UHGV virus genome: UHGV-0382128 | Source: a virus | DNA length: 64,000 bases | Strand: one strand, 5' to 3' | Shown: positions 1 through 64,000 of the stretch, in pieces | Position numbering within the stretch: the stretch's first letter is position 1 | Layout: the number at the start of each line of letters is the position of its first letter | Notes under the pieces: model-generated | The model's input: the letters and a program-made list of their open reading frames with translations, nothing else | Told to the model about the DNA's origin: nothing | Database searches by the model: none | Translations under genes and position numbers: made by a program

Positions 1-18
1 AAAAAAGAATAAGGATTA

Positions 19-39
19 GGGGTGCTACATAAGCACCCC
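19..39 (-). terminator. rho-independent terminator for the minus-strand block
   Basis: perfect hairpin ggggtgct-acata-agcacccc; A-run on plus strand at 1-18 gives a U-run after the hairpin on the minus transcript. Confidence 0.55.
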
Positions 40-47
40 GTGAACTG

Positions 48-191
48 TTAAATTTTGCAAGCCCCGCCTGAGCAGTTATCGTCTTCCGTAGTTGGGTCAG
101 CACCCTTCTCTACGGTTTCTTCTGGGTCTAAGCCAGGGATTGCAAATTCGTCAGTTTCTTTAACGGTTTCTACTTTAACTTCTTCAGTCAT
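48..191 (-). CDS. small acidic hypothetical protein (47 aa), not in ORF track
   Basis: minus-strand ATG-TAA ORF read manually (MTEEVKVETVKE...); stop directly followed by terminator hairpin; preferred over overlapping plus ORF 55..237. Confidence 0.25.
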   Translation of the reverse strand: MTEEVKVETVKETDEFAIPGLDPEETVEKGADPTTEDDNCSGGACKI

Positions 192-233
192 TTTAGTTCC
201 CAAATTTCTTACAAAGGTGTTAGCAGTTTTGAT

Positions 234-416
234 TTAACGATGGCGAATGTGAGACAGAAGCAGGCCCATCCGTAGTGGAACTGACGCTGTCATTGCCTTT
301 TTATACTGCACAGTGCGTACTTTCGATTTACCAGGTCCCTTACGTACGCGGTTGTAGCCAATAAAATATAGAGTACCTGTAAAGAATCTGAGGTTATGAA
401 AATATGGCTTCTTCAT
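234..416 (-). CDS. small basic hypothetical protein (60 aa)
   Basis: ORF track; start overlaps the stop of the upstream 57-aa paralogue (ATGA coupling); shares K-G-P-x-K basic motif with it. Confidence 0.35.
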   Translation of the reverse strand: MKKPYFHNLRFFTGTLYFIGYNRVRKGPGKSKVRTVQYKKAMTASVPLRMGLLLSHIRHR

Positions 417-586
417 TGTTCCCCCTTCTCGAATGGGTTAGATTCAAGGAACTTGGAATAAGAAAATTGAATTACTTGGAAACGTTTACGTCCTTTACGT
501 GGCCCTTTGCACCAACGTGTAGTAACGGTACGGAATTTCTTCGGTTCGAAATACATTATCGTGAAACTAAGAACATCATCCAACAT
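413..586 (-). CDS. small basic hypothetical protein (57 aa), paralogue of 234..416, not in ORF track
   Basis: manual translation MLDDVLSFTIMYFEPKKFRTVTTRWCKGPRKGRKRF...; AAGGA SD about 7 nt upstream. Confidence 0.3.
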   Translation of the reverse strand: MLDDVLSFTIMYFEPKKFRTVTTRWCKGPRKGRKRFQVIQFSYSKFLESNPFEKGEQ

Positions 587-605
587 AAATTTTCCTTATC
601 GCCAA

Positions 606-1052
606 CTAACCCATTAAATGTATTACGACGTCTTTAGTTACTGAGTTTGCCAGTAAGCGAAAGAACTTCATGTAACGGAAAATGCTAAAGAAAACCCCAG
701 CGTCGTCTACAATAACAAGGCTGTATTTTTCTTTTTCTGTACCCATCTGATAACCAATGATTTGCGTGATATTCTCCGGTAAGTCTTCGAGACCCAAACG
801 GAATAGCACATCGTCCTCTAAGAACCCTTTTGGGTTAACGAATAATACCTTCCCTTTATGGTTCTTAGCTAACTCGACACCGAAGTCTGTAAGTCCTGTC
901 TGCCTGCCTGTACCGTAGCGGATAGTACGAAATTCAGATAAGGCATTGGGACCATAACGATCGGTAAACGGATTATCTTTAGAATCCAGATCGGTTAAAC
1001 CTTTTGATAATTCTTCTACTACGATGTTATAGTTAACATGAGTTTTAGACAT
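606..1052 (-). CDS. hypothetical protein (148 aa)
   Basis: ORF track; tight packing next to thymidylate synthase; no recognisable motif. Confidence 0.5.
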   Translation of the reverse strand: MSKTHVNYNIVVEELSKGLTDLDSKDNPFTDRYGPNALSEFRTIRYGTGRQTGLTDFGVELAKNHKGKVLFVNPKGFLEDDVLFRLGLEDLPENITQIIGYQMGTEKEKYSLVIVDDAGVFFSIFRYMKFFRLLANSVTKDVVIHLMG

Positions 1053-1109
1053 TTCAATGTTCCTTTTAGTTTCGAGGTGGTTCAGATATAGATTGCATGT
1101 GAAACAACT

Positions 1110-1406
1110 TTACTTAAAATCACGTTTGGCCTTGCTAATGATTTGAGATATTCTGCTTGGCGTCACTCCGTGTATTTCGGCCAATTTCTTGTTACTTAGG
1201 CCACCCAATTTACCAACAAGAATATTCAATACACGTAAGTCTTTTAACGTTGCCGAAATCTTCTCTAAGATTTCGATATCAGCTTGATCAAACTTACCTT
1301 TAGTCTGTAATGCTATCCCAGCACGCTCAGTAACAGTTTTTAGCTCAGCTAATCGACTAATGCCGAAAGAAGTTAACTCCACGTACGATTTCTCATTAAT
1401 CATCAT
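1110..1406 (-). CDS. small HTH protein resembling sigma-70 region 4 (possible transcription regulator)
   Basis: C-terminal LSNKKLAEIHGVTPSRISQIISKAKRDFK resembles sigma region 4.2 HTH. Confidence 0.45.
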   Translation of the reverse strand: MMINEKSYVELTSFGISRLAELKTVTERAGIALQTKGKFDQADIEILEKISATLKDLRVLNILVGKLGGLSNKKLAEIHGVTPSRISQIISKAKRDFK

Positions 1407-1413
1407 GTACCCC

Positions 1414-2448
1414 TTAGACAGCTATGGGAGCTTTAATTGTGTCGTGTGATTGATACCCAACCAATTCGAAGTCTTCGTATTTGTAATCGAAGATGGAATC
1501 AGGTTTACGTTTGATAACCAGTTTAGGTAGCGGGTAAGGTTCGCGAGTAAGTTGTAGTTTTGCCTGCTCCAGATGGTTAGAATACAGATGAACGTCTACA
1601 CCACTATAAACCAACTCGTCTGGAACCATGTTCAACTGCTGTGCAATCATGTGAGTTAACAACGCGTACGAAGCGACGTTAAATGGCGCGCCGAGTAGGT
1701 AATCGTTGCTCCGCATCATGTAAAAACATGAAAGCTTCCGACGTGGAATGTCCTCACGATCTAAAATTTCATGAAGTCGCTCTTCATCATCAATATCTTC
1801 GTGATTAATAAGCGGTGCGCTCGCAAATTTTTCCGGTTCGTTTACTTCGTACCAATCCAGTCGTTCAAGCAACGTCATTTCCGTTGTGTAGAATTGGAAA
1901 TAGTTGTGGCATGGGTTAAGTGCCATATCGTCCAGGTCACCTACATTCCAGGCACTAACAATAATACGACGGGAGTCAGGGTCTTCACGAAGTTGCTGGA
2001 TAACTTTACTGATCTGGTCATGTGCTTTTTCATAGACCAAATACGTCGTACCGTCTTCCTTCATATTCCCAATATACTTGTAACCCCGCTGCATTAGTTG
2101 TTGTGTACGTCTTACGTCATGACACTCCACAACTTTACAGTCGCGCCATTCACGCCATTGTTTACCATAAACTGGTCCTAAGTTCCCCTCTTCATCACTC
2201 CATTCGTTCCAAATTTTTACCCCGTTCTCTTGCAGGTACTTCACGTTAGTGTCACCATTTAAGAACCACAGCAGTTCATGAATGATACTTTTCAGGTGAA
2301 CCTTTTTCGTAGTAACTAATGGGAAACCTTCTTTTAGGTCGAAACGTAGTTGGCGACCAAATACAGAAAGTGTCCCTACGCCTGTACGGTCTTTCTTGAC
2401 AACACCGTTATCTAGAATGTCTTGCATTAACGCTAAATACTGTTTCAT
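1414..2448 (-). CDS. thyA: thymidylate synthase (ThyA family) with two in-frame insertions
   Basis: N-terminus [50 protein letters not shown], active-site NPCH, C-terminal [26 protein letters not shown] closely match E. coli ThyA; 344 aa versus about 264 aa. Confidence 0.85.
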
Positions 2449-2762
2449 TTGTTATTCTCCATACGTTTCGTTAAAATGTCTAAATTACGTTGCGCTTGCT
2501 CAGGACTAAAAATAATGTTTTCCTGGCTATACGTTACATGGAAATGTTTTTTGTTAACAATCTCAACCTTAAGGCCACGAACTTCGAATTGCCGTTTAGC
2601 CTCTTCAACCTTTTTTGGTGAGATTCTAAGAAGACCTGGAAATAGTTCGTCTGCAGGAACGTAGTATTTGATTTCCTTAGTTTCGGGAATTAATTCGATC
2701 CTATCTAAACTGACGCTTATGATTTCGTCAATCTTTTTCTTTATATTGTCGTTCACAGTCAT
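2445..2762 (-). CDS. hypothetical protein (105 aa)
   Basis: ORF track; ATGA overlap with thyA start. Confidence 0.5.
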
Positions 2763-3070
2763 CAGATTTTGTCCTTTTCGAGTTCAGTTAAAATTTCAAA
2801 CAGGTCTGCGTTGGACTGCAGTACGATTTCACTGCCTTCTGCTACAACAGTAATTAAAGGCTTCTTACCACGTAGCAAGAACTCCCAACGCATTGTTCTT
2901 ACGTGGCTGTCGAGTAACTGTTTTAATTTGTGGTTAACTTCAACTTCCAATTTGCCCAGTAACTGTGGTGTAATGCTTTCACCTGAGTTTTTGTTATAAA
3001 GTGTACGCACTAAAGAACGTAAAGAATAGCCAATGCACTGCGAAATTGCCCAACCCGAATAGTTTTCCAT
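2762..3070 (-). CDS. hypothetical protein (102 aa)
   Basis: ORF track; 1-nt overlap with downstream gene. Confidence 0.5.
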   Translation of the reverse strand: MENYSGWAISQCIGYSLRSLVRTLYNKNSGESITPQLLGKLEVEVNHKLKQLLDSHVRTMRWEFLLRGKKPLITVVAEGSEIVLQSNADLFEILTELEKDKI

Positions 3071-3071
3071 G

Positions 3072-3617
3072 TTAATCCTTCAAAATGTCTTTAAGTTTTA
3101 GTTTTGTATAGAACGGAGAACTACTTAGTTCTTCTGTCCAACTTATACGTCCGTTCTGTAGAACCCGGTCGAAGATTAGGCCGTTCATCTTTACAATTCT
3201 GGCCAATTGATAAAAGAGTGTCGCGAGATGTAGACGACGCTCCATTTGTGCGCGAGCGGTACAACTTCGTACCGCTTTGATAGCAAGTACCGCTTCTGGC
3301 ATCAACGTAACCGCGATTGACTCAGGATGTTCGTTTTTCCATTTCTTAATGGCTAGTAGTCGGTGTAGTGATTTTTCAAGGGGACGTAAATCCCCGTTAT
3401 TCATCACGTAAACTAGAGCAGCAATATCCCACAAGGCGTTACCCACCGCTTTAGCAACAAACAACCCGTCGTGTGATGTCGTGGATTCACAGACTTTGCC
3501 AATACTTCCATAAACACGTGCAGTCCATGCGTCTGTCTGTTCGCCGGGTTTTATACCCGCGTTATCCAGAAAGTGTTTAAACGCATTAACGTGATCAGTT
3601 AACTGTATTTGTTTCAT
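3072..3617 (-). CDS. hypothetical protein (181 aa)
   Basis: ORF track. Confidence 0.5.
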   Translation of the reverse strand: MKQIQLTDHVNAFKHFLDNAGIKPGEQTDAWTARVYGSIGKVCESTTSHDGLFVAKAVGNALWDIAALVYVMNNGDLRPLEKSLHRLLAIKKWKNEHPESIAVTLMPEAVLAIKAVRSCTARAQMERRLHLATLFYQLARIVKMNGLIFDRVLQNGRISWTEELSSSPFYTKLKLKDILKD

Positions 3618-3631
3618 TTCCGATACCCGAT

Positions 3632-4147
3632 TTAGTCACGAGACTTTATTTTAAGGTACGCAACCGCAGCTCCCACGATTGCAATACCGGCGCCCCAACC
3701 TATCTTTTCTATTACACTCATATCGTCCCATCTTTTCTCTTCGTTACGTCGTTTGGCCTCGTCTGCCCGTTCTCTCCACATCGCTTCGCGTTCCAGACAG
3801 CTGGGATTTATTTCCTCTTCACAACGACGTTTCCGCTCTTCTTCCCTAACCAGTTCTTCTAAATAGAGCCTCGTTTCTTCCACAGCTTGTTCATAGACGT
3901 CTATGCGTTCGGGAAGAATTCTCCTGTGAGCGGCTTTGTTGCGAACGGAAGCAATCATGTGGAGTTTCCGTTCGTATTTTGGTTCGAGAAGATGAGCTAT
4001 GCTTTTGGTCTTCCCATGAAGCCCATGACCGGTACCGCCGAGTTTTTCCACAAGTTCTTCTACAGAAATTGCAAGATCGAGAATATATCCACGCATAATT
4101 GTTTCTCCGCTTAAACGCAGTCTTGGGAGACATAAGTCTGTTCCCAA
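3632..4147 (-). CDS. hypothetical protein with HEPN-like Rx4H motif and C-terminal transmembrane helix
   Basis: motif SVRNKAAHRR (R-x4-H); C-terminal IGWGAGIAIVGAAVAYL hydrophobic helix; true start may be an internal Met. Confidence 0.4.
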   Translation of the reverse strand: MGTDLCLPRLRLSGETIMRGYILDLAISVEELVEKLGGTGHGLHGKTKSIAHLLEPKYERKLHMIASVRNKAAHRRILPERIDVYEQAVEETRLYLEELVREEERKRRCEEEINPSCLEREAMWRERADEAKRRNEEKRWDDMSVIEKIGWGAGIAIVGAAVAYLKIKSRD

Positions 4148-4156
4148 CTGTAAAAA

Positions 4157-4525
4157 TCATTTCAACAAAACAAGATGAATTTGGTATTCGTCATCAGCAG
4201 GAGAAGAATAATCGCCAGCTTCAGGTAACGTTATATCTCCCAGTAGAGCGTGGAAGGGTAATCCACGAGCAGCCTCAACTATTCGTACAAGCGGAAAACC
4301 TGTTCTTTTAATCCAATTGTAATCAACAAACATAACACCACCAGGACTTCCCGAACCTTCCCACACACGAATTTCCACAGTCTTTCCCGAAAAGTTGGCA
4401 AGTACGGTGCGTAGTCCTAATCGCACATAACTGGGAAAGGGTACTTCAATAACTTGTTTTGGTAAAACAAATTCAGGGAATTTAAAACCGAAACCTTTGG
4501 GTGTACTAAAAAACTGAGCTTGCAT
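4157..4525 (-). CDS. hypothetical protein (122 aa)
   Basis: ORF track; AAGGAG SD upstream. Confidence 0.5.
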   Translation of the reverse strand: MQAQFFSTPKGFGFKFPEFVLPKQVIEVPFPSYVRLGLRTVLANFSGKTVEIRVWEGSGSPGGVMFVDYNWIKRTGFPLVRIVEAARGLPFHALLGDITLPEAGDYSSPADDEYQIHLVLLK

Positions 4526-4557
4526 GATAATTCTCCTTTAGGGTAAAAAATGAAAAT

Positions 4558-4581
4558 ACCCTACTCCTGTCTAGGAGTAGG
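4558..4581 (-). terminator. rho-independent terminator (CCCTACTCC-loop-GGAGTAGGG family)
   Basis: hairpin ccctactcc-tgtcta-ggagtaggg with flanking A-run on plus strand; lies after the stop of 4589..5248. Confidence 0.55.
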
Positions 4582-4588
4582 GTAGGTA

Positions 4589-5248
4589 TTACATACGGGT
4601 AACTGAATCCCAGTAATCGCGAAGATATTCTTGATCTTCAGGATCTTTCGGTGTAGCCGGAATGTGGCCGTCAAACTCAAACGGAATTACAGACAGAACA
4701 TCCGCAATCTCGTAACGCTCGACTTCCAGTTCAACTTTCACCCAGTCACCGACGCTGGTACTACTACGCATCTCGGTGAGGAGATCGTTAAAGTCAGCCG
4801 AAACTTCAATTGCAGGGTGTCCGGTGGTGATAGTGAAAATATCAATATCCCAATGCTTAGCGCCTTTATCGGCTAATTCACCCGGTTCTAAGTGGATACG
4901 TTTCACCAGGTGAGCCAAATAACCGTCCTTGTAAAAAGAGAGTGCAGAACTAATACCGATATCCGAATTCTCTTCAACCTTTCCGTCCAGGAATTTACGC
5001 TTAAGCGTTAGCTGTGCTGTACCGTCTTCTTTAATACGGATACGACGACGCCCACCTTCTATCGGCATGAGAATGTCCATGAACATCTTAGTGGACTGTG
5101 CGTGTAGCCAATCCCATCCCGCTTGCGTGGGTTTTACCCAAACGCAATATTCCTTTTCCACTTCACGTTTAATGGATTCGCCTGCAACGCGAATAACTTC
5201 TTCTTCCTGCGCTTTTTCCAATTGCGCAAGGGTATCGAATAATCCCAT
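4589..5248 (-). CDS. hypothetical protein (219 aa)
   Basis: ORF track. Confidence 0.55.
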   Translation of the reverse strand: MGLFDTLAQLEKAQEEEVIRVAGESIKREVEKEYCVWVKPTQAGWDWLHAQSTKMFMDILMPIEGGRRRIRIKEDGTAQLTLKRKFLDGKVEENSDIGISSALSFYKDGYLAHLVKRIHLEPGELADKGAKHWDIDIFTITTGHPAIEVSADFNDLLTEMRSSTSVGDWVKVELEVERYEIADVLSVIPFEFDGHIPATPKDPEDQEYLRDYWDSVTRM

Positions 5249-6090
5249 TAGATTAATCCCATACTTTCACTGACGCTCGTAATGTCGAACGTTGTGTCGT
5301 TAAAGTCGATGTTTTCTACAATAGAAACCACCAGATTAGGAAGCCATTCTGAATGGGGTGGTGTAATAACCCGGCCGTTCATAACGTAGTAATGCAAGAA
5401 CGGTAGTCCCATCGAATGGCAGTACGATAACACATTACCTAAGCAACTTCCGTCAAACTTCAAGAGTCGGAGCTTACGCAGTAATGCGTTTTGAAATGCA
5501 CCGCTTGCGTAATTGCTAAACTCGCCAGGTCGATAATCCGTGCCCCCGTAGATACTCGCCTTTAATCGCCGACCGCGTTGTATACATTCAGCCCCAGTCA
5601 GGGTTCGTAATAAACGAATGTCTGGATATTCAGTTTCCAAACGACCCAAAGCGTTTATTCCGTAGCCCTTGTAGAACAGATAGTCTACGATCCTTAAATA
5701 ATGATAGTAACCTTCCAACGTTAAAAACTGACCGTGAATTGTGTCGAATTTAGCACCGTTAGGTTGCGCGTAGAAGTTACTGATCATTTTCCCTACGGTA
5801 GTACGACCGTTAGAGTAAAGGTTAAGGTGGTTGATACCGTCGGTAAAAGGGAGTTTTTCGGGTAACGCACAAACGTAGCCTAAACGACGAAGGTATAGGA
5901 CATAAACAAAGCGCTCATCAGGAGTAAGCACAATGTTTGACGCGTTAACGTATGTATTAGGATTATTTCGGCCAGGTTGATAACCCAGCGTTAAAGCCAA
6001 TGCTTGATTGTCTTCGCTCTGACTTTTGATCTTCTTTAATACGGAACGCAGTAATTGTGGTTCGGTCATAACCGGCCTCTTAAATTGCAA
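5248..6090 (-). CDS. hypothetical protein (280 aa)
   Basis: ORF track; 1-nt overlap coupling with downstream gene. Confidence 0.55.
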   Translation of the reverse strand: MQFKRPVMTEPQLLRSVLKKIKSQSEDNQALALTLGYQPGRNNPNTYVNASNIVLTPDERFVYVLYLRRLGYVCALPEKLPFTDGINHLNLYSNGRTTVGKMISNFYAQPNGAKFDTIHGQFLTLEGYYHYLRIVDYLFYKGYGINALGRLETEYPDIRLLRTLTGAECIQRGRRLKASIYGGTDYRPGEFSNYASGAFQNALLRKLRLLKFDGSCLGNVLSYCHSMGLPFLHYYVMNGRVITPPHSEWLPNLVVSIVENIDFNDTTFDITSVSESMGLI

Positions 6091-7381
6091 AATAGTCTTC
6101 CACGATTTTATCGGTAGACTGGTAACTTACACTGCCTGCAGCAATCACGTAATTACGTTTCTCAGTGGTCAGTAGTGCCTGAATCGCATTTACGCCCGCG
6201 TAGGTGTAAAGTTTAAGTTCAGTCATCTCCGGCGTGATGTTCTTCGCTTTGTCCCACTTTGCATCTAATCCTTTAAATAGTGTTAATAGGCGAGTACCAT
6301 ACGTTTTGAATCTGACACCAGGTTCAACCCGAAGGTTAGCCATGAGGTTTTGGATAACGGTGGCTGCGATCTGAGTCCCTTGTCCCGGTTGCAGTTTATC
6401 CAGATAGTATTCCGTTGAATCCAGATTACCTGTCGCTGCCGCCTGAATCATCAGCTCGCCGTACAGTACCTCTTTTGCTTGTGTGTCGGTAATCGCTTGA
6501 AGCATCGGCTCAATTTTAGCCGGTAAACCATAACTGTTCAGTTTGGTAGAGAGGCCATAAATCAGCGCCGAAGAGGTATTAATGTCTAACGCGGAGAAAC
6601 TGTTGCTGCCTTTAAAGCTATTAATCAGGTTATCGATGGCTAAGAAGTCATCTAAGTCTTTGTAGCTGTCGAAAGTATGTTGTACGTCATCAACGATCGA
6701 AGTGATTTGATAACGCATACTGTTGACTTCAGACATAAACCCGTTGACTTCTTGACTAACTTCCGAGGGGAGTTTAGCCAGTTGTCCAGCAATGTTCATC
6801 GTCCCTTCGAGACGTTTTTTCACCGAGTTAAAGTCAGTACCGATACCGGATAAAACGGAGTCGGTTAAGCTGCCGATGCTGTCCCACCCTTTACCTAACA
6901 GCTTCCCCATCCCACCTGGACTTAGGTAGTCTAGTGCTTTTAGGCCATCTTCATCCTTTTTCTTAAAGGGTTCAGAAACGTCACGCTTTTGTGGGTCGAG
7001 GACAGGAAGCGTTTCTTTGGTATTAGATGCAAAACCGGGAACCTTTTGTCCTGGCGACACCCCGGAGGCTGAACTCCCCGCAGTCTTAGTTCCCCCAACA
7101 CTGGCGGTATCGCTACCGCCAAAAAGGTTACCAATTTTGCTGGTCAGCTCGTTGCCGCCGCTAATGAGTTTGTTGAAAGTTTCACCAGCGCGGTCTGATA
7201 GTCGGCTGACGCTATCGACCGTGTTCTTAATACCACGCTCCGCATTTTCCACTGTTGTTTGTACGCGGTTTGTGGCGCTCTTTGCCGTATTAACGGAATT
7301 ATCGATTGCCGACTGACCTTTATTTATCTGACTGGTTATTTGGTCGATTTTCATTCTGGTCTCCAATTTGGTATTCGTCAA
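6080..7381 (-). CDS. hypothetical protein (433 aa), Ser/Thr/Gly-rich N-terminal half
   Basis: ORF track. Confidence 0.55.
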   Translation of the reverse strand: MTNTKLETRMKIDQITSQINKGQSAIDNSVNTAKSATNRVQTTVENAERGIKNTVDSVSRLSDRAGETFNKLISGGNELTSKIGNLFGGSDTASVGGTKTAGSSASGVSPGQKVPGFASNTKETLPVLDPQKRDVSEPFKKKDEDGLKALDYLSPGGMGKLLGKGWDSIGSLTDSVLSGIGTDFNSVKKRLEGTMNIAGQLAKLPSEVSQEVNGFMSEVNSMRYQITSIVDDVQHTFDSYKDLDDFLAIDNLINSFKGSNSFSALDINTSSALIYGLSTKLNSYGLPAKIEPMLQAITDTQAKEVLYGELMIQAAATGNLDSTEYYLDKLQPGQGTQIAATVIQNLMANLRVEPGVRFKTYGTRLLTLFKGLDAKWDKAKNITPEMTELKLYTYAGVNAIQALLTTEKRNYVIAAGSVSYQSTDKIVEDYFAI

Positions 7382-8165
7382 GGTTTACCGTGACCTGAAC
7401 TTCGTAGATCTTATTGTCTTTCTGACGCCTTAAGGTCAAAAGGATTTCGAAACTACGAACATCAATTGCCTTGAGTACCCTCATAAACCATTTCCAGGAA
7501 AACTTCTTTTTTAACCTTAGATTGTGCTGCATATTGTGCCGCAAATCATTTCGTTTCGACGGCGTCTGCTCACAGTTAGCGGGATCGTTAACGAAGTTTG
7601 TGGAAAGACGGTACCACCAATCCGCATTCATTTTCATGTTTGCGAAGATAGTCCAAGTTAACCGAGATAACGGATGTACCATCATCTTTGCGGTCTCACC
7701 ACAGTTCTGGAAATAACGGTTCAGTTGCGCCGTTGCAGACTCCTTAGGTCGTTCGTCGTTATCTTCGAACAAATCCCGAGCGAGATCTTCACGCACGCGT
7801 GTGGTAACTTCAGATACGGTTTTTGTTTTGAAGTGTCCTCGGTAAGTGGTTACACAAATCCGCAGTGTTTCCACTCCGGTAATCACCAACCCTTCTGTAA
7901 AACCTCGCCAGGTAAGATCGACAGGTAGTGCAGGGATGTTACCTGAACTCAGCTTCGTGGAGATACGTTGTATTCGATCGTCCATCGTTGCTTTTGAACG
8001 TGTTTTAAATTCTGGAGACAGAATATGTTTGGCGACGGCGAGTTTGTAATCCGAAGGCTTCCATCCGATCAATTCTTTATAATTCCAATAAAGCGTTTGA
8101 AGTGGTCCGCCAGCACGTTCGTCTTCAGCGTCCACGACCACACTTACTTTTTTGCTATCCATCAC
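7320..8165 (-). CDS. hypothetical protein (281 aa)
   Basis: ORF track; 3' end overlaps the start of 6080..7381 by about 60 nt. Confidence 0.5.
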   Translation of the reverse strand: MMDSKKVSVVVDAEDERAGGPLQTLYWNYKELIGWKPSDYKLAVAKHILSPEFKTRSKATMDDRIQRISTKLSSGNIPALPVDLTWRGFTEGLVITGVETLRICVTTYRGHFKTKTVSEVTTRVREDLARDLFEDNDERPKESATAQLNRYFQNCGETAKMMVHPLSRLTWTIFANMKMNADWWYRLSTNFVNDPANCEQTPSKRNDLRHNMQHNLRLKKKFSWKWFMRVLKAIDVRSFEILLTLRRQKDNKIYEVQVTVNLDEYQIGDQNENRPNNQSDK

Positions 8166-8195
8166 ATCACCTTGTTACAAGGGGTTACTGGTTTG

Positions 8196-8744
8196 TTAAA
8201 TAGGGCGTTCTAAAAGGTAGTGTTCGATCAGTGTTTCCAACTCCCGGAATAAATGCGCTGTTTGGTTTACCAACGCTTTGTCTTCGTCGGACTCCGGTTT
8301 AAGGAACGTCGATTCATAAGGTTGAATTAGCGCGAGTAATTTACCCAATTTATAAGCGGCAACCTCAGGACTGGACGTCCCAAAATAAGTGTCTAGCCAT
8401 CGGTATTCTGCCAAGTCGTTTCGTTTATTTAAAGCATCGGGCAATGGTAGCCATTCAATTGAACTCCTGTTAATTGCTCGTTGGTATTCGTTAATGAGAA
8501 ATGCTAAACGTTGATAAAGAATGTCAATGTTATTAACGCGCAATTCGAGGAAACCGCGAAGGCTGGGGCGAAAGGGTTCTTCATTTATGTTTAAAGGCAA
8601 TGTAAGCAATTGTAAGCCGGTAAAGACTCTGACATAGGGGTTGTGGGTGTTCTTATGGAACTCCTGCTTCAAAGACTCTCTGAGGGCTTTTAAACGGTTA
8701 TTCTCTAACCGTTGTTTAAAACGAGTTATTATTCCTGTTAACAT
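8196..8744 (-). CDS. hypothetical protein (182 aa)
   Basis: ORF track; CTAAAGGAG-type SD. Confidence 0.55.
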   Translation of the reverse strand: MLTGIITRFKQRLENNRLKALRESLKQEFHKNTHNPYVRVFTGLQLLTLPLNINEEPFRPSLRGFLELRVNNIDILYQRLAFLINEYQRAINRSSIEWLPLPDALNKRNDLAEYRWLDTYFGTSSPEVAAYKLGKLLALIQPYESTFLKPESDEDKALVNQTAHLFRELETLIEHYLLERPI

Positions 8745-8815
8745 AATTCACTCCTAAAGAATGTCTCACGTAGATAATATCTGTCTGACTTCTTTTTGAA
8801 ATTGAGGTAGTAAGA

Positions 8816-9280
8816 ATGGCTGACGAAGAAGTGAAATATCAGGCGTTTGATGGAGATGTGGACGACGAAGAATCGCTTCTCCGCCAAACGCAACAAGCCC
8901 GTGTACGGATTGTGAACCTCATCTTAGACGATCCACAAGCACACAAAGACTTGAAAACGGTAGACCGTTTAGGGTCTTTGCTTAACGACGTTGATAAACA
9001 AATCATTTCCAAACGTCGTGTCGCCGCTGCACAGAAAAACAGCGAAGCTAACCAAGATTTGGCGAATGCACTTAATAGCATCCTCATGCAACGTGGTAAT
9101 ATCAAAATACGACGTCATGATGAGGAAATCGAAGAAACCCAGGGCTACCAGCCCCCCGTTCCTGCTATTCCGGATGTTGAGGTAACAGAAGGGGAGCTGG
9201 CACCAGTAGGTGAACAAATCGATGTTAAGTCCATTATGATGGCGGCGTTTGCACGTCCTGAACAGGACGAGCAAGACTAA
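8816..9280 (+). CDS. highly acidic hypothetical protein (154 aa)
   Basis: ORF track; strong SD GAGGT 7 nt upstream; about 32 Asp+Glu versus 18 Lys+Arg; only plus-strand gene in a 12-kb minus-strand block. Confidence 0.5.
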   Translation: MADEEVKYQAFDGDVDDEESLLRQTQQARVRIVNLILDDPQAHKDLKTVDRLGSLLNDVDKQIISKRRVAAAQKNSEANQDLANALNSILMQRGNIKIRRHDEEIEETQGYQPPVPAIPDVEVTEGELAPVGEQIDVKSIMMAAFARPEQDEQD

Positions 9281-9956
9281 ATAAAGCAGCATCCCGTGGG
9301 TCGACACCGACCCACTCTGCCATAAACCGGATATGTTCCTTAAACGGGTTAACGCCGTCTTGTTTGATTTGTTCAACCAACACGCCGGTCAATTCTGGTG
9401 TGAGCATGGCAGGGTGTGTGATGGTAAAGCTTGGAATCGGTTTTTTCAAGTGCGAAGCGTTAAGCTTAATCCACTCGAACCAATCGTACATTATCCAGCA
9501 ATCCCACGCCAATGATAATCTCCCCGGTGTGAGGTCTTCTAACGACCAAGACACCAATTCGACTTGTACGTTATTGTAATACATCCGAAACAGATTCAAA
9601 AAGGCTTGAAGTTCTTCGCCTGTTAAATCCGTATAAGGCCATGTATTGATGGTCAGAGTAGGTTTTTCAATTGGCGAATGCATTTCGATTTCAAGCATCA
9701 TACACTCGAATTCGTTTTTCATCGTTGCCAATAATTCAGTAGGCTGCGCATTAATCAAAGCGCGCTTATCCCGCTTCCGCCACTCTTCATCCCATTTTTC
9801 AAACCCGAGTACACCCGCCCATGCTTCTGTATAGCGACGCCGATAAACATCGTAGTCTAGTAAGGCTAAGCTTTCAGGCTTAATGGCTTTTACCCAACCT
9901 AAACGCGTATCAAATAACGTATCAATATCGATTAAGAAACGTCGAGATAATCTCAT
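9234..9956 (-). CDS. hypothetical protein (240 aa)
   Basis: ORF track; convergent 3' overlap with 8816..9280. Confidence 0.55.
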   Translation of the reverse strand: MRLSRRFLIDIDTLFDTRLGWVKAIKPESLALLDYDVYRRRYTEAWAGVLGFEKWDEEWRKRDKRALINAQPTELLATMKNEFECMMLEIEMHSPIEKPTLTINTWPYTDLTGEELQAFLNLFRMYYNNVQVELVSWSLEDLTPGRLSLAWDCWIMYDWFEWIKLNASHLKKPIPSFTITHPAMLTPELTGVLVEQIKQDGVNPFKEHIRFMAEWVGVDPRDAALFSLARPVQDVQTPPS

Positions 9957-10621
9957 GACGGATGGCCTATGTTGTTACCGATATGCATCGCTTTCAGGTA
10001 CGCTGACCACGTACGCGTTGCTTTAGAACTCGTTCGCTCCGCTCCAGGCAAATCAATACGCCCTTTACCGGTTTGGCGCAGTGATTGATAGAAAGCACGT
10101 TGTAGTGCGTCGTTACCACCACGCGCCCACAAGAACTCTTTCAGTGTCCAGTCGTGACCATCGGAATACATGATGTATGCCTCTGGGAAGGACACCCCGG
10201 ATGCTTTGGAAGGCCCGACGACTTGACCGGAGAGCTTATCGCGGACTTTGTCGTTTTTCGCAACCGCCATTTTCTTTTCTTGCATCTGTGTCTGACGACG
10301 GACAGGCAAGCGTAAGACTAAGTGAGGGTAACGAGTACGATGATAAACACCCGTTTTTGGTTCTGTTAGCCACAGTCGTTGCTCCAGGTTTACCCCGAGA
10401 ATTTTACACACCTCGATATTGCGCAGGTGATCAATTTCGACTTTACTTCCCACCGGGTTGTAAATAGGCAAACCGTTACGAAGTCGGTTAAACTGTTCGT
10501 CGGTCATTCGTGCGAAGGCTTTCTTCGCGGCTTCAGCATTAATGCCAGAAGGGTCTACCAACTTTAAGATTTGTAAGGCGTAGGCTTCCGCCTTTTTACG
10601 CCGCGCTGGTTCGAGTTTCAT
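9953..10621 (-). CDS. hypothetical protein (222 aa)
   Basis: ORF track; ATGA overlap with downstream gene. Confidence 0.55.
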   Translation of the reverse strand: MKLEPARRKKAEAYALQILKLVDPSGINAEAAKKAFARMTDEQFNRLRNGLPIYNPVGSKVEIDHLRNIEVCKILGVNLEQRLWLTEPKTGVYHRTRYPHLVLRLPVRRQTQMQEKKMAVAKNDKVRDKLSGQVVGPSKASGVSFPEAYIMYSDGHDWTLKEFLWARGGNDALQRAFYQSLRQTGKGRIDLPGAERTSSKATRTWSAYLKAMHIGNNIGHPS

Positions 10622-10895
10622 TGTCTACCGCCTTACGTAAATTGGATAACGTTTCTGCTTCAAGCAGGTCAATCCAGTAGCTGATAGCTTCCGTGTTTTC
10701 AGGAAGTTCGGAACGTACTGGTGCATACCCGTAACGTACTAATAGATTCGAGTAATACTCAGCGACCTTTAAACAAAAGGATTCCAGATCGGGAAACGGA
10801 AGAGTGAAGGCTTCACGAAATTCGGCCGCTGTTTCTAAATTAACACTTGCCAATCCTTCACTTAAGCGTTCCACAATCTCCGTTTGATAACGCAT
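10596..10895 (-). CDS. hypothetical protein (99 aa)
   Basis: ORF track. Confidence 0.45.
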   Translation of the reverse strand: MRYQTEIVERLSEGLASVNLETAAEFREAFTLPFPDLESFCLKVAEYYSNLLVRYGYAPVRSELPENTEAISYWIDLLEAETLSNLRKAVDNETRTSAA

Positions 10896-10910
10896 GATGA
10901 CTCCTTAGGT

Positions 10911-10932
10911 CGGGTAGGGTTTACCCTACCCG
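10911..10932 (-). other. intergenic hairpin without U-tract (possible RNA stability or processing element)
   Basis: cgggtagggt..accctacccg inverted repeat between recombinase-like gene stop and next gene SD. Confidence 0.3.
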
Positions 10933-10939
10933 ATCCTAT

Positions 10940-12436
10940 TTATTTCTTTTTCGTCAGGAACTTCGGTTCTAGTCCATCGACAGCCATACCCAGAATAGTA
11001 CGTGCAGTCAGTGTACGTTTACCACCTTTGGTTTCCTGGTCTTTAAACATCCAGTATTCTACCGTGTTATCCAGAATTTCATTCCAGTCCCACTTCTCGT
11101 CAATCAGTTTGTAAATCTCACCCATGCTGAGATGATACTTCATTTCAAGACGGTGGTAGTTGTTTTGCATATACGCGATTGCCGCCGTGATTTCTAAAGC
11201 GCGACGTAAGCGTGCGTTATCAGAAATCATATCACGGATTGTCGTACGTTGGAATTTCACACCAGGTAAAATGTCCAGTTCTTTGATAGAACCGCCACTA
11301 CCGCTTGACGTAAAACCAAAGTCTGACTTCTTCAGCGTGTCACTTAAATAGTGCCACAGGCTCAGGTGATATAACAGACCCATTTCCTGAGAGAAGATCA
11401 TCTGGAATTTCACACCGGTGTGACCACCCTTCGCACGATACTGAGTAAAGGTGATAATCTTCAAGTCGTTTACCGAAGCATTCATCGCTTTAGAACGTGA
11501 CGTCGGATAAAGTTCTTCGTTAACACCGGTCTGTGCGTTATAGCTCTGGTCTTTCTTCAACTCCCCTGATTTCGTCGCGACGATAAAAGAGTTTGTTAAA
11601 AAGCTAAGCTGACGGCGAGGAATACCTGCGAATTTTAAATCGTCGTTGGCATCGTCAAGAATTTTCGCATTTGCTTTTTGTGCCTGACGACCACCTGCCA
11701 TCGCTTTCCCAGAGTCATCGGCCATCTGTGCCACGAAACCCATATAGAAACCACCGCGTGCAAACGCAGACGGCCAGCGGCTCATCATGTTCGATTTTTG
11801 CAGTGCATCGTGGGCGTTCAGGATGTTCTGATCAGAATCACCGATATCTGTTTTTGCGTGTTTGTCTTCCAGCGAACTGGAATGCCACTCTGACAAAGAG
11901 TCGATAGAATAAAGCCAGGGGTCCAGGATTTCTTTTAACTTCCGACGAACCGGATCGGGGAACGGCGTTACACGGGTTTTACCAGACATATACTGCTTGA
12001 AGCGTTTTTCAACTTCGTCACGAATATAATCACTGTAATACTGTTCCCCAGGCATTACATCAGAACCGACCAGGTTATAACGACCTTCGTGGATGAGTTC
12101 CAATACGGACGTTCCGTCGTCGATACCGTTGGCGTTCATGGCAGAGATGTACCCAGTTTCTAAACGATCGAGGGCGGCGGACACTTCTGTATCGTACTTA
12201 GAACCCCACTCTGCTTTATAACGTTGCAGGATTTGGAAGATACAGAAATCTAACAAAGTGGATTTAAAGGTGTTACCGCGACCTGCGAAACCCATGATGT
12301 GGGCAAAACCACCGTTAAGGTAGTACAAACCATCTTCACCTTTTTCGTAGTTACCTAAGGCATGATCCATGATGGTGTAAACGTTAAAACGTGGACGAAT
12401 TACTTCACCGATAACTTGCTTAGTTGGGCCTGCCAT
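10940..12436 (-). CDS. UvsX/RecA-like recombinase candidate (498 aa)
   Basis: GGFAHIMGFAGRGNTFKST matches the UvsX P-loop pattern GG..G....AG....FKS(N/T); size larger than T4 UvsX. Confidence 0.5.
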   Translation of the reverse strand: MAGPTKQVIGEVIRPRFNVYTIMDHALGNYEKGEDGLYYLNGGFAHIMGFAGRGNTFKSTLLDFCIFQILQRYKAEWGSKYDTEVSAALDRLETGYISAMNANGIDDGTSVLELIHEGRYNLVGSDVMPGEQYYSDYIRDEVEKRFKQYMSGKTRVTPFPDPVRRKLKEILDPWLYSIDSLSEWHSSSLEDKHAKTDIGDSDQNILNAHDALQKSNMMSRWPSAFARGGFYMGFVAQMADDSGKAMAGGRQAQKANAKILDDANDDLKFAGIPRRQLSFLTNSFIVATKSGELKKDQSYNAQTGVNEELYPTSRSKAMNASVNDLKIITFTQYRAKGGHTGVKFQMIFSQEMGLLYHLSLWHYLSDTLKKSDFGFTSSGSGGSIKELDILPGVKFQRTTIRDMISDNARLRRALEITAAIAYMQNNYHRLEMKYHLSMGEIYKLIDEKWDWNEILDNTVEYWMFKDQETKGGKRTLTARTILGMAVDGLEPKFLTKKK

Positions 12437-12451
12437 TTAGCGCTCCGATAA

Positions 12452-12751
12452 TTAACGATTCTTGGTCGGAAGAAGAAGACGGCGGTTGTGCCAGAATTCA
12501 AAGTAGGTCTCTACCCACTCAGTAACTTCTTCCGCATTTTCAGGATAAGGGTTTTCAATAGACTCGAAACGGCGTTTGTTACGCTCGTCAATTTCCAGTT
12601 CCATAACACGTTTACCGCTCGGGCACGACGTTACGCTCAAGACTTTTCCAACTTGAATAGGCTTACCGTTCTGACCTTTTTTAACAGGGCTCAGATAAAT
12701 TTCCGGTTCTAAACGCGGTGTGGTGTTTCGAGTCAGTAATTTGATTTTCAT
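12452..12751 (-). CDS. hypothetical protein (99 aa)
   Basis: ORF track. Confidence 0.45.
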   Translation of the reverse strand: MKIKLLTRNTTPRLEPEIYLSPVKKGQNGKPIQVGKVLSVTSCPSGKRVMELEIDERNKRRFESIENPYPENAEEVTEWVETYFEFWHNRRLLLPTKNR

Positions 12752-12849
12752 CGAGCTTTACCTTTATGGAATTGTCTCGGTCATAAGGTTTGGGTGAACT
12801 GTAAAAAGACTTTACTATGTAACCCTGACTTATAATCCGAGGTTTTAGA

Positions 12850-13605
12850 ATGAATGTAAATCCACTTGCAGCGTTATCTAGCTTCGCCGCTAAAGCGTCT
12901 GCAATCTTACCGAAAGGCTTTAGTGGCCCTCAACAAGAGATTGCATTAACCACTTATGACGAGATGTCGGACGTTTCCAAGTGGATGCAACAAGAAAAAT
13001 TCCTTCACTTTGCGGGAATGTTGGTTATCGTTCCACCTGGGTTTAATACCTACGTGATGGATCATTTGAACCGCTTAGAATCCGTATGGAGTTCACTGCA
13101 AAACATTTATACGGGTATTCTGTTCCCGGTCGATAAACAACTTTCGGCCCTTACACATGATGTGGGTGTACTGTCATTACCGATTGGTTTCCGTTACAAA
13201 AATGTTAATATACCTTTACGTAACGTTAACCCGAAAGATCTGGTTAACTTGTTAGCGAAATCGTACACTAACAACGTTATTGACCAGCGACCAATCGAGA
13301 AGACGTATCACAGCGCGTCCGAAATTGATGTTGCGTTCAATCGTGCTAAGGCACTGAACGTTGAAATCACAAAACGTCTACGGACAAACATCGACAAGTC
13401 AATCGAGTCTATTCGCACTACGTCAGAAATCTTGTCAGAACAAAACATTCATCCGAATGTAGCAAAAGAACTGACGATGATGTTAGATTTTGCTTCCGAT
13501 TGGGTGGAGCTGTTTGGTTTGTTCATGAAACAGGTTAACGAATTAATCGAATGCCTGAACGTTACTGCCGAACGCTTAAAAGCGCTTAAGGCAAACAAAA
13601 AATAA
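12850..13605 (+). CDS. hypothetical protein (251 aa)
   Basis: ORF track; GAGG SD; TATAAT hexamer at about 12825 upstream. Confidence 0.55.
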   Translation: MNVNPLAALSSFAAKASAILPKGFSGPQQEIALTTYDEMSDVSKWMQQEKFLHFAGMLVIVPPGFNTYVMDHLNRLESVWSSLQNIYTGILFPVDKQLSALTHDVGVLSLPIGFRYKNVNIPLRNVNPKDLVNLLAKSYTNNVIDQRPIEKTYHSASEIDVAFNRAKALNVEITKRLRTNIDKSIESIRTTSEILSEQNIHPNVAKELTMMLDFASDWVELFGLFMKQVNELIECLNVTAERLKALKANKK

Positions 13606-13618
13606 AAAAGTAAAGCTA

Positions 13619-13642
13619 CCCCTAGACCACACGGTCTAGGGG
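13619..13642. terminator. bidirectional rho-independent terminator between convergent genes
   Basis: hairpin cccctagacc-acac-ggtctagggg flanked by A-run upstream and T-rich run downstream. Confidence 0.55.
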
Positions 13643-13650
13643 TAAACTAT

Positions 13651-14550
13651 TTATTTCCCACGATAAAATCCAGAGATGTAGCTTGGCGCTATCCATCGCC
13701 ATTCGCGCCAACGCATTTCTGACATTTTACCACACCATACACGCTTCCAATGAGCACGACGGATATGTGCTGCGCAATAAATCGCCAAACAAACCTCGTG
13801 TCCCTCCTTGCGTTGTTGTTCTATATCTTCCCATTGTACCGGACTTACGTCTAAAACGACCGCTTCACTACGTGGGCGAATCTCTGTATCAGGAACATAA
13901 CGAATGGTCCTCCCGCGAAATTCTTTCTTCTCACGTTCAGTTCGTTTAATTCGCGATGAAAGATATAGTCCGATATAGACGGCGTCGAGTAGTCGTTGAT
14001 TCTCCTTAACCGAAGTAAGGAGCGGCTTTAACTCCACGAAATCATCATTACTTTTATCGATCGTGTAAATCTCAAACTCCATGTATACCGACTCGTCATG
14101 TTCTTCGCATGACATCACAAAGAGAACTTCTTCACCTTCGTAAAGACGTCTTCCGATAAATAACGTGATTGGACATTCGTCGAGATTTACGGTAACCGAG
14201 AAAGTAAATGAAGGGATGGTTTCTATCCAGAAGTACGGGATATTTTTTAGTCTCTCAGTTTTTGCTAAGAGCGCCATCAGTTCTTCATCCGAGATGATTT
14301 CAACAGCAGCGTATTGCCATCCTAGTCCCAGGGACTGCTTAATCAGTCTGGGAATCTGTTCGGTAACGCCATATTCACGATAGGTCGGATCTTTAACTGG
14401 CATAAACGTTACGGGTATTTGTCGTTTATGCTCGTTAATGAACCGAATAAAACGGCACTGATCTAATCCGTGAATTGTTTGGTGTGCTTTTTCTATCTGT
14501 TCGCTCATGCGTCTTAGCGCTTTCCCGTAAAGTCTATTATTCGTTGTCAT
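13651..14550 (-). CDS. hypothetical protein, member of a 2-gene paralogue family with conserved C-terminal AAHIRRAHW motif
   Basis: ORF track, start moved to internal Met (MTTNNRLYG) preceded by AGGAG SD so it no longer overlaps the upstream paralogue; C-terminus AAHIRRAHWKRVWCG. Confidence 0.55.
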   Translation of the reverse strand: MTTNNRLYGKALRRMSEQIEKAHQTIHGLDQCRFIRFINEHKRQIPVTFMPVKDPTYREYGVTEQIPRLIKQSLGLGWQYAAVEIISDEELMALLAKTERLKNIPYFWIETIPSFTFSVTVNLDECPITLFIGRRLYEGEEVLFVMSCEEHDESVYMEFEIYTIDKSNDDFVELKPLLTSVKENQRLLDAVYIGLYLSSRIKRTEREKKEFRGRTIRYVPDTEIRPRSEAVVLDVSPVQWEDIEQQRKEGHEVCLAIYCAAHIRRAHWKRVWCGKMSEMRWREWRWIAPSYISGFYRGK

Positions 14551-14575
14551 TTTAATGCTCCTAAACACTTTTAGC

Positions 14576-15502
14576 TTAATTGTGGGGTACGTAGCCACGG
14601 ACAAATGTAGGTGGAATCCAACAAAGTTTTCTTTTTCTTTCCCCATCTCTTGGACCGACCCAATATCTGCGCCAGTGCGCGCGACGAATATGTGCGGCCT
14701 TGGCGTGTTTGATACCTTCCATGGTTTTCAAGTCGGTGTTAAATCCCTTTAGATATTTCACTTGTTCTGGTGTGATGTCTATTTTAACGTCACGTTCACG
14801 AGGTTTGATTTCGTGACTTATGCTACCATTCTTTTTGATTTCTTTGAACTTAATGTCATTGAAAGACCCTCTGAGATTGGGCGGGATTAGCGTACAGAGA
14901 AATATCAACGATATGGCGGTTTTGGCCAGTGATAACCATAACGTCTTCTCTTGTTCGGTCTGTACGCCAGTTGTATAATCGATTTCAACAAGCCCGTTTC
15001 CAACACTACATATCTCTAACGAGCAGGTGGCGATTGTGGTAACGCCTTCTGTTAACCCGTAATCAGTATTTGTAGCAATTATAATAAACCTTCTATTCCC
15101 ATTTTTTCGATAACCGAGAAAGAAAGTCTCATCTTCTTTACCTACATCGATTGCCACAGTCCAAGTAGGTATAAAGTCCAACCATTCTTCAGGGAATTTA
15201 CTGGGCATCTCAGTCTCGAAAACAAGTTCTCTAAGTGCTCGATCGGATATTAAGGAAGCACCACCGTATAGCCATCCGATCGCCAATGTTTGAGCGTGAA
15301 GGGAACGGGGATCTTTGAGACCTAACTCAGCATCGTAGGGTATAAAGGCATTAGTTAAATGCTTACGATTCTTTTTTATCCATTTCGAGACGGGATTTTC
15401 TTTTGTTTGGTTTTCTTCCATGACATTTTCTAGATGCTGACTCCCCATTTGTCTAAGGCAGTCTTTAATACCTTTTACTTTTTTACTTTTGTACAAATAC
15501 AT
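14576..15502 (-). CDS. hypothetical protein, paralogue of 13651..14550
   Basis: C-terminus AAHIRRAHWRRYWVGP...WIPPTFVRGY parallels the neighbouring gene. Confidence 0.55.
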   Translation of the reverse strand: MYLYKSKKVKGIKDCLRQMGSQHLENVMEENQTKENPVSKWIKKNRKHLTNAFIPYDAELGLKDPRSLHAQTLAIGWLYGGASLISDRALRELVFETEMPSKFPEEWLDFIPTWTVAIDVGKEDETFFLGYRKNGNRRFIIIATNTDYGLTEGVTTIATCSLEICSVGNGLVEIDYTTGVQTEQEKTLWLSLAKTAISLIFLCTLIPPNLRGSFNDIKFKEIKKNGSISHEIKPRERDVKIDITPEQVKYLKGFNTDLKTMEGIKHAKAAHIRRAHWRRYWVGPRDGERKRKLCWIPPTFVRGYVPHN

Positions 15503-15560
15503 GGTATATTCTCCTAAAATGGTTAAAAAAGATAGAGGGACGCTTTAGCGTCCCTCTAAG

Positions 15561-16046
15561 TCAATCATCTTCGGTAAGTTCAGGATGGTGGGTTTTTAAG
15601 TATCCCCATATCTGAATGGCGAGTGGCTCTTGATTTTCTAGAATCATCTGCTTTATTTTAGACTTCGACCCCCCATTCCAAATTTCCTTATAAAGTTTTC
15701 TCCATTCCTCACAAGCATAAAGAACGGTTGTTGTCGGATTTATAGGTAATGAACGATCGTTGTCTAAGAGTTTGACTGTACTATCTAGGATAATGTTAAG
15801 ACATGTTATTATATCTGCTTTTGACACGACAGACTTATCGGAGGGAAAGAAATTAGGCAGATGGCCCATTATAACGCTTTTATAGGTTATCGTAATAAAT
15901 TTACCCACGGCGGTTACCATCCATGGTTCAGCTTTTCTAGATACGTACAAATAAGATGGTAACTGTTTCTCTATTAAATCTATATGGTTTAAAAACAAGT
16001 GAGTAATAGCGCTATTACTCGGCTTAATGATGTTATTTATGTACAT
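15561..16046 (-). CDS. hypothetical protein (161 aa), tandem paralogue A
   Basis: ORF track; shares EEW.K.Y..IW...L..W..LK..P pattern with 16076..16561. Confidence 0.5.
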   Translation of the reverse strand: MYINNIIKPSNSAITHLFLNHIDLIEKQLPSYLYVSRKAEPWMVTAVGKFITITYKSVIMGHLPNFFPSDKSVVSKADIITCLNIILDSTVKLLDNDRSLPINPTTTVLYACEEWRKLYKEIWNGGSKSKIKQMILENQEPLAIQIWGYLKTHHPELTEDD

Positions 16047-16075
16047 AAAGTACTCTCTTATTTTCAGTCTATATT

Positions 16076-16561
16076 CTATAGTGACACGTAAATAGGATAA
16101 TTAGCTTTCAGCCACTCCCATAGCTGTAAGGAAAGTAGGTTTTCATTACGTTCGATGATTTCCATGATTTCGTCCAAGTTAGAATCTTCAACCCAAATCC
16201 GGGTATAAAATTTTTCCCATTCCGGTTCTGTATAAGGGACTAGAGGAGTAGGGAATCGCTCCATGTGGTACGCATCAGAAACTTTCTTTAAGAACTCGTC
16301 GCGACCATGGCGTAGGCGTTGCCGAACGTCTGTTTCTGTTATGCGCTTGCTTGATAGATCGGAGAAGTCAAATAGGCTAAATATGTATTGCGTTAGACAC
16401 CGAGAAGAAAAGTAGGACGCGGCATAAGCCGCCATCCAAGGAGTGTCTGCAACCAACGGAGTCAACTTTTCTTCAATTTCTTTTCTTACACGTGTTTCGT
16501 TATTGAGAAATTCATGTACGATATCGCAGTTACGAATATCGAAGATATGATTTAAGTTCAT
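16076..16561 (-). CDS. hypothetical protein (161 aa), tandem paralogue B
   Basis: ORF track; same length and C-terminal pattern as 15561..16046. Confidence 0.5.
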   Translation of the reverse strand: MNLNHIFDIRNCDIVHEFLNNETRVRKEIEEKLTPLVADTPWMAAYAASYFSSRCLTQYIFSLFDFSDLSSKRITETDVRQRLRHGRDEFLKKVSDAYHMERFPTPLVPYTEPEWEKFYTRIWVEDSNLDEIMEIIERNENLLSLQLWEWLKANYPIYVSL

Positions 16562-16562
16562 T

Positions 16563-17087
16563 TTACTGTCCTAAAATTGGGGTGAGTCTGTCTGCGGTGT
16601 TTAACAATGCTTTTGTAATTTCGTGGTTGGTCTCTTTTAGGATGGCGCAGCAGAGAGTGGTATAAACCTCGATTGCTAAACCGATTTCTTGTTCAGTCAG
16701 ACACGGTTCGGTGCCGCCAATCCCGTAACGCTGCGCTGCATACTCAATTTCAAGTTTCAAACGTTTTCGTAGTGCCTCGTCATCAGTTAAACGCGCGCAC
16801 GCCCGATCGAAACGTCTATTGTAAGCCTCGATCTTGTGGACAATTTCGCGTCGCAGTTGGTCGACCTTTACGTTATCATCAAGAGTGATGGTGACGTTGT
16901 CAACTAAACAGTAATGCACCGCGTGTCGTAAGTTGTGTAATGTGGCGGCAGTAACGACCCGCTCCTGATGGTCGCTAAAGCCGTGGGCACCACAGAGCTT
17001 GCGTGCAACCGCGCCAGAGATTTTCTCCTCTAACGCTATCGGCGTGGCAATGGTTGTTTTCTTACGAAGCTGAATTAAAATATCCAC
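16563..17087 (-). CDS. hypothetical protein (174 aa)
   Basis: ORF track. Confidence 0.5.
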   Translation of the reverse strand: MDILIQLRKKTTIATPIALEEKISGAVARKLCGAHGFSDHQERVVTAATLHNLRHAVHYCLVDNVTITLDDNVKVDQLRREIVHKIEAYNRRFDRACARLTDDEALRKRLKLEIEYAAQRYGIGGTEPCLTEQEIGLAIEVYTTLCCAILKETNHEITKALLNTADRLTPILGQ

Positions 17088-17089
17088 GG

Positions 17090-17632
17090 TTATACTCCTT
17101 TAGGTTGTCCGTATTTTGACGATAGGTAGATGAGTTCAGCATGGCAGATTTTCTCAACTAACCCGAGTGTCTCAAGGAAAATATCCCGGATACGGGACAT
17201 CGTTTCGTTGGTAAGAATATCGCTCCAACATGTTGTGTCTATTATATCCGTCGTTGAAGATTGGCGCTGCAATATTGCGACATACACTTCGTCGAGGCTA
17301 TCTGGTGCATTATTCTGTAAGTAATGGGCGGCATGTAGAAAGGCTTTCTCAAGAATCAGCTGAATATCCGTATCGGGATCAGTTACCCGTACTAAATGCG
17401 GGTATGTCATAGCCGAACTGATTTTTATCACTAACTGCTCAACGAGGTTATTCACCATCGCTTCTGAATCCAGGATAGTAATATCAGCTCCATCGTGTTC
17501 TTCAGAAATCTTATTCTCATGCACTGCTATCGCATCGTGTAATTCAAACGCAACGCGACTTCGCATCTCACTTAACACTTTGTTTAATTTGTCCCGTGAC
17601 TCGCTGAGTGAGAAATCGATAAGTATTTTCAT
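17090..17632 (-). CDS. hypothetical protein (180 aa)
   Basis: ORF track. Confidence 0.5.
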   Translation of the reverse strand: MKILIDFSLSESRDKLNKVLSEMRSRVAFELHDAIAVHENKISEEHDGADITILDSEAMVNNLVEQLVIKISSAMTYPHLVRVTDPDTDIQLILEKAFLHAAHYLQNNAPDSLDEVYVAILQRQSSTTDIIDTTCWSDILTNETMSRIRDIFLETLGLVEKICHAELIYLSSKYGQPKGV

Positions 17633-18375
17633 TATACGTACTCCTGATAAATTGGCCGACCCCGATCTTCTCGAATCTGGCAGTATGTTACAACAATACC
17701 GTTAGGGATTTGTGCGCCGCTGTCTTCAAGGTAAATAACGCCCGTAGCTTCACAGAGATAAAACGACCACAATCGTGAGATACCAAGCCGTGCGTTCTCG
17801 TAGTGACTGAATGGCCAGAAACCACAGTGAATCTCATCATAGTCTCCCCGTTCTATCCCGTAAGCAATCATTTCTTTTTCCCACAACGTACATTCAGCGT
17901 CGTAAGTCGAAAACCAGAAACCAACGAGATTCTTTGTCCGCTTAACGTTCATTAAGTCGTTATAAATGGGAAAGAGTGCTTTATTGAAATTTTCTAACAT
18001 CTCTGGAGAGAATAGAAAATTCATGTAGTATTCTAGCCATTGATAAACGGCTTCCCAGACATCTTCAGAAGAGAAATGTTCGAATACGGCGTCATCGCAA
18101 TCGTAGTTATCGAAGATCCCTGAGAGATCTATTTCGACGACGCCGCGAAGGTCAAAGTTTCTGTTGGTATTGACAGCGTCAATAACCTCAGCGATGAGAC
18201 GAGTAAAGACGATTGTGCAGGCGGTTTGTGCGGTATAAAAGAATTCTCCTTGTACGGTTGACCACTTCGGGTCCTTCAAATGTTCATTGAAGTATTGTGG
18301 CCAAATTTTATAAAAGATTCCCTCGAACAACGAGGGATTGATACGTTGTAATTGAGGGACATAAACTTTTAGCAT
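17632..18375 (-). CDS. hypothetical protein (247 aa)
   Basis: ORF track; 1-nt overlap with downstream gene. Confidence 0.5.
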   Translation of the reverse strand: MLKVYVPQLQRINPSLFEGIFYKIWPQYFNEHLKDPKWSTVQGEFFYTAQTACTIVFTRLIAEVIDAVNTNRNFDLRGVVEIDLSGIFDNYDCDDAVFEHFSSEDVWEAVYQWLEYYMNFLFSPEMLENFNKALFPIYNDLMNVKRTKNLVGFWFSTYDAECTLWEKEMIAYGIERGDYDEIHCGFWPFSHYENARLGISRLWSFYLCEATGVIYLEDSGAQIPNGIVVTYCQIREDRGRPIYQEYV

Positions 18376-18411
18376 TCTAATAACTCCAATGGTGTTACAC
18401 CTGGATAATAT

Positions 18412-19080
18412 CTATCTAAGAATATTTTTAATGAAAAAAGGATCGGCTGTAAACTCCTTCACTTGTGAGTCATAACCCGAATGTATTTGATCGCTACTGA
18501 GCAAATACTGGTCTAGGTCGTGCGGAAGAATCCAAGAATCACCTTGCTTAAAAATACCATAATCTGCTGTTCCTGCGGAAAAAATGATTTCCTCTGGAAA
18601 CGAATAGACACGGCGTAAGGCAAGATCGGATGGCTTTAACACGATTAATCGAACGGGATGTTGACTGACTGCCTCTTTAATAAACTGTTCACGATTAAAC
18701 CAAATTATTTTTTCGGGGTAAGTTTCGAATTCAGCCCATGCCCGCGTGATAACTAATTTGGAAATCTTTCTCAATTCTTCAGAACGCTCTGCGTAGCCGA
18801 TGCACTCCTTGCGTACTTCATGATTTTCTATCGATGTTGTGAATTTTTGGAATAGGTGTTGTTGGAAAAAGCCGTTCTCCGGGATATCACAACCCGCGTT
18901 GTATAGTGCTATGATCTCCCACAACAACGAAAGAGAAAACACAAATGCTAACTTTTCCACAACTTCCCAATCTTCGGAGTAAGGGGCTTTAAAGCCCCAA
19001 TACTGCCGTGCGTTATACATAAAGTGAGTTTGTAAAAACCGAGGGGCTTTTGACAAGACCTCACTATAAACGATCAGCAT
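18412..19080 (-). CDS. hypothetical protein (222 aa)
   Basis: ORF track. Confidence 0.5.
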   Translation of the reverse strand: MLIVYSEVLSKAPRFLQTHFMYNARQYWGFKAPYSEDWEVVEKLAFVFSLSLLWEIIALYNAGCDIPENGFFQQHLFQKFTTSIENHEVRKECIGYAERSEELRKISKLVITRAWAEFETYPEKIIWFNREQFIKEAVSQHPVRLIVLKPSDLALRRVYSFPEEIIFSAGTADYGIFKQGDSWILPHDLDQYLLSSDQIHSGYDSQVKEFTADPFFIKNILR

Positions 19081-20594
19081 TCAAGCTCCTTATCCGTCAA
19101 TATTCGTTTGTTTGAATAATAGCCGCACCACAAACCATGATATTTTTCCCCGATATAAACCAACGCGTATTCGATATACTGCCGTTCTGGACGACGTACA
19201 GCCACGTAAAACCGCCCTTCCGGTTCTTTGATACGGTTGATTTCCGTACGCGTCGGTATGTCGATACCTCGAGTAAGGATAGCTTTAACCTTGTTTTTAC
19301 TACCAGGGATCTTGATGGTTACGTCAAAACCTTTATCTACGTTACGATAAATGTCTTTCTTCGGCTTACCTTTCTCATCGTAAAGTACGTCAGTAATGTC
19401 ATTCAACACTACTGAGTTTTTCCCTTCCATGGCATCGCGTAACCAACCTGCAAGCTCATCACGAATCGCAATACAACGATAAGATAATAGCGCAGGACGA
19501 AGAATTCGTGTAATCGAAAGATCTTCAAACATCCACAGGTTTTTGTCTTCACTAAAATGCATCCGATCGATAGGAATGCCGTTAGCAGCGGCTTCTGCGA
19601 ACTTCTTGCGCTTTACGAATAAGTTAAAAACAACGGCGATTGGATCAAATTGACGTAAACGGGGCACCCCTTCCCACGCTTTCGCAGAATGGGTATTTAC
19701 CAACTCGTATACGTTATCCCACGGTTCTTTGGTAAACATTACGCAGAATTGTGCATCTGGAATGTACTTACCAACGAAGACGATATCATCCTTCTGTTTT
19801 GCGTGGTTTCCACCGAACATGTAATAAAGTTTATTACCGTTAACTGTAACAGTGGGGTGAGGCTCGTTCACCATCGGGTAACAGAACTTCGTAACACAGA
19901 TATCGGGAAAAGTGGACAAATTGACACCCTCACCAACAACTTCCGGTTGCTGTTCTTCCTCAGGCAGTTCGTCTTTTGACCAATACGGTGTATAGTCTAA
20001 CCCCTCCCCTCGGGCAGAGATAATTGAGCCTTTCCGCGCTAACTCGTCTGCGCGTTCGTTTCCATAACGTCCAGAGTGGCCTTTAATTTTAAGGACACGA
20101 ACACCTTTCCCTTCTTTCTTTAAGCGCTGTTTAACCACCCACATCCGTTGGATTAATTCCAGATTCGCAATAGGTGTACCGTCCGCACGACGCCAACCAC
20201 GTGCTGCCCAACCATCAATCCAGTCGTTATACGTGTTGACAACGTAAGATGCGTCGATATAGATAACGTAGTTTTTGGCAACGAAGGGGGCGTGTTCGAA
20301 GACGGTCAGGAAAGCCACGAGTTCTGCAACGTCGGAGTGTGACATTTTTGGTACAGGAACAACTCCGTCAATAAACTCCACGGTTTCTGGTAAAGGCGGA
20401 AGTTTTTCATCTTTGTTTATCTGGCGGTATCCTGACGTCGTAATCCCCTCGGGAATAGTGGGATGGCGGTAAACCCGACCATCCTCAATCGCTTCACGAT
20501 TAAATAAGTATCCATGAATCCCCGCCCCTGTACCGAGCGGGGAGGTCAAATGGCTACCGTCCGTGTAAATTACTGCAACATCAACGTTCTTCAT
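19074..20594 (-). CDS. RNase HI domain protein fused to an approximately 310-aa C-terminal domain of unknown function
   Basis: N-terminal VIYTDGS...GAG, DVAEL, IDASYV, WAARGWRRADG, KIKGHSGRYGNERADELARKG match RNase HI catalytic motifs. Confidence 0.75.
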   Translation of the reverse strand: MKNVDVAVIYTDGSHLTSPLGTGAGIHGYLFNREAIEDGRVYRHPTIPEGITTSGYRQINKDEKLPPLPETVEFIDGVVPVPKMSHSDVAELVAFLTVFEHAPFVAKNYVIYIDASYVVNTYNDWIDGWAARGWRRADGTPIANLELIQRMWVVKQRLKKEGKGVRVLKIKGHSGRYGNERADELARKGSIISARGEGLDYTPYWSKDELPEEEQQPEVVGEGVNLSTFPDICVTKFCYPMVNEPHPTVTVNGNKLYYMFGGNHAKQKDDIVFVGKYIPDAQFCVMFTKEPWDNVYELVNTHSAKAWEGVPRLRQFDPIAVVFNLFVKRKKFAEAAANGIPIDRMHFSEDKNLWMFEDLSITRILRPALLSYRCIAIRDELAGWLRDAMEGKNSVVLNDITDVLYDEKGKPKKDIYRNVDKGFDVTIKIPGSKNKVKAILTRGIDIPTRTEINRIKEPEGRFYVAVRRPERQYIEYALVYIGEKYHGLWCGYYSNKRILTDKELEC

Positions 20595-20596
20595 TC

Positions 20597-21331
20597 TTAA
20601 TCCCTGGTTAATTGATCACGAATCTGCGGCGCAACATACTCGCCAGTTTTCAGTTCTTCGTGACAGGCTTTGGCGCGTTCAAACCCGTATTGGTGTGTGA
20701 CCAAAGCGAGGTGGTAAATACGTGCCGTGGTGTAGGCTTCTTTTGCTGCATCCCACATTGCGTGGTGCTCAAAAGCGGGCTTACCGCGTGTCCAATAAAC
20801 TTGCTCTACCGTTAAGTCGGGTTCGAAACCAAACGCAAAGGCTAAACGTTCTGCGGTGCGATCGCTATCCAGCGCACTAAATTTACGGAACTTCCCGGGC
20901 GGAATATCGCATTGTGCGAAAGCGTTCATGAAAATCGGCGCATCGAAGTCGGGACCGCGCATGGTAATAACAAACTCATGTTTTGCGGTGATCTCCCCGA
21001 GCCATTTTTGCATCGCCCACAGAGCATCAGGCAATGCTGTTGTTCCACCCCATGCTTCCGCATAGGCTTCACGAGACGGCGCGTATTCAGGTTCGCCTTT
21101 ACCTTCCCACCATCCCACCGTTTGTGGGTCTTCGTGGAAAATAGCTTTTGCTTTAGGGTCATTAGGATCGATACGGATGTATGAGGAACCAACCATTTTC
21201 AAGGTAGGGACGTCAAACGCCACTAAACCTGCACTCAACAGATAAGCGTCGGGACGTAACGATTTGGTTTCTGCATCGGCACCAATAACCAACGTCGGTG
21301 TGTACGGGGTGATAATTTTTGGGTAGGTCAT
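20597..21331 (-). CDS. DEDDh-type 3'-5' exonuclease candidate (244 aa)
   Basis: Exo I-like VIGADAETKS, Exo III-like HHAMWDAAKEAY; adjacent to the RNase H gene. Confidence 0.6.
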   Translation of the reverse strand: MTYPKIITPYTPTLVIGADAETKSLRPDAYLLSAGLVAFDVPTLKMVGSSYIRIDPNDPKAKAIFHEDPQTVGWWEGKGEPEYAPSREAYAEAWGGTTALPDALWAMQKWLGEITAKHEFVITMRGPDFDAPIFMNAFAQCDIPPGKFRKFSALDSDRTAERLAFAFGFEPDLTVEQVYWTRGKPAFEHHAMWDAAKEAYTTARIYHLALVTHQYGFERAKACHEELKTGEYVAPQIRDQLTRD

Positions 21332-21420
21332 GTTGAATTCTCCTGTTAGTCTACATTAAAATAGTCGTAAACGTTAAAAAGAAAGGCCCTCCTGTACCTC
21401 GAAGGGTACAGGAGGGAGTG

Positions 21421-21879
21421 TCAGTACAAACACGATGTCAAGTATTGGTTATACGAATCGAGCAGTGCCTGACGGTCGGAACGGTAATTCCACAACAAAT
21501 TATTGAGTTTACGCGATAAATCACGGCTAATCTCCTGGGCCGTTAAAGAGCTCTCATCAAGAAACATGCGCTCAGGTACAACGTGTAATTTCGGTAACTC
21601 ATAGCGTTCACAAAGTGGAGCCAACATTGGTGGACTCCAGCCACGTTTAGCGGCTTGCTGGTTTAAATTTCGTGTGTAGACATAAACGTAATAAGCATAG
21701 GTGTTGACATCTGCAACATACTCACGCATTGCATTCTTGTCAATTTTCCAATTCACCATTATTGGCGGTTCAGGAGGAAGTTCCAGTGGTCTATAAGCTG
21801 GACGTTTAACTTCGTCACCGTAGCTATTACTCACCAACCCCACGAACACTACCATGATGAATAATAGCATTTTCATCAA
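21421..21879 (-). CDS. secreted Pro-rich protein with Sec signal peptide
   Basis: N-terminus MMKMLLFIMVVFVGLVSNSYG then PLELPPEPP; no lipobox Cys. Confidence 0.5.
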   Translation of the reverse strand: MMKMLLFIMVVFVGLVSNSYGDEVKRPAYRPLELPPEPPIMVNWKIDKNAMREYVADVNTYAYYVYVYTRNLNQQAAKRGWSPPMLAPLCERYELPKLHVVPERMFLDESSLTAQEISRDLSRKLNNLLWNYRSDRQALLDSYNQYLTSCLY

Positions 21880-22383
21880 TCACTCCTTAGAAGACGATAG
21901 CGTCTTTATGATCTCCTGTCGAAAACTGTTCGCGTTTAAATTACCAACAGGTCTCGCCGAAGCCTCTTTACGTTGTTCTGGTGTTGAAGCCGGATTAACA
22001 GGAGTTTCTGGTTTTGCCGAGGACAGATCCTTCGTCGTACCGCTCGCTTTCGATGAATTAAACGTGCTTTCATATGGCGGTTTCTGGCCGAGGCAAACGA
22101 AGAGTCTGTCGTATAACTTATCATTATCTTCTTTTAGTTTATCTCGATCTTGTTTCATCTCTTGGTAAGACTGTGACATATAAGTGTCATGAGACTGCAC
22201 TGCAACGAGCGCGTGAAACTGTTGTACATAGGCGTAGGAGACGAAGCCAGAATACGACAACAAGATCGTGATGATTAAAGTCATTATCTTGCTTGCTCTT
22301 GATACGTTTTCTCCTTCTCCTGGTTTAAATGCTTCCATTAACATCTGAAGGAAGAACGGAAGCACTTTAAAAAATGAACCCAT
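21880..22383 (-). CDS. membrane-anchored coiled-coil protein
   Basis: TM helix IMTLIITILLSYSGFVSYAYV followed by charged coiled-coil; immediately upstream of the secreted Pro-rich protein. Confidence 0.5.
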   Translation of the reverse strand: MGSFFKVLPFFLQMLMEAFKPGEGENVSRASKIMTLIITILLSYSGFVSYAYVQQFHALVAVQSHDTYMSQSYQEMKQDRDKLKEDNDKLYDRLFVCLGQKPPYESTFNSSKASGTTKDLSSAKPETPVNPASTPEQRKEASARPVGNLNANSFRQEIIKTLSSSKE

Positions 22384-22408
22384 TGCTCACCTCGGAGTAT
22401 TTTTAATT

Positions 22409-23782
22409 ATGTTAGACTTACAAGGTTTTATTCAGATACCGGCACTGTTTGACAATCAGGACGGCGTCACCGCTCCGGTGGGCGAGCTGTCGGATTTGAC
22501 ACTCTCGTACGCGAAGAGTAAACAGACGTTTACCAAAACCAATTTGCAAGTTCAATTGGTGACTTTTACGTCTAAACGAGAAAAACAGACGGTTGTTGTA
22601 CCAGCCGAATTTTCTGATCATATTCTAACCGTTTCTCAATGGATATACCAGCAAGCCATCTTGGGGAATCTGAGAAATGACGAACTTGAATTCCAGCGCC
22701 TGTTACTAGGACAATTCCAATCAACCATTTCTGGCGTTCAGTCCGGTGCGATGATTCAGACGAACAGTAATTGGTTCCCACGCTGGGTGAGCTGGAAATA
22801 TGAAGCAACAGCAGATCAAGTACAAGATGACACTGATGTAGATAATCAGATCATTGTTTGGTTCTCGGATGAAGACTTCGATCAAGATTACACAGGGTTC
22901 GAAATCGAAGTGCAGATGCCGATTTCACCAATCGACACATTTTTGTCGACCAAGTCAGTCGTTGAAAAGGCGATGGAAGGGTTTAACCTTACCGAACACC
23001 ATAAGAAAATCAATGAGTTAATGGCAGGATTTCCTTACACCGCTATCCAAACCAACTACTATACTTGGCACGATAAAGAAAACTACGAGTCCACCCTAGT
23101 TGTCCCAATGTCGGTTATTATTTACGGCCGCGCGGGAAAAAACCCAACGAAAATAAAGCAAGCATTGCGAGAACATATTCTTGCCAATTCTAGCTTTACT
23201 GTCCCCGTCGGGGTAAAGGTATTTCCTGAAATTTTCACTACCACGAAATTTACAATTGTTCCTGGATGGAAAATTCGTGGAATACCTAATGAGGAAGACG
23301 TAGCGGCGCTTTATTCCCCTATCCTTCCATATGATTTCTGGGTCAAAGCTATCAGTCGGTTTGGAGAATGGGCAGACCTGACGGTAGCGGAAAGAAATAC
23401 TAAAACGATCAGTAAGCCTACGACAGATGTAACTGACTTACCAACCGTTTATAAATCATTAAACTGTGTTGTAATCAGTGGGCCGGAAAATGATACGCGG
23501 AAAGCGACCTTACACGAAACTATCCCGGATTATGCGTTAATTGCGACGACTAACCCTGATATTGCGCGTATGTCGAAAACAACGACCGAATGGTTGGCGT
23601 TATTCTTCCAGGCACTTATTGCTGCGGAAGAATACCACCCGTATCAAACCAGCTTAGATGTTGTAAAACTGGTCGATGAGGCTGACCCTGATAACTACTT
23701 CTGGGTGTTTGAATACGACAACGTAGAATATCGTATCCTGTCTCGGAAAGCGAAATGGTACACCGAGTTAGACGAGGAGTAA
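22409..23782 (+). CDS. hypothetical protein (457 aa)
   Basis: ORF track; divergent from the 21880..22383 gene. Confidence 0.6.
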   Translation: MLDLQGFIQIPALFDNQDGVTAPVGELSDLTLSYAKSKQTFTKTNLQVQLVTFTSKREKQTVVVPAEFSDHILTVSQWIYQQAILGNLRNDELEFQRLLLGQFQSTISGVQSGAMIQTNSNWFPRWVSWKYEATADQVQDDTDVDNQIIVWFSDEDFDQDYTGFEIEVQMPISPIDTFLSTKSVVEKAMEGFNLTEHHKKINELMAGFPYTAIQTNYYTWHDKENYESTLVVPMSVIIYGRAGKNPTKIKQALREHILANSSFTVPVGVKVFPEIFTTTKFTIVPGWKIRGIPNEEDVAALYSPILPYDFWVKAISRFGEWADLTVAERNTKTISKPTTDVTDLPTVYKSLNCVVISGPENDTRKATLHETIPDYALIATTNPDIARMSKTTTEWLALFFQALIAAEEYHPYQTSLDVVKLVDEADPDNYFWVFEYDNVEYRILSRKAKWYTELDEE

Positions 23783-23785
23783 TGA

Positions 23786-24409
23786 ATGGCTACGCGTTTA
23801 CCACTCCAGGTACCAGTCAACACCACGGGACTGTTTAAAGTAAAAACACCATTTACTTTGGCCGAGACCGTCATTTATACGGTAGAAGCGTCACGTACCT
23901 TCCCAGATTTAGTACGTCAGAATATTGACGTTTATAACTCGTATTACCAGCCAGTAGGGCTAGGACGTGAAGAATATTTAGCAGATGCGAATGTTAGCGC
24001 GTCGATTCTGACATTTAAATCTCGTGATGGTCAAGTTGTATACATACCTGACACCTACCTGGAATCATACCCAGGTTTATCCGGGATCACGTATCAACGA
24101 AATGTGTTAGTGGTAGATTTGGCACTGGTACCGGATTACGTGAAAGTGTCGTCTATAACAAAAGACGTTTCAGATATTCTCACGCATACACTAGGGATTG
24201 AGCCGAAAGTTGAAATTACAACGCTCGAGTATGAGGGGAAGGTAACGGAGGAACAACACTTGCAGATGGAAGCGGCACGAAAAAATAAAATTCGTGAATC
24301 TATTCCATTAGGTGAGAAAGTTGCTGCGTTGACAGAAGAGAACAAAAAATTAAAAGAGTTAAACAACCAAATGTTAGAGATTCTTAAAGCTAACGGGTTA
24401 GTTAACTAA
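23786..24409 (+). CDS. hypothetical protein (207 aa) with C-terminal coiled-coil
   Basis: ORF track; 3-nt spacing from upstream gene. Confidence 0.55.
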   Translation: MATRLPLQVPVNTTGLFKVKTPFTLAETVIYTVEASRTFPDLVRQNIDVYNSYYQPVGLGREEYLADANVSASILTFKSRDGQVVYIPDTYLESYPGLSGITYQRNVLVVDLALVPDYVKVSSITKDVSDILTHTLGIEPKVEITTLEYEGKVTEEQHLQMEAARKNKIRESIPLGEKVAALTEENKKLKELNNQMLEILKANGLVN

Positions 24410-24418
24410 AAAAGATTA

Positions 24419-24440
24419 CCCTACTCCTTCGGGAGTAGGG
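24419..24440. terminator. bidirectional rho-independent terminator (CCCTACTCC family)
   Basis: hairpin ccctactcc-ttcg-ggagtaggg between convergent genes, A-run upstream and T-run downstream. Confidence 0.6.
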
Positions 24441-24451
24441 TAGCTTTTATT

Positions 24452-25000
24452 TTAAATGTCAACTTCTAGTTTACGGTAATCGATGACACCTTGAGCAATC
24501 ATAGCAGCAACATCGTTCCAAGTACGAAAAATGAAGTAAACTGTGTCTCCGTTTAAAAAGATGTTAGATTCTTTATCCGGGAAATCGTCTTCACTGAGGT
24601 AGTAGTAGGGTTTGTCGAATGGGAAGTCGCGCTCATCAGAGGAACCAAGTACCGCATAACGATTGCCACAATCAAACAGAATCTTCCAACCAGACATTTC
24701 ACTATTAGCGTCAATACGATCGACGATTTCAACGGTAATAGGAGAATGATCAAGAAAACTGATTGTAATATCTCCGTTATAACGCTTGAATCGCCAAATA
24801 TCTGTAGGTACGATTTCAGATGCCGCTATAAGGGAATAAAGTTGTGTTGATGTGATCTTTTTGTAAACGTTAGTTCCATCTCCAAAATGGTTATATAAGA
24901 AATTAGCCAGGAAATTTATATCCTTTAAACGTGTGCGGAAAACAGAACCACGACGAATACCGTAAGCCAGATGAGTTAAATATTCAGATGATGGAAACAT
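24452..25000 (-). CDS. hypothetical protein (182 aa), N-terminal paralogue of 25062..26006
   Basis: ORF track; N-termini MFPSSEYLTHLAYGIRR / MTFPSEVIYTLANIFRR align. Confidence 0.5.
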   Translation of the reverse strand: MFPSSEYLTHLAYGIRRGSVFRTRLKDINFLANFLYNHFGDGTNVYKKITSTQLYSLIAASEIVPTDIWRFKRYNGDITISFLDHSPITVEIVDRIDANSEMSGWKILFDCGNRYAVLGSSDERDFPFDKPYYYLSEDDFPDKESNIFLNGDTVYFIFRTWNDVAAMIAQGVIDYRKLEVDI

Positions 25001-25031
25001 TTTAATACTCCTAAGATGGAAAAAGAATTAA

Positions 25032-25053
25032 CCCTACTCCCGGAGGAGTAGGG
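25032..25053 (-). terminator. rho-independent terminator (CCCTACTCC family)
   Basis: hairpin ccctactcc-cgga-ggagtaggg with T-rich run on minus strand. Confidence 0.5.
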
Positions 25054-25061
25054 GACTTAAA

Positions 25062-26006
25062 TTATTTTTTGGTTTGGCCCAGCTTTTCAAGAACCAGTTC
25101 ACGAATGTACTTTTGAGTACGTTTCTTCGGCGGTAAAGCCATAAGGGTGTCAACGATTTCCTGGCCGCTGATAACCTTGCTGACGAGTTGCTGAACTTGG
25201 AAGAGTTCTGCTTCTTCGTCGCTAATTTCGTTAGCTTGGTCTTTCTGACACAACGCTTCTACCAGATCAGCTACGGATATTTCATTTTCGTCACCGGGGA
25301 AATCCAGGTTTAACGATTCGAAAACATCACGTTTAACGAGTACAGATTTCAGATCATCGTAGTTTTCACAAACGGCGACTTCTGTACCAGGTACCGTCGG
25401 TTCATTGTACTCAGCAAACAAATCTTCCATTACTTTCTGATCGTGCTCTACTTTCAAAGCGTGGAAGGTGTTGGAAGCCTTGGTTAAGACGTAACCAATT
25501 TGCTGCCAGCTACTCAGAATGAAGCAAAGCGTTTTTCCAGTTAGACCGATATTGCCCTGACGTGCGTCAAAAAAGATTTCTTCGGTGCGAGAAATCTGAC
25601 CCAGTTCGAAAAAGGTTTCTTTTTTGGCCGCGACGACTTCATACCGATTCTTACCCTGTTCTACAACAATTAACCAGTTACCAAGAATTTCGTGTTGGTA
25701 GTTTGATAGGGAGAGAGACTCGTTACCCACGAGTGGTTTAATGTCAATGGACGCCCGGCGCATACCCATTGAGAAGTTGAACTTAACCCCATTGTTATAC
25801 GCTGAGGCGTACTCGATCGGGATAATTTCTGAGACACGTTCAATATCCATAATTGTTTCCTGCGTAACACATGCAGGATCGGTACCAATTAGGTAATTAA
25901 ACAGAAAGTCGGCTGTAACGTCTGCCGATTTCCGAAAGATTGGGAAATTATGGCTGCGGCGGAAAATATTAGCCAGTGTATAGATTACTTCAGATGGAAA
26001 AGTCAT
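25062..26006 (-). CDS. hypothetical protein (314 aa) with acidic C-terminal extension
   Basis: ORF track. Confidence 0.55.
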   Translation of the reverse strand: MTFPSEVIYTLANIFRRSHNFPIFRKSADVTADFLFNYLIGTDPACVTQETIMDIERVSEIIPIEYASAYNNGVKFNFSMGMRRASIDIKPLVGNESLSLSNYQHEILGNWLIVVEQGKNRYEVVAAKKETFFELGQISRTEEIFFDARQGNIGLTGKTLCFILSSWQQIGYVLTKASNTFHALKVEHDQKVMEDLFAEYNEPTVPGTEVAVCENYDDLKSVLVKRDVFESLNLDFPGDENEISVADLVEALCQKDQANEISDEEAELFQVQQLVSKVISGQEIVDTLMALPPKKRTQKYIRELVLEKLGQTKK

Positions 26007-26059
26007 TTTAATAGTCCTCTTTTAGGTTTGTTCAAATCAACTAAGGGTTATGTAAAAAG

Positions 26060-26539
26060 TTAAAATAAAGGCAAGTTACGCCATTGTCCTACCGAGTAAA
26101 AAGCTTTTGGATGTTTACGGATATACGCTTTCGCTTCTTCTGGCAACCAACGGTCACCTACCAGTTTTTGTTGTGCAACAATTACTGCCATCAACAAATA
26201 CGGGTTTTTCGCACCGGGAAACTTTGCATTGGTTTCTAGCGCAATATCCAACATTGACGACCAGCCCAGTAATTTATGTTGCGCCGGTAAACGTTCTTCA
26301 ATATACATCAGCCACTTCATGATTTGTTTAGGCTTATACGGACAGGTATAATTCGCCCAACAGACCATGACGAACTTAATAGCCTTCGCAATCACCCATA
26401 CAGGGACAGTCACGAAAAGGCAGAAAATAGCCAACTGCGAGGCGGGCGCTTCGACAAAAGTAACCGCTACAAGAACCATACACAGTTCAAGTACCACAAA
26501 CCAAAAACGTGTCGGATAACGCCAAATGAATTTTATCAT
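26060..26539 (-). CDS. membrane protein with two N-terminal TM helices (holin-like candidate)
   Basis: FWFVVLELCMVLVAVTFV and LAIFCLFVTVPVWVIAKAI hydrophobic segments; about 600 nt from the lytic transglycosylase. Confidence 0.45.
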   Translation of the reverse strand: MIKFIWRYPTRFWFVVLELCMVLVAVTFVEAPASQLAIFCLFVTVPVWVIAKAIKFVMVCWANYTCPYKPKQIMKWLMYIEERLPAQHKLLGWSSMLDIALETNAKFPGAKNPYLLMAVIVAQQKLVGDRWLPEEAKAYIRKHPKAFYSVGQWRNLPLF

Positions 26540-26572
26540 AACTCTGCTCCTTTAGGGAATGAAAATAAAAGT

Positions 26573-26600
26573 ACCCCTTACTCCGTATAGGGTAAGGGGT
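26573..26600 (-). terminator. rho-independent terminator
   Basis: hairpin accccttac..gtaaggggt preceded on plus strand by A-rich run. Confidence 0.45.
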
Positions 26601-26605
26601 AGAGG

Positions 26606-27115
26606 TTAGAAGAACGGCTGGTTTGGAATGACAGCGTACTCTAAAATGAACATGTGTTCTGGGGCGTCTTCTTTACGCCAGACTTTGTGTGTCGACACAA
26701 GTTTTTCCAGAATCGTTAAGAAACTGCGCTGGCAGTATGTGTTTTCACCAAGCAGTAGATTTTGAAGTTCTACAGTAGCGTCCATATACGCCTGTTTAAA
26801 GACTAAATTACGGTTATACTGCCCGGTAAAATTCCAAAGCAAGACTTTCCCTTCTTCGGTTTCTTTTACCGTTGGTCGTAAACCACAAATCCACAGTAAG
26901 GCAAGGTTGACGTTCCAGTCAAACTCTAAACCTTCTTCTTCGTCATCACCGAATGCTGTGGGTAAAGCATCGTAAAATTCGTGTTTCTCTGCGAATTCTT
27001 CATCCGACTTAATCTCGTCTTCGATACTGCTTCGGACGATACTGTAAACGTCTTTCGCGGTCAATTGTGCGGCTTTTGTAATGCCTTTATACCAATCGGT
27101 TACTACGATGCTCAA
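26606..27115 (-). CDS. hypothetical protein (169 aa)
   Basis: ORF track; ATGA overlap with upstream gene. Confidence 0.5.
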   Translation of the reverse strand: MSIVVTDWYKGITKAAQLTAKDVYSIVRSSIEDEIKSDEEFAEKHEFYDALPTAFGDDEEEGLEFDWNVNLALLWICGLRPTVKETEEGKVLLWNFTGQYNRNLVFKQAYMDATVELQNLLLGENTYCQRSFLTILEKLVSTHKVWRKEDAPEHMFILEYAVIPNQPFF

Positions 27116-27810
27116 AGGGTAACTCCTCTATTGATTGGAAAACTCGTGTTTATCGTATCCCAAATTCTACTAACTTCCGCCAGTTGAATCTGACGTGGTG
27201 TTTTCTTCGCAAACGCAAGCTGACGTGGGGCCGAGCCCACAACAACAGGCACATCGATTTTCGCGCTATAGAACGCGGCGTCTTTCATAAAGCCTGCCAT
27301 TTCTCGTTGTGCTGCTCGAGATTTGCTTTTGATTCGCGTGTGAGCGCCACTTTCACCCCAGTGGTAAGCTAACGCAATTTCAGCCATGGTGGGCTTGCGT
27401 TTGAGTCGTTTGGTTAACCCCCTCTCAAGATGTTTAACATACGCGGCAGCCAGCAAAACAGCATTACGCGGATTATATAAATCGGCGTTCTGACTAAGAC
27501 CTAATTCTTTTCCATAAAGCCTTAGCAGATTACGCTTGGTACTTGGAAGCATCTGTACCAGGCTGTGTGCTCGTGAGCTTTTGTTGTAAGCCTTGGGATC
27601 AAAACGTGATTCGCGATAAATCAGCGTAATCATCAGCTTAGGATCAACGCCTTGCTTTCGTGAGATTTCCACAATTAACGGGCTGACTTTTTCGAACCGA
27701 TGTTGGATTTGTGCAAACTCACGCTGATGCTTAGAATGTGGCGTTGACGTTGACGCCTGTGCGTTAAACGCGAAAAGTGTTACCAGTAAAAGAAAGAAGA
27801 TACGAAACAT
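27112..27810 (-). CDS. lytic transglycosylase (SLT domain) with Sec signal peptide; candidate endolysin
   Basis: start moved to MFRIFFLLLVTLFAFNAQAS (GGAG SD upstream); SLT catalytic region YRESRFDPKAYNKSSRAHSLVQMLPST. Confidence 0.7.
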   Translation of the reverse strand: MFRIFFLLLVTLFAFNAQASTSTPHSKHQREFAQIQHRFEKVSPLIVEISRKQGVDPKLMITLIYRESRFDPKAYNKSSRAHSLVQMLPSTKRNLLRLYGKELGLSQNADLYNPRNAVLLAAAYVKHLERGLTKRLKRKPTMAEIALAYHWGESGAHTRIKSKSRAAQREMAGFMKDAAFYSAKIDVPVVVGSAPRQLAFAKKTPRQIQLAEVSRIWDTINTSFPINRGVTL

Positions 27811-27910
27811 TTTGTTTCTCCAGTTGGATTTATACATTTCCGTATTCCGTAAGACGAAATGACGGCGCGGACAGCTAATACTCCTTTGTTGTGTGCCCTA
27901 ATGATAATAT

Positions 27911-28471
27911 CTATTTAAAAGAGTTTGGAATTAATGACTCTGCTTCTTGGTACAACTTATCAGGTAAGTATAACGTGTAGCACTGCCTCCTCGGTTCAAG
28001 TTTTTTGTAAAGCCACAAAAAGATTTCTTGTCTTTCCCAGGAATCTAACCACCCATTTGCCATTCCCAGTGGAGGGATAGCAACGCTGGTATTCAGATCC
28101 TCAGCACAGTCTGCTAGTGCGCTAATGCCCGCAGTAACATAAGAAACCTGTGACTTTAAACGCCAATGGGTTTTCGTGGGGAGCAAGATACACTTTTCAT
28201 CAGAGTAAACGTAAACGCTTCCAATCTTAATTTCGTCTTCACGACACCGCTTACGATAATCCTGATAAAGGTTGGGGTAGCGTTCACGGCACGCCAGTGC
28301 AATACCGCGACCCATCGCTCCTACGCAGTTAATGGTAACGACTTTATAGTCTTCGGGTGCATTAAAAAGATCGTTACCAATTTCAGATTCTTTACGTACC
28401 GTTAACATAACGAAACGTCCGGAGTTGGTGTGTAGTATTAAAACGTGTACCGCCGATTGATAGCTCGACAA
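27911..28471 (-). CDS. macro-domain-like protein (186 aa)
   Basis: VVTINCVGAMGRGIALA and SVAIPPLGMANGW resemble macro-domain VVNAAN..GGGV..AI and SIAFPAISTGVYG motifs. Confidence 0.45.
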   Translation of the reverse strand: MSSYQSAVHVLILHTNSGRFVMLTVRKESEIGNDLFNAPEDYKVVTINCVGAMGRGIALACRERYPNLYQDYRKRCREDEIKIGSVYVYSDEKCILLPTKTHWRLKSQVSYVTAGISALADCAEDLNTSVAIPPLGMANGWLDSWERQEIFLWLYKKLEPRRQCYTLYLPDKLYQEAESLIPNSFK

Positions 28472-28495
28472 GTATAGCGATATATGTTTTACCCA

Positions 28496-28864
28496 TTATC
28501 GATTTTTCGTAATCCATTGCTTGACCGCCGCTTCTAAACCTTCGTGTTGTAAGCCCAGGCGTTGCATAGTCAGTGCCAGGTTGAGCGTGTGTACAACCTG
28601 TTCACGGAACTGATGATCGTTCATACGGTCCCAGACCTTCTCTACTGAAATGTTGTGTTTCCAGAGCAAATAAGCTTCGCGACACGATGCGCGACGAACC
28701 AAGCTGGGTTTAACAAAAGGCAACTCGATTTCAGGCAAGTAACCTAAAAGCTTAACTAGCGGCGTTACTTGCGTCTTACCGAAGTCACCGCACTGATAAC
28801 AAATTTGCAGAATATCAATTTCATTCAACGGTATACCGTAAATTGATGGGTTCTCTGTGAACAT
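28496..28864 (-). CDS. hypothetical protein (122 aa)
   Basis: ORF track. Confidence 0.45.
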   Translation of the reverse strand: MFTENPSIYGIPLNEIDILQICYQCGDFGKTQVTPLVKLLGYLPEIELPFVKPSLVRRASCREAYLLWKHNISVEKVWDRMNDHQFREQVVHTLNLALTMQRLGLQHEGLEAAVKQWITKNR

Positions 28865-29132
28865 TCATATTCTCCTCAGGCTCGAAATGTGATTCGGGTG
28901 GCAATGTCCCTAAAGCCCCTTGGATACAAGCCGTCAGCGTAGGTTTGCCAAAACAGACCTTACCTATTGTCCCCACATTGGGATGTTGTAAGAACGCTTT
29001 TGCACGTTCGTATTCCTTCCAACAAATACTCGTATCCAAACCACCCACTCCGTACGATTTTAACATAATTAGCTCTCCTGACGTAAATTTCTCACACTCA
29101 TAGTGAGGTACGTCAGGAGAGCTTGATTGTTT

Positions 29133-29582
29133 TTAGAATGTTTTGCTAAAATCGACCCACTCACGATCGTGCGAGTAAACCGCCTGATAGCCGCGTCGGA
29201 TGAAATACTCTTTTGCTTCTTTACATTTCGCATACATGCCAGTAACAATCTCACCGAAAACTTCATCAGCTGCAATTGCTTTGAAAATCTCTTTCATTAC
29301 ACCCCGTTGACGATAGTCTGGGAGCACGTATACCGAACGTATCTTAAGTGAACCGTTACGATTCCGATAACTACAGTATCCTACCGCGACATCATCCTGA
29401 TACACCAGAACTATGCAGTTACCTTCGATCAGCTGTCGCGCATTTAACTTCGGCACCGACGTTTTGATTTTCAGTAACGTGGCCTGGTGGTCTAAGTAAC
29501 GGTAGTGTAGTTTGAGTAAATCGGCAGCTTGTCGCTCACCGACTTTAGAAGATGCGTTCAACAAATAAATTTCCATTTGCAA
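29133..29582 (-). CDS. GNAT-family acetyltransferase candidate (149 aa)
   Basis: VLPDYRQRGVMKEIFKAI resembles GNAT motif A. Confidence 0.5.
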   Translation of the reverse strand: MQMEIYLLNASSKVGERQAADLLKLHYRYLDHQATLLKIKTSVPKLNARQLIEGNCIVLVYQDDVAVGYCSYRNRNGSLKIRSVYVLPDYRQRGVMKEIFKAIAADEVFGEIVTGMYAKCKEAKEYFIRRGYQAVYSHDREWVDFSKTF

Positions 29583-29608
29583 ACCTTAGAGACGCAAAAA
29601 AAGTAAAA

Positions 29609-29737
29609 TTAAAACCAACGCGCGATGACGAATGCCGCAGCGGCTAATATGGCCGTGGTGATTATTAATCCACCCCATGAAAGTTCCGCATCGTATAATG
29701 CGGATATCGCTACATTCGTAGTGTTTATCGAGGTCAT
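29609..29737 (-). CDS. small single-TM peptide (about 42 aa), not in ORF track
   Basis: manual translation MTSINTTNVAISALYDAELSWGGLIITTAILAAAAFVIARWF; AGGAG SD 5-6 nt upstream. Confidence 0.3.
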   Translation of the reverse strand: MTSINTTNVAISALYDAELSWGGLIITTAILAAAAFVIARWF

Positions 29738-29794
29738 TTTCTGCTCCTAGTAATACCCTCACGCCGGAGGGTATCTTCTGGATTATTTGGGTGG

Positions 29795-29893
29795 TTAATC
29801 TTCGAACGCCCAACGGTGTCGTTTAATCAGCCAGTTTAAACCTTTACCAATTAACCACAACGAGCCAAGTGTTAACAGAACCCCTACAACCAT
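29795..29893 (-). CDS. small single-TM peptide (32 aa), not in ORF track
   Basis: manual translation MVVGVLLTLGSLWLIGKGLNWLIKRHRWAFED; SD AGGAGAGGG upstream. Confidence 0.3.
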   Translation of the reverse strand: MVVGVLLTLGSLWLIGKGLNWLIKRHRWAFED

Positions 29894-29903
29894 ATTCCCT
29901 CTC

Positions 29904-30089
29904 CTAATTCCGCCATTCGCATTCGCGTTGACGCCAAATTGAACCCCACGATAGTTTAATCAGATAAGATGAAACTACCCATAAAATCATCACCACACAA
30001 AACATGACATAAAGAACCGCTAGAATGGACATGAAGCCAAACCCTGCCGCATCCACAATACGACGGAACCAATCAGTTTGCATAAACAA
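29904..30089 (-). CDS. small membrane protein (61 aa)
   Basis: ORF track; hydrophobic core FGFMSILAVLYVMFCVVMILWVV; start overlaps end of the Rad50-like gene. Confidence 0.3.
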   Translation of the reverse strand: MFMQTDWFRRIVDAAGFGFMSILAVLYVMFCVVMILWVVSSYLIKLSWGSIWRQRECEWRN

Positions 30090-32577
30090 TTTTTACTCCT
30101 TCGTTATACACCGCAGGCAATGTCACTCCTTCCGGTTCGATGACACAGTACGATGCTTCATTAAGTTTAGAATGGACCTCAGCTTCGTGGGAAACTACCA
30201 AGAGTTGTGAAAATTCTCCCGAGTTTGCTAACGTTTTAATAAAGCCGACCAGGTTATTACGGTGTTCCTCGTCCATGCCTTCCGAAGGCTCATCCAAAAG
30301 CAACGGAAACTGATGCAACTTCAGCGCTTTGTACGCAGTCAGTCTGAACATCAGATTAAATATAGCACGCTGTGCCTTAGACCCTTTACGCACGTCAGGA
30401 ACAGGCTCAGGGTGCGTTTTTAGCTGGACAGGAAAAGTATAATCCAAATCGCCGTCAGTGAGATCACAGGGCATAACACGCATGGGGTACGTCCAGACCT
30501 GTTCGATATAACGCGTCATTAACTCTGTGATTCTAACGATAGCGTTGTAAAAATACTTTCTAAGTACACCCTTTTCTGGCGAGAAGGCTTGAATCATCAG
30601 TTTGTTATTGAACTGCTGGGCTTGTAAGTCAGCAAGTTCACGTTCCAAACTGTTGAGTTGGTTCAATTCATTTTCCATCTGACGATAACGCTCGCGTGCG
30701 GTTGTAAAAGCATCCAGCTTCCCTTCCCGCACTCGTAAGAGTTCCTCGACGACCGTATTTGTCAACGTAACCTTAACATCACTCTCTAACCGTTCGAATA
30801 ACGCACTGAAATCATCTACAGCACGTTTAACATTCACTAGATAGGTAAGTGTCGTGTTAGCCAGTTCGTGCTCTCTACGACGCATTGAGAGCATCTCTGT
30901 GGCTTTACCTAATCGCGACTGTTGGAAGGCGATTTTCTGTTGTAAAGCACCATCGACGTTACCAACGGCCGCTACGGCATCCTGCCATTCTTTTTCCGCT
31001 TTCACTAACCGTTGTCGGGTTTCATGGTACTCAATAGCAGAGTACAATTCACCGTCAAACGCTGCACATAGACTCCCGAACTGCTCGCGAGATTCTGTGA
31101 AAACGTTACGTTCTTGCAAACGCTTAAAGAACATGCTCAATATCGGGTCCTTTGAATACGTCAGCACAATCTCACGAACCTGCCGCATATAAGTTACATC
31201 AGATTCTAATTCAACACGATCGCGTAATAAGGTCTCTAGCTGTGTTTGAAGTTCCGTCCGTTGCTGCTGTTGACCACGAATCGATGACTCGAGTTCAGGT
31301 AAAGAACGCGTAACACCTGGCCGAAACTTAAACCGACACTGCGGACAATCCACTTCTGCCGTTTCTAAGTAGTGGTTACGTTCGTGATTTAAATTCTGTA
31401 AAACGTTCTCCACTCGCTGGAGTCTATCCCGTAATCCTGCGGTTTTTTGATCCATCACCAGAAGACGTTCTTCCAAAACATTGAGTTTCTCGGTTGAATG
31501 AATAGCGTCCAGTGTTGTTCCCAACCGTTGTCCCCAAACACGCGCATCGGTAGCCGCACGAAGTTGGTCTAAATTAACGTTATCGTTAAATAAACCTGGA
31601 AAGAGATGTTCGGTGTCCCACTTGGTAAGTAACTCACGTAAACGTGCCAGTGTGTTCTTGAGACCTTCGTGGTTCCGCATCAGGTAGTCTTGTCGTGTTG
31701 ACTCATCCATCAATAGCGATAAATCTTTATTCAACATCGATACCTCTGTTTCGGTAGAAACGACGGCTTCGCGGGCTGTCGCTTCATTTTGTCGGGCGGC
31801 CAGTATCTGTTCATCAGTAGGCAACCCACCACGATGTTGTAATATTGCGTCGATGGTTGGACCCAAACCGTTTAATAACGCTTGGATTGTTTCGATCGTG
31901 ACAGCACGATTTAATCCTGGCAACTGTTCGATTTCTCGGTTCAGTTCACGTAAATCCGATTCCAAACCTTTTAATCTCGTTGCTAATTGTTGTCGTTCTT
32001 CCTCGTTCTCAATAACGCGCGTCCGTAATTCGGCAATCTTACGACTGGTGATTTCAATACCTCCATTTAAGGCGGTAAGGTTTTTACGCAAACGTTGATA
32101 AAACCCTAACGCGTATGTGAGATCAGAGGTACTTAAACGGTAAAACCATTTACGGCGTAATTCGGTTCCCGCTTCGGTTAACAAAACCTCACCATTTAAT
32201 AGTTCTTTAATTTCTTTCGTAATACCCGTGATTTCTTCAACACGAGAGTTGTAGACCTTCGCATTACCTTGCTCGACGATCTTTGCTCCCGTGGTCAGAT
32301 TTTCAATATCGCAAACCAAAGAGTTACCTTTACGGGCAACTTTGAATCGATACCGTTGATCACCAACTAAACAGTAGTTCGTGTAAGAACCGCCGTCTCT
32401 GAATTCAGTTTTAGCCGGTGCTAAGGGTAAGAATACAGACAGTAGACTGGTTTTCCCGCAACCGTTCCCACCTAGGATAATTGTTGTTGGAGACTGGATA
32501 GTGAAATCGAAAGTTTCAATTTCATGTAATCCCATCCCCGTAAAACCTTTGAGTATAATGCGTTCAACTTTTAGCAT
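30073..32577 (-). CDS. Rad50/SbcC-like SMC-family ATPase (T4 gp46-like) with CPxC zinc hook
   Basis: Walker A GGNGCGKTSLL, central coiled-coil with VDCPQCRF hook, Walker B LLLDEPSEGMD, H-loop VVSHEAEV; start moved to MLKVERI with GGAGGTGGGT SD. Confidence 0.65.
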   Translation of the reverse strand: MLKVERIILKGFTGMGLHEIETFDFTIQSPTTIILGGNGCGKTSLLSVFLPLAPAKTEFRDGGSYTNYCLVGDQRYRFKVARKGNSLVCDIENLTTGAKIVEQGNAKVYNSRVEEITGITKEIKELLNGEVLLTEAGTELRRKWFYRLSTSDLTYALGFYQRLRKNLTALNGGIEITSRKIAELRTRVIENEEERQQLATRLKGLESDLRELNREIEQLPGLNRAVTIETIQALLNGLGPTIDAILQHRGGLPTDEQILAARQNEATAREAVVSTETEVSMLNKDLSLLMDESTRQDYLMRNHEGLKNTLARLRELLTKWDTEHLFPGLFNDNVNLDQLRAATDARVWGQRLGTTLDAIHSTEKLNVLEERLLVMDQKTAGLRDRLQRVENVLQNLNHERNHYLETAEVDCPQCRFKFRPGVTRSLPELESSIRGQQQQRTELQTQLETLLRDRVELESDVTYMRQVREIVLTYSKDPILSMFFKRLQERNVFTESREQFGSLCAAFDGELYSAIEYHETRQRLVKAEKEWQDAVAAVGNVDGALQQKIAFQQSRLGKATEMLSMRRREHELANTTLTYLVNVKRAVDDFSALFERLESDVKVTLTNTVVEELLRVREGKLDAFTTARERYRQMENELNQLNSLERELADLQAQQFNNKLMIQAFSPEKGVLRKYFYNAIVRITELMTRYIEQVWTYPMRVMPCDLTDGDLDYTFPVQLKTHPEPVPDVRKGSKAQRAIFNLMFRLTAYKALKLHQFPLLLDEPSEGMDEEHRNNLVGFIKTLANSGEFSQLLVVSHEAEVHSKLNEASYCVIEPEGVTLPAVYNEGVKIVYAN

Positions 32578-32630
32578 ACCCACCTCCATAAAGACGGAGT
32601 GTGGTGTAAAAAGAAAAAAAAATAGAGAAA

Positions 32631-32652
32631 GGGAGAACCCGAAGGTTCTCCC
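32631..32652 (-). terminator. rho-independent terminator
   Basis: hairpin gggagaacc-cgaa-ggttctccc preceded on plus strand by A10 run. Confidence 0.55.
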
Positions 32653-32657
32653 AAACG

Positions 32658-33266
32658 TTATTTGGTATATGGGTGATAACCCATTGAAGTCCAATAATCG
32701 ATGTTCTTTGTGTTTTCTACCCAAACCTGTCCCGCTTTTGTGGCCAAGACTTCCATTGTCAGTGCACAGATCAGGTTTGTTACCGGAATGCAATTTCCTG
32801 GCGTAACGTCGTCCAGATAAACCGGGTATAAAAACGGTGATTTAATGGATTGGTACGGATAAGAATAGTGATTGCCGACCTTCCACCCTTCCTCTACAGG
32901 ACAGAGATTAAACGTACGTGTTTCTGGAACTGCGTTTTCAGAGATCCAGTTAACAACATCGGCTTTAATTCGGTCGTGGTCGATATAGTAGAACACGACA
33001 CGTTGTGGGATACTTGTGGTACCAGCCGGGTCTAAAGCCTCCAACGCCTTGAAAGGCGTCGTTAACAATGTTGAACTGTTCTCAAGTGCGTAAACCAATT
33101 TTTCGTAAGCAGTCGGCGTTTTACGTTTAAAATACTCCCGTAAGCGTGGATACGCCAGGAAGCCCTCTACTTCCTCTTCCATTAAGTCGATGAATAAAGG
33201 CGTATGCGAAAAACGCTCTGCATTTTGCATCGCTTCAAGAAAACGAACTAATGTAATTTCGTTCAT
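32658..33266 (-). CDS. hypothetical protein (202 aa)
   Basis: ORF track. Confidence 0.5.
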   Translation of the reverse strand: MNEITLVRFLEAMQNAERFSHTPLFIDLMEEEVEGFLAYPRLREYFKRKTPTAYEKLVYALENSSTLLTTPFKALEALDPAGTTSIPQRVVFYYIDHDRIKADVVNWISENAVPETRTFNLCPVEEGWKVGNHYSYPYQSIKSPFLYPVYLDDVTPGNCIPVTNLICALTMEVLATKAGQVWVENTKNIDYWTSMGYHPYTK

Positions 33267-33296
33267 CTGGTCTTTCCTTTTAGATCAAAAAAAGAA

Positions 33297-33315
33297 GCCC
33301 CGAATAAACGGGGCC
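33297..33315 (-). terminator. rho-independent terminator
   Basis: hairpin gcccc-gaataaa-cggggc preceded on plus strand by A-run. Confidence 0.5.
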
Positions 33316-33322
33316 GGGCTAA

Positions 33323-33799
33323 TTATAGCCCTAAGTGCGTGAGTGATAAAATAGGCTGTGTTTCACCTTTAATCGTCGCGAAGGAACGATACATTTCTGC
33401 GTTACTTGAAAAAACTTCGTTAGCAACGATACATTCACCCGTCTCTAAAGAAAGGAGATAAATGTAGTCGCTCCATACGCTTTGTACCAATACCCATTCG
33501 AGCGCGGTGTCATTTTCGCGTGTTGTCCGCAGGTGGTGAAAGTAAGGCCGGATTGCGTCAACCGCCGCATTAAAACGACGATGATAAATTCGGGTTAAAT
33601 CAAATGTCCAGATTGTTTCCAGGTCAACTGGATGTAATGTGCGCACAGTGTCGATAATCGTCGACTGATCGTTAAGGCGTGCGGCCTCTGCGATACGCAG
33701 CAGTTTCCAGGCCACCGTTAAGTTGTGGCGAATTTGTTCAGGTTTAGCCGACAGGTCATGATGAAATTGCGCAGCTTGATAGACGTTAGATAATTGCAT
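33323..33799 (-). CDS. hypothetical protein (158 aa)
   Basis: ORF track; CTAAAGGAG-type SD. Confidence 0.5.
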   Translation of the reverse strand: MQLSNVYQAAQFHHDLSAKPEQIRHNLTVAWKLLRIAEAARLNDQSTIIDTVRTLHPVDLETIWTFDLTRIYHRRFNAAVDAIRPYFHHLRTTRENDTALEWVLVQSVWSDYIYLLSLETGECIVANEVFSSNAEMYRSFATIKGETQPILSLTHLGL

Positions 33800-33837
33800 T
33801 TTAATACTCCTTTAGGTAAAACATGTCGTAAAAAGGA

Positions 33838-33854
33838 CCCCGGACGTTCCGGGG
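33838..33854 (-). terminator. rho-independent terminator
   Basis: hairpin ccccgga-cgt-tccgggg preceded on plus strand by AAAAAGGA. Confidence 0.5.
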
Positions 33855-33866
33855 CCAAGACTACAC

Positions 33867-34256
33867 TCAATGTTCTAATTCGATAGCGCCAGCCATCTTG
33901 CCCCGTTCTTCGATAACGATCAGATAACGGTCGCGAGATTTGCTTTTAGCGAGAGTTAAGACAACAGTAGGGTCGCACGTTTTCGTGGTGATAGGAAGAA
34001 CCTCTCTTGCAACGGAATCGAGTAGAAAGTAATAACCTGCGGGACACATTGTGCCGCCATCAGCTTTTACCAGAATATAGCGCCCGTCTGCGCCGACTTC
34101 TTGGCAGATTGTTTCACCGACTTCACAAACTTCAAACCCCGGGGGATTGTACTGATAATCGGTATTGTTGTTTGAGGTTAGCAGTAAATCATTAACCTGG
34201 GTAGATGCCGCTACACTCAGGGAGAAGAAGAATGCTAAAGCGCAGATGAGACGCAT
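33867..34256 (-). CDS. secreted small Cys-containing protein (129 aa), secreted-array member 1
   Basis: signal peptide MRLICALAFFFSLSVAAS; shares Cys pattern and YILVKADGG/YVFIVEQGG core with 34267..34677. Confidence 0.5.
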   Translation of the reverse strand: MRLICALAFFFSLSVAASTQVNDLLLTSNNNTDYQYNPPGFEVCEVGETICQEVGADGRYILVKADGGTMCPAGYYFLLDSVAREVLPITTKTCDPTVVLTLAKSKSRDRYLIVIEERGKMAGAIELEH

Positions 34257-34266
34257 GAGTTACTCC

Positions 34267-34677
34267 TTAAATTTTAAGTTTATCCATAGCTACAACGATA
34301 GGTTTTTCCGAAGTGTCTAATATCCCTACCATCGGTACACCATTTTTGATTTCGAAGAACGGTTTGTTATTGCCAGAGCACAAACGTTTGTCGTTGTATT
34401 CGAGACGTTGTGCCTTCCACGTTTCGAGGTTGAGTACGGACATAGGGCTGTCGTAGCACCAGGCCCCACCCTGCTCAACGATGAACACGTATCTGCTACC
34501 TTTGTATTTAAACAGGCTCTTCGCCTGACAGTACAGACCGTCAATTTCTGTACAGTAGAAATCGTCGGTACTATTGACGTACTTAATTCCAGCTGGCAAT
34601 TGTGTTATTTTTGCTGATACGTTAACAGAGAACAGAATAGCAATTGCAATGAGAAGAGTGTTGATGATAGTTTTCAT
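34267..34677 (-). CDS. secreted small Cys-containing protein (136 aa), secreted-array member 2
   Basis: signal peptide MKTIINTLLIAIAILFSVNVSA. Confidence 0.5.
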   Translation of the reverse strand: MKTIINTLLIAIAILFSVNVSAKITQLPAGIKYVNSTDDFYCTEIDGLYCQAKSLFKYKGSRYVFIVEQGGAWCYDSPMSVLNLETWKAQRLEYNDKRLCSGNNKPFFEIKNGVPMVGILDTSEKPIVVAMDKLKI

Positions 34678-34687
34678 GATAAACTCC

Positions 34688-35173
34688 TTAGTATTTAGAT
34701 TGTTCTACGTACTTCTTAACCAGATAACCGAATTCAGCAACGCCGATTTCGCCGAACCAAACCAGATAACCGGGGTCGATGTTGTAGTAATAACCGACGA
34801 GTTTCTTGGTGTGTGGGTTGTATAGCGTTACGATATATTCCCAGCCACAAGCGTTAGCTTTACAGCCACCACTTTCAATCCAGATTTTGTTGTTGATATT
34901 TACCGGATACATGTTACCGCCAGGGCCATCCATGTAACCTTTAGAGCCGAACATTCCATCCAGCCCCACCGGATCTAGTGTTTTATCAACAACACCTTTA
35001 AATGACTTATCGGTATCGTACAAGTCGTTGATGTTTGGACACGCATTTGGCTGACCTTCCCGAGCGTTCCCATCGCAGGTAAGTAATTCGTCTACGGAGG
35101 CCGCATCTACAGTAGGTGTGGCACCGATAAACAAGAAAACCAGAAAGAACATCAGTGTATGTAAACGTTTCAT
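34688..35173 (-). CDS. secreted protein (161 aa), secreted-array member 3
   Basis: signal peptide MKRLHTLMFFLVFLFIGATPTVDA. Confidence 0.5.
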   Translation of the reverse strand: MKRLHTLMFFLVFLFIGATPTVDAASVDELLTCDGNAREGQPNACPNINDLYDTDKSFKGVVDKTLDPVGLDGMFGSKGYMDGPGGNMYPVNINNKIWIESGGCKANACGWEYIVTLYNPHTKKLVGYYYNIDPGYLVWFGEIGVAEFGYLVKKYVEQSKY

Positions 35174-35191
35174 TGTGACTACTCCTTTAGA

Positions 35192-35584
35192 TTATTCAGC
35201 AGGACGATTTAAAGTAACTCGGCCAATTAATTCGGAGTTATGAAAGAAGTCCACAGCGGTATAGTTACCAACTGATAACGGATGTATGCTAACCGACATG
35301 ACTTTTGGTTGTTCACAGGCGATATCGGTCAAACGTTGGTAGACTTGTGCACGGGTGTCAGCAATGAGTAATCCTGTACATGTTTCACCACGTACTAAAC
35401 GATAAACTTGCAGTTTACCGAAACTGCGCATTAACGTAGGTGTCTCATCCGGGTTGATAATCGGTGAGTCAGGAGCGGGTTCGTAATGGTTGACATCCGA
35501 ACCGCCGAAAGCGTAAGTGCCAGTAATGCCGATTGCACAGAAAACAATGATAGTATAAAGTATAGTTCTAATATTCATTTTCAC
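35192..35584 (-). CDS. secreted protein (130 aa), secreted-array member 4
   Basis: signal peptide MKMNIRTILYTIIVFCAIGITGTYA. Confidence 0.5.
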   Translation of the reverse strand: MKMNIRTILYTIIVFCAIGITGTYAFGGSDVNHYEPAPDSPIINPDETPTLMRSFGKLQVYRLVRGETCTGLLIADTRAQVYQRLTDIACEQPKVMSVSIHPLSVGNYTAVDFFHNSELIGRVTLNRPAE

Positions 35585-35606
35585 GCACTCTAAAAAAGAT
35601 TAATAC

Positions 35607-36068
35607 TTATTTGTTAGGACGGGTGTGTCCACAGTTCTGGAAGAAAGTTTCAGATAGACGTTCGCCTTCTACGGTAAAGTTAGCGGCGTCATTACCATTG
35701 ATACTCACGCTGAAATTTTTGGCATTACCGATAGCATTAACGAAAGCAACCCAAGCGAGTTCTGCTTTGTCACTACCATCCACGGTAGGGATGTTATAGG
35801 TTTTGCCGTTTACGACAATATCCATCGTGTTATCTTCAGCGTTAGTTGCACCTACAGGTTCCCCGTAATACCAAACCATGCGACCGTAAAATTTGCGATT
35901 CGCGGTTTCAGTGTCACAGTTGATAGACAGTCCGTTTCCGGTGGTGTCTTCGATTTCGTAAACTGCCTGACCAGGGTTCTGTATTTGTTCCCAGCTGTTG
36001 ATAGCGGCGTGTGCAGTATTGAATCCGAAAGTTAAAATGGTTACTAAGAACGCGATAAAAGTTTTCAT
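35607..36068 (-). CDS. secreted protein (153 aa), secreted-array member 5
   Basis: start moved to MKTFIAFLVTILTFGFNTAHA (AAGGAG SD upstream). Confidence 0.5.
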   Translation of the reverse strand: MKTFIAFLVTILTFGFNTAHAAINSWEQIQNPGQAVYEIEDTTGNGLSINCDTETANRKFYGRMVWYYGEPVGATNAEDNTMDIVVNGKTYNIPTVDGSDKAELAWVAFVNAIGNAKNFSVSINGNDAANFTVEGERLSETFFQNCGHTRPNK

Positions 36069-36114
36069 TGAAATGCTCCTTCGGGTTATGGGAAAGTTCC
36101 CACAAATCATGAAA

Positions 36115-36486
36115 TTAAATGAGAAAGTGGGCAACTCTTTTAATCTGTCTATAACTATCATCGATACCTCTTATTATTTCCAGACGTTCTTCTGAAGAAA
36201 GGCATTGGTTAATGTCTTTGTCAAGATTGAACAATGTCATGAGTTTTGCAATCGAAACTGCCAGGTTGTCCGATAGCTCGTTGTTTTTACGCCATTCTTC
36301 GTTACGGAAAATACAGATAAGGTCTTTCACCTGGTTTTCAGCGAGCGGTTTGGCTAACTGTGCGTCGCGCTGTTCGAGAAGGTATGCTTCGTTGGTAAGT
36401 AATTGTTTCAGGTCTTCTGGGTAAAGGGCAGCGCGAGTAACGATCAGTAATACAACAAACGGGTCTTTGAACAATTCGTTTTTCAT
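36115..36486 (-). CDS. hypothetical protein (123 aa)
   Basis: start moved to MKNELFKDPF with AGGAGAACTAAAG SD; the annotated longer ORF runs into an upstream hairpin. Confidence 0.45.
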   Translation of the reverse strand: MKNELFKDPFVVLLIVTRAALYPEDLKQLLTNEAYLLEQRDAQLAKPLAENQVKDLICIFRNEEWRKNNELSDNLAVSIAKLMTLFNLDKDINQCLSSEERLEIIRGIDDSYRQIKRVAHFLI

Positions 36487-36515
36487 CTTTAGTTCTCCTA
36501 AAATGGTTTCGTTAA

Positions 36516-36537
36516 GTGAGAGTAACTGAACTCTCAC
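36516..36537. other. hairpin immediately preceding 21-nt conserved element copy 1
   Basis: gtgagag-taactgaa-ctctcac inverted repeat. Confidence 0.4.
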
Positions 36538-36538
36538 C

Positions 36539-36559
36539 TAAGTAATATATATCTGAAAT
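36539..36559. repeat. 21-nt AT-rich conserved element copy 1 (taagtaatatatatctgaaat)
   Basis: identical 21-mer also at 40921..40941, same orientation, both directly downstream of a hairpin. Confidence 0.6.
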
Positions 36560-36590
36560 TATTTTTAATGTTGACGAACAAAAAATAAAA

Positions 36591-36610
36591 GGTGGGGGTA
36601 AACCCCCACC
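36591..36610 (-). terminator. rho-independent terminator
   Basis: hairpin ggtgggggt-aaa-cccccacc preceded on plus strand by AAAAAATAAAA. Confidence 0.55.
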
Positions 36611-36614
36611 GACG

Positions 36615-37193
36615 TTATACATCGAACCGATACTGCCGGGAGTTAATGAGGAACTCAGTATTCAGCTCAATCCATTCGAGTAAATCCCCCAACGGTAATC
36701 GGTTTGGGTTTTCTAACTCGATAGATGCAACCGGATAAGAGTTTACTAATTCCGTAATCGCCTCAATGCCCTCTTGCGTTCCATCGTCTTCTAAGGTGAT
36801 TGTAAACGGCATATCGGTACGTTCCGCATTAGGATTGTACAAACTGACTTTCGTTGCTTGCACAAACGCAGTCAGGTCGTCTCGCATAATGCGAATATCT
36901 GGCGCTAGAACTACCCAGAGATGTTGCCCTGGCTGGAGTTTACGTTTTGCGTAGTTTACGAAAGGACTTGCCGTCAAGTTATCTAAACCACAACAGATGT
37001 TACGTAAACGAATTCCGCGCGGATCTTTGTAATCCACGTCGAAAATCCCCACAGGTTCATTCGCTGCCCGCTTTATCAGAAAGGCTAATACCGTGTCCGC
37101 TCTTTCTGGTAAGGAAAGCTCTATTCCCTCAAGCTCCCCATCGACGAGATTTTCTAACCAAACGTCTTTTCGCATTTCTATTAATCGGTACAC
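36615..37193 (-). CDS. hypothetical protein (192 aa)
   Basis: ORF track. Confidence 0.5.
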   Translation of the reverse strand: MYRLIEMRKDVWLENLVDGELEGIELSLPERADTVLAFLIKRAANEPVGIFDVDYKDPRGIRLRNICCGLDNLTASPFVNYAKRKLQPGQHLWVVLAPDIRIMRDDLTAFVQATKVSLYNPNAERTDMPFTITLEDDGTQEGIEAITELVNSYPVASIELENPNRLPLGDLLEWIELNTEFLINSRQYRFDV

Positions 37194-37205
37194 GGTTCCA
37201 CCTCA

Positions 37206-37979
37206 CTAATAATTAAGTTTTACATCGGCAATAAACAGCAACTGTTTACCGTGTTGCTGCACTTCTTTCCAACCTAGTTTCATAGCAGCGTCAACAACAT
37301 CTATCATGCTGTAACGAGACATCAACGCGGTTGATTTTGTTCCTGACATTAAGTAAAGCGGCTCGTTGGGGCAACGGTCGCGTGCATCAGGAAGTTCCCG
37401 AGAGACTGCTGAGCCTTCGGGTACGGTAACAACATGAATCACGGTAAATGGTCTTTTGTGGGTTAAATAAATACGAAACCCAACGTGTTCAGACTCATGA
37501 AAGACTTTCTTTACAACCACATCTTTTAGTGTCGTCTGAACATCAATCCCAGGTAATATCGTGGATTCGCGAGAAACAAAACAACGACTATTTTCAACCA
37601 TGGAGAAATAATTACGTATCGGTAAACTGGCGTTATGATCGCGCAGTTTTTTGCTCAGTAGATCGAAGTTCAGTTCTTTAACTTTCTCTAGCCATTCTTT
37701 GGCTTGTTGTATGTAATAACTACCAACGGTGCGATAAGTCAATACCTTACCTGTGCTTACTTTCCAAAGTTTAACGCTTAGTGAATTCGGCTTATAGCGA
37801 CGATACTCACCCCGCGTATAGTTGATGCGCTCGTAACGCTCTACATCGTCAACGGGCGCAGATTCGATCGATTGTAATTGCAACGTACGATCTAATCTAT
37901 CGGCGAATAGTAGTGATGTTAGCGGACCTTCGATCAAATACGGTTCGGTTTTAAAGATATCATCTAGATGGATTTTCAT
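37206..37979 (-). CDS. hypothetical protein, 4-gene paralogue family member (C-terminal GW..V...G.QLLF.A motif)
   Basis: C-terminus LGWKEVQQHGKQLLFIADV. Confidence 0.55.
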   Translation of the reverse strand: MKIHLDDIFKTEPYLIEGPLTSLLFADRLDRTLQLQSIESAPVDDVERYERINYTRGEYRRYKPNSLSVKLWKVSTGKVLTYRTVGSYYIQQAKEWLEKVKELNFDLLSKKLRDHNASLPIRNYFSMVENSRCFVSRESTILPGIDVQTTLKDVVVKKVFHESEHVGFRIYLTHKRPFTVIHVVTVPEGSAVSRELPDARDRCPNEPLYLMSGTKSTALMSRYSMIDVVDAAMKLGWKEVQQHGKQLLFIADVKLNY

Positions 37980-38046
37980 TTCTATTTCCTTCTTAACAAA
38001 AGCCGCGACTAAAGCGCGGCAGTTAGAGAAAGTCTATTTTTACTTA

Positions 38047-39198
38047 TTAGAGGTCAGCAACAAACAACAGCTGGCAGCCGTACTTTTGTACGTCCGCCCA
38101 ACCGTAGTCTTTTCCGATTATAGGTAGATGTAAAAAATCCAGCTTCTCGTCTTTCGCTTTTAGTTTCGCCATTAACGTATTGGACTCCTCAGCACTGAGC
38201 AGTAATGCGGGCTCTTTTTCAGTACGTCCTTCTGCGGTTGGGAAGAAATTGTAATAGCTGCGAGTAGGTAAATCGACAGAAAAACTACGATTGCCTATTC
38301 TGGCGATGAACGCAACTCCTTCACAGTTAGCATCTACACTACACGACCATCCCGCCTCCGTTAAAAGGTCTTTTAACAGACACCACACTTTAAGTTGGTT
38401 CTTAGAAACTGTACGGTAAATAGCAAGATGTTCAGGAAGTAAATGTACGCCCATAACCACGTTTTCAGATTTCTCGTCAAGCAACTCTGGATGCTGTATC
38501 GGGAACAATAATTCAGTGATACCCACGTTATCAATTTTGTTAACAAAATCAGTTAATTCATCTTTTAAGGTACACACGGATTTTTCTCCTTTGTCTTCAA
38601 TAATCAGGTGGGGTTCGCCGCTAATTAAAATGTGGTAAACGAGATCGTCAGTAGAACGGTAAGTGAGCTTGATTGCTTTATCACTTAATATTTCGTAGCG
38701 GAAGAAACTTTCGTACCAACTTGAGCCGAAATCGTTTTGTGTGAGTTCCTGCTCAACTTTGATGGTTTTTGCTTCAAAGCCGATTAACTCGCTTAATAAC
38801 GCGAGTTCTTGTTTAGTTAAAATAGCTACACCGTGAAAGGGCACTTGTTCAAGCTGAAAACATAACTTAGTGACTTCACCATTTGGGAAGACCTTAAACA
38901 TAATCTTCCGGTTGCTACTCTTTTCCCTAACAACGAGTTTACGGTAATTTAGTCCACAATTTGTGTAAGCCGCGAACTGGTAACCTTCAATTTCTTCATC
39001 GGAAGTACAGACATCGACAGGCGCGATAATCTCATCGTATTCACTAAGTACACAGCAGCCCAATTTATAACCAAACAACGTATGTTGTAAAAAATAGTCG
39101 AGGGTTAAGCTTGGTAGTGGCCAAGCCCGATTATAGCATCTGTCCATCAGTTCTTTTAGGTACTTGGCATGTCTTGGTTTAGAAATAATATTTCGCAT
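38047..39198 (-). CDS. hypothetical protein, paralogue family member (383 aa)
   Basis: C-terminus DYGWADVQKYGCQLLFVADL. Confidence 0.55.
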   Translation of the reverse strand: MRNIISKPRHAKYLKELMDRCYNRAWPLPSLTLDYFLQHTLFGYKLGCCVLSEYDEIIAPVDVCTSDEEIEGYQFAAYTNCGLNYRKLVVREKSSNRKIMFKVFPNGEVTKLCFQLEQVPFHGVAILTKQELALLSELIGFEAKTIKVEQELTQNDFGSSWYESFFRYEILSDKAIKLTYRSTDDLVYHILISGEPHLIIEDKGEKSVCTLKDELTDFVNKIDNVGITELLFPIQHPELLDEKSENVVMGVHLLPEHLAIYRTVSKNQLKVWCLLKDLLTEAGWSCSVDANCEGVAFIARIGNRSFSVDLPTRSYYNFFPTAEGRTEKEPALLLSAEESNTLMAKLKAKDEKLDFLHLPIIGKDYGWADVQKYGCQLLFVADL

Positions 39199-39229
39199 TT
39201 TTACTCTCCTTTAGGGGTTTTTTCGTTAC

Positions 39230-39784
39230 TTAAGCAGGGCAAGCTAAGAACAACAACTGCTGACCGATTTTACGTACGGTATACCAACCGTGGGCTTTAG
39301 CGACCGCGATCAACGTTTCCCAGTCATCAACATCACATTGCTCGTTCCGAAGTTTTGTAAAGAGTGCTTCGGCTTCGTCTTGGTTTAATAACTTACCTGG
39401 ATTATCAGGGGTGGTGCCAGAAGGGGTTGGAAAGAAATCGTATTGACGCGCTAAGAGAAAATCAACCAGATACTTGGTGTTCTCTTTATAAACCAGCGTG
39501 GAAGTCTTCCCTTCGTGGAAGAAGCTGCCTGTTTTCCAAACGCTATCTTTCAGTAAGCTCTGAAGGTAATCTGTAAAGCCCGTTCTAAATGGGATATGCG
39601 TTTTACGCGTGATGTTGCGACGCAGCGGGGTTTCCTCTACAGCTTGTACACTTACCCCTACTATCATCGCACCTGGCTGGATAATGGTATTGGTCAGTAC
39701 GGTATAAGGACGGACAAAGAAATGTTCGCCTACGCCTTTTTCAAGGGTTTGGATAATTTCATTTTTCAGTTCAGTTTGAAACAT
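39230..39784 (-). CDS. hypothetical protein, paralogue family member (184 aa)
   Basis: C-terminus AHGWYTVRKIGQQLLFLACPA. Confidence 0.55.
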   Translation of the reverse strand: MFQTELKNEIIQTLEKGVGEHFFVRPYTVLTNTIIQPGAMIVGVSVQAVEETPLRRNITRKTHIPFRTGFTDYLQSLLKDSVWKTGSFFHEGKTSTLVYKENTKYLVDFLLARQYDFFPTPSGTTPDNPGKLLNQDEAEALFTKLRNEQCDVDDWETLIAVAKAHGWYTVRKIGQQLLFLACPA

Positions 39785-39810
39785 GGTATATTCTCCTTTT
39801 AGGTTTTTAC

Positions 39811-40545
39811 TTACGCGGTTTTAATTAGCAGCAGATAGCCCTTCGTAATCTCAGCACAACTCCACCCTTTTACGGCAGCGACACCACGAAGGTAATTTTC
39901 TGTGTGATACTGTAAAAACGGATCGTCTGGATTAATCTCAACTAGGTGAGTGGCTTTAGAAATCGTTTCCGCCTCTGGGATTTGTTTTGTTAAGCCTGAT
40001 GCAATCAGTTCAATAACGCGGTATCCCTCTAACCAAGAAACATAGATACGTAAACCGTATAACTTACCGTTATCTTTTAAGGGATAAAGACTGATGTCCC
40101 GGCCGAGCAACGTTAATTCTACATCAGTGGGAAGGTTTTCTACATGCTTGATTAACCCTACCCCATGTCTAAACAGTGGGAAGTAAGAGTATAGCGTCAG
40201 CATACTGCTTCCTCCAATAAACGTAACATCGGAAACGGTAGGCGTGCTGGCAATGAGGCGAACATGTTCCGCTACGACTTCAAGTTCGGCGTCACTGATC
40301 AATTTATAGAATAAAATGACGCTGGTTTCGGTATTAAGAACAAAGAAGAACCGGTTGGCGTGACTGCTTATCGTGTATTCGTCAACCATGCTGTCGATAA
40401 CGTCACTGTCTGGATAATCTTCGGGTTTAATTGTTTCAGCAGAGACTAACTTAGCAGGTTGGGATTGCCCTATTAGTTCATTAACCACCGTAGAAGAAAG
40501 TTCTAAACTGGTGTTAGTAAAGATATCGTCTAATAATTCTCTCAT
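39811..40545 (-). CDS. hypothetical protein, divergent paralogue family member (244 aa)
   Basis: C-terminus AAVKGWSCAEITKGYLLLIKTA. Confidence 0.5.
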   Translation of the reverse strand: MRELLDDIFTNTSLELSSTVVNELIGQSQPAKLVSAETIKPEDYPDSDVIDSMVDEYTISSHANRFFFVLNTETSVILFYKLISDAELEVVAEHVRLIASTPTVSDVTFIGGSSMLTLYSYFPLFRHGVGLIKHVENLPTDVELTLLGRDISLYPLKDNGKLYGLRIYVSWLEGYRVIELIASGLTKQIPEAETISKATHLVEINPDDPFLQYHTENYLRGVAAVKGWSCAEITKGYLLLIKTA

Positions 40546-40752
40546 GATTTACTCGCTAATCTCAATAAAGGGGAGTCTATTATTATGGATTGTAAAAGAG
40601 GTATAAGGAAGTCACTACGTTCCTCTGGGAAGAGTATGTCGGTATACTACGTATACCTCCGCTATTTATATCCGTATACATAATGCCCCCTACCCCCTAC
40701 CGGTATCCCGAGTAGCAGAATAAAGGGGCAGACTGTAAAATTTTAGTACCTG

Positions 40753-40833
40753 TTATCGGAAGGTACTAAATGGAGTGTAGTCTTTAAGCCGTTTGAGCAG
40801 CTCATTGAGACTTTCTTTCTTTTTAGTAGACAT
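40753..40833 (-). CDS. possible small basic peptide (26 aa), not in ORF track
   Basis: MSTKKKESLNELLKRLKDYTPFSTFR with GGGGAGA SD 6 nt upstream; lies in the 420-nt strand-switch region. Confidence 0.2.
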   Translation of the reverse strand: MSTKKKESLNELLKRLKDYTPFSTFR

Positions 40834-40886
40834 GATCTGTCTCCCCAAATGGTTTAATCAATCCGTTTCGAATGAAACGTGTCCGT

Positions 40887-40911
40887 AGGGGCTGAACTGG
40901 CACTTCAGCCC
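40887..40911. other. hairpin immediately preceding 21-nt conserved element copy 2
   Basis: ggggctgaa-ctggcac-ttcagcccc (9-bp stem). Confidence 0.45.
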
Positions 40912-40920
40912 CTATTCACT

Positions 40921-40941
40921 TAAGTAATATATATCTGAAAT
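40921..40941 (+). promoter_or_regulatory. 21-nt AT-rich conserved element copy 2, candidate promoter or 5' UTR element for 40967..41932
   Basis: identical to 36539..36559; 25 nt upstream of the ATG of the first plus-strand gene after the long minus block. Confidence 0.4.
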
Positions 40942-40966
40942 CAATTCCGATCTAAGGAACGTCCCG

Positions 40967-41932
40967 ATGGAGAAATCCAGTGTTGATTTTTTCTCAATTG
41001 GTATCGTCGCGGAAGACAAACCCCGTGGTACAGATCGGGTAAAAGTGATACCAATTGAAACCAACTTTGCTAACCCTACCGTGGTGCAATCTGTTTCTTC
41101 AGCAACTGAAAAGACGCATGAAACATCTGGTGCAACAGATAACCTAACCATTAAGACGGGTAACACGATAACAGCAAAGTGGTGGAAGTTTAACTCCAAC
41201 CGAATTAATTCCCCTGACGTTAAACGAGAAGATTACGTTATCTTGTTACGTTTGGGGAAAACCGATATTTATTTTTGGATTGATCTGAACTTCGCTAACG
41301 TTAAGCGATTAGAGGATGCGGTTTACGCGTGGTCTGCTGACCCTGAAAACCAGATGGCGGATGACCTGTCCAATGCGTATGTGTTGAATATCTCGACGAT
41401 TGACAAACATATCACGCTAAGAACAAGTATGGTGAACGGTGAGAAAGCGGCGTGGTTGTTTCAGTTTGATAATGCAAACGGTACGTGGCAGTGTGTTGAC
41501 CATAAAGGAAACAAGTATTACATTAACTCGGTTGAAGATGATCTCGGGTTTGAGAATGCGATGCTTTCAAAAGTGAACATCAACAAAGAAGATGCGTTCA
41601 TTTATTCAAAGCGTTCTATTAACCTGGAAACGAAAACAATTAATGAAAAATGCGAAGTTCGCAATACGGAAGCAGCGAAATCCGTTACGTTTAAAACGCA
41701 AACCTGGTTAACGGAAGCAGGGAGTTCGACAACATTTAAAACGCCGAACTTTAAACAAGAAGGGAATGAAGCGATGTTCACCGGTAATCTGGAAATCGCT
41801 AAGAACTTCAAATACGGTGGTACGGGCAAAGGCGTCGGTGTCTTTACGGTTAAAGATGCCGTTATTTCTGGTATTACCTTTAGCGTTCACATTCACCAAG
41901 GTAAACATGGCCCGACATCACCTCCACAGTAA
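40967..41932 (+). CDS. hypothetical protein (321 aa), possibly structural
   Basis: ORF track; AAGGA SD; beta-rich Thr/Asn/Lys composition. Confidence 0.55.
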   Translation: MEKSSVDFFSIGIVAEDKPRGTDRVKVIPIETNFANPTVVQSVSSATEKTHETSGATDNLTIKTGNTITAKWWKFNSNRINSPDVKREDYVILLRLGKTDIYFWIDLNFANVKRLEDAVYAWSADPENQMADDLSNAYVLNISTIDKHITLRTSMVNGEKAAWLFQFDNANGTWQCVDHKGNKYYINSVEDDLGFENAMLSKVNINKEDAFIYSKRSINLETKTINEKCEVRNTEAAKSVTFKTQTWLTEAGSSTTFKTPNFKQEGNEAMFTGNLEIAKNFKYGGTGKGVGVFTVKDAVISGITFSVHIHQGKHGPTSPPQ

Positions 41933-42050
41933 TTCCCCTTTTTCTTACGTTGTTTTTATATATTGTGACCTGACGTTGGTAAAACTTTTTATCAACACTT
42001 TTCTTAAACCCATCGTTTAGTTAAGCAGGCCACTTTTTTCGCGCACTCTA

Positions 42051-42070
42051 CTCCTCCCTACGGGGAGGAG
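42051..42070 (+). terminator. hairpin, weak terminator or attenuator candidate
   Basis: ctcctccc-tacg-gggaggag followed by a weak U-stretch. Confidence 0.3.
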
Positions 42071-42138
42071 CTATCTTATGCTTCGGTTGTAACACACGTC
42101 GGTCTTAGACCACTAACCTTTTGAAATGGAGAGCTGTT

Positions 42139-42348
42139 ATGTCTATTAAAGAGTTCTCTTCTGCTGAGCATATTCCAGAAGAGTTTAAGAAAATCGGTAA
42201 CGTCAGCGCTTTCGGCGATACCGTTGATCATGTAACTGGTAAACTGGCTGCTGAAGCCGAAAAAATTGGTGGTGACGCATTCAAAGTTATCGGTATTTCC
42301 GGCAACAACAAACTGCACGGTAACGCGATTGTCTACAAAAAAGACTAA
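42139..42348 (+). CDS. DUF1471 (YhcN/BhsA/YdgH-like) domain protein without signal peptide (69 aa)
   Basis: GNVSAFGDTVDHVTGKLAAEAEKIGGDAFKVIGISGNNKLHGNAIVYKK matches the enterobacterial DUF1471 pattern; start at Met 7 of the ORF (GGAGAG SD). Confidence 0.55.
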   Translation: MSIKEFSSAEHIPEEFKKIGNVSAFGDTVDHVTGKLAAEAEKIGGDAFKVIGISGNNKLHGNAIVYKKD

Positions 42349-42367
42349 GCGAAAAAAAAACGTGCTA

Positions 42368-42392
42368 CTCCTACCCTCTAAGAGGGTAGGAG
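42368..42392. terminator. bidirectional rho-independent terminator
   Basis: hairpin ctcctaccctct-a-agagggtaggag with A9 run upstream and T7 run downstream, between convergent genes. Confidence 0.65.
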
Positions 42393-42398
42393 GTTACT

Positions 42399-43661
42399 TT
42401 ATTTTTTTCGTGCTCTAAAGCGATGCATTTCTAAATACACTTTTTCCCAGGGACCGAATGGACCAACGATTGCTTGAGCATCGTTAATCTTCTTCTGATT
42501 ATACCACCGGGCTTCACGAAAGACGTAGTTTTGACTGTCGAATTCGGTAGTGTTAAATACCCACTCACCTTCCTCCCACGTAGGCCAATAACCTACCGTC
42601 TTTCCAAATCGATTATTTAAGTACCCTAATGGTTTTTCAGAATCAGGATCGTTGGGGTCCTTGAGATAACAGCGTCCCCAAACGGCGTTATGCGAAACAC
42701 CCACAACTTCTTCTTCTAAATACGGATTATCTACCGTAAAGATAAAAGAGGATTCGTGGAGTAAAAGTGCTTTTAGTGTTTCAGGGTTACGAATACGTTG
42801 AACGTTGGTAGGCGATGATAAATCCCCTACACCGATGCTATCCCAGTCGTAATAACGGCGGGTTTCCAGAACGGTCCGTGCAAGATCAAAATTCGGTAAA
42901 GAAATCATGATCGCACGGTCAGAGAAATAACCGTCCGGTGGCAACCAACGTAGCAATCCGCCTATGACGAAACCCACGGTTTTTCCCGTAATAGACTCAG
43001 GCAGCGATATCATTAACGTGGAGTAATAGTCGCGCGTAGTGTCGAGCTTGTTTAGCGTAAGGTTGGCGATTGGGTAAGTTTTAACATTCCCTAGCTGACC
43101 AAAAACCATACAGCCAATATCTGGTGTACATGCTCTCCGTACGATTTTACCGGCCCCAGGCAATCGCACACCTACGGTATCCGTCTGGTGTGGTACCCAT
43201 TGGCCGTTAATGTTGTACAGTACACTATTACGGTATTTGTCTTTCCACTTGTCCTCACAAACGACGACAACGTCATCAGCATCGTCTAGGCTGAAATCTT
43301 GACTGTGGTGGTACCCTGGTGGACACAGATATGTTTCGACAGGTACATCGGCATTAATTGATTGGTAATGTGCCCAACTGAATTCCAGTTTCGGCAATCC
43401 AGCCTTTAGAGTGGGAATGACGTTTCCGGCCTTTTCGTTTAACCAATCTTGTAAAGTGTCTGTTCGGTTTTGTAGTTCGGCAAGATGGTATTGACTGACT
43501 AACGTATAGTCTTTACCAAGTGCACTTAAACCGATCTCAAAGGTGTGGTAGTCTGAACACAACGTAGTTAAAGGTTGCGTGACATCGATGGCTCCCCAGG
43601 TACGGGACTCTCGAGAGAAGCCAAAAGCGCTGTCGGGCCGCACTTGATAAGCAGTAGTCAC
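42399..43661 (-). CDS. hypothetical protein (420 aa), divergent from the tail-fibre operon
   Basis: ORF track; apparent GTG start. Confidence 0.55.
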   Translation of the reverse strand: MTTAYQVRPDSAFGFSRESRTWGAIDVTQPLTTLCSDYHTFEIGLSALGKDYTLVSQYHLAELQNRTDTLQDWLNEKAGNVIPTLKAGLPKLEFSWAHYQSINADVPVETYLCPPGYHHSQDFSLDDADDVVVVCEDKWKDKYRNSVLYNINGQWVPHQTDTVGVRLPGAGKIVRRACTPDIGCMVFGQLGNVKTYPIANLTLNKLDTTRDYYSTLMISLPESITGKTVGFVIGGLLRWLPPDGYFSDRAIMISLPNFDLARTVLETRRYYDWDSIGVGDLSSPTNVQRIRNPETLKALLLHESSFIFTVDNPYLEEEVVGVSHNAVWGRCYLKDPNDPDSEKPLGYLNNRFGKTVGYWPTWEEGEWVFNTTEFDSQNYVFREARWYNQKKINDAQAIVGPFGPWEKVYLEMHRFRARKK

Positions 43662-43730
43662 AGCTCTTTTTCCTCTATAGATTCAAGTCATAGTATGAAC
43701 TTCGACGCCCACGGACTATAGGAGTAGATA

Positions 43731-46700
43731 ATGGCTGTCGTCTTAGACCCACACTTCAAAAAACCGGGGAATAAAATAACCGGTGAAGCGGTCGCCGTCA
43801 TTGGTACGAAATACCGAATGTTGGTACCTGCCCACGCCCCTTTTTTCACCACATCCCTGGTGGTCAAGAGCGGCGGCAAAATACTGACCTTAGGCGACGA
43901 TTACGTTATTACACACTCGTACGAGACTGGTATGTTGCGCACAGCCTATCTCATTCACGGGATGATTTGGATTGTTAATGACAAATACAAATCGAACTTT
44001 ACTGTAGATTACCATGCTGTTGGTTGTGGTGAAGCAACCCAAGAGCAGATTACCGCAGAGCGCGAGCTTAATAAAGGTAAATACCCCTCCGCGTGTCAGT
44101 GGGACACCGTTATCGGAGACGTTTACTTTCCACCGGTCGATATCCAGTTCGATTGGGAGAATTGGAAAGGTGAACTGGAGCTAATGCAGGCCATTGCTGG
44201 GGTAGGCGATTCGTTAGGGGAAGTCGTGAGTCGTCTTAACCCAATCGCACGCAATACACTGGATTTGGAATATCGTGCTAATAGCAAGGTTATCACTTCC
44301 GAGCAGTATGCTGCGTACGATAATAAAGGCGGTTTCACCTACAACACAGCTCGCCACCGTTATAGCCTGAGTTATAAAGCGACAACCTTTAACAACTATT
44401 CCCTGTCGGTGAAACACAGAATTCCTGCTATTCTGCCAGACATGACAAAGTTGAATCCGAACGAACAGATCGATTGGATGCTCTGTTATGCCAACGGCGG
44501 TGCAAGTATTCTACGGTTACAGCTAAAACAGCGCAAAATCTCACTGGTCTTAACTGTCGCTATTGGCAGTGGTTCAACAAACTACGATTATACTTTAATC
44601 AACGGTTTAACTGACGATGAGTTAAAAAACGATATCGATTTTAGTGTAACCCGACAACCCGGAAACGGCGTTTACGTAATCGTAGTAAAAACAAATAAAC
44701 AGACCATGGATTATACGTTCAACGTAGATACGCCGCCTGATGAGTTCTCGGCAGGGTATTCGAAAACGGATGTAGCCAAATGGTTGAAGTCTAAAACGAA
44801 CATTAACCTGAACTGGTATGCGGCTGAAAACGATTATGTTCAAATTCGTTCTTTACCCGGCGCGCCGGAGCCTGACGTCGATAACGATGTTTACCAGTTA
44901 ATAGTTAAGTATCATCAGTTGGTTGAGCAGCTGTATCGTAATGCGCCTGCGCACGAACACATCACACGTAAGGACAACCCACACACAGATACGTGGGGTC
45001 CGATCCGTGCGTTAGAGTTGAACGGTATTGCGTCGGATGCAGCATTAGCTTACGGAAAAACGAAGCCGCAGTTAACGGATTATGTTAATGCTAAGTATCC
45101 AACACAAGCGACGCTGACAGCACAAAAGAAACTATTGCGCACGTCAGCTACGAAAACGGCTAACGGAACTATTGGAACGCTGCCCGGTTTTACTTCGTTC
45201 ACGACGGAAGTTGACCCGGTGTCAATGTCGAAATACGTGAGTCCTCGTTTTAGCGAAAGCTACGTTAGTAATGGTCACAGGTATCACGGTGCGCTTCGTT
45301 ACACAGGAACGAAGAGTGGATTCGCCACTTCTTTTAATGCGGTACCTGCTAACCTGCAAGATATTGACTTTATTGTTACCGGACGTAAAACAGCGTCTGG
45401 TAATGAAGCTGTCGGTACGGTTAGCCTACGTTTCTATCAGAAACCTGGTACTAACTCTGGAAAATTTATCCAGCTTACAGGTGAAATTTCTGCGGGTAAA
45501 GTCGGCGTTAAGTTGGAACTGAACGGTTTTTCGAATCCCACACCGGAAGTTCAGTATCTTTCCCAAGCTCCTAATCCAGCAATACCGGATGGGGATTTTA
45601 CGCTGCGTTTTCAACTGAAACGCACAGGGAACGTGTTTGATGTCGTTATTACCATAAACGGCAAGACATACAGTGCACGTGTTAACTTCACTAACATGGA
45701 CGCTGCACTAGAAGCATTGGAGAATAGCCACCACTTTAAATCATTGATCAGTAATGTTGCTGACAACGTCACTATTAGCTCGGGGAATAAAGGTAACACG
45801 GTTACCATTAAGAAAGCGCCCGACGTCGTTGACGGGACCCGTTTAGGTGCCCAGTTTGTCGTTGACCCGAAATCCATTAAGTTTATTGGACAAGGTTCAA
45901 CCGAGGTTAATGTGGGGAATAACCCGGTAACGTTTCAAGCAGGTATTAACCAGCTTATATTGTATCCTGATGATCGTGGATTACAGTGGCGTGGTAAGAA
46001 ACTCTTAGACCCCACTACCGTGGCTCCGTATCTGCCAGGCAATACCGCGGGCGGTACGGGATTATTCTACGGTACATCTACAACCACGGTAGAGCTTACC
46101 GGTAGCGGGATAAAAGCATCGCCGTTCGTAGCGACTTTTATTCTCCCTACCGCGACAGATACAACAGCCCTGGCAGCTTGGCAGTTGACTGATGAGTTTG
46201 GTACCGCTGAAAACCTTGCAGCAACGCCAGCACTGATTGAAAAACTCGATGCGGAGTTCACCGGTAAATTAGTTGCGGTTAAATCGTACATTAACGATAT
46301 GCAACTTACCAGCTCGGTCACTATCGACAAAATTACCTTTGGTTTAGGTAACGTTGCGAATACACCCGATGTCAATTTACCGATTTCTACAGCACAACGT
46401 GCGGAGTTAGATAAATACTCGCCTAAAGTTCACCAACACCCGTTTACCGCTTTTGGTACTGGGAACGCAACCACAGCGAAACGTGGTCTGATTAAATTTG
46501 GTCTGGATGTGGATGATGCGACTTTAGCACTCGATGGGAGTGTGGTAATGGCGCAGACCTCCCAGATTGAAAAATTGGAAAATGCTGTCGGTGGCGTTGA
46601 CTCGGGTGCTCGCGTTGACATTATTCGTTTCGGCAAGTCTGGTGACGACTTAATTAACGTTACGGTTAAAGACAAAATTCTGGCTATGCTCCCCGCTTCA

Positions 46701-48053
46701 ACGTACTTTGTTGGTGGTGAGACGTATGACGTACCGTTAATGTCGGTTAACGTCACTGAACGTTTCCCGAATCCGAAAACGTTGATCTACGCAGGAATTT
46801 TTGTTGATATTGTTGACAACAAAGCGAAGTATGTTATCCACGACAGCTACAATCAGGCTGAAACGGATACCATGACGCGCGTGGGAAGACTCGTTGTCAA
46901 TGAGCTTTCCGAAGTGGACGTAGTGGAATTGCGTAACGTGACACGATTAGGCGAATTCCACGAGCTGAAAGACCACATCGCTAATGACAACGCACACATT
47001 CAACGTTCTGCTTCGCGTGCAGTATTGGGGTTAAGTGATTTAACAGTAGGTGCACCTTGCTGGGCTTCTGGACTCCAGGCAGTAGTGCGTGGTGAAGCAG
47101 ATTGGCGTTATGTTGTTCGTGGACAGTATAAAGCCTTAGACGGGGTGAAATACGACCAGATCGCATCAAAGTGGATTTTCGATGCGAAAGGGGTAAGTGA
47201 CAACGTTCACGGGTTTATTCACAACTTATTCCCGACTTTCAAAAACGCAGGAATGCGGGTAAGTTGGGAAACAGAAAGCAACGCAAAAACCGGAACAGTG
47301 TTAGAAACTGTTTTAGGTTGTTGGAAGAACAACGACGGCGAGTTTATGCGGTTGTCATTACTTATCACTCGCGGTTATCGTTTAACTGACAGTAACGGTG
47401 AATATTGTTACGCAGGGTTCGGTTTGAACTTCGGTAGCGGGAAATCGGTAGTGGTAGGTTTCACACCAACGAAGCGTGTTACGCCTGCACCGTGGAGTTC
47501 ATTACGACCTGACGTAACGTTTACCCACACCCGTGGTGCAAACAACGCAATAACGTTTAATGCATCGCTGACTTTAGCTGGCACTGTGTATACTATCGTG
47601 GTGTTTTTATCCGCGACAGATAAATACGTAAGCTGTACGGCGGCAGGGGGAACTACGCAGAAAATCCCATTAGCCGACCGTTTAACCGGGTTCAATATCG
47701 AACCTATCGTTAATGATCCGTATACCCCTATTTACTACGGTTTAGGGGGACTTTATGAGGATGAGGTTCGTGCCAACATCCGCTCTACAGCAGACAGCGC
47801 AACTGCGAACAAAGTCTACGGTACGTTGTTGGACTATGTTAGCAACTATTCCTCATTAAATCGAGTACGCGTCATGGAATTGTCCGGTGTCAGCTCAGAC
47901 CCCGAAACGCTTAATGCGTTAGTGGCAACTGAATTTAATAACAACCTGGCAGATTACGCTGCGTTACCGATACCTCCTTATCTTAACAAGGAGCGCGTAA
48001 TGTCGTTTATCGACACCGACAATAAAGTGCAGGCGGTAATCATTCGCGATTAA
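43731..48053 (+). CDS. tail fibre protein 1 (1440 aa)
   Basis: very large Gly/Thr/Ser/Asn-rich protein; ATTAKRGLIKFG-type fibre repeat; N-terminal region paralogous to the next three genes. Confidence 0.6.
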   Translation: MAVVLDPHFKKPGNKITGEAVAVIGTKYRMLVPAHAPFFTTSLVVKSGGKILTLGDDYVITHSYETGMLRTAYLIHGMIWIVNDKYKSNFTVDYHAVGCGEATQEQITAERELNKGKYPSACQWDTVIGDVYFPPVDIQFDWENWKGELELMQAIAGVGDSLGEVVSRLNPIARNTLDLEYRANSKVITSEQYAAYDNKGGFTYNTARHRYSLSYKATTFNNYSLSVKHRIPAILPDMTKLNPNEQIDWMLCYANGGASILRLQLKQRKISLVLTVAIGSGSTNYDYTLINGLTDDELKNDIDFSVTRQPGNGVYVIVVKTNKQTMDYTFNVDTPPDEFSAGYSKTDVAKWLKSKTNINLNWYAAENDYVQIRSLPGAPEPDVDNDVYQLIVKYHQLVEQLYRNAPAHEHITRKDNPHTDTWGPIRALELNGIASDAALAYGKTKPQLTDYVNAKYPTQATLTAQKKLLRTSATKTANGTIGTLPGFTSFTTEVDPVSMSKYVSPRFSESYVSNGHRYHGALRYTGTKSGFATSFNAVPANLQDIDFIVTGRKTASGNEAVGTVSLRFYQKPGTNSGKFIQLTGEISAGKVGVKLELNGFSNPTPEVQYLSQAPNPAIPDGDFTLRFQLKRTGNVFDVVITINGKTYSARVNFTNMDAALEALENSHHFKSLISNVADNVTISSGNKGNTVTIKKAPDVVDGTRLGAQFVVDPKSIKFIGQGSTEVNVGNNPVTFQAGINQLILYPDDRGLQWRGKKLLDPTTVAPYLPGNTAGGTGLFYGTSTTTVELTGSGIKASPFVATFILPTATDTTALAAWQLTDEFGTAENLAATPALIEKLDAEFTGKLVAVKSYINDMQLTSSVTIDKITFGLGNVANTPDVNLPISTAQRAELDKYSPKVHQHPFTAFGTGNATTAKRGLIKFGLDVDDATLALDGSVVMAQTSQIEKLENAVGGVDSGARVDIIRFGKSGDDLINVTVKDKILAMLPASTYFVGGETYDVPLMSVNVTERFPNPKTLIYAGIFVDIVDNKAKYVIHDSYNQAETDTMTRVGRLVVNELSEVDVVELRNVTRLGEFHELKDHIANDNAHIQRSASRAVLGLSDLTVGAPCWASGLQAVVRGEADWRYVVRGQYKALDGVKYDQIASKWIFDAKGVSDNVHGFIHNLFPTFKNAGMRVSWETESNAKTGTVLETVLGCWKNNDGEFMRLSLLITRGYRLTDSNGEYCYAGFGLNFGSGKSVVVGFTPTKRVTPAPWSSLRPDVTFTHTRGANNAITFNASLTLAGTVYTIVVFLSATDKYVSCTAAGGTTQKIPLADRLTGFNIEPIVNDPYTPIYYGLGGLYEDEVRANIRSTADSATANKVYGTLLDYVSNYSSLNRVRVMELSGVSSDPETLNALVATEFNNNLADYAALPIPPYLNKERVMSFIDTDNKVQAVIIRD

Positions 48054-48063
48054 GGAGAATTTT

Positions 48064-51000
48064 TTGATGAAAGCGTATCCTTACGATCCTCGGGGGACGA
48101 AAACCGAGAATCACTTCTTAGAGGAGCGTATCATCGGGTCAGAAAACAACAACGATCGGGTGGTGATTTTAGACCATCGCCCGTTCTTTGAAGATTTAGT
48201 CGTCAGACAACCAGGTTCAACCACCCCACTGAGTCGTGGGGTGGACTACGAACTGCAATATCAGCTGACGGAACTGGATGACTCGGTAGCAGCCAACGTG
48301 TATTGTGGGGTACACCTTATCAACCCTTCCATCAAAGGCATCGTAACCTTTGAAGGACAAATGCTCGGCGGTACGTTCTACGACCCGTTTGTTGATATTC
48401 TCGATGAGCTGGTGAAATATTTGAATAACCCAGTCAGCGCTGACTGGCTGTTATTAGACGGTAGACCGTCGTTATATCCAGCGACGCCTGCGGCAACGTC
48501 TTGGGCGGATTTGCTAAACAAAAAATATTTAGCGTCGGCAGTCCACGATGTTGAATTGAAAACCGATGACGCTAACCAGTTAATTAAAGATAAATTAGCC
48601 GAAGTTAAAGCGTTAGTCGCCGCGCTGGGTAAAGAAATCGAGGCATTTAACTACCCGGCACACATCGCGGAAACCAACCCGCACCAAACTACTTCTGCAC
48701 AGATTAGCGCACATCCTGTTAACTTGAAAACACCCGACACCTTTATGGCGTACGGGTTAAAGTTGAAAGCACTGACGGATGAACTGAAAGCGTTTCGTTT
48801 ACCACAGTCAGTTATCGACACGTATATCTCTCACTGGATTTCTTCGGAAGTACGGGGTGTGTTTAACTGCACGGTGTCAGGAAACCGTGCACAGTTCCGC
48901 TCAAAAAACGGTGAGTCAGAAATCATTTTTGCGAATGATGGCTTTACGTTAAAATCCAACGGTTCTGTAGTGTTAGCGGTAGGGCATCTGGAAGGAACGG
49001 GTGCAGGACGTTACATTAACTGGCGTGCTGGTAAAAACACGTTACGCATCGAGTCAACGGGCGATGCTTTAGGGATGAACAAACTTACCCTAAACGGTAA
49101 CCCGTTACTGACCACCACAGCATTGATGGAATACCAACAGGACCCGGATGCTGGCGGGAGCGGTGGCGGTGACCCTGACGACTCAAAGGTGTACATCGAA
49201 GGCCGTAATGGGATTAGCTTCACCGGTAAAGGCTCTCGGACCGATCCTATCGTGGGTACTATCGAACCGACGAAAGCGACAACCACCGAAAAAGGTGTTG
49301 TTAAGCTTAAAACTGGTAAAGGTACAGAAATCGTTGGGGTTGCAGCAACTCCGGCTTCGTTAGCGCCATATGCGACCGACCTATCGGGGTATGTGGCTAA
49401 AACGACCATGATTAACGGTAAGCCGATGAATGACGGCTCCAGGACAATCACGAAAGCTGACCTGGGGTTAGGGCAAGCGGATAATACCGCAGATCTTGAC
49501 AAACCGTTGTCAACCAAGTTAACTGAGGCGGTTAGCGGTCTAGCAGATGTGGGCCATCATCACGATTGGTCGGAGTTAGGTATTTATAAAGCCTCTCAAT
49601 CTGTTTACGGTATCGGTCGTTATGCAACTAACCAGAACGGTTTGGTTGAAAACCGTGCAGTGGTACCGAACATCCTAAAAGAGCTTTCGGCACGTTTAAG
49701 TGTGGTCGCTGCGGCAATTGCAAATGCGAAAGAAGGAACAGTCACGGATTTCGCTGCTGTAAAAGGCGCAGACTGGCGATTTAATAGCCAGGGTACGGCA
49801 ATCTCCGTTCAGGATTTGAAATATTTCTATTTGCTGGACGGCACGAAAGGTGACAGCACCGTTACCGGTGCGATTGACCTGCAAACCACTCCGATGTTTA
49901 ACTGGTTCTCACCGAACAACCAACTTGAGCTGACTTGGCCTACGGGTAAGGTGAGTAAAGGTACCGGGATTAGTTGGGATGGAATTGTTGATCCCCCAAC
50001 AATGGGGTTTCAGTCAGTTCCGGTAGGTAAAAGCGCCACCCAGATGGGCGTTCAGTCCGTTGTATCGGTACTGGCTAAAACGCGCGTCAAAGCTCGTCAG
50101 AAAAGGCTGTTTGTTTATGCCGCTGGCGGTGGGACAATAACCGTTTATGTAAATGGTGTTGTAGCCGCTACTGGTGCGTCGCCATTGTTAATGAACTATG
50201 GAACGTCTCCAGATGTTGAAAACTACACAATTGCTGTTAAAGCAGAGTGTAGTGACACGGCTAAATCTGCAGCGGTACAGTTCGAAGTTTACGATGGTGA
50301 CTACCCCGTTTATTTCAGTGGTCCTGAAACGCGTGTAGATCTTCTCCAGGAGTTTGTCACAACGCATGTAGGTATTCGTCATTATTTGTACGTTAACATG
50401 CTCACAGGCTCTCTGTATTCGCGTGCTGAACCAGTTCAAGGATTTGAGGTCGATCCAGAACGCGGATATATCGGTTATGTTGATATCGTTCCTGGTCAGT
50501 CTTACGCGAATAAAACCGTGGGATTTGAAACCACGTTTGATTTCGGGAAAAGTGCGGAAGTTAGCGAGCATAATAGTATTCGTAAGGCACACGGTCTCAA
50601 CGCTGCGGACTGGTCACTGACGGATAACCCACGGTTGCCGTTATTAAACCGTGCTATTGCCGAACCAAGAGCGTGTATCTTTAGGAAACCGTTAGCAACC
50701 GCTACAGGGGATGTTTTCCATCTTGTCAGTCGTGGCCTTTATACCTACGCACACAACCAAAACGTGAAGTCGAGTCTTCAATACGTTGTGATACCTGAAG
50801 GTGCTACGCCGTATTGTTGGTTTACACCATTTAACCCGAAAGAAAACAACGCACCGACATTCGAAGGCTCGTTTGCGTTCGATGTTGACGATGTTGGTGG
50901 AACGCAAGCCCTTGCTGCTGCGCCGGATTTGGTTCTATGCACGTCAACGCAAGGTAGCAGCGTTAAACGTCGCTATCTACGCATTGACCTAACTACCAAA

Positions 51001-52248
51001 GCCTGTAGGCTGGGGATTGGTTCCCGTTCAGATTCTGCCGTTACAGATATTCCGTTAGTGATGGAGGAGTCTGGGGAAACGGCGGTGGTCGCAACGTTTA
51101 AGGATGTGTTGTTCAACGGCGAGGAAACCAACCCCGCGGCACTCGACTTGATAGGTTGGGGTGCCAGCCGAGATAAAATTTCTGCAAACCATGCACCTCG
51201 TGGCATGATTCGCTATCGTTACAACGTAAACACTCGGGTATTACGTTTAGCACTGTCGTTCTCACAGTTCGGAACGACAACAGTTAAACATCGACAGCTG
51301 GAGATTCAATTCCCGTTCGATTTAGTGGATTATTTCACTGGCGACGGTGTGGGATTGTCGTTTAAAGAACTGTCTGCGAAATGCCGTGTAACGATTAGTC
51401 ATGCACTGATTGATCCGGCTACGAGTAACGTCGACATTGATAAGTACCATTACTTACGTTCGTTGTTCGAATCGTATCTGGATTCGTCCGTTGGGTATTT
51501 GGCTGATACCAAAGACGTTGATTTTAGTCAGTCTGTGATTGACCCTGCGACTTACGAGGTTAGTCAAAAATACCGCGTTACAGAAAGCATCGCGCTGCCA
51601 ACCGGCCAGGGAAGTGTTGCTGTTTCCCATGACGGCCAGTTGCCTGCGCAGTTCTTTGACCGTAAGCTGTCTCGTGGTGCCTTGATGGCCAAGAAAGGTG
51701 AACTCAACACTTCCTGGAATAATGAGTGGAGCACGACTAAAGCTGCTGCGAGTCGTTATCGCCATAAACTCATTCTACGCTTTGCACAAGGTGCTGATAA
51801 ACAGCAGTATCGCGTTGCAAAAGTGGCCGGGACGGTGAAGTCTAACTGGCCGGGTAAAGTGATTATCGGTGATGCCGGGAAGGACCCGTATGTATCGGCT
51901 ATTGATAGCGTATCTTTTGCGCTTTCGACCGCCTCTGATACAGGTAAAGCGATTACTCTTACGCCAAAGGACTTACGTGTAGGTCAGGACATTTATATTG
52001 TCTTAGAACCACCCGGCAATAATCCAGAAGGTTATGAACTTAACTTCACTTGTTCGTTAGATGTCACTGACGAGAAAAGTGTCCGTCAAGATCAACTCAA
52101 TGCACAGAGTTTCGAACTCCGTAGCGGCGAAAGTCAGTTCTTAATGGAGAAACGCAACCCGTACCACATCACGAGTAAAGCGTGGAAGTGGATTCTGGCT
52201 GTACTGAAACGAGAACTTAACGGGAAGCAGTTAGGGGATCGTACTTAG
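48064..52248 (+). CDS. tail fibre protein 2 (1394 aa)
   Basis: TTTEKGVVKLKTGKGTEIVGVAATPASL resembles the T4 gp12/gp34-type fibre repeat; HHHD metal-site-like motif. Confidence 0.65.
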   Translation: MMKAYPYDPRGTKTENHFLEERIIGSENNNDRVVILDHRPFFEDLVVRQPGSTTPLSRGVDYELQYQLTELDDSVAANVYCGVHLINPSIKGIVTFEGQMLGGTFYDPFVDILDELVKYLNNPVSADWLLLDGRPSLYPATPAATSWADLLNKKYLASAVHDVELKTDDANQLIKDKLAEVKALVAALGKEIEAFNYPAHIAETNPHQTTSAQISAHPVNLKTPDTFMAYGLKLKALTDELKAFRLPQSVIDTYISHWISSEVRGVFNCTVSGNRAQFRSKNGESEIIFANDGFTLKSNGSVVLAVGHLEGTGAGRYINWRAGKNTLRIESTGDALGMNKLTLNGNPLLTTTALMEYQQDPDAGGSGGGDPDDSKVYIEGRNGISFTGKGSRTDPIVGTIEPTKATTTEKGVVKLKTGKGTEIVGVAATPASLAPYATDLSGYVAKTTMINGKPMNDGSRTITKADLGLGQADNTADLDKPLSTKLTEAVSGLADVGHHHDWSELGIYKASQSVYGIGRYATNQNGLVENRAVVPNILKELSARLSVVAAAIANAKEGTVTDFAAVKGADWRFNSQGTAISVQDLKYFYLLDGTKGDSTVTGAIDLQTTPMFNWFSPNNQLELTWPTGKVSKGTGISWDGIVDPPTMGFQSVPVGKSATQMGVQSVVSVLAKTRVKARQKRLFVYAAGGGTITVYVNGVVAATGASPLLMNYGTSPDVENYTIAVKAECSDTAKSAAVQFEVYDGDYPVYFSGPETRVDLLQEFVTTHVGIRHYLYVNMLTGSLYSRAEPVQGFEVDPERGYIGYVDIVPGQSYANKTVGFETTFDFGKSAEVSEHNSIRKAHGLNAADWSLTDNPRLPLLNRAIAEPRACIFRKPLATATGDVFHLVSRGLYTYAHNQNVKSSLQYVVIPEGATPYCWFTPFNPKENNAPTFEGSFAFDVDDVGGTQALAAAPDLVLCTSTQGSSVKRRYLRIDLTTKACRLGIGSRSDSAVTDIPLVMEESGETAVVATFKDVLFNGEETNPAALDLIGWGASRDKISANHAPRGMIRYRYNVNTRVLRLALSFSQFGTTTVKHRQLEIQFPFDLVDYFTGDGVGLSFKELSAKCRVTISHALIDPATSNVDIDKYHYLRSLFESYLDSSVGYLADTKDVDFSQSVIDPATYEVSQKYRVTESIALPTGQGSVAVSHDGQLPAQFFDRKLSRGALMAKKGELNTSWNNEWSTTKAAASRYRHKLILRFAQGADKQQYRVAKVAGTVKSNWPGKVIIGDAGKDPYVSAIDSVSFALSTASDTGKAITLTPKDLRVGQDIYIVLEPPGNNPEGYELNFTCSLDVTDEKSVRQDQLNAQSFELRSGESQFLMEKRNPYHITSKAWKWILAVLKRELNGKQLGDRT

Positions 52249-52286
52249 GACAGACTGCCTGCGGGCAGTTGTGTGTCCGTAGGTAA

Positions 52287-52309
52287 CCCCTCCCTGTAAT
52301 GGGGAGGGG
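52287..52309 (+). terminator. rho-independent terminator inside the tail-fibre operon
   Basis: hairpin cccctccc-tgtaat-ggggagggg followed by tatccattttattt. Confidence 0.55.
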
Positions 52310-52342
52310 TATCCATTTTATTTAAAAGTAGGAGTCTTTACG

Positions 52343-55300
52343 ATGCCGAGAGAAGACGCGGCGCAGTTTAACGGTACGCTAAGCACAACGACGTACCCTA
52401 ACCGATTTAACGTGGTCATTCCGCCTGAAGGACCTTTTTATCGTATCGGATTAAAACTCACAGTAGCCGACGATACCGCGCCTAACGGACGTCGTACTCT
52501 GATTGAGGGGTTGGACTACTATTTAGGCTATTACTTTAAAGAACTCGCAGAAGCTGAACAAGATCAGATTTATGGCGGGTTTATGTTGCTTACTGCAACA
52601 GAAATCGAATATGAGATTTTAGGGGTAGCACGTCAATACCGTGTACCGCAATCTGAAATCGGTAAGTTCTTAGTTCGTACTGACCTGAAAGACCCACGTA
52701 ACGTGGACTGGTCGGAGTTAATGGCGTACGCGCCGGTTATTCAACCAATCGACCCCCCTGCTAACTTAGAAGAAGCTATTCTGAGGGACGAGGTCGTTAA
52801 AGCGTTGAACGATATCCGCAAGAAAATCATTCAGCGTTCAACAGAGTTAGATGCGGCCTTCACCGAAGTCACTAACCTGATTTACGAGAACGGTAAAAAG
52901 ATTTTCGATGAAGAACTATACCAACACCACCTTAATCCTAACGCTCACCAGTATACGACCAATGACGTTGGGGCCCTTCCGGTTTTAGGACGTGCTGTTG
53001 ACGCTACAAAAGCGTTTGGGTTGACAATTGACCAACTGGCTACGCTGATGGGTTCGGCGGGCATTGAGCAATCAGACGTTGAACAGCTAATGGGTGAAGC
53101 CCTCGGTACCGTTTACGGTCGTTGGGGCACCACGAACGGTAACGAACTAACGTTTAAAACACCGGGTGGACACATCATCAGCATCCGTGGTGATAAGTGG
53201 TTAATTACCTCCCCGCAACCGTTAGTGATTAAAGCAGACCAAGACAACAACGAATCCGGTTTGGCGGTTGAGTTTAGTGCGGGACTGAATACGCTTTGGG
53301 TACACTCTGGGTCAGAACAGGATGTATTAGCACCGGTCTATAACTCTGTGTATCTCGTTACACCAGAAATGGTGAACATGTACCTGACGTCTGTAACGTT
53401 ACTTGAAGCGAATGCCTATTTCAAACCGTCAGACACCGTAAAACCGTACGGTACAGCGAAGCAGTCTAACCCACTAACGTTGAACGCGAATATTCCCACA
53501 GCAACCGAGTCGGTTTATGGGGTGTTTTCGATTACGAATATCGCAACCTCTGTAGCGCTAGGCACTGCTATTTCCCAAAAGGCTGTGACCGAGTTAAAAA
53601 ACCGGTTGGACTTGTACGTTGACGACGACTACACGGTTAACGGTAAAGGGTTTGTTAAGACAGGCGACAACATGGTGTTAACCTTAACGAAGGCCGATTT
53701 CGGTATCGATAAGATGAATAACACCGCACCCATCGCTAAACCGGTAACAAAAGCATTAGCGAACGTGCTGAAAAATAAAAGTTTGAAGGTTCACACGCAC
53801 ACTACCGCTGATTTGGATAATGTCCCGATTGGTAGCGCAACAGTGGACGGTATCTTACAGCTGTGGGATGCGATTGATACCACGAATGATAAAGCCGTCA
53901 CATCACGCCAAGGGTGGCTGTTCGCAAAAGAGATTAAGAAGGTCTCTGATAAACTGAATACCCTCTTGCCCGCATGGACAACGGCCGGGAGCAAATATAC
54001 CAACAATTCGATATTGCCGATCTTGTCGATGGGTAATTACGAAGGTTATGGTAAAAACATGGATGCGCTCCAGATGGTTATAGGGGTACAACAAGGTAAG
54101 CTTTATGCTTTAATTAGCTCTAAATCCGCCCTTCCGGGAACTGAGGGTATTTATTACGCTGTTGCTGGGTTAAAAAACGACAAAAGTCTCGGTGAAATTT
54201 ACAAAACAACTTTCCGTTATAAGCCGAAAGGGTTAGAGACGAATTATCCGGGGGTGGAACTAAAAGAAATTACCGTTACTGGTACCGAAGCATTTATAGC
54301 GAAGGGCAGCGACGATAATTATTATTTAGTTAAACTGAACGGTTCAATGGATTACACCAAACATACCGATGTCAGGTTGGTAACTTTCTCAGAATTTGTT
54401 TCAGAAACAACATGGGAATTTGTGCCGAATATGTTCATGGATCGTGTGGTCATAGCCGATAACGGCGTCTATGTTTTGCGTACGATGCTAATGGCCGATC
54501 TGAAAAACAATACTCTGGTGGACTACATTAAGGATACCCCACAACCCATGTTCCGTGTTGGCTTATTGCGGCTTAATAAAACCGATCGGTTTGAACAGGT
54601 TGATTTAAGGTCTACACGAAAAATCGGTAAGTGTGCCGATTTGGTTGAACCTGGCGCGTTCGATGTAGATAATCCGAATACGAAGCGTCTTGCCTACTTC
54701 ACTGCGGAAGGCAAAGCGTTGTGGACAGTGAACTTACAATTAACTAGAGGGTCGTCAAGATGGATAACGCCCGTTGTTAAGGACGGTCACTTGTTAACCG
54801 TCGGCGTGTCTGGTGTTTGTCTTGGTTTTTCTTCAACGAAAGGTACCACATTCGGGCCATGGAATGGTGCTTATCGTCTTGACCTATTAACCGGGGAGGT
54901 TGGGTTAGAGACAACTAACGTCTTCCCAATTAAAATCGATACTACAGGTTGTTACTTAAAAGACGGAACAAAAATAGAGCTGAAATGGAAATGGGCTACT
55001 CGAAGTTCTGGCTATATGGCCGACAATAGAATCTGTGTCGGTGATATGGTTTATTCTTGCTGCTGTTCGACAGAAAAACAACTTGCACCATCTCTCCATT
55101 ACCAGAAACTCCCAGAAGGAGTTAGTTATCTGGACTATGTTAAGTTGAGTGTGGGGTATGAGGGGCAATCTACGTTTGAAAATCGGATAAACCCTGTGGT
55201 GGGTTCGGTGTGGAAACCGTCTATGACCTTCCCATTGTTCTTCCCAGGAACAAACAAAGTATGGCTTAAACATCAAAAATCGGCTTATTTCATTGAAGCC

Positions 55301-57529
55301 GAATATGATAAAAATACGACCTATGGTTATCCTGGATACGGTGGTTTTGGACCAACATCCCGCCGTGTTGAAAAAACAGCGAACGAATACGGCATATTGA
55401 CAAATATACCGCTGGTTGTTACGCCAGAAATACCGAACGGCCTACTAGAAGGGGCTTATTTTATCGGTGCCGAAAGTAAACCGTGTACAGTTGTTTACGG
55501 TACCACTACGGTGGGTAGTGATCGGTTGTCTATCGATGCGGCAGAATGGGCGAAGCTGACTAATATTGTTCAGTCCAGCCAGTTCTCCGGGGCATCTAAC
55601 GGCAACGCCTATGAGCGGATTAGCGTAGCTAAGACCAAAAAGAACAACTACAGTTTGTCCTTTTGGGTGCTTGGTCAAACGATGTCTGGTGGTCCGCTTT
55701 GTATCGCGATAGTGAGTCTTATCTATAAAGACACTGACGGGGTAAATAAGTTTGCTTTTTACTTCTTTCAGGTAAAACCGACTATAACCAACGGGGTCAT
55801 AAGGTTCGTTAGTTCGGAAGCGAGATTGATGACGTTTAGGGAAAAAGTGGCCAGTAACGCCATTAATCTCTCACCCACAGCTTTTAATGGTGAACTTAAA
55901 CAACGCTCCGGTCAAGTTTTCCTTTATTCGCAAGACGGACAAAAGTTCAGATTCTCAATACATAACCTGGTTGGTGGGAATCTTGTAGGATCAGAGATTT
56001 CTTTTGCTTTTGGGATAAACTTGACTAAAAAAGGCGAATGGTTTACCGGCGAAATTCATCGGGCGTGGGGCTATACGTATACGCTGAATAATACATCTGA
56101 AGTCTATATACCCGATCTCTCGGGCATCGCGCTATTGACTTGTAACTCGGAAGATTTAAACGAGTTGTATCTCGGTGGCGAACAGTATAGAATCTCTGAT
56201 TTGTTTAACAAAAAATATACTGTTATCGATAAGATTATTATTGGCGGCGTACAAACACAGAGCGGTTGGAATTTCTATCTGACGGAGGAAACCGAGTTAA
56301 GTTTTGGAAATAAAAGATATACCGTTCCAAGATGGTCCGTTGATTTAAGCGATGAATTCCCGACTAATCATGCTAACCAGACGTTCTACGTTTATGCTGA
56401 AGTGGTCGGTTCTACTGCCCAATACCGCATCGGTTTAGAGCAGTTAGCTGATACCTCGTCGAGACTGTTTGTTGGGACTGTAACCACTGATTCGAACCGT
56501 ATTACGGATATCAGTATCGATAAAGTAAAACGGTTAGGTCGCGTAAAAGAGCTGGAAAATCATGCCTCGATTGTTGATCAACACGATGTGGCGCAGGCAT
56601 TCGACAGGAAAACTGGCCCACTATTAACGCTGGTTAATAAACCCGTTAAAGTCGTTACAGCATCTGCGAGCAAGGGTGCTGGGTATGTCGATGGTCAGAA
56701 ATGGAATACGTTGTCCGGGATTACAACACGTTCCAGGTTGCCGGTACAGGAAACCTATTCAGGTTATAAAAGTATCAGCAGGGTGGCGTATGAGAACTGC
56801 GCTGACCAGTTCTGGCAGAAAGCGGTTGCTGCGAACGTTGCAGCGGCTACTGCTTCTGAGAACAAACAAGCAGCAACCGCGAACATGAAGTGGTTGGGCG
56901 CGTATACGAAACCGACTGTCGGTGCGAATGTGTGTCTGGTATTGAGTCTACGTGTTAAAGTGCCTGGTAATCCCGGCACCGCTAATCGTAAACTAAAAAT
57001 CAGATTCGCGGCTCCGACAGGTATAACTGATGTTAGTTACGGGCTAAATCAGTCTGGCGGTTCGATGGCTGAACAGACAGTAACGCTAACTGCTAACAGT
57101 TATCTGGAAAAAGAACATGCCGGATTTAAGCCAGCCGAAGAAGTCCGTCTTCATGCTACGTTTTACATTCCAACAAATGAATACGATAGTTACCGTACGA
57201 AGTTCGGTGCTGTTCAGCTGATTGACGTTGAGACGAACACTGTCATTAAACAGACAGATATCGACACACCGTTTATCGTGTACACCGCCACAGAGCAAGC
57301 GGCACAATCTGGTTTGGTCTATAAAGCGGTTAAGAGTCAGTTTCGTCAACTCCCGGCTCAACCTGTCGTCATTGTAACTGATGGACAGACAGGGACTACA
57401 CCACCGGTGAAAACCGCGTATTCTGACGGCACGTTAACGGTCTATGTGGCAACCACGTACGATGCGGTTAACCCAGCACAAACTCGCGATATCGATAAAC
57501 TCCAGTTCAATCTTATGTTTACATCTTAA
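52343..57529 (+). CDS. tail fibre protein 3 (1728 aa)
   Basis: TESVYGVFSITNIATSVALGTAISQKAVTEL fibre repeat; shared N-terminal domain (PEGPFY...GLDYYL). Confidence 0.65.
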   Translation: MPREDAAQFNGTLSTTTYPNRFNVVIPPEGPFYRIGLKLTVADDTAPNGRRTLIEGLDYYLGYYFKELAEAEQDQIYGGFMLLTATEIEYEILGVARQYRVPQSEIGKFLVRTDLKDPRNVDWSELMAYAPVIQPIDPPANLEEAILRDEVVKALNDIRKKIIQRSTELDAAFTEVTNLIYENGKKIFDEELYQHHLNPNAHQYTTNDVGALPVLGRAVDATKAFGLTIDQLATLMGSAGIEQSDVEQLMGEALGTVYGRWGTTNGNELTFKTPGGHIISIRGDKWLITSPQPLVIKADQDNNESGLAVEFSAGLNTLWVHSGSEQDVLAPVYNSVYLVTPEMVNMYLTSVTLLEANAYFKPSDTVKPYGTAKQSNPLTLNANIPTATESVYGVFSITNIATSVALGTAISQKAVTELKNRLDLYVDDDYTVNGKGFVKTGDNMVLTLTKADFGIDKMNNTAPIAKPVTKALANVLKNKSLKVHTHTTADLDNVPIGSATVDGILQLWDAIDTTNDKAVTSRQGWLFAKEIKKVSDKLNTLLPAWTTAGSKYTNNSILPILSMGNYEGYGKNMDALQMVIGVQQGKLYALISSKSALPGTEGIYYAVAGLKNDKSLGEIYKTTFRYKPKGLETNYPGVELKEITVTGTEAFIAKGSDDNYYLVKLNGSMDYTKHTDVRLVTFSEFVSETTWEFVPNMFMDRVVIADNGVYVLRTMLMADLKNNTLVDYIKDTPQPMFRVGLLRLNKTDRFEQVDLRSTRKIGKCADLVEPGAFDVDNPNTKRLAYFTAEGKALWTVNLQLTRGSSRWITPVVKDGHLLTVGVSGVCLGFSSTKGTTFGPWNGAYRLDLLTGEVGLETTNVFPIKIDTTGCYLKDGTKIELKWKWATRSSGYMADNRICVGDMVYSCCCSTEKQLAPSLHYQKLPEGVSYLDYVKLSVGYEGQSTFENRINPVVGSVWKPSMTFPLFFPGTNKVWLKHQKSAYFIEAEYDKNTTYGYPGYGGFGPTSRRVEKTANEYGILTNIPLVVTPEIPNGLLEGAYFIGAESKPCTVVYGTTTVGSDRLSIDAAEWAKLTNIVQSSQFSGASNGNAYERISVAKTKKNNYSLSFWVLGQTMSGGPLCIAIVSLIYKDTDGVNKFAFYFFQVKPTITNGVIRFVSSEARLMTFREKVASNAINLSPTAFNGELKQRSGQVFLYSQDGQKFRFSIHNLVGGNLVGSEISFAFGINLTKKGEWFTGEIHRAWGYTYTLNNTSEVYIPDLSGIALLTCNSEDLNELYLGGEQYRISDLFNKKYTVIDKIIIGGVQTQSGWNFYLTEETELSFGNKRYTVPRWSVDLSDEFPTNHANQTFYVYAEVVGSTAQYRIGLEQLADTSSRLFVGTVTTDSNRITDISIDKVKRLGRVKELENHASIVDQHDVAQAFDRKTGPLLTLVNKPVKVVTASASKGAGYVDGQKWNTLSGITTRSRLPVQETYSGYKSISRVAYENCADQFWQKAVAANVAAATASENKQAATANMKWLGAYTKPTVGANVCLVLSLRVKVPGNPGTANRKLKIRFAAPTGITDVSYGLNQSGGSMAEQTVTLTANSYLEKEHAGFKPAEEVRLHATFYIPTNEYDSYRTKFGAVQLIDVETNTVIKQTDIDTPFIVYTATEQAAQSGLVYKAVKSQFRQLPAQPVVIVTDGQTGTTPPVKTAYSDGTLTVYVATTYDAVNPAQTRDIDKLQFNLMFTS

Positions 57530-57569
57530 CGCCACGAGACAAGGACGTCTCGGATTAAGGAGAGTGGCC

Positions 57570-58769
57570 ATGGCCTCCATTGTATACCAATACCCTTTAG
57601 ATTTAACGGGAACCCTAACCTCTAACGCCGTGGAGCGTCAGATTACGTTAGGTACAGGCAAAGTTAACCGTGCGTTTGCTTTCCCTGATGGTCCGTTTTA
57701 TGCCGATACGTTCCGCTTGCGGGTTGCCAATCGACCTGGAGCGACATATGAGCGTGGAACGGACTATGAACTGATTTTTGCACACCCGGCTTATGAGAAA
57801 TTGACGAAGAACCGGGAAGTGGTAATGGCGGTTGTTGTAACGAACACCGCGATTCCGACCGATATCACGGTATCGGCGCAAGTAGTTGGTGGTCCTCAGT
57901 CTGCAAATGTGACCGCGATTGAGCAAGCGATTGCCGAGTTGAAACTCGATAATCGAACTGTTGGCTTTAAAGACTTGCGAAATGTGCCGGACACGTTTCC
58001 TTCAGCACCAACGTATAAAGACGTCGGTGATATTTACGGCTTCGAATATATCATTACAGTGCTCGCTGGCATTAAAGATGCGATAACTGCGGGTGATGCT
58101 GTACAGCTTGAGAACATCAAAGCGATTCTCGATAGCCTGAAAAACGATTTCCTGGACGCGCTGAACGCGCACATTAACTCTACTGGTAATGTCCACCATC
58201 TGGATATTCATCAGGTTAACGGGTTAACGGAAACGGAGATCCGCGCTTTAATTCGCAGTGTTCAGACAGCCATTGATGCAACGATTGCCGATATCAATGC
58301 ATTGAAGAAAGCGGACGAAGCGTTAGGAAAACGTATTGATGCTGTTGTCAAATCTCTGGAAGCGTGGAACGACCAACTTAACGTCGTTGCACAAAACTAT
58401 CAGAAAATGGCACTGGCGCTGGCGAACCTAAACTCGTTAGTGTTACAGTTACAGAAAAATATCAACGATCTGAACACCAAACTCAACCAAGCGATTCAGC
58501 GCATTGCTGCGTTAGAACAGCGGGGTAATGAGACCGATCAGAAAATTGATAATCTGCAACAAAACTTGGATGCGCTTAAACAACAGGTTGCGAATAACAC
58601 GAACGCAATCAGTCAGGCGAATCAGAACCTACAAAACCATATTGCGGCAGATAACCCACACACAGGTTATCTCCACAAGAAATACGGTGGTGTGGTTCAG
58701 GCTTCAGTACACGTTAACGCTAACCTGACGTCCCGTGATGACGTTCAGGCAGAAGCAGGTACGAAATAA
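57570..58769 (+). CDS. fibre-like protein with shared N-terminal domain and C-terminal coiled-coil (400 aa)
   Basis: start moved to MASIVYQYPL (TAAGGAGAG SD); PDGPFY...GTDYEL N-domain; long heptad-repeat segment. Confidence 0.5.
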   Translation: MASIVYQYPLDLTGTLTSNAVERQITLGTGKVNRAFAFPDGPFYADTFRLRVANRPGATYERGTDYELIFAHPAYEKLTKNREVVMAVVVTNTAIPTDITVSAQVVGGPQSANVTAIEQAIAELKLDNRTVGFKDLRNVPDTFPSAPTYKDVGDIYGFEYIITVLAGIKDAITAGDAVQLENIKAILDSLKNDFLDALNAHINSTGNVHHLDIHQVNGLTETEIRALIRSVQTAIDATIADINALKKADEALGKRIDAVVKSLEAWNDQLNVVAQNYQKMALALANLNSLVLQLQKNINDLNTKLNQAIQRIAALEQRGNETDQKIDNLQQNLDALKQQVANNTNAISQANQNLQNHIAADNPHTGYLHKKYGGVVQASVHVNANLTSRDDVQAEAGTK

Positions 58770-58779
58770 TTTAATTACA

Positions 58780-58810
58780 GGAGGAACTATGTTTATGGAC
58801 GTAGTCCTCC
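58780..58810 (+). terminator. rho-independent terminator after the fibre operon
   Basis: hairpin ggaggaact..agtcctcc followed by attcttttttatttt. Confidence 0.55.
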
Positions 58811-58833
58811 ATTCTTTTTTATTTTAAGGATAC

Positions 58834-59229
58834 GTGATGGCGATCAGTGTTAAAAATGTGCGTGACCGAATCACCAACGTAGAGAACCAAATGGCAACTG
58901 GCCCACGTGTTGATCCGCAAGTTGCGTCGAAAGCACATAATGCTGCTGATTCATTTTCAGGTTGGACACCCGGTCGATTAGATTGTGGAGGTAGCTGTAG
59001 CTGGACGTGCTCAAACGGTTGTACGCATGGTTGTACGAGTTGTTCAGGTACATGTACATCGGTGTGCGTAGGAAGCTGTTCCTCTGCGTGTGGTAATCAA
59101 TGCAGTGGTTGTAGCGGAACGTGTTCTGGTGGTTGTTCAGGATGTAGCGGGACTTGTAGTGGGGGATGTGCTGGACGTTGTTCCTCGGGGTGTAGCGGTT
59201 CTTGTGCAGGTGGTTGTTCTAACCCATAA
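58834..59229 (+). CDS. Cys/Gly/Ser-rich protein 1 with leader-like N-terminus (131 aa); candidate radical-SAM substrate
   Basis: N-terminus MAISVKNVRDRI..., then about 21 Cys at roughly 4-residue periodicity starting DCGGSCSWTCS. Confidence 0.6.
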   Translation: MMAISVKNVRDRITNVENQMATGPRVDPQVASKAHNAADSFSGWTPGRLDCGGSCSWTCSNGCTHGCTSCSGTCTSVCVGSCSSACGNQCSGCSGTCSGGCSGCSGTCSGGCAGRCSSGCSGSCAGGCSNP

Positions 59230-59248
59230 AAAATAAGGATCAATTCGA

Positions 59249-60163
59249 ATGGAAGAACTTACTAGACCGACGGTATCCGATAAGCTCTACAGTAATCCGA
59301 GAACGTTAAACGTGATTACAACATCCAAATGTAATCTGGACTGTAGCTTCTGCGGCGGAGCCTATTACATGCATAGAGAGGATACAACCGCAGAAGTACA
59401 AAAGGAAAGTATTATCGAGGCGCTGGAAAATAACCCGACTATCACAAATATCCAATGGTCAGGGGGCGAACCATTACTTGCCACGCGTAAAATTGATACC
59501 CTTATAGAAGAGATAAGGGAGAAGTATCCTCGTTGCGAACATTACCTGTATACCAATGGTTTAAAAATGCGTAAATCGCATCTACCGTTGTTAAAGGGTT
59601 TTGATAGTATCTTTTTTAGCATGGATGGATTCAAAGAATCAGAGCGTCCGTTCATGCGGATTATCGAAGAAAAACAATACGAGGTTTTGGAGACAATTTA
59701 CGAATTGAAAAATATTCGTACTTGGGCGGTTTTGACGCGCGAGCGTATTGGGGATAAACGTTGGTACGAAGATATAATTGCGTTACATAACCACATTTAC
59801 CATTATGGTTTTTGTGAGATGTCGCTGGTTTTGGACAAAAACATGCCAAAACCGTTATCTCCCGATCACGTTATGAACTTTATTTACGGGTATTTTAGAA
59901 TTCAGGAGAATATAGAAAGACTGAATTCGTCCAATCGAAGCGAATGTGCGTTTACGCTAAATGCGTTATTTGATGAACCCTGTAACACATGTAGTCGTTG
60001 TTTTCGCATTGAGTCTGACGGTGCCCAGAACCAAGTAAAGAACGTTGAAATCGTAACGCAACACGGCTGTAGTGACTTGGCCAGAAAGGTTGGATTAGAT
60101 GCTTACGACTATATACGTCGTGTGGTAGGGGCTAAGAATAGAGTCTCAGAAAAACTACGATAA
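59249..60163 (+). CDS. radical SAM enzyme 1 (304 aa)
   Basis: CNLDCSFCGG (CxxxCxxC), GGEPLL, C-terminal CNTCSRC and GC auxiliary-cluster-like cysteines. Confidence 0.75.
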   Translation: MEELTRPTVSDKLYSNPRTLNVITTSKCNLDCSFCGGAYYMHREDTTAEVQKESIIEALENNPTITNIQWSGGEPLLATRKIDTLIEEIREKYPRCEHYLYTNGLKMRKSHLPLLKGFDSIFFSMDGFKESERPFMRIIEEKQYEVLETIYELKNIRTWAVLTRERIGDKRWYEDIIALHNHIYHYGFCEMSLVLDKNMPKPLSPDHVMNFIYGYFRIQENIERLNSSNRSECAFTLNALFDEPCNTCSRCFRIESDGAQNQVKNVEIVTQHGCSDLARKVGLDAYDYIRRVVGAKNRVSEKLR

Positions 60164-60221
60164 TTTTACAGAAAGTGAATTATAATGTGTCCTAGGGGGC
60201 ACTAAACCAGTAGGTATTAAA

Positions 60222-60620
60222 ATGGCGATTGGTTTATCTTCTTTAAAGGCCCGGCTAGATAACATAGACTCTACTGCATTAAAAAATACAGGTGCGGTGC
60301 AGAACTATATTCGTGGTAAAGCCACTAATAATAGCGATCTGTTTGGAGGACAGCCGAGAAATCACTATGACTGCGGAGGTAGCTGTAGCTGGACGTGCTC
60401 AAGTTGTTCGGGCGGCTGTACCGGCAACGCCTCCGGCGGCTGCGGTTCTTCCTGTTCAGCGAACTGTGTTTCAGGATGTAGTACAGGTTGCACAGGTTGT
60501 AGCAGTACCTGCTCAGGAGGGTGCACAGGTAATTGCTCGGGCGGTTGTTCAAGTAGTTGCACCGGAACATGTTCAGGTTCATGTCGAGGCGGATGTCAGC
60601 AATCGTGTACTGGAAGATAA
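60222..60620 (+). CDS. Cys/Gly/Ser-rich protein 2 with leader-like N-terminus (132 aa)
   Basis: N-terminus MAIGLSSLKARL...; core begins YDCGGSCSWTCSS with about 22 Cys. Confidence 0.6.
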   Translation: MAIGLSSLKARLDNIDSTALKNTGAVQNYIRGKATNNSDLFGGQPRNHYDCGGSCSWTCSSCSGGCTGNASGGCGSSCSANCVSGCSTGCTGCSSTCSGGCTGNCSGGCSSSCTGTCSGSCRGGCQQSCTGR

Positions 60621-60623
60621 GAA

Positions 60624-61290
60624 ATGATAAGTCTTAAAAACATACGCGACAGATTAGTGACGGCGGAGGGATATATCACCACCGCTAATGCAAACAACTA
60701 TATTGCAAACCAAGGAACGGTTTCCTCAACCAACAATCTCGCAGGATTACCTTTAAGTCATTATAATTGTAATGGCGGATGTAGTTGGTCGTGCAGCGGT
60801 AGCTGTAGTAAGGGGGCGGGGGGGGGTAAGTAAGCCCTCTAGCGGTGGTTCTACGCCAACCCCTTCAAGACCAACCTACGACAACAAAGCCGTTGTTTAT
60901 GTTGAGTCTAAGCTACACGCTAAAGATACTGTTCGTATCAATTTCTCTACTGGGGCTGTCTTTATTCAATGCGTAACGTCAACCGGTAGAGAGAAACCGA
61001 TAAGGGTCTTTAAATCGTTACTGTCTGGAAAGTCCTACGCCTACCCTCAAGTTGCAATGGGTAATGGTATCACTGTTAATTTTACAGACGCGGCTAGTTT
61101 TAAGATAGACTCTATCGGTAATGCATCTTCTGCTTCTATCTCATTAGAAGTATTAAGTAATTCCGGCGGAAGCATGGCGATTACGCAGCAACCGAGTAAA
61201 TCAAACGGCTTTACTGCAGAATTTGAAGTTACCGGCAGGCAATGGCGTGGCGGGTTCTATACCTTGAACGTCAGATTGACCGTAAAATAA
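60624..61290 (+). pseudogene. Cys-rich protein 3 interrupted at a G9 tract; both frames (60624..60833 and 60772..61290) look coding and a 1-nt change would fuse leader plus short Cys core to a 150-aa C-terminal domain
   Basis: frame A ends ...CNGGCSWSCSGSCSKGAGGGK; frame B continues through the same G-run as RGRGGVSKPSSGGSTPTPSRPTYDNK... (Ser/Pro/Thr linker then beta-rich domain). Confidence 0.4.
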
Positions 61291-61302
61291 TTGGAGTAAT
61301 CA

Positions 61303-62190
61303 ATGAAAAACGATTTGCATTTAGCCTATAAAACAATTTTCAACCACCCACTTCATATTTCTTCCCCCGATTCAATACGCGCTCATTTGGAAGATAAAGT
61401 TCGTTTGTTAACCCAGTTACCTGGCGAATGGCCCAAAGTGCGTGGTCGTTTTTTTACCGATCGCAATAACTATTCAGTAGAAAACACTTTTAAAATACGC
61501 GATCTGACAGCAGAAAGCGTAGTGGTGTTTACCGGTGATTCAGATTTACGCGGTAAATTGGTTGACGGTAAATATTTCTTTAGTGACGGTATTCTGAATA
61601 ATTCTGTAGATTTGGAATTGTTCTTTACGCCATTTAAAGAGTTGAATGCGAAGCCTGTAGCACGACGTTGGTGGTCTCCAGACTATCTTGGTTCATTCCC
61701 GTACTTTTATGCCCTGGTTCCTGTAGAAACAAAAAACTATGTTGATACTGAACCGTATATTGAAATAGAAGGTTACGAGGAACTTGGCATCAACTGTTTA
61801 GCAGATCTGATGGCGTACAGTTACAAATTTATGTGGGATCGTGAACGTTCAGTATGGGTTGCCCTTACAGATGAACATGAAATCACAAAACGTATTCGTA
61901 AACCATGGATGCAGCATTTAATTCAAACACGTATTGGTGAACATCCGTCATCGGAAGCAGATTTAGCGAAACTTGTTAGTTTCTTAATGACGAAAGTCAC
62001 GTTAACTGATGAAGAAAAAGCGGCAGTGTCGGCGGTATTGGAACGTAACGTAACGTTAGCGGATCTAGAACGTTTAAACGTGCGTTATAAAGACCTTAAT
62101 CGTATTATTGAGGCTTACAATTCACCGTTTGTATTAAAACCTGGAGTTAACGCTTACGACGATCCTTTGTTATCCATTGGCTATATTTAA
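61303..62190 (+). CDS. hypothetical protein (295 aa) inside the radical-SAM cluster
   Basis: ORF track; GGAG SD. Confidence 0.55.
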   Translation: MKNDLHLAYKTIFNHPLHISSPDSIRAHLEDKVRLLTQLPGEWPKVRGRFFTDRNNYSVENTFKIRDLTAESVVVFTGDSDLRGKLVDGKYFFSDGILNNSVDLELFFTPFKELNAKPVARRWWSPDYLGSFPYFYALVPVETKNYVDTEPYIEIEGYEELGINCLADLMAYSYKFMWDRERSVWVALTDEHEITKRIRKPWMQHLIQTRIGEHPSSEADLAKLVSFLMTKVTLTDEEKAAVSAVLERNVTLADLERLNVRYKDLNRIIEAYNSPFVLKPGVNAYDDPLLSIGYI

Positions 62191-62196
62191 AAATAG

Positions 62197-63135
62197 ATGG
62201 ACTCACCTGCAATGACAACCGACGTAGAGCCAAGGTTATCGAATCGTTTATACAATAAACCCACCGTATTGTCCGTAGTTGCTACATCCAAATGTAATCT
62301 GGACTGTAGCTTCTGCGGCGGAGCCTATTACATGCATCGTGAAGATTCTCCGCGAGAGTTTCAACGTGAACGAATTTTGAAAGCGTTGGCGTCTAACCCA
62401 ACCATTACTGAAATTCAGTGGACTGGCGGTGAACCGCTACTGGCAACTCGAAAGATTGAGGCGTTTGTCGACGAATTAAAAACGATCCGTCCTGAACTCA
62501 AACACCAGATGTTCACGAACGGTTTAAAAATGCGTAAATCGCATCTACCGTTGTTAAAACAATTCGATGGTATATATGTTAGCATCGATGGGTTTAATCT
62601 TTCTGAACGGCCTTTTAAGCGCTTTATTGATGATAATTGTCATGAAGCGTTAGAAGTAATTTACAGCTTGAATAATGTTAACACCTGGGCTGTTGTTACG
62701 AGGGAGAATTTATCCAATAAAAGATGGCATGAAGATATCATTCAATTACATACTGCTATCTATCATTACGGTTTTCGTTCCATGTCCTTATTACTAGATA
62801 AAAACATGCCAAAACCGTTATCTCCCGATCACGTTATGAACTTTATTTACGGGTATTTTAGAATTCAGGAGAATATAGAAAGATTAAACGTTCTAAATTC
62901 TAGAGACTGCGGTTTTATTGTAAACAGATTCTTCGATCATGCTTGTAATGTCTGTAGCGAAAGTCTCAGGATAGACGCGGACGGGGAAGAAAACCAACTT
63001 AAAAATGTACCAATAACTACAAAAGCAGGGTGTAACCAACTAGCCTCCTCAATAGGTGTAGAAGCTTACGAGTACATTCGTCGTGTAGTGATGGCAGAGC
63101 GTAATAGAGGGGCGGAAAATGAGTCAAGAAAATAG
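62197..63135 (+). CDS. radical SAM enzyme 2 (312 aa), paralogue of 59249..60163
   Basis: CNLDCSFCGG motif; several blocks of perfect nucleotide identity with radical SAM enzyme 1. Confidence 0.75.
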   Translation: MDSPAMTTDVEPRLSNRLYNKPTVLSVVATSKCNLDCSFCGGAYYMHREDSPREFQRERILKALASNPTITEIQWTGGEPLLATRKIEAFVDELKTIRPELKHQMFTNGLKMRKSHLPLLKQFDGIYVSIDGFNLSERPFKRFIDDNCHEALEVIYSLNNVNTWAVVTRENLSNKRWHEDIIQLHTAIYHYGFRSMSLLLDKNMPKPLSPDHVMNFIYGYFRIQENIERLNVLNSRDCGFIVNRFFDHACNVCSESLRIDADGEENQLKNVPITTKAGCNQLASSIGVEAYEYIRRVVMAERNRGAENESRK

Positions 63136-64000
63136 TTATCCTAAACAACTGACTTATCAAATTGTTACAAATTTATCGTGTAACTTGGACTGTGAGTATT
63201 GTTACGAACGTAAGTATCCCCGTAATAACAAAGCGGCGGATATTGTTGATTTTCTACACGCTTGTTTTGAACGAGATAAAGATCTGACAAACATCGAGGT
63301 CGTTATCGATATCATCGGTGGTGAGCCGTTTATGCAGCCTAAACTATTAAAGGCGGCATTTGAAACCGCAGAAGAGTTATGCGAAAAACATAATCGGCCG
63401 TTTATGTTTAGCATCTCTACTAACGGAACGTTGTTAGATAGACCTTTGAATAGAGAAATTATTGAACGTTGGAAAGACAGGCTTTCTATCGGCGTGTCTA
63501 TTGATGGATTGCCCGAATCGCACGATAAGTACCGGATTTTTACAACAACTCGTGAAGGATCTTACGAGGCCGCTGTGCGGGGCTATAACTACTTAAAAGA
63601 AGTCGGTATTGCAGAACTTGGTGTAAAAGCGACCTTTACGTTGGAAACGTTACCGTTCTATGCTGCTGGAATGAAATCATTAATTGATATTACTGGCGGC
63701 GGAACTATTTCTGGCAACGTAACCTTCGAAGACATTATGCCACGGAGCATGGCTACTTCAATCGCATTGCAGATGATGGACGTGGTAGATTATTGGGTTG
63801 AGAAGGGCTTACACACCAACCCACGTAACACTTTGTCGCACATCATTCCAGACGGGTTAGATTTTGATACTATCTGGGAACCAAACTGGCGTGATCAGTT
63901 ATTGTATAACGATACTGTACGTTTGAATCCAGAACGTTTACGCCCGTTCTGCGGTACGTTAACACACATGACATGCTTAGGATTTGATCGTAAGATCTTC
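63119..64000 (+). CDS. radical SAM enzyme 3 (partial, runs off the window end), SPASM/anSME-like
   Basis: manual translation MSQENSYPKQLTYQIVTNLSCNLDCEYCYE..GGEPFMQP..ISTNGTLL; no stop before position 64000; overlaps the stop of the upstream gene. Confidence 0.7.
   Translation, partial: MSQENSYPKQLTYQIVTNLSCNLDCEYCYERKYPRNNKAADIVDFLHACFERDKDLTNIEVVIDIIGGEPFMQPKLLKAAFETAEELCEKHNRPFMFSISTNGTLLDRPLNREIIERWKDRLSIGVSIDGLPESHDKYRIFTTTREGSYEAAVRGYNYLKEVGIAELGVKATFTLETLPFYAAGMKSLIDITGGGTISGNVTFEDIMPRSMATSIALQMMDVVDYWVEKGLHTNPRNTLSHIIPDGLDFDTIWEPNWRDQLLYNDTVRLNPERLRPFCGTLTHMTCLGFDRKIF

What the first reader, a model, noticed from the sequence alone, without database searches (positions are those of the whole stretch)
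30073..32577. Rad50/SbcC-like ATPase with CPxC hook but no adjacent Mre11/SbcD-like nuclease
The protein has Walker A, a long coiled-coil interrupted by VDCPQCRF (zinc-hook-like), a degenerate signature (GSKAQRAIFNLMFRL) and Walker B/H-loop. In T4 the gp46 and gp47 genes are adjacent, whereas here neither flanking gene shows phosphoesterase motifs. The nuclease partner may be elsewhere, or this ATPase may work with a different partner.
Basis: partly seen in the sequence, partly recalled or inferred. Interest (0 to 1): 0.4.

Follow-up and report, generated by a model that had tools for sequence, protein, structure and literature searches.

The report
Jumbo-phage SbcC/Rad50; nuclease partner encoded far away
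This gene is the Rad50/SbcC-type DNA-end-processing ATPase that all phiKZ-like "nucleus-forming" jumbo phages carry; its Mre11/SbcD nuclease partner is not missing but sits about 87 kb away in the same genome, an arrangement already described for this phage family, so the finding is real but ordinary.

Summary
Window 30073..32577 (-) encodes an 834-aa Rad50/SbcC-type ABC ATPase: Walker A, two ~250-270-residue helical arms meeting at an invariant CPxC hook, an S-x-A-Q signature, Walker B, D-loop and H-loop. No Mre11/SbcD-like gene lies beside it or anywhere in the 64-kb window.

The window comes from a phiKZ-like jumbo phage (closest relatives Erwinia phages Asesino/phiEaH2, about 70% aa). The protein is the ortholog of SPN3US gp186 and phiKZ orf165, a conserved gene that is essential in SPN3US (amber mutants) and tolerated no transposon insertions in phiKZ. 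Relatives carry a divergent but genuine SbcD far from SbcC. A 225-kb sister-strain contig (95% nt identical locally, SbcC 99% aa) has an intact 382-aa SbcD about 87 kb downstream of SbcC. SbcC and SbcD queries each hit 290 phage records.

The two upstream neighbours are not nucleases: no family hits, hhalign probability below 1% against the SbcD profile, and no conserved metal ligands. They are also not next to the gene in phiKZ.

Thomas et al. 2016 already reported that SbcC and SbcD are "drastically separated" in these phages. Already known; low interest. One small loose end: a 59-aa membrane protein gene overlaps the SbcC stop codon.

The parts
30073..32577 (-). SbcC/Rad50-like ABC ATPase gene, 834 aa; ortholog of SPN3US gp186 and phiKZ orf165
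   Evidence: Translation. PHROG 77 SbcC-like 1e-90 over residues 1-833. tblastn hits 290 phiKZ-like phage records, including PHIKZ165. Best PDB sequence hits are Rad50. Best Foldseek hit is C. thermophilum Rad50, 7zr1, 1.4e-17.
32446..32472 (-). Walker A / P-loop, GGNGCGKTS (res 36-44)
   Evidence: Coordinates. G36, N38, G39, G41 and K42 are invariant in the family alignment.
31312..31356 (-). Hook block EVDCPQCRFKFRPGV (res 408-422). The CPQC (res 411-414) is at 31336..31347, at the apex between the two helical arms.
   Evidence: C411, C414, F418, P420 and G421 are invariant down to 30% identity. In the AF2 model a short beta-hairpin loop (res 406-425) sits between helices 154-405 and 426-694. 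Zinc binding is inferred, not shown.
30367..30387 (-). ABC signature motif variant KGSKAQR (res 731-737; family consensus G-S-x-A-Q)
   Evidence: Aligns to the CSAGQK signature of C. thermophilum Rad50 in the phmmer alignment. G732, S733, A735 and Q736 are invariant.
30271..30309 (-). Walker B FPLLLDE (res 757-763) followed by D-loop PSEGMD (res 764-769)
   Evidence: Coordinates. D762, E763 and D769 are invariant.
30184..30198 (-). H-loop / switch, VVSHE (res 794-798)
   Evidence: Coordinates. S796 and H797 are invariant.
32583..32589 (-). Shine-Dalgarno GGAGGTG, 5 nt upstream of the ATG at 32577
   Evidence: Read directly from the sequence.
32631..32652 (-). Terminator-like hairpin GGGAGAACC-TTCG-GGTTCTCCC plus a T-run, between the upstream 202-aa gene and SbcC
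   Evidence: Found by the terminator scan. RNA fold -19.9 kcal/mol, z = -4.17, 0 of 200 shuffles fold as well. It suggests that SbcC is not tightly co-transcribed with its upstream neighbours (inference).
29904..30083 (-). 59-aa single-pass membrane protein gene whose ATG overlaps the last 11 nt of SbcC (ATGCAAACTGA); counterpart of SPN3US gp187
   Evidence: Overlap and hydropathy (2.82 over res 20-38). PHROG 16515. Detected at the same position in the closest relatives only, L005-L009. Thomas et al. noted the SPN3US equivalent (PMC5105663). A functional link to SbcC is a hypothesis only.

Best explanation
The gene encodes the SbcC/Rad50 subunit of the phage's own Mre11-Rad50-type (SbcCD, T4 gp46/47-like) DNA-end-processing complex.

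Shown here:
- It is a split ABC ATPase head joined by a roughly 520-residue antiparallel helical arm with a conserved CxxC at its tip.
- It belongs to the orthologous group conserved across phiKZ-like (Chimalliviridae) jumbo phages.
- Genomes of this group, including a sister strain of this very phage, also encode a divergent but genuine Mre11/SbcD phosphoesterase at a distant locus, about 87 kb away in the sister strain and about 90-95 kb by the shorter way round in relatives.

Inferred from established knowledge of Rad50/Mre11, E. coli SbcCD and T4 gp46/47:
- Two ATPase heads engage on ATP binding and clamp DNA ends.
- Two CxxC hooks share a zinc ion to join the coiled coils.
- The distally encoded SbcD dimer docks at the base of the coiled coils and supplies the Mn-dependent exo- and endonuclease.
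- The complex resects DNA ends to give 3' tails for the phage UvsX-like recombinase (encoded at window 10940..12436), feeding recombination-dependent replication and repair of the phage genome.

The absence of an adjacent nuclease gene reflects the scattered gene order typical of these phages, not a different partner.
For: Identity of the ATPase:
- PHROG 77 SbcC-like, 1e-90, full length.
- Pfam SMC_N 1.7e-8; NCBIfam best hit Rad50, 1.2e-10.
- PDB phmmer hits Rad50 heads 5da9 (1.3e-5) and 3qkt (3.8e-4).
- AF2 model pLDDT 80.4 with lobe-arm-hook-arm-lobe architecture; Foldseek top hits are the Rad50 chains of 7zr1 at 1.4e-17, and human Rad50 and E. coli SbcC are also hit.
- All catalytic motifs and the CxxC are invariant to 30% identity.

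Orthology and context:
- 58-71% aa identity, full length, to Asesino gp207 and the SPN3US SMC/SbcC protein, and 27% to PHIKZ165.
- Gene order is conserved with Asesino and SPLA5c.

The partner:
- SPN3US SbcD at 21020..22168 versus SbcC at 168900..171407; Asesino SbcD at 21690..22910 versus SbcC at 170896..173406.
- IMG/VR contig 3300029126_000001 (225,000 bp) carries a 99%-aa-identical SbcC (95.1% nt over 8.5 kb) and an intact 382-aa SbcD about 87 kb downstream.
- SbcC and SbcD queries each hit 290 phage records with almost the same genus breakdown.
- One Salmonella assembly (locus-tag prefix E1L24) holds both genes.

The partner is a real Mre11/SbcD:
- PHROG 100, 8.5e-64.
- A deep profile hits only Mre11/SbcD in its top 16 PDB matches: T. 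maritima 2.6e-11, E. coli SbcD 1e-7, P. furiosus Mre11 5e-6.
- Metal-ligand motifs D22/H24, G57/D58, H101/D102, H180 and H212/H214 are invariant.

Functional importance of the orthologs:
- SPN3US gp186 amber mutants show the gene is essential (PMC5105663).
- phiKZ orf165 tolerated no transposon insertions (PMC12676376) and gave an antisense knock-down phenotype (PMC12571901).
- SbcC plus SbcD are described as practically universal in jumbo phages (PMC7824862).
Against: - No biochemical or interaction data exist for this protein or, in the papers read here, for any phiKZ-like SbcC/SbcD pair. Complex formation and nuclease activity are inferred from homology and co-occurrence.
- The SbcD was found in a sister strain (95% nt identical locally) and in relatives, not on the window's own 68-kb source contig.
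- Scores against curated cellular models fall below their cut-offs: Pfam SMC_N 34.6 bits against 40, and NCBIfam Rad50 40 bits against 847. This is a very divergent member.
- The signature motif is S-K-A-Q rather than S-G-G-[EQ]. SbcD motif III is G-T-P-S-H-D rather than G-N-H-[DE]. Regulation could therefore differ from the models.
- The role in recombination-dependent replication is extrapolated from T4.
Confidence: 0.87

Rival explanations
1. The ATPase works with a different partner encoded next to it, rather than with an Mre11-type nuclease. Candidates are the 202-aa or 158-aa upstream proteins, and the 59-aa membrane protein whose start overlaps the SbcC stop.
For: - The two upstream genes keep their position next to SbcC in all close relatives, from 99% down to about 52% SbcC identity.
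- The small membrane ORF overlaps the SbcC stop by 11 nt, an arrangement suggesting translational coupling. Thomas et al. noted its SPN3US counterpart gp187 as a possible analogue of T4 gp47.1 (PMC5105663).
- All three are of unknown function.
Against: - The upstream proteins have no Pfam, NCBIfam or PADLOC hits.
- hhalign probability against the SbcD profile is 0.2% and 0.6%, against 100% for the control.
- The only invariant polar residues in the 202-aa protein are E31, R89 and T170.
- Its AF2 model has no significant PDB fold match: best E = 0.08, TM below 0.2.
- Each upstream gene ends in its own terminator-like hairpin.
- In phiKZ the gene upstream of orf165 is a divergently transcribed baseplate gene, so these neighbours are not conserved across the family.
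- A genuine SbcD co-occurs with SbcC across 290 records.
- The membrane peptide could at most be an accessory factor; it cannot replace a nuclease.
Confidence: 0.06
2. It is an SMC-like DNA organiser, or a Lamassu/Wadjet-type defence or counter-defence ATPase, rather than a Rad50/SbcC repair enzyme. Many database records call it an 'SMC domain-containing protein'.
For: - PADLOC LmuB (Lamassu) 3e-18, full length, and weak JetC hits.
- Foldseek also returns Smc5/6, condensin, MukB, Lamassu and JetC at E from 1e-15 to 1e-7.
- The only Pfam hit is the generic SMC_N family.
Against: - The SbcC PHROG match is far stronger: 307 bits against 64 bits for LmuB.
- The best sequence and fold matches in the PDB are Rad50.
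- The apex is a ~20-residue CxxC loop, not the ~150-residue hinge domain of true SMCs.
- None of the adjacent ORFs scanned (two upstream, one downstream) matches any PADLOC model, so no LmuA, JetA, JetB or JetD-type partner was seen.
- The gene is a conserved, essential phage gene that co-occurs with SbcD.
Confidence: 0.04
3. The split arrangement is an artefact, or the gene is a decaying remnant without a working partner in this particular phage.
For: The window's own source contig is only 68 kb, so the SbcD of this exact isolate was not seen directly.
Against: - The ORF is intact, all catalytic residues are conserved, and it has a strong ribosome-binding site.
- Its 90%-identity cluster has 285 members on phage-sized contigs.
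- The sister strain has an intact SbcD with all metal ligands.
- The same separation is seen in independently sequenced complete genomes.
Confidence: 0.02

Closest known systems
Salmonella phage SPN3US gp186 (SbcC subunit), with its SbcD gp27
   Same: Full-length ortholog, 58% aa identity over 834 residues. Same local gene order, including the small membrane ORF just downstream and the two small upstream genes. Same separation of SbcC from SbcD. Genetically essential (PMC5105663).
   Different: A different phage species: no megablast-level DNA similarity to any record of the phage collection. No functional differences are apparent.
Pseudomonas phage phiKZ orf165 (gp165), a conserved Chimalliviridae gene
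   Same: Same family: tblastn 8e-31, with the match spanning residues 1-828 (53% of them aligned). [quoted passage not shown]
   Different: Only about 27% identity. The flanking genes differ: in phiKZ a divergently transcribed baseplate gene lies directly upstream.
Bacteriophage T4 gp46/gp47
   Same: Phage Rad50/Mre11 pair used for end resection and recombination-dependent replication (own knowledge, and as summarised in PMC5105663). The window phage also encodes a UvsX-like recombinase.
   Different: T4 genes 46 and 47 are clustered; here the two genes are about 87 kb apart. The protein is larger: the region between the ATPase lobes is about 300 residues longer than in T4 gp46, by analogy with SPN3US gp186, for which Thomas et al. 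also report no BLASTP-detectable similarity to T4.
E. coli SbcCD and archaeal/eukaryotic Mre11-Rad50
   Same: Same architecture: split ABC head, antiparallel coiled coil, CxxC hook. The best structural matches are Rad50 of the C. thermophilum MRN complex, human Rad50 and E. coli SbcC. The partner profile hits T. maritima, E. coli and P. furiosus Mre11/SbcD.
   Different: 10-14% identity in structural alignments. The signature is S-K-A-Q rather than S-G-G-E (E. coli SbcC; own knowledge) or S-A-G-Q (eukaryotic Rad50). The partner has motif III G-T-P-S-H-D rather than G-N-H-[DE] and is missed by Pfam Metallophos. The genes are not in an operon.

Membership tests
Rad50/SbcC ATPases (Mre11-Rad50-type complexes) | Split ABC-ATPase head: Walker A in the N-terminal lobe; signature, Walker B, D-loop and H-loop in the C-terminal lobe | tested here: met
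   All motifs were located and are invariant in the family alignment. Both lobes align to Rad50 heads in the PDB.
Rad50/SbcC ATPases (Mre11-Rad50-type complexes) | Long antiparallel coiled coil inserted between the two lobes | tested here: met
   In the AF2 model (pLDDT 80.4), helical segments 154-405 and 426-694 fold back on each other. Foldseek top hit is full-length Rad50, 7zr1.
Rad50/SbcC ATPases (Mre11-Rad50-type complexes) | CxxC zinc hook at the coiled-coil apex | tested here: met
   CPQC at res 411-414 lies in the 406-425 loop between the arms. C411 and C414 are invariant to 30% identity. Zinc coordination and hook-mediated dimerisation cannot be tested with these tools.
Rad50/SbcC ATPases (Mre11-Rad50-type complexes) | Score above the curated cut-off of a family model | tested here: inconclusive
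   PHROG 77 SbcC-like at 1e-90. Pfam SMC_N scores 34.6 bits, below its gathering score of 40. NCBIfam Rad50 scores 40 bits, far below its cut-off of 847. It is a clear homolog but too divergent for the models built on cellular proteins.
Rad50/SbcC ATPases (Mre11-Rad50-type complexes) | A cognate Mre11/SbcD phosphoesterase encoded in the same genome | tested here: met
   None in the window. One is present on the same 225-kb contig as a 99%-identical SbcC in a sister strain and in all relatives examined. Its profile hits only Mre11/SbcD in its top 16 PDB matches. Not verified on the window's own isolate.
Rad50/SbcC ATPases (Mre11-Rad50-type complexes) | ATP-dependent nuclease activity in complex with the Mre11/SbcD partner | not testable with these tools
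   This needs biochemistry. Only genetic essentiality of orthologs is available.
sbcDC / T4 46-47 type operon arrangement (typical of the family, not defining) | ATPase and nuclease genes adjacent or clustered | tested here: not met
   No SbcD within 30 kb on either side. The separation is about 87 kb in the sister strain and about 90-150 kb in relatives. This is a known trait of phiKZ-like phages.
Chimalliviridae SbcC orthologous group (SPN3US gp186 / phiKZ orf165) | Full-length similarity and conserved gene order with members of the group | tested here: met
   290 phiKZ-like phage records are hit, 148 of them over at least 80% of the length. PHIKZ165 is hit. Gene order matches Asesino and SPLA5c.
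True SMC proteins (condensin, cohesin, MukB) | Globular hinge (dimerisation) domain at the coiled-coil apex, and a kleisin partner | tested here: not met
   The apex is a ~20-residue CxxC loop, not a hinge domain. No kleisin-like neighbour was found.
Lamassu LmuB / Wadjet JetC defence ATPases | Adjacent effector or partner genes (LmuA; JetA, JetB, JetD) | tested here: not met
   LmuB at 3e-18 reflects superfamily kinship only. Neighbouring ORFs have no PADLOC hits. The gene is an essential, conserved phage gene.

The most novel reading that the evidence does not exclude
The most novel reading left open is that the 59-aa membrane protein, whose gene overlaps the end of SbcC, is a dedicated accessory of the phage SbcCD complex. 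It might, for example, tether or time the complex at a membrane or early-infection compartment before or outside the phage nucleus. On this reading, the variant signature (S-K-A-Q) and the variant nuclease motif III (G-T-P-S-H-D) would mark a mechanistically distinct branch of Mre11-Rad50 machines adapted to nucleus-forming phages. Nothing here tests this. It rests on the gene overlap, on conservation of the small ORF in the closest relatives only, and on a remark in Thomas et al. 2016.
Probability: 0.1. Interest if true: 0.4.

Novelty: already known. Interest (0 to 1): 0.1.

Why it matters
It matters little beyond correct annotation.

The gene should be labelled as the SbcC/Rad50 subunit of the phage SbcCD complex, not as a generic "SMC domain protein" or as an orphan ATPase. 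Its partner should be looked for with family-specific profiles, because Pfam Metallophos and a GNH[DE] motif search both miss the divergent jumbo-phage SbcD.

The case is a useful reminder that gene adjacency rules taken from T4 or E. coli do not hold in phiKZ-like genomes, where functionally linked genes are scattered.

The essentiality of the orthologs makes the complex a reasonable target for studying how nucleus-forming phages start recombination-dependent replication. That question is already open in the field and is not raised by this window.

Tried and rejected
- **GNH[DE] and relaxed phosphoesterase motif grep over all window ORFs:** negative, but rejected as sufficient evidence. The family's SbcD has motif III G-T-P-S-H-D and would have been missed. 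It was replaced by tblastn/phmmer with the real SbcD.
- **Megablast of 5 kb around the gene against the phage collection:** no match. The phage is not in that collection at the DNA level.
- **The nearby "exonuclease/endodeoxyribonuclease" of relatives (window 20597..21331) as a candidate partner:** it is a DEDD-type Rv2179c-like 3'-5' exonuclease, not Mre11.
- **Pfam and single-sequence PDB search on the SPN3US SbcD:** nothing found. PHROG and a deep profile were needed.
- **Single-sequence search for related loci with the Asesino SbcD:** missed the sister-strain contig. The alignment-based scan found it.
- **First attempts to read fetched loci in the sandbox:** failed because files appear with a delay. 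One translation was made in the wrong frame.
- **AF2 of the 202-aa neighbour:** only a 5-sequence alignment was available, giving a moderate model (pLDDT 70) with no fold match. Its function stays unknown.
- **SbcD in the window's own sample (SRR5831601):** not shown. The exact-sequence look-up of the closest cluster representative returned another sample.
- **Set overlap of the 290 SbcC and 290 SbcD records:** could not be computed record by record, because only the top rows are listed. The genus counts differ by one for Salmonella and for Vibrio.
Full report
**1. What is at the coordinates**

The minus strand of 30073..32577 carries an 834-codon ORF.
- It is preceded by GGAGGTG 5 nt upstream.
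- 13 of 15 aligned homologs begin at the same M-[LF]-K-V-[EN]-R-I.
- The longer version would overlap the upstream gene 32658..33266.

- Walker A GGNGCGKTS, res 36-44
- CPQC, res 411-414
- signature KGSKAQR, res 731-737
- Walker B FPLLLDE, res 757-763
- D-loop PSEGMD, res 764-769
- H-loop VVSHE, res 794-798

In a 15-sequence alignment reaching 30% identity the key residues are invariant. These include C411 and C414, inside a conserved EV-x-CP-x-C-x-x-F-[RK]-PGV block. The features are therefore selected, not chance.

**2. What the protein is**

- PHROGs gives family 77, "SbcC-like subunit of palindrome specific endonuclease", at 1e-90 over residues 1-833.
- Pfam gives only SMC_N at 1.7e-8, below its gathering score.
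- The best NCBIfam hit is Rad50 at 1.2e-10, far below its cut-off.
- A phmmer search of PDB sequences returns Rad50 heads for both lobes: C. thermophilum 5da9 at 1.3e-5 and P. furiosus 3qkt at 3.8e-4. In that alignment the query's GSKAQ aligns with the CSAGQ signature.
- An AlphaFold2 model built on the family alignment (mean pLDDT 80.4) shows an N-terminal lobe, helices 154-405, a short beta-hairpin loop 406-425 carrying the CxxC, helices 426-694, and a C-terminal lobe.
- Foldseek against the PDB puts the Rad50 chains of the C. thermophilum Mre11-Rad50-Nbs1 complex first (7zr1, 1.4e-17). Other SMC-class ATPases follow, and human Rad50 and E. coli SbcC are also hit.

The apex is a ~20-residue hook loop, not an SMC hinge. 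PADLOC's best hit, Lamassu LmuB at 3e-18 and 64 bits, is much weaker than the SbcC PHROG at 307 bits, and no defence partner gene is nearby. I read it as superfamily kinship.

**3. Where the window comes from**

There is no near-identical DNA in the phage collection. At the protein level the query hits 290 records, all phiKZ-like jumbo phages:
- Erwinia phages Asesino, Stratton and phiEaH2 at about 70% identity
- the SPN3US group at about 58%
- phiKZ itself (PHIKZ165) at 27%, E = 8e-31

Gene order around the gene matches Asesino and the SPN3US-like phage SPLA5c.

The window is 99.98% identical to a 68-kb Logan contig from SRR5831601. Over 8.5 kb it is 95-96% identical to two IMG/VR contigs of 221 and 225 kb. 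Members of the same protein clusters carry NCBI names from Salmonella, E. coli and Shigella isolate assemblies, on ~222-228 kb contigs.

**4. The missing nuclease**

*Not in the window.* No ORF has a GNH[DE] motif, but that test is inadequate for the reason given below. The nearby gene that relatives annotate as an exonuclease (window 20597..21331) is a DEDD-type Rv2179c-like enzyme, followed by an RNase H gene.

*Present elsewhere in relatives.* SPN3US has an annotated SbcD at 21020..22168, against its SbcC at 168900..171407. Asesino has SbcD at 21690..22910 and SbcC at 170896..173406.

*It is divergent.* Pfam and a single-sequence PDB search see nothing in the SPN3US SbcD, but it matches PHROG 100 "SbcD-like" at 8.5e-64. 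It carries the phosphoesterase motifs with a variant motif III, G-T-P-S-H-D. That variant is why the GNH[DE] grep could not have found a homolog.

*It is genuine.* A deeper profile of 20 sequences, some of which carry Pfam Metallophos, returns only Mre11/SbcD in its top 16 PDB hits: T. maritima at 2.6e-11, E. coli SbcD at 1e-7 and P. furiosus Mre11 at 5e-6. The metal ligands are invariant.

*Searching the window with it.* tblastn and phmmer with this SbcD give only noise, best E = 0.26.

*Same genome, distant locus.* The 225-kb IMG/VR contig that holds the 99%-identical SbcC at about 53.7-56.2 kb also holds an intact 382-aa SbcD at about 143.1-144.2 kb. That is about 87 kb downstream on the same strand. 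In window terms it would lie about 57 kb beyond the left edge.

*Co-occurrence.* The SbcD query also hits 290 records with nearly the same genus counts as SbcC. One Salmonella assembly (E1L24) holds both genes.

**5. The neighbours**

The evidence is against this:
- Both match only PHROGs of unknown function and nothing in Pfam, NCBIfam or PADLOC.
- Profiles built from their syntenic homologs give hhalign probabilities of 0.2% and 0.6% against the SbcD profile, against 100% for a positive control.
- Neither has a conserved Asp/His ligand set. The 202-aa protein's only invariant polar residues are E31, R89 and T170.
- An AF2 model of the 202-aa protein (pLDDT 70) has four strands and no significant PDB fold match.
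- Each upstream gene ends in its own terminator-like hairpin. The one before SbcC folds at -19.9 kcal/mol with z = -4.2.
- In phiKZ the gene upstream of orf165 is a divergently transcribed baseplate gene, so these neighbours are not conserved partners.

The only tightly linked gene is a 59-aa single-pass membrane protein whose ATG overlaps the last 11 nt of SbcC.

**6. Mechanism**

*Shown:* the architecture, the conservation, the orthology, the co-occurrence with a real SbcD, and the essentiality of orthologs. The essentiality evidence is SPN3US gp186 amber mutants (PMC5105663), absence of transposon insertions in phiKZ orf165 (PMC12676376), and an antisense knock-down phenotype (PMC12571901).

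*Inferred* from established knowledge of Mre11-Rad50, E. coli SbcCD and T4 gp46/47:
- ATP-driven head engagement on DNA ends.
- Zinc-hook-mediated joining of the coiled coils.
- Docking of an SbcD dimer at the base of the coiled coils.
- End resection that feeds the phage UvsX-like recombinase, encoded at 10940..12436, for recombination-dependent replication and repair.

**7. Comparison with what is known, and novelty**

Thomas et al. 2016 already identified SPN3US gp186 as SbcC and gp27 as SbcD. [quoted passage not shown] They also remarked on the small transmembrane protein gene immediately downstream. Iyer et al. 2021 describe SbcC and SbcD as practically universal in jumbo phages.

The window's gene is a new-species ortholog with the same arrangement. 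The phenomenon is already known.

**8. Verdict**

The alternative of a different, adjacent partner is not supported. Interest is low (0.1). The residual open point is whether the overlapping membrane peptide has anything to do with the complex.

Noticed in passing
window 29904..30083 (-): A 59-aa ORF with one strongly hydrophobic segment (res 20-38) has an ATG that overlaps the SbcC stop by 11 nt. It matches PHROG 16515 and was detected at the same position in the closest relatives only. It is the counterpart of SPN3US gp187, which Thomas et al. 2016 noted as a possible analogue of T4 gp47.1.
   Followed up: partly
window 33856..33836, 33315..33296, 32652..32631 (-): Each of three consecutive small genes upstream of SbcC ends in its own GC-rich hairpin plus T-run. 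The region has 11 terminator-like sites against 5.8 +/- 2.7 expected. This suggests gene-by-gene transcription punctuation.
   Followed up: partly
proteins P0048-P0051 and P0096, P0098, P0099 (Salmonella phages SPFM1, 6, 9, 12, 15, 20); tblastn hit H125 (SPFM7): For P0048 (SPFM1) against a normal SPN3US-type SbcC, the protein is made of ~20-aa blocks that match but appear in reverse block order. Twenty residues is 60 nt, one sequence line, so this looks like a record-level artefact (reversed line order), not biology. The other listed SPFM SbcC and SbcD entries show the same symptom, full length but only 5-8% of the query covered, and were not examined individually.
   Followed up: partly
clusters of P0001, P0052, P0054, P0056: This phage, or close strains of it, turns up as ~222-228 kb contigs in many Salmonella enterica, E. 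coli and Shigella flexneri isolate assemblies. The two clusters have 285 and 248 members. This hints at an enterobacterial host and perhaps a carrier state, or at contamination in surveillance sequencing.
   Followed up: no
L026 4992..6140; alignment A5: The jumbo-phage SbcD family has an invariant motif III G-T-P-S-H-D in place of the usual G-N-H-[DE]. Pfam Metallophos misses it (0 hits at E <= 0.01 for the SPN3US protein), so motif or Pfam screens will wrongly report these phages as lacking Mre11/SbcD.
   Followed up: yes
window 33867..35584 (-), perhaps extending to 36161: A run of four consecutive small ORFs (129-161 aa) all begin with signal-peptide-like hydrophobic N-termini. A fifth ORF (35607..36161) has an internal hydrophobic stretch. 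All are of unknown function, for example PHROG 5248.
   Followed up: no
window 37206..40545 (-): Four consecutive ORFs (257, 383, 184 and 244 aa) end in a shared C-terminal motif, roughly GW..V...G.QLLF.A, as seen in the translations. This looks like a tandem paralog family.
   Followed up: no
window 13651..14646 and 14576..15502 (-): Two adjacent ORFs both match PHROG 6160 of unknown function (2.6e-19 and 4.1e-38). They are probably tandem paralogs.
   Followed up: no
window 1414..2448 (-): A thymidylate synthase of 344 aa matches the 266-position Pfam model end to end (4e-110). That implies about 78 residues of insertion.
   Followed up: no
window 27112..29582 (-): Downstream of SbcC lies a cluster of accessory enzymes: a GNAT acetyltransferase (29133..29582), a macro-domain protein (27911..28471) and an SLT lytic transglycosylase (27112..27837). 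The cluster is also present in Asesino and SPLA5c.
   Followed up: no
window 10940..12436, 19074..20594, 20597..21331 (-): Other DNA-transaction genes are scattered on the same strand: a UvsX-like recombinase (PHROG 97, 1e-55), a 506-aa RNase H-domain protein, and a DEDD Rv2179c-like 3'-5' exonuclease. They are likely co-workers of SbcCD in recombination-dependent replication.
   Followed up: partly

Follow-up and report, generated by a model that had tools for sequence, protein, structure and literature searches.

The window analysed here is a 64,000-nucleotide stretch of the virus genome UHGV-0382128, which comes from a jumbo phage of enterobacteria related to SPN3US and phiEaH2. Between positions 33867 and 36068, its minus strand carries five consecutive open reading frames (ORFs), P1 to P5, as earlier described, which fall into three unrelated families. 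P1 (33867..34256; 129 aa) and P2 (34267..34677; 136 aa; a match to phrog_8968) are predicted to be exported proteins with a four-cysteine beta domain, a family probably shared by the exported P4 (35192..35578; 128 aa, 2 Cys; a match to phrog_9424). P3 (34688..35173; 161 aa, 4 Cys) is an exported, divergent Ivy-family protein, and P5 (35607..36068; 153 aa from an internal ATG, 2 Cys in the mature part) an exported member of the YfjT/YkfB family. P4 was listed as a GTG-initiated ORF at 35192-35584, and its start was moved to the ATG two codons inside because the orthologues align from there. AAGGAG ribosome-binding sites lie upstream of P1, P2, P3 and P5.

In all five N-termini, a basic n-region leads into a hydrophobic h-region free of charged residues, and a small-x-small cleavage site follows (for example VSA/K, VDA/A and AHA/A, the slash marking the predicted cut), as judged by a simple rule set of our own applied to the 79 non-overlapping ORFs of the window. 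The predicted signal peptides end at ...NVSA/KITQ in P2, MKRLHTLMFFLVFLFIGATPTVDA/ASVD in P3, where this feature is kept in 14 homologues, ...GTYA/FGGS in P4 and ...NTAHA/AINS in P5. Nine of the 79 ORFs scored positive, and five of these nine are consecutive and constitute the array, the probability of a run of at least five arising by chance being about 4e-4. Orthologues from 21 related loci have kept the signal peptides. The same scan found no further membrane segment beyond the signal peptide in P1-P5, and direct reading of the sequences found no lipobox in any of them; none is a lipoprotein. The mature parts of P1 to P5 contain 4, 4, 4, 2 and 2 cysteines, respectively, an even number in each, in agreement with the earlier observation that members 3-5 carry cysteines. 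With a Sec-type signal peptide and an even cysteine count, the five proteins resemble periplasmic disulfide-bonded proteins in their sequences. The dN/dS ratio, calculated against four relatives, lies between 0.05 and 0.20 in every case; all five are real genes that evolve under purifying selection. The reading frames, the rule-based scan and the substitution rates together uphold the original prediction of five tandem minus-strand genes for small proteins with Sec-type signal peptides.

The array belongs to one transcription unit, which runs from a promoter through ORF6, P5, P4, P3, P2 and P1 to a terminator. This terminator, at 33836..33856 on the minus strand, is an intrinsic one with a 9-bp stem containing 7 G-C pairs, followed by a T-run (-16.9 kcal/mol, z -3.0). 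The preceding operon, whose last gene encodes a 192-aa protein (36615-37193), ends in another at 36591..36610 on the same strand (8-bp stem, 7 G-C pairs, then a T-run; -17.7 kcal/mol, z -3.8). The two terminators that had been proposed to bracket the array are hence both real, but only 36591-36610 of the supposed upstream hairpin region is a terminator, the rest consisting of a promoter-like motif and a 5' stem-loop. This motif, AATTTCAGATATATATTAC-N6-G (36535..36560, minus strand), is of the phiKZ/AR9 early (virion RNA polymerase) class, with a predicted transcription start near 36535, and agrees with the published early-promoter consensus of phiKZ, 201phi2-1, OBP and AR9 (PMC7058600 Table 2; PMC5312081; PMC11512511). 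The region includes a 41-nt stretch that is 100% identical in phiEaH2 and Stratton. Exact copies of TTTCAGATATATATTAC-N6-G occur only twice in the 64-kb window, where none would be expected by chance, and each precedes a minus-strand operon. The second copy (40917-40942, minus strand) is followed by a hairpin (-19.8 kcal/mol, z -3.4) stronger than the stem-loop at the predicted 5' end of the array transcript (36517..36536, minus strand; 7-bp stem, -9.3 kcal/mol, z only -1.3). Since this promoter motif is of the early class known from phiKZ and AR9, the operon is probably expressed early. A scan for sigma-70 promoters found fewer sites than in shuffled sequence and was uninformative.

The first gene of the operon, ORF6 (36115..36486, minus strand), encodes 123 aa without a signal peptide and matches phrog_27024. 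The GTG at 36537 that was listed as its start falls before the predicted start of transcription, and the homologue in one relative, L009, begins MKNELF. The presence of ORF6 varies among close relatives, and its weak AbiA-like match was the only one that PADLOC returned for the array operon.

The core of the array is conserved across the SPN3US/phiEaH2-like phages. P4, P2 and P1 have orthologues in SPN3US (gp180-gp183) and in phiEaH2, Asesino, ChrisDB and Wellington, all with signal peptides. Their order is unchanged, and so is their place in the genome, two genes upstream of an SMC/SbcC-like gene. These phages differ in lacking both P3 and P5, and have either a fourth four-cysteine paralogue ('B') or nothing in the place of P3, such that the slot between the P4 and P2 families can hold a four-cysteine paralogue, an Ivy-like gene, or neither. 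Given the absence of P3 from the SPN3US-like phages, the conserved core must work without an Ivy-like member. P5 is also missing in L009, and duplicated in the related loci L016 and L018. SPN3US gp180-183 and the orthologues in the other phages are all annotated as hypothetical; we found no publication on them, and a literature search combining SPN3US with signal peptides returned nothing functional.

The proposal that P1 and P2 are paralogues is supported by profile comparison (95% probability) and by four cysteine columns that are kept across the 22 sequences of their family alignment. Profile comparison also links P2 to the SPN3US 'B' family (98%). P4, which has orthologues in all related phages, is connected through a cross-match to the P1 family phrog_5248, and through a profile comparison with the P1 family (51%, E 1.5e-4); it is probably a four-cysteine family member that lost its first cysteine pair. 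An exhaustive HMM search with a P1 profile, among 1.84 billion representatives, returned only 14 relatives, none of them annotated; all those inspected, which did not include two long multi-stretch matches, are small, exported and have the same cysteine pattern. The profile was built from P1 and its close relatives alone, because MAFFT misaligned the C-terminal halves when P1 and P2 were merged. A word-indexed protein search with P1 found five matches, all to close relatives, and structural matches of the conserved core (P4, P2 and P1) are confined to related jumbo phages. No shared fold or profile match links P1, P2 or P4 to the periplasmic lysozyme inhibitors PliC/MliC, PliG and PliI.

The four-cysteine family resembles the YfjS/YafY domain in sharing the motif G-x-C-x-x-G-x-Y-Y-x-L-x-D...P...C. 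Profile comparison of the two gives a weak 46% (E 2e-4), and an HMM score of 14.9 bits, the best of 5000 shuffles reaching 10.9; none of the 22 family members matches PF20494, the YfjS/YafY lipoprotein domain, at E up to 10. YfjS and YafY are lipoproteins, whereas P1, P2 and P4 have no L-[AS]-[GA]-C lipobox at the end of the h-region, and their N-terminal cysteines are not conserved in orthologues. In one Klebsiella protein, an Ivy-like domain is fused to a C-terminal domain resembling the four-cysteine family, with a cysteine spacing of 7/21/23 compared with 7/20/23 in P1. The similarity of this domain to the family is weak (52.6% over 86 columns), and none of 5000 shuffles reaches the real score. 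The 180-aa neighbour of an E. coli Ivy-like gene was not supported as a family member, with 274 of 5000 shuffles scoring as high.

P3 is best described as a divergent Ivy-family protein, with the predicted Ivy fold and a loop closed by cysteines through a presumed disulfide. This loop, C104-K-A-N-A-C109, is in register with CKPHDC of E. coli Ivy, with the same length and the same cysteine and lysine positions, in an alignment for which the E. coli sequence was checked against 1GPQ/1XS0. Like Ivy (PF08816; PDB 1GPQ, 1XS0, 1UUZ), P3 is exported, of similar size, and has a six-residue cysteine-closed loop with lysine second, at 14-15% identity to the solved proteins. Unlike Ivy, it has an extra N-terminal cysteine pair (C33, C45), and the genes of its family lie in a phage and in CP4-type islands, away from the chromosomal ivy locus. 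Pfam Ivy was the sole family matched repeatedly, by nine of the 14 P3-family members, below threshold; P3 itself had no Pfam match, and scored 18 bits (E 0.0018) against the cut-off of 180 for NCBIfam Ivy (NF007443). By tblastn, P3 reaches Klebsiella proteins annotated as Ivy family (E 3e-10), and profile comparison matches it at 99.2% to a Klebsiella protein whose Pfam Ivy score, 23.9 bits, exceeds the cut-off of 21. The link to Ivy is hence indirect, as P3 reaches the Ivy profile via this Klebsiella protein. Structure prediction, which the original prediction had suggested, was applied to P3, and only one of its five AlphaFold models was confident. No P3 or Ivy-like homologue was found among 50,697 GenBank phage records.

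The loop histidine of Ivy occupies the active site of lysozyme. In P3 this histidine is an asparagine, and the proline and aspartate are also replaced, and hence inhibition of C-type lysozyme by P3 cannot be assumed. Other loop alleles in the P3 family are CKSNAC, CKANTC and CKSDAC, with the histidine kept (CKAHAC) only in the E. coli alleles P0019, P0020 and P0025; the E. coli homologues that share 57-64% identity with P3 have a loop of exactly CKANTC. Ivy and MliC inhibit C-type lysozyme; the Ivy proteins found in P. aeruginosa inhibit MltB, a lytic transglycosylase, in vitro, and E. coli Ivy inhibits the MltA and MltB of its own species only weakly, with no in vivo effect in one study (review PMC10139938). 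Knockdown of Hypo_04657, an Ivy-like gene of E. coli O121 with a CKANTC loop, raised T7 fitness and plaquing, and the authors propose that the protein inhibits a phage lysozyme (PHAGEPACK preprint, bioRxiv 10.1101/2024.04.20.590424). Hypo_04657 is likened to the P3 family through its loop motif and family rather than its full sequence, and is a host gene acting against phage, whereas P3 is a phage gene.

P5 is a member of the YfjT/YkfB family. Homologues 91-93% identical to it have a precomputed match to PF27224 (YfjT), and P5 itself shares 27% identity over 130 residues with E. coli K-12 YkfB (E 1e-12 in a small database, 2e-6 by tblastn) and 27% with IncHI-plasmid homologues. C51 and C146, the conserved cysteine pair, are invariant, as are W26 and W106. 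An immunoglobulin fold for P5 was considered and rejected, as the PDB gives only chance '...TI.CTG...' segment matches to antibody lambda chains. The nearest non-phage relatives of both P3 and P5 are found in CP4-type genomic islands and plasmids of Enterobacteriaceae, and the two genes derive from the CP4-type island gene pool of these bacteria. In CP4-type modules, one slot is filled either by YpjK-YafY-YkfB or by the Ivy fusion, and in the CP4-57 and CP4-6 islands of E. coli K-12, YfjT/YkfB and YfjS/YafY adjoin, as their relatives do in the phage. The metagenome samples and host genomes concerned are enteric. Literature searches on YfjT and YafY/YfjS/YkfB gave nothing functional, and the neighbours of the E. 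coli P3 homologue (a dynamin-like GTPase, YjcZ and a patatin) yielded weak LeoBC and phospholipase matches, and no defined defence system.

The explanation that best accommodates these observations, to which we assign a probability of roughly 45%, is that the array is an early periplasmic battery that would neutralise peptidoglycan-cleaving enzymes, serving superinfection exclusion or control of the phage's own exported transglycosylase. The functions originally suggested were generic, and among them superinfection exclusion and lysis control, exerted by inhibiting muralytic enzymes, would fit an Ivy-like P3 and an early-type promoter motif. Receptor masking and interference with an envelope defence gained no direct support, but are possible. 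Firstly, the injected virion RNA polymerase would transcribe the operon immediately after infection. Secondly, the products would be exported by Sec, and then oxidised in the periplasm. Thirdly, P3 would bind the active-site cleft of lysozyme-like peptidoglycan glycosidases via its cysteine-bridged loop, as Ivy does, the most likely targets being domains, of the lytic transglycosylase or lysozyme type, with which other phages breach the cell wall. Fourthly, the infected cell would resist both superinfection and lysis from without, much like a cell that makes T4 Spackle. P5 and the four-cysteine proteins probably have related roles in protecting the envelope; this is an argument from guilt by association, made because P3 sits in the slot of a four-cysteine paralogue of SPN3US-like phages, and because the Klebsiella protein joins an Ivy-like domain to a four-cysteine-like one.

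Alternatively, the array may serve to control the phage's own lysis, with P3 especially holding an exported SLT endolysin inactive until a trigger, thereby setting the timing of lysis or inhibiting it. Such an enzyme is encoded about 8 kb away, at 27112-27837: a protein of 241 aa with a strongly hydrophobic, cleavable signal peptide (AQA/S) and a Pfam SLT match (E 5e-14), which is annotated as an endolysin/transglycosylase and kept in every phage with the array core. A fully exported transglycosylase requires restraint of some form, and a lytic transglycosylase is inhibited by Ivy proteins in vitro (PMC10139938); a further report describes periplasmic inhibitor/anti-inhibitor control of the lytic transglycosylase MltF in P. 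aeruginosa (PMC10746161). However, P3 is missing from SPN3US, phiEaH2 and the Erwinia phages that share the SLT protein, and therefore cannot be its essential regulator; the presence of P3 does not track that of the exported endolysin, which is found in the whole clade. The array promoter is of an early type, while genes for lysis are usually expressed late; no mechanism of release is evident, and in the E. coli islands there is no phage endolysin for the P3 homologues to regulate. We regard this alternative as unlikely.

Slightly less likely still is exclusion or envelope remodelling that does not involve peptidoglycan hydrolases, in which the proteins bind receptors, porins, Tol/Ton or DNA-entry components from the periplasmic side, or counter a host defence at the envelope. 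Early periplasmic or membrane phage proteins with such roles are well known, T5 Llp being an example (PMC9586334), and four of the five array proteins have no fold or family that indicates muramidase inhibition. The variable 5' end of the array, with gain, loss and duplication of P5, the exchangeable middle slot, and P3 alleles swapped with host islands are all typical of conflict genes. Yet the one member with an assignable fold, P3, points to muramidase inhibition, and P1-P5 lack any lipobox or extra membrane segment. Nor do they resemble known exclusion or defence proteins: PADLOC gave no match for any of the five, and Pfam, the PDB and a viral structure library gave no informative match.

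The battery could also shield the infected cell from attack by agents other than phages (gut lysozyme, type VI muramidase effectors of neighbouring bacteria, or bacteriocins) through a long jumbo-phage cycle, with P3 and P5 as captured host genes. Their origin in the host island and plasmid gene pool, the enteric provenance of samples and host genomes, and the classical role of Ivy in resistance to animal lysozyme (PMC10139938) would suit such a function. Against it, the conserved core of P4, P2 and P1 is rare and specific to phages, the phage allele of P3 has lost the canonical histidine that plugs lysozyme, and the sole experimental hint for this Ivy-like branch concerns phage infection. This is the least plausible of the three functional alternatives. 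It is very improbable that there is no periplasmic battery, with the hydrophobic N-termini being uncleaved membrane anchors or the ORFs unexpressed: the signal-peptide scan is a simple rule set, but a small-x-small site follows every h-region, and every orthologue keeps the feature even at sequence identities of 30-50%. Both Ivy, to which P3 is related, and the YfjT/YkfB family consist of exported proteins; the cysteines are conserved in pairs, purifying selection is strong, and ribosome-binding sites are present.

Neutralisation of peptidoglycan-cleaving enzymes, if P3 achieves it, invites a broader but doubtful extension. The array could be a battery of proteinaceous inhibitors with several specificities, the four-cysteine beta domain of P1, P2, P4 and gp180-183 an unrecognised class of lytic transglycosylase or lysozyme inhibitor, and the related YafY/YkfB/Ivy-like modules of CP4-type islands and large plasmids in Enterobacteriaceae a widespread, likewise unrecognised cell-wall barrier to phage entry, captured by jumbo phages and redeployed for early superinfection exclusion.

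To our knowledge, periplasmic superinfection-exclusion proteins have been described from few model phages, each as a single gene. The novelty here lies in an ordered operon for exported proteins that an entire giant-phage clade has retained downstream of an early-type promoter, with one slot occupied, in a single lineage, by a protein related to a known muramidase inhibitor. This offers a first concrete and testable way into SPN3US gp180-183, puts an Ivy-like protein on a phage genome, and ties three groups of E. coli genes (YfjT/YkfB, YfjS/YafY and the CKANTC Ivy-like genes of CP4-type islands) to conflicts at the cell wall, both among phages and between phage and host. Should the inhibitor idea be true, the array would represent a layer of defence acting before DNA entry, and a source of new protein inhibitors of lytic transglycosylases; should it be false, the array is still a clean candidate set for envelope-directed functions in nucleus-forming phages. 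The system with which it may be compared is Spackle of T4, which is made early, resides in the periplasm and blocks gp5, the tail lysozyme, of a superinfecting phage (PMC7677548). The likeness is a functional analogy only, and the scale differs: Spackle is a single gene, whereas the array comprises five genes from three families.

The array of small secreted proteins is a real, conserved and uncharacterised feature of this virus. The original prediction of five minus-strand genes at 33867-36068 placed them correctly: P1 (33867-34256, 129 aa), P2 (34267-34677, 136 aa), P3 (34688-35173, 161 aa), P4 and P5 (35607-36068, 153 aa, with an ATG start internal to a longer ORF). The locus of P4 also stood, but its listed start (35192-35584, 130 aa) did not, as orthologues align from an ATG two codons inside; hence this gene is 35192-35578, encoding 128 aa. 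AAGGAG ribosome-binding sites precede P1, P2, P3 and P5, and dN/dS was 0.05-0.20 for each array gene relative to four related phages, similar to flanking genes, meaning the array genes are real. The Sec-type signal peptides attributed to all five proteins were recovered by a rule-based scan of 79 non-overlapping ORFs in the window, with a basic n-region, a hydrophobic stretch free of charged residues and a small-x-small site as requirements. Nine ORFs passed, among them all five array genes, and a run of at least five consecutive positives given nine among 79 has p ~4e-4; the same scan identified no second membrane segment in P1-P5. The cysteines expected in the third to fifth members were also present, with the mature parts of P1-P5 containing 4, 4, 4, 2 and 2, respectively, in columns conserved across relatives, a content that fits disulfide-bonded periplasmic proteins. 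Elsewhere in the window, two adjacent minus-strand ORFs (21421-21879, 152 aa; 21880-22383, 167 aa) had signal-peptide-like N-termini in the scan, the latter only from an internal Met; neither matched Pfam or NCBIfam, and both may be additional envelope or lysis proteins.

Judged by protein synteny, which is clear despite only short DNA matches, this jumbo phage is a relative of SPN3US (Seoulvirus) and phiEaH2 (Erskinevirus). Closer relatives are metagenomic contigs of 220-228 kb, a 222 kb Enterobacter ludwigii "plasmid" (NZ_CP134650.1, unnamed1, 222,441 bp) and a 223 kb contig in a Salmonella assembly (GCA_008966875.1). The latter two share gene order with the window through the array and on either side of it, and look like related jumbo phage genomes deposited as a plasmid and a bacterial contig, which suggests that phages of this group commonly exist in a carrier state or occur as contaminants. 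In all 21 loci, the array lies two genes upstream of an SMC/SbcC-like gene, and retains the order F4, variable slot, F2, F1, in which the F slots match P4, P2 and P1. The variable slot contains a fourth paralogue, B, in SPN3US and phiEaH2; is empty in ChrisDB and Caitlin; is empty in Wellington, which has an additional F1 copy; and contains P3 in the window's clade, where the 5' end also gains P5, in one or two copies, and/or ORF6, the first operon gene. This end is polymorphic between close relatives: one locus (L009) has ORF6 only, another (L007) P5 only, the window and L023 both, and two (L016 and L018) have a tandem pair of YfjT-like genes (151 and 156 aa). The array genes of SPN3US are gp180-gp183, on which a literature search found no publications. 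The SMC/SbcC-like gene of the window (30073-32793, minus strand) is listed as a 906 aa TTG ORF that is probably too long, judging from its 834 aa length in relatives and the overlap of its N-terminal extension with a 202 aa gene at 32658-33266. A further small ORF (MSIKEFSSAEHIPEE..., approximately 69 aa) at about 42139-42348 on the plus strand lacks a signal peptide; its homologue in relatives has a Pfam YdgH_BhsA-like match, a family of normally exported stress proteins.

The terminators predicted to bracket the array were strong, with one 3' of P1 (33856-33836) and another ending the upstream operon (36610-36591), both on the minus strand. Between them, a 41 nt stretch is 100% identical in the Erwinia phages phiEaH2 and Stratton, with which other DNA similarity is almost nil. 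This stretch contains the candidate promoter motif TTTCAGATATATATTAC-N6-G (36535-36560, minus strand), the only other exact copy of which in the 64 kb window, where none would be expected by chance, is 5' of another minus-strand operon (40917-40942, minus strand). The motif agrees with predicted promoters of phiKZ (TATATTAC), 201phi2-1, OBP and N1M2 (PMC7058600 Table 2). It likewise fits AAATATATATTAT-N6-G, the consensus of AR9 early promoters mapped by experiment and recognised by the virion RNA polymerase that this phage injects (PMC5312081; also PMC11512511). We infer from these similarities that the array operon is early. Directly after each motif copy, at the predicted transcript 5' end, there is a minus-strand stem-loop, weak at 36517-36536 and stronger at about 40885-40914 (-19.8 kcal/mol, z -3.4). 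ORF6 (36115-36486, minus strand, 123 aa, no signal peptide) is assigned the ATG at 36486, rather than the listed GTG, because the predicted transcription start is near 36535; it weakly matches a T4 y05I-like N-terminal domain (Pfam, E 0.021) and AbiA (PADLOC, E 2e-4).

The clearest functional indication comes from P3, the family of which contains an invariant C-K-x-x-x-C-G-W segment similar to the Ivy loop CKPHDC. When 14 homologues were combined into a profile, it aligned with E. coli Ivy (using a sequence that agrees with 1GPQ/1XS0) with this loop in register (44%, E 2e-4), and Ivy was the only Pfam family repeatedly matched, by 9 of the 14 members, all below threshold; an NCBIfam Ivy match had E 0.0018. 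Furthermore, tblastn linked P3 over nearly its full length to proteins labelled "Ivy family c-type lysozyme inhibitor" on Klebsiella plasmids (26% identity, E 3e-10), and the P3 profile matched one such protein at 99.2% (E 7e-20), which itself passes the Pfam Ivy threshold (23.9 versus 21 bits). Hence the Ivy fold and homology of P3 are secure, although P3 itself falls below curated Ivy thresholds.

The proposed paralogy of P1 and P2 was upheld by profile comparison (95%), which also linked P2 to B (98%), P1 to B (92%) and P1 to P4 (51%), in agreement with PHROG cross-matches. Together with four conserved cysteine columns in a 22-sequence alignment, these comparisons unite P1, P2 and B in one family, of which P4 is a probable member lacking the first cysteine pair; P3 and P5 are related neither to this family nor to each other. 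The four-cysteine family had only 14 matches among 1.84 billion representatives. On four Klebsiella plasmids (including NZ_CP084804.1, 214465-215538), the Ivy-annotated protein has two domains, with an Ivy-like domain (loop CEQGNC) and a Pro/Ala linker followed by a 130 aa four-cysteine domain. The latter's cysteine spacing is 7/21/23, compared to 7/20/23 in P1, and it aligned to the family profile over 86 columns with all four cysteines in register (52.6%, E 1.4e-4), scoring 8.4 bits against 8.3 for the best of 5000 shuffles, a thin margin. The YfjS/YafY lipoprotein domain shares the motif G-x-C-x-x-G-x-YY-x-L-x-D...P...C with the family (46%, E 2e-4), scoring 14.9 bits against a best shuffled 10.9. 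No family member matched Pfam PF20494, and whereas YfjS and YafY are lipoproteins, the phage proteins have no lipobox. Remote homology to both the Klebsiella C-terminal domain and YfjS/YafY is nevertheless probable.

P3 and P5 point to genomic islands of the host. P5 falls in the YfjT family, as its near-identical homologues have precomputed PF27224 matches, and has 27% identity to K-12 YkfB and to IncHI plasmid homologues. The order in CP4-6 is GTPase, DUF932, YpjK, YfjS/YafY lipoprotein, YkfB, DUF905 and antirestriction; on the Klebsiella plasmids, the Ivy-annotated protein fills the YpjK-YfjS/YafY-YkfB slot, in the CP4-type context GTPase, WYL, ..., DUF905 module. Hence, if both remote homologies are true, all three array families match genes of one CP4-type slot, and one natural fusion protein would join two of them. 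Homologues of P3, absent from 50,697 GenBank phage records, occur in E. coli chromosomes (57-65% identity) within CP4-type islands, between dynamin-like GTPase/YjcZ/patatin genes and DUF932/antirestriction/RadC/CbeA-CbtA genes. The P3 allele of the L007 relative is 85-92% identical to two 223 aa forms (P0024 and P0026), which are probably bacterial, as they share an N-terminal extension with E. coli P0028, whereas identity with the window's P3 is just 62%, which points to repeated exchange of alleles between phage and host islands. In four E. coli chromosomal loci (L012-L015, 7098-8483), a gene for a 180 aa exported protein precedes the P3-like gene, and the long homologues of 223-227 aa (P0024, P0028 and P0029) begin in-frame with the 65 N-terminal residues of this neighbour; such forms probably reflect truncation, fusion or wrongly called starts.

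The reading we favour, tentatively and with a probability of about 0.45, is that the operon is expressed early from its early-type promoter, and that its products would neutralise peptidoglycan-cleaving enzymes in the periplasm, most likely those of incoming phages. For P1, P2, P4 and P5, we infer this role from association only. The window also encodes an SLT-domain lytic transglycosylase (27112-27837, minus strand, 241 aa) whose Sec signal peptide (...FNAQA|STST) is strongly hydrophobic and apparently cleavable; it is annotated as an endolysin or transglycosylase in relatives and kept across the whole SPN3US/phiEaH2/Erwinia jumbo phage clade. Approximately 70 nt upstream is a divergent early-type motif, TTTTAAATAGATATTAT (27904-27920, minus strand), nearer the OBP/N1M2 consensus; if functional, the enzyme would be made early, unexpectedly for an endolysin. 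A Sec-exported endolysin would need some means of holding off premature lysis. Control of this enzyme by the array, the leading alternative to our reading, is doubtful, as the same enzyme occurs in phages without P3, and the array promoter is of the early type. Exclusion or anti-defence through a route unrelated to muramidases is unlikely. That the array shields the cell from lysozyme or type VI effectors is quite improbable: Ivy and MliC inhibit C-type lysozyme (PMC10139938), but the P3 loop is CKANAC, in which Asn replaces the histidine of CKPHDC, and such inhibition by P3 cannot be assumed. That the proteins are not exported at all is very improbable.

An early periplasmic battery acting against muralytic enzymes is instead favoured by its promoter type and by precedent. 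The case ties uncharacterised E. coli genes, together with the biology of jumbo phages, to cell wall conflict. As a broad concept, periplasmic exclusion or inhibitor proteins encoded by phages are already known. Ivy proteins of P. aeruginosa act in vitro as inhibitors of the lytic transglycosylase MltB, whereas E. coli Ivy inhibits MltA and MltB only weakly (PMC10139938). The early, periplasmic Spackle of T4 inhibits the gp5 tail lysozyme, causing superinfection exclusion (PMC7677548). In E. coli O121, T7 fitness and plaquing are reported to rise when a protein that combines an Ivy-like domain with a CKANTC loop is knocked down, and this protein was proposed to inhibit a phage lysozyme (preprint, bioRxiv 10.1101/2024.04.20.590424); the loop of the E. 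coli P3 homologues is exactly this CKANTC.

What the first reader, a model, noticed from the sequence alone, without database searches (positions are those of the whole stretch)
37206..40545. Four-gene paralogue family with a conserved C-terminal GW..V...G.QLLF.A motif
Four adjacent genes (257, 383, 184, 244 aa) have unrelated N-terminal regions but end in a common motif (LGWKEVQQHGKQLLFIADV / DYGWADVQKYGCQLLFVADL / AHGWYTVRKIGQQLLFLACPA / VKGWSCAEITKGYLLLIKTA). A variable N-terminal module on a constant C-terminal module suggests a diversified family, for example different targets coupled to a common interaction or localisation domain.
Basis: seen in the sequence. Interest (0 to 1): 0.45.

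Follow-up and report, generated by a model that had tools for sequence, protein, structure and literature searches.

The report
Jumbo-phage early gene family, shared C-terminal domain
Four neighbouring genes of a giant bacterial virus are fast-evolving copies of one uncharacterised gene family, defined by a small conserved C-terminal domain that many giant phages attach to very different N-terminal parts; the family is real, but its function is still unknown.

Summary
The four minus-strand ORFs exist as described, with 257, 383, 184 and 244 aa. Three of them share a significant C-terminal domain of about 65-80 aa (BLASTP E 1e-5 to 1e-13), which is much longer than the 19-aa motif. The 244-aa protein fails BLAST and HMM tests. 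It is linked to the others only by profile-profile alignment (P 8e-5), an identical predicted beta-alpha-alpha-beta-beta topology and weak fold hits to family members.

The window is a jumbo phage related to Erwinia phiEaH2 and Salmonella SPN3US. Those phages carry one such gene at the same position (SPN3US gp175). This clade carries four.

An exhaustive profile search found 67 cluster representatives. About half have the domain at the C-terminus, on 19 mutually unrelated N-terminal types. Others are stand-alone, and four carry it at the N-terminus. There is no Pfam, PDB or defence-library match, and the four matching PHROGs have no known function.

The array lies between a conserved promoter-like 26-nt motif of early type and a terminator. 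It evolves 5-8 times faster than its neighbours in dN/dS.

My best reading is an expanded early-gene family that joins a constant partner-binding domain to variable N-terminal domains. The architecture is shown here. The function is inferred.

The parts
40916..40941 (-). 26-nt promoter-like motif ATTTCAGATATATATTACTTAAGTGA at the head of the array. It is a candidate early promoter for the virion RNA polymerase.
   Evidence: The motif has two exact copies in the window, both minus strand and intergenic, against 0 expected from shuffles. It is also present upstream of the D orthologues in L005-L007 and upstream of the family gene in EarlPhillipIV and a CR5-like contig. It recurs 3-8 times per genome in related jumbo phages. 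It fits the description of jumbo-phage early promoters in PMC7598289.
40753..40833 (-). Small ORF of 26 aa (MSTKKKESLNELLKRLKDYTPFSTFR) between the promoter motif and D244.
   Evidence: Seen. The frame, length and residue pattern are kept in L005 and L006 despite many amino-acid changes.
40600..40725 (-). Conserved leader element containing the hairpin GGUAUACGUAGUAUACC.
   Evidence: The element is nearly identical to those of L005-L007 and partly conserved upstream of gp174 in SPN3US and phiEaH2, with changes on both sides of the hairpin stem. There is no Rfam match. Its folding energy is not exceptional (z=-1.45).
39811..40545 (-). D244, the first gene of the array and a divergent, probable family member.
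   Evidence: dN/dS is 0.42-0.45 in the N-part.
39814..39981 (-). Degenerate C-terminal domain of D244, residues 189-244 (IPEAETISKATHLVE...GWSCAEITKGYLLLIKTA).
   Evidence: hhalign gives P=7.7e-5 against the domain family. AF2 predicts E199-203, H209-213, H216-225, E230-234 and E237-241. HMM is not significant.
39230..39784 (-). C184, the second gene, carrying the domain on the shortest N-terminal part.
   Evidence: The AF2 model has pLDDT 87. The gene is only about 43% identical to the gene at the same position in sister phages, while flanking genes are 89-96% identical.
39233..39433 (-). C-terminal domain of C184, residues 118-184.
   Evidence: HMM E=1e-21. AF2 predicts E130-133, H135-147, H155-164, E169-173 and E176-180.
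38047..39198 (-). B383, the third gene, with the longest N-terminal region.
   Evidence: The N-terminal 300 aa is found only in orthologues of 381-387 aa. dN/dS of the N-part is 0.43-0.48.
38050..38244 (-). C-terminal domain of B383, residues 319-383.
   Evidence: HMM E=2e-20. PHROG matches to the C-terminal ends of phrog_26772, phrog_33648 and phrog_24489.
37206..37979 (-). A257, the fourth gene. It is the most conserved copy, has the intact motif, and is the likely orthologue of SPN3US gp175 and phiEaH2 AFQ96642.
   Evidence: Evidence comes (E=7e-11 to gp175-like, 1.5e-8 to the phiEaH2 223-aa protein). dN/dS is 0.07-0.18.
37209..37394 (-). C-terminal domain of A257, residues 196-257 (LPDARDRCPNEPLYLMS...GWKEVQQHGKQLLFIADV).
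   Evidence: HMM E=3e-23. BLASTP hits.
36615..37193 (-). 192-aa gene (phrog_20879), the orthologue of SPN3US gp177. It is the last gene of the same putative transcription unit and does not carry the domain.
   Evidence: The gene follows A257 in all sister loci.
36591..36610 (-). Terminator-like hairpin GGTGGGGGTTTACCCCCACC followed by a T-run, closing the unit.
36534..36559 (-). Second copy of the 26-nt promoter-like motif, starting the next unit.

Best explanation
The region is a clade-specific tandem expansion of one gene family found in jumbo phages. The family's prototype in cultured phages is the single gene at the same position in SPN3US (gp175), phiEaH2 (AFQ96642) and EarlPhillipIV (gp170). 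There are three clear paralogues here and one probable, degenerate fourth.

The family is defined by a C-terminal domain of about 65-80 aa. It starts with a conserved acidic/Arg/Asn loop (PDxxDR[ST]xN[DE]P). A strand follows, then two helices and a GW...GxQLLF beta-hairpin.

Shown here:
- The domain is an independent module that is found alone, at the C-terminus and at the N-terminus.
- It is joined to at least 19 N-terminal regions with no detectable sequence similarity to each other.
- In this clade the array D-C-B-A plus a 192-aa gene is conserved in order.
- The array is bracketed by a promoter-like motif and a terminator-like hairpin.
- B, C and D evolve much faster than A and than the flanking structural genes.

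Inferred:
- The unit is transcribed early by the virion RNA polymerase.
- The constant domain binds one conserved partner, either itself or a conserved phage or host component.
- The variable N-terminal alpha/beta domains provide changing specificities, for example towards host factors.
- A keeps the ancestral role. B, C and D have lost most of the conserved polar loop and are sub- or neo-functionalised copies.
For: Pairwise significance is shown, and family HMM hits limited to A, B and C.

Synteny with single-copy genes in phiEaH2, SPN3US and EarlPhillipIV is shown.

The exhaustive profile search found 67 representatives at E<=1e-3. Their architectures and the 19 N-terminal groups come. Four PHROGs match only through their C-terminal ends.

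The array is conserved in three sister contigs. Identity and dN/dS gradients are: flanks 0.03-0.08, A 0.07-0.18, B and D N-parts 0.42-0.48.

The AF2 models are confident and have the same C-terminal element order in C184 and D244.

The promoter-like motif and terminator are shown. The motif recurs in related phages and matches the published description of jumbo-phage early promoters (PMC7598289).

The domain occurs only in jumbo phages of Enterobacterales and Shewanella within the phage collection.
Against: - No experiment or annotated homologue bears on function.
- Pfam, NCBIfam, PADLOC and PDB sequence searches are all empty.
- D244 fails BLAST and HMM tests.
- The early-promoter assignment rests on motif resemblance only.
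- The motif is absent within 3 mismatches upstream of gp174/gp175 in SPN3US and phiEaH2.
- All dN/dS values are below 1, so relaxed constraint explains the fast evolution as well as an arms race does.
- The N-terminal parts may share a fold. There is a weak A-D signal, and both models have a three-strand meander before the domain. That would weaken the 'different modules' picture.
Confidence: 0.5

Rival explanations
1. The conserved domain is a winged-helix-like nucleic-acid-binding module. On this reading the proteins are early DNA- or RNA-binding regulators, and their variable N-terminal domains sense or recruit different factors.
Confidence: 0.15
2. There is no real modularity within this array. 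A to D would be whole-length homologues of one fold produced by tandem duplication, with the C-terminus simply their slowest-evolving part. They would act as single units, for example as assembly factors for the adjacent baseplate and tail genes.
For: A and D align collinearly over their whole length, although weakly (P=0.003 without the domain, P=0.001 with it), and share an N-terminal LDDIF motif. B and C share 108 aa, not just the domain. Both AF2 models place a helix and a three-strand meander directly before the domain, and pTM is high (0.73 and 0.83), which suggests compact proteins. The array sits next to baseplate and tail genes. SPN3US gp171 is an essential tail protein (PMC5105663).
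Against: The domain exists alone in about 28 representatives and at the N-terminus in 4. The other N-terminal comparisons are at chance level. The array is transcribed divergently from the baseplate gene behind its own promoter-like motif. SPN3US gp175 is not mentioned in the main text of the SPN3US essential-gene and virion-proteome paper that I searched.
Confidence: 0.2
3. The C-terminal resemblance is chance or a compositional artefact, and the four genes are unrelated.
For: This could apply only to D244, which has no significant BLAST or HMM match.
Against: E-values for A, B and C range from 1e-5 to 1e-13. The HMM search reaches 1e-20 or better and finds 67 independent representatives. The single-copy gene at the same position in related phages carries the same domain.
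Confidence: 0.02

Closest known systems
SPN3US gp175 (AEP84008, 412 aa), phiEaH2 AFQ96642 (223 aa) and EarlPhillipIV gp170 (356 aa), which correspond to PHROGs 33648, 24489, 26772 and 18480, all of unknown function
   Same: They share the same C-terminal domain (E 1e-6 to 1e-11 to A and B; HMM E about 1e-24 to 1e-26). They hold the same position, downstream of and divergent from the baseplate assembly gene and upstream of the gp177-like 192-aa gene. Their N-terminal parts are likewise unrelated to each other.
   Different: Those phages carry one copy and this clade carries four in tandem. Three of the four copies here have a degraded PDxxDRSxNEP loop. The N-terminal regions of B, C and D have no detectable relatives outside this clade.
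T4-type internal proteins (IPI/II/III) and their hyperplastic locus. This is a comparison by function, drawn from general knowledge and not tested here.
   Same: Both involve a short constant part shared by otherwise unrelated, rapidly diversifying small proteins that are encoded side by side at a variable locus.
   Different: In T4 the constant part is a cleaved N-terminal capsid-targeting peptide of about 10 aa on late, packaged proteins. Here it is a folded C-terminal domain of 65-80 aa on genes that sit behind an early-type promoter motif. There is no evidence of packaging or cleavage.
Winged-helix / wHTH domains
   Different: There is no first helix and no significant sequence or structure score. 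The conserved residues lie outside the helices, and a variable insertion of up to about 30 aa sits between the two helices in stand-alone members.

Membership tests
SPN3US gp175-like C-terminal domain family (PHROGs 26772, 33648, 24489, 18480) | Significant profile match to the C-terminal domain | tested here: met
   A, B and C score HMM E 3e-23, 2e-20 and 1e-21. A and B also match the PHROG C-terminal ends. C gave no PHROG hit but does match the HMM.
SPN3US gp175-like C-terminal domain family (PHROGs 26772, 33648, 24489, 18480) | The same significant profile match, applied to D244 | tested here: inconclusive
   HMM E=5.7 and no BLAST HSP. On the other side, hhalign gives P=7.7e-5 over 64 collinear columns, the predicted topology is the same, and there are weak Foldseek hits to a 223-aa phiEaH2 protein and a 356-aa EarlPhillipIV protein.
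SPN3US gp175-like C-terminal domain family (PHROGs 26772, 33648, 24489, 18480) | Conserved loop PDxxDR[ST]xN[DE]PxYL[ML]S | tested here: inconclusive
   The loop is intact in A (LPDARDRCPNEPLYLMS). It is partly kept in B (FPTAEGRTEKEPALLLS) and C (FPTPSGTTPDNPGKLLN) and lost in D (IPEAETISKATHLVE).
SPN3US gp175-like C-terminal domain family (PHROGs 26772, 33648, 24489, 18480) | GW...GxQLLF hairpin at the extreme C-terminus | tested here: met
   A has GWKEVQQHGKQLLF, B has GWADVQKYGCQLLF and C has GWYTVRKIGQQLLF. D keeps GW and LLL only (GWSCAEITKGYLLL).
SPN3US gp175-like C-terminal domain family (PHROGs 26772, 33648, 24489, 18480) | Syntenic position next to and divergent from the baseplate assembly gene, upstream of the gp177-like gene | tested here: met
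Winged-helix DNA-binding domains | H1-S1-H2-H3-S2-S3 fold with a significant structural match | tested here: not met
Winged-helix DNA-binding domains | Sequence match to an HTH or wH family model | tested here: not met
   Only single-member hits below the thresholds appeared among the 45 members. There was no PDB sequence hit.
Excisionase / AlpA-type (MerR-like) winged helix | Profile similarity to Xis, AlpA or TorI | tested here: not met
   hhalign of the domain profile against three sequences recalled from memory gave P of 0.14 or worse.
Jumbo-phage early (virion RNA polymerase) promoters | Highly conserved AT-rich core of about 10 nt, recurring upstream of operons | tested here: met
   Two exact 26-nt copies, in the right orientation and intergenic. 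The motif recurs in sister loci and related genomes. The published description is in PMC7598289.
Jumbo-phage early (virion RNA polymerase) promoters | Transcription start about 10 nt downstream and early timing | not testable with these tools
   This needs RNA-seq or 5'-end mapping during infection.

The most novel reading that the evidence does not exclude
The domain is a docking module specific to jumbo phages. It would tether hypervariable early effector domains to one conserved hub, such as a component of the early infection compartment or phage nucleus, or a conserved host machine. The locus next to the baseplate gene would then be a diversity hot spot for host-interaction or anti-defence functions, and it has been expanded to four genes in this uncultured enterobacterial clade. 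B, C and D would be decoy-like or neo-functionalised copies that kept the fold but lost the conserved polar loop.
Probability: 0.2. Interest if true: 0.6.

Novelty: new member of a known kind. Interest (0 to 1): 0.35.

Why it matters
Most early genes of jumbo phages have no known function. This work links four separate PHROG families, together with many stand-alone small proteins, through one portable domain. It shows that the domain sits at a fixed genomic position where the N-terminal part is swapped or diversified between related phages.

That gives a defined and tractable target. One domain could be used as bait for a conserved partner, and the fast-evolving N-terminal parts could then be tested as host-specific effectors. 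The practical pay-off depends wholly on experiments. On present evidence this is an uncharacterised but ordinary kind of phage accessory gene family.

Tried and rejected
- tblastn of B383 and D244 against 50,697 phage records found nothing at E<=1e-3.
- Pfam, NCBIfam and PADLOC scans of the four proteins and of stand-alone or N-terminal members gave no credible hit.
- A profile search of PDB sequences gave nothing below E=0.17.
- The excisionase/AlpA idea, prompted by the YL(T/M)...G..(Y/L)LF pattern, found no support.
- The phiKZ-style octamer TATATTAC alone occurs at chance frequency in the window, with 2 found against 2.6 expected. Only the extended 26-mer is significant.
- The literature was searched for SPN3US gp175. 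Every 'gp175' passage read is the phiKZ protease, and the SPN3US essential-gene paper does not contain the term. The SPN3US infection proteomics paper is not held.
- Rfam has no match for the conserved leader, and its folding energy is unremarkable.
- The N-terminal 300 aa of B383 occurs only in full-length orthologues, so there is no sign that this module is reused elsewhere.
Full report
**What is there**

The window carries four consecutive ORFs on the minus strand:

| Name | Coordinates | Length |
|---|---|---|
| A257 | 37206-37979 | 257 aa |
| B383 | 38047-39198 | 383 aa |
| C184 | 39230-39784 | 184 aa |
| D244 | 39811-40545 | 244 aa |

They lie between a plus-strand baseplate-assembly gene (40967-41932, phrog_3216, E=9e-114) and a 192-aa gene (36615-37193, phrog_20879). 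The neighbouring gene at 42399-43661 is 80% identical at protein level to Erwinia phage phiEaH2 and 76% identical to SPN3US-like Salmonella phages. No phage record matches the DNA of the region, apart from a short intergenic motif. The window therefore comes from an undescribed jumbo phage related to Erskinevirus and Seoulvirus.

Orthologues of D244 lie on contigs of 222-227 kb, several from Shigella, E. coli and Salmonella assemblies.

**Is the similarity real?**

BLASTP gives the following:

| Pair | E-value | Length |
|---|---|---|
| A-B | 6e-9 | 65 aa |
| A-C | 1e-5 | 64 aa |
| B-C | 1e-13 | 108 aa |

All three alignments run to the C-terminal ends. An HMM built from 86 domain hits found A, B and C at E=1e-20 to 1e-23, and found no other ORF in the six-frame translation of the window. 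The conserved unit is a domain of about 65-80 aa, not a 19-aa motif. Its consensus is (L/I/F)PDxxDR(S/T)xN(D/E)PxYLMS, then a variable stretch, then A...GWxxVxxxGxQLLF(I/V)A.

D244 is different. It has no C-terminal BLAST HSP and its HMM E-value is 5.7. Three weaker results support its membership:
- With 73 D sequences (D244 and its orthologues) as a profile, hhalign aligns its last 64 residues collinearly with the whole domain (IPEAE to LPDSGD, GW to GW, LLLI to LLFI). P is 7.7e-5 and the probability is 62%.
- AF2 predicts the same order of elements in both proteins, with mean pLDDT of 87 for C184 and 89 for D244. In C184 the order is three strands, a linker, then E130-133, H135-147, H155-164, E169-173 and E176-180. 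In D244 the order is three strands, a linker, then E199-203, H209-213, H216-225, E230-234 and E237-241.
- The best BFVD matches of D244 are weak, but they are jumbo Erwinia phage proteins. They include a 356-aa EarlPhillipIV protein and a 223-aa phiEaH2 protein, which are the lengths of the syntenic family members.

**The N-terminal parts**

With the domain removed, profile-profile comparisons are at chance level (P>=0.1). The exception is a weak collinear A-D alignment (P=0.003), to which a shared N-terminal LDDIF motif adds a little. B and C also share about 40 residues just upstream of the domain. 'Unrelated N-termini' is therefore a fair description at sequence level, but a common fold is not excluded.

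**Relatives**

Each of the following carries one gene with this domain at the same position:
- phiEaH2: AFQ96642, 223 aa
- SPN3US-like phages: gp175, 412 aa
- EarlPhillipIV: gp170, 356 aa
- CR5 also has a match to the domain at the corresponding genome position

Their N-terminal parts are mutually dissimilar.

Four PHROGs (26772, 33648, 24489, 18480), all of unknown function, match only through their C-terminal ends.

An exhaustive profile search of 1.84 billion cluster representatives found 67 at E<=1e-3. I pooled these with the seven earlier hits, which are mostly fragments. Of the resulting 73 sequences:
- 34 have the domain at the C-terminus of proteins of 184-534 aa, and their N-terminal parts fall into 19 BLAST-unrelated groups;
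- about 28 are stand-alone proteins of 72-162 aa;
- 4 carry the domain at the N-terminus.

In the phage collection the domain occurs in jumbo phages of Erwinia, Salmonella, Cronobacter, Klebsiella and Shewanella. The N-terminal 300 aa of B383 is found only in full-length orthologues.

**Conservation and rate within the clade**

Three sister contigs keep the order D-C-B-A-192 aa. In one of them B is split into 233 and 112 aa. Protein identity to the window, and Nei-Gojobori dN/dS, are as follows:

| Gene | Identity to window | dN/dS |
|---|---|---|
| gp171-like gene (42399-43661) | not computed | 0.03 (one unsaturated comparison) |
| Baseplate gene | 93-96% | 0.06-0.07 |
| 192-aa gene | 89-90% | 0.07-0.08 |
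| A | 79-92% | 0.07-0.18 |
| B | about 70% | 0.43-0.48 (N-part) |
| D | 48-79% | 0.42-0.45 (N-part, two closer comparisons), 0.29-0.38 (domain) |
| C | about 43% | synonymous sites saturated in the N-part |

In C the N-terminal part is 31-34% identical and the domain 66-69% identical. All four genes remain under purifying selection. B, C and D are far less constrained than A, and C looks like an allelic replacement. A also keeps the intact polar loop and is the closest copy to gp175, so it is probably the ancestral copy.

**Transcription unit**

A 26-nt motif, ATTTCAGATATATATTACTTARGTGA, occurs exactly twice in the window. Both copies are on the minus strand and intergenic, at 40916-40941 upstream of the array and at 36534-36559 just after it. 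Shuffles give none.

A strong terminator-like hairpin with a T-run (36591-36610) follows the 192-aa gene, and a weaker one lies between B and A.

The motif is found at the same places in the sister contigs, directly upstream of EarlPhillipIV gp170 and upstream of the family gene on a CR5-like contig. It recurs 3-8 times per genome in unannotated DNA of related jumbo phages. This fits the published description of jumbo-phage early promoters, a highly conserved AT-rich core of about 10 nt near -10 that is recognised by the virion RNA polymerase (PMC7598289).

Two caveats apply. The assignment is by resemblance only. The motif is also not found upstream of gp174/gp175 in SPN3US and phiEaH2.

**Function**

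Nothing known matches:
- Pfam, NCBIfam and PADLOC scans are empty.
- The PDB sequence search is empty.

The domain's strand-helix-helix-hairpin order resembles a winged helix lacking its first helix, and such domains recur among the marginal hits. None of these scores is convincing, and the most conserved residues lie outside the helices. An excisionase-like idea found no support. I found no published data on SPN3US gp175.

**Conclusion**

The 'constant C-terminal, variable N-terminal' architecture is well supported across jumbo phages.

The most likely reading has two parts:
- This is a clade-specific four-gene expansion of an uncharacterised gene family that is probably expressed early.
- Its constant domain binds a conserved partner, while the variable N-terminal domains supply changing specificities.

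That mechanism is inferred, not shown. The main rivals are a nucleic-acid-binding winged-helix role and whole-length homologues acting as single units.

Noticed in passing
window 40916-40941 (-) and 36534-36559 (-): There are two exact copies of a 26-nt AT-rich motif, ATTTCAGATATATATTACTTARGTGA, in intergenic DNA. The motif is conserved in sister contigs and recurs several times per genome in related jumbo phages. It is probably the early promoter of this phage group.
   Followed up: partly
window 40753-40833 (-): A 26-aa ORF (MSTKKKESLNELLKRLKDYTPFSTFR) lies between the promoter motif and D244. L005 (MLAEQKDGIEEVVRLFRHYSPYLPR) and L006 (MSTEKKSGLDEVIELFKRYNPAIPR) keep its frame, length and residue pattern despite many substitutions, so it is probably a real micro-protein gene.
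   Followed up: partly
window 40600-40725 (-); L001 11735-11850; L004 3965-4075: A conserved leader element sits upstream of D244 and, in SPN3US and phiEaH2, upstream of gp174. It contains a G-rich repeat (GGGGGTAGGGGG) and a hairpin whose stem changes on both sides between phages: GGTATACGTAGTATACC, GGTGACAACGGTCACC and GGTATCCGTAGGATACC. There is no Rfam match, the folding z-score is -1.45, and only four sequences were compared.
   Followed up: partly
L007 10334-11485: In one sister phage the B orthologue is split into ORFs of 233 aa and 112 aa. The second ORF is essentially the stand-alone domain. This is either a frameshift or pseudogene, or a natural route to stand-alone domain proteins.
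   Followed up: no
window 39230-39784 compared with L005-L007: C184 is only about 43% identical to the gene at the same position in three sister phages, whose flanking genes are 89-96% identical. This suggests that a divergent allele was swapped in rather than that the gene diverged gradually.
   Followed up: partly
window 42121-42348 (+): A 75-aa ORF corresponds to a 69-aa gene with a YdgH/BhsA-like domain (PF07338) in the sister loci. This is a bacterial stress and biofilm protein domain sitting between tail genes of a jumbo phage.
   Followed up: no
whole window; contigs found: Near-identical and related phage genomes appear as contigs of 222-227 kb, several from Shigella, E. coli and Salmonella assemblies. 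No cultured phage in the collection matches the DNA. This looks like a common but undescribed enterobacterial jumbo-phage clade.
   Followed up: no
window 40888-40912: A perfect GC-rich hairpin, GGGGCTGAAGTGCCAGTTCAGCCCC, lies immediately downstream of the promoter motif copy at the head of the array. It is absent from the second copy of the motif. Its role is not examined; it could be an attenuator or a bidirectional terminator for the baseplate side.
   Followed up: no
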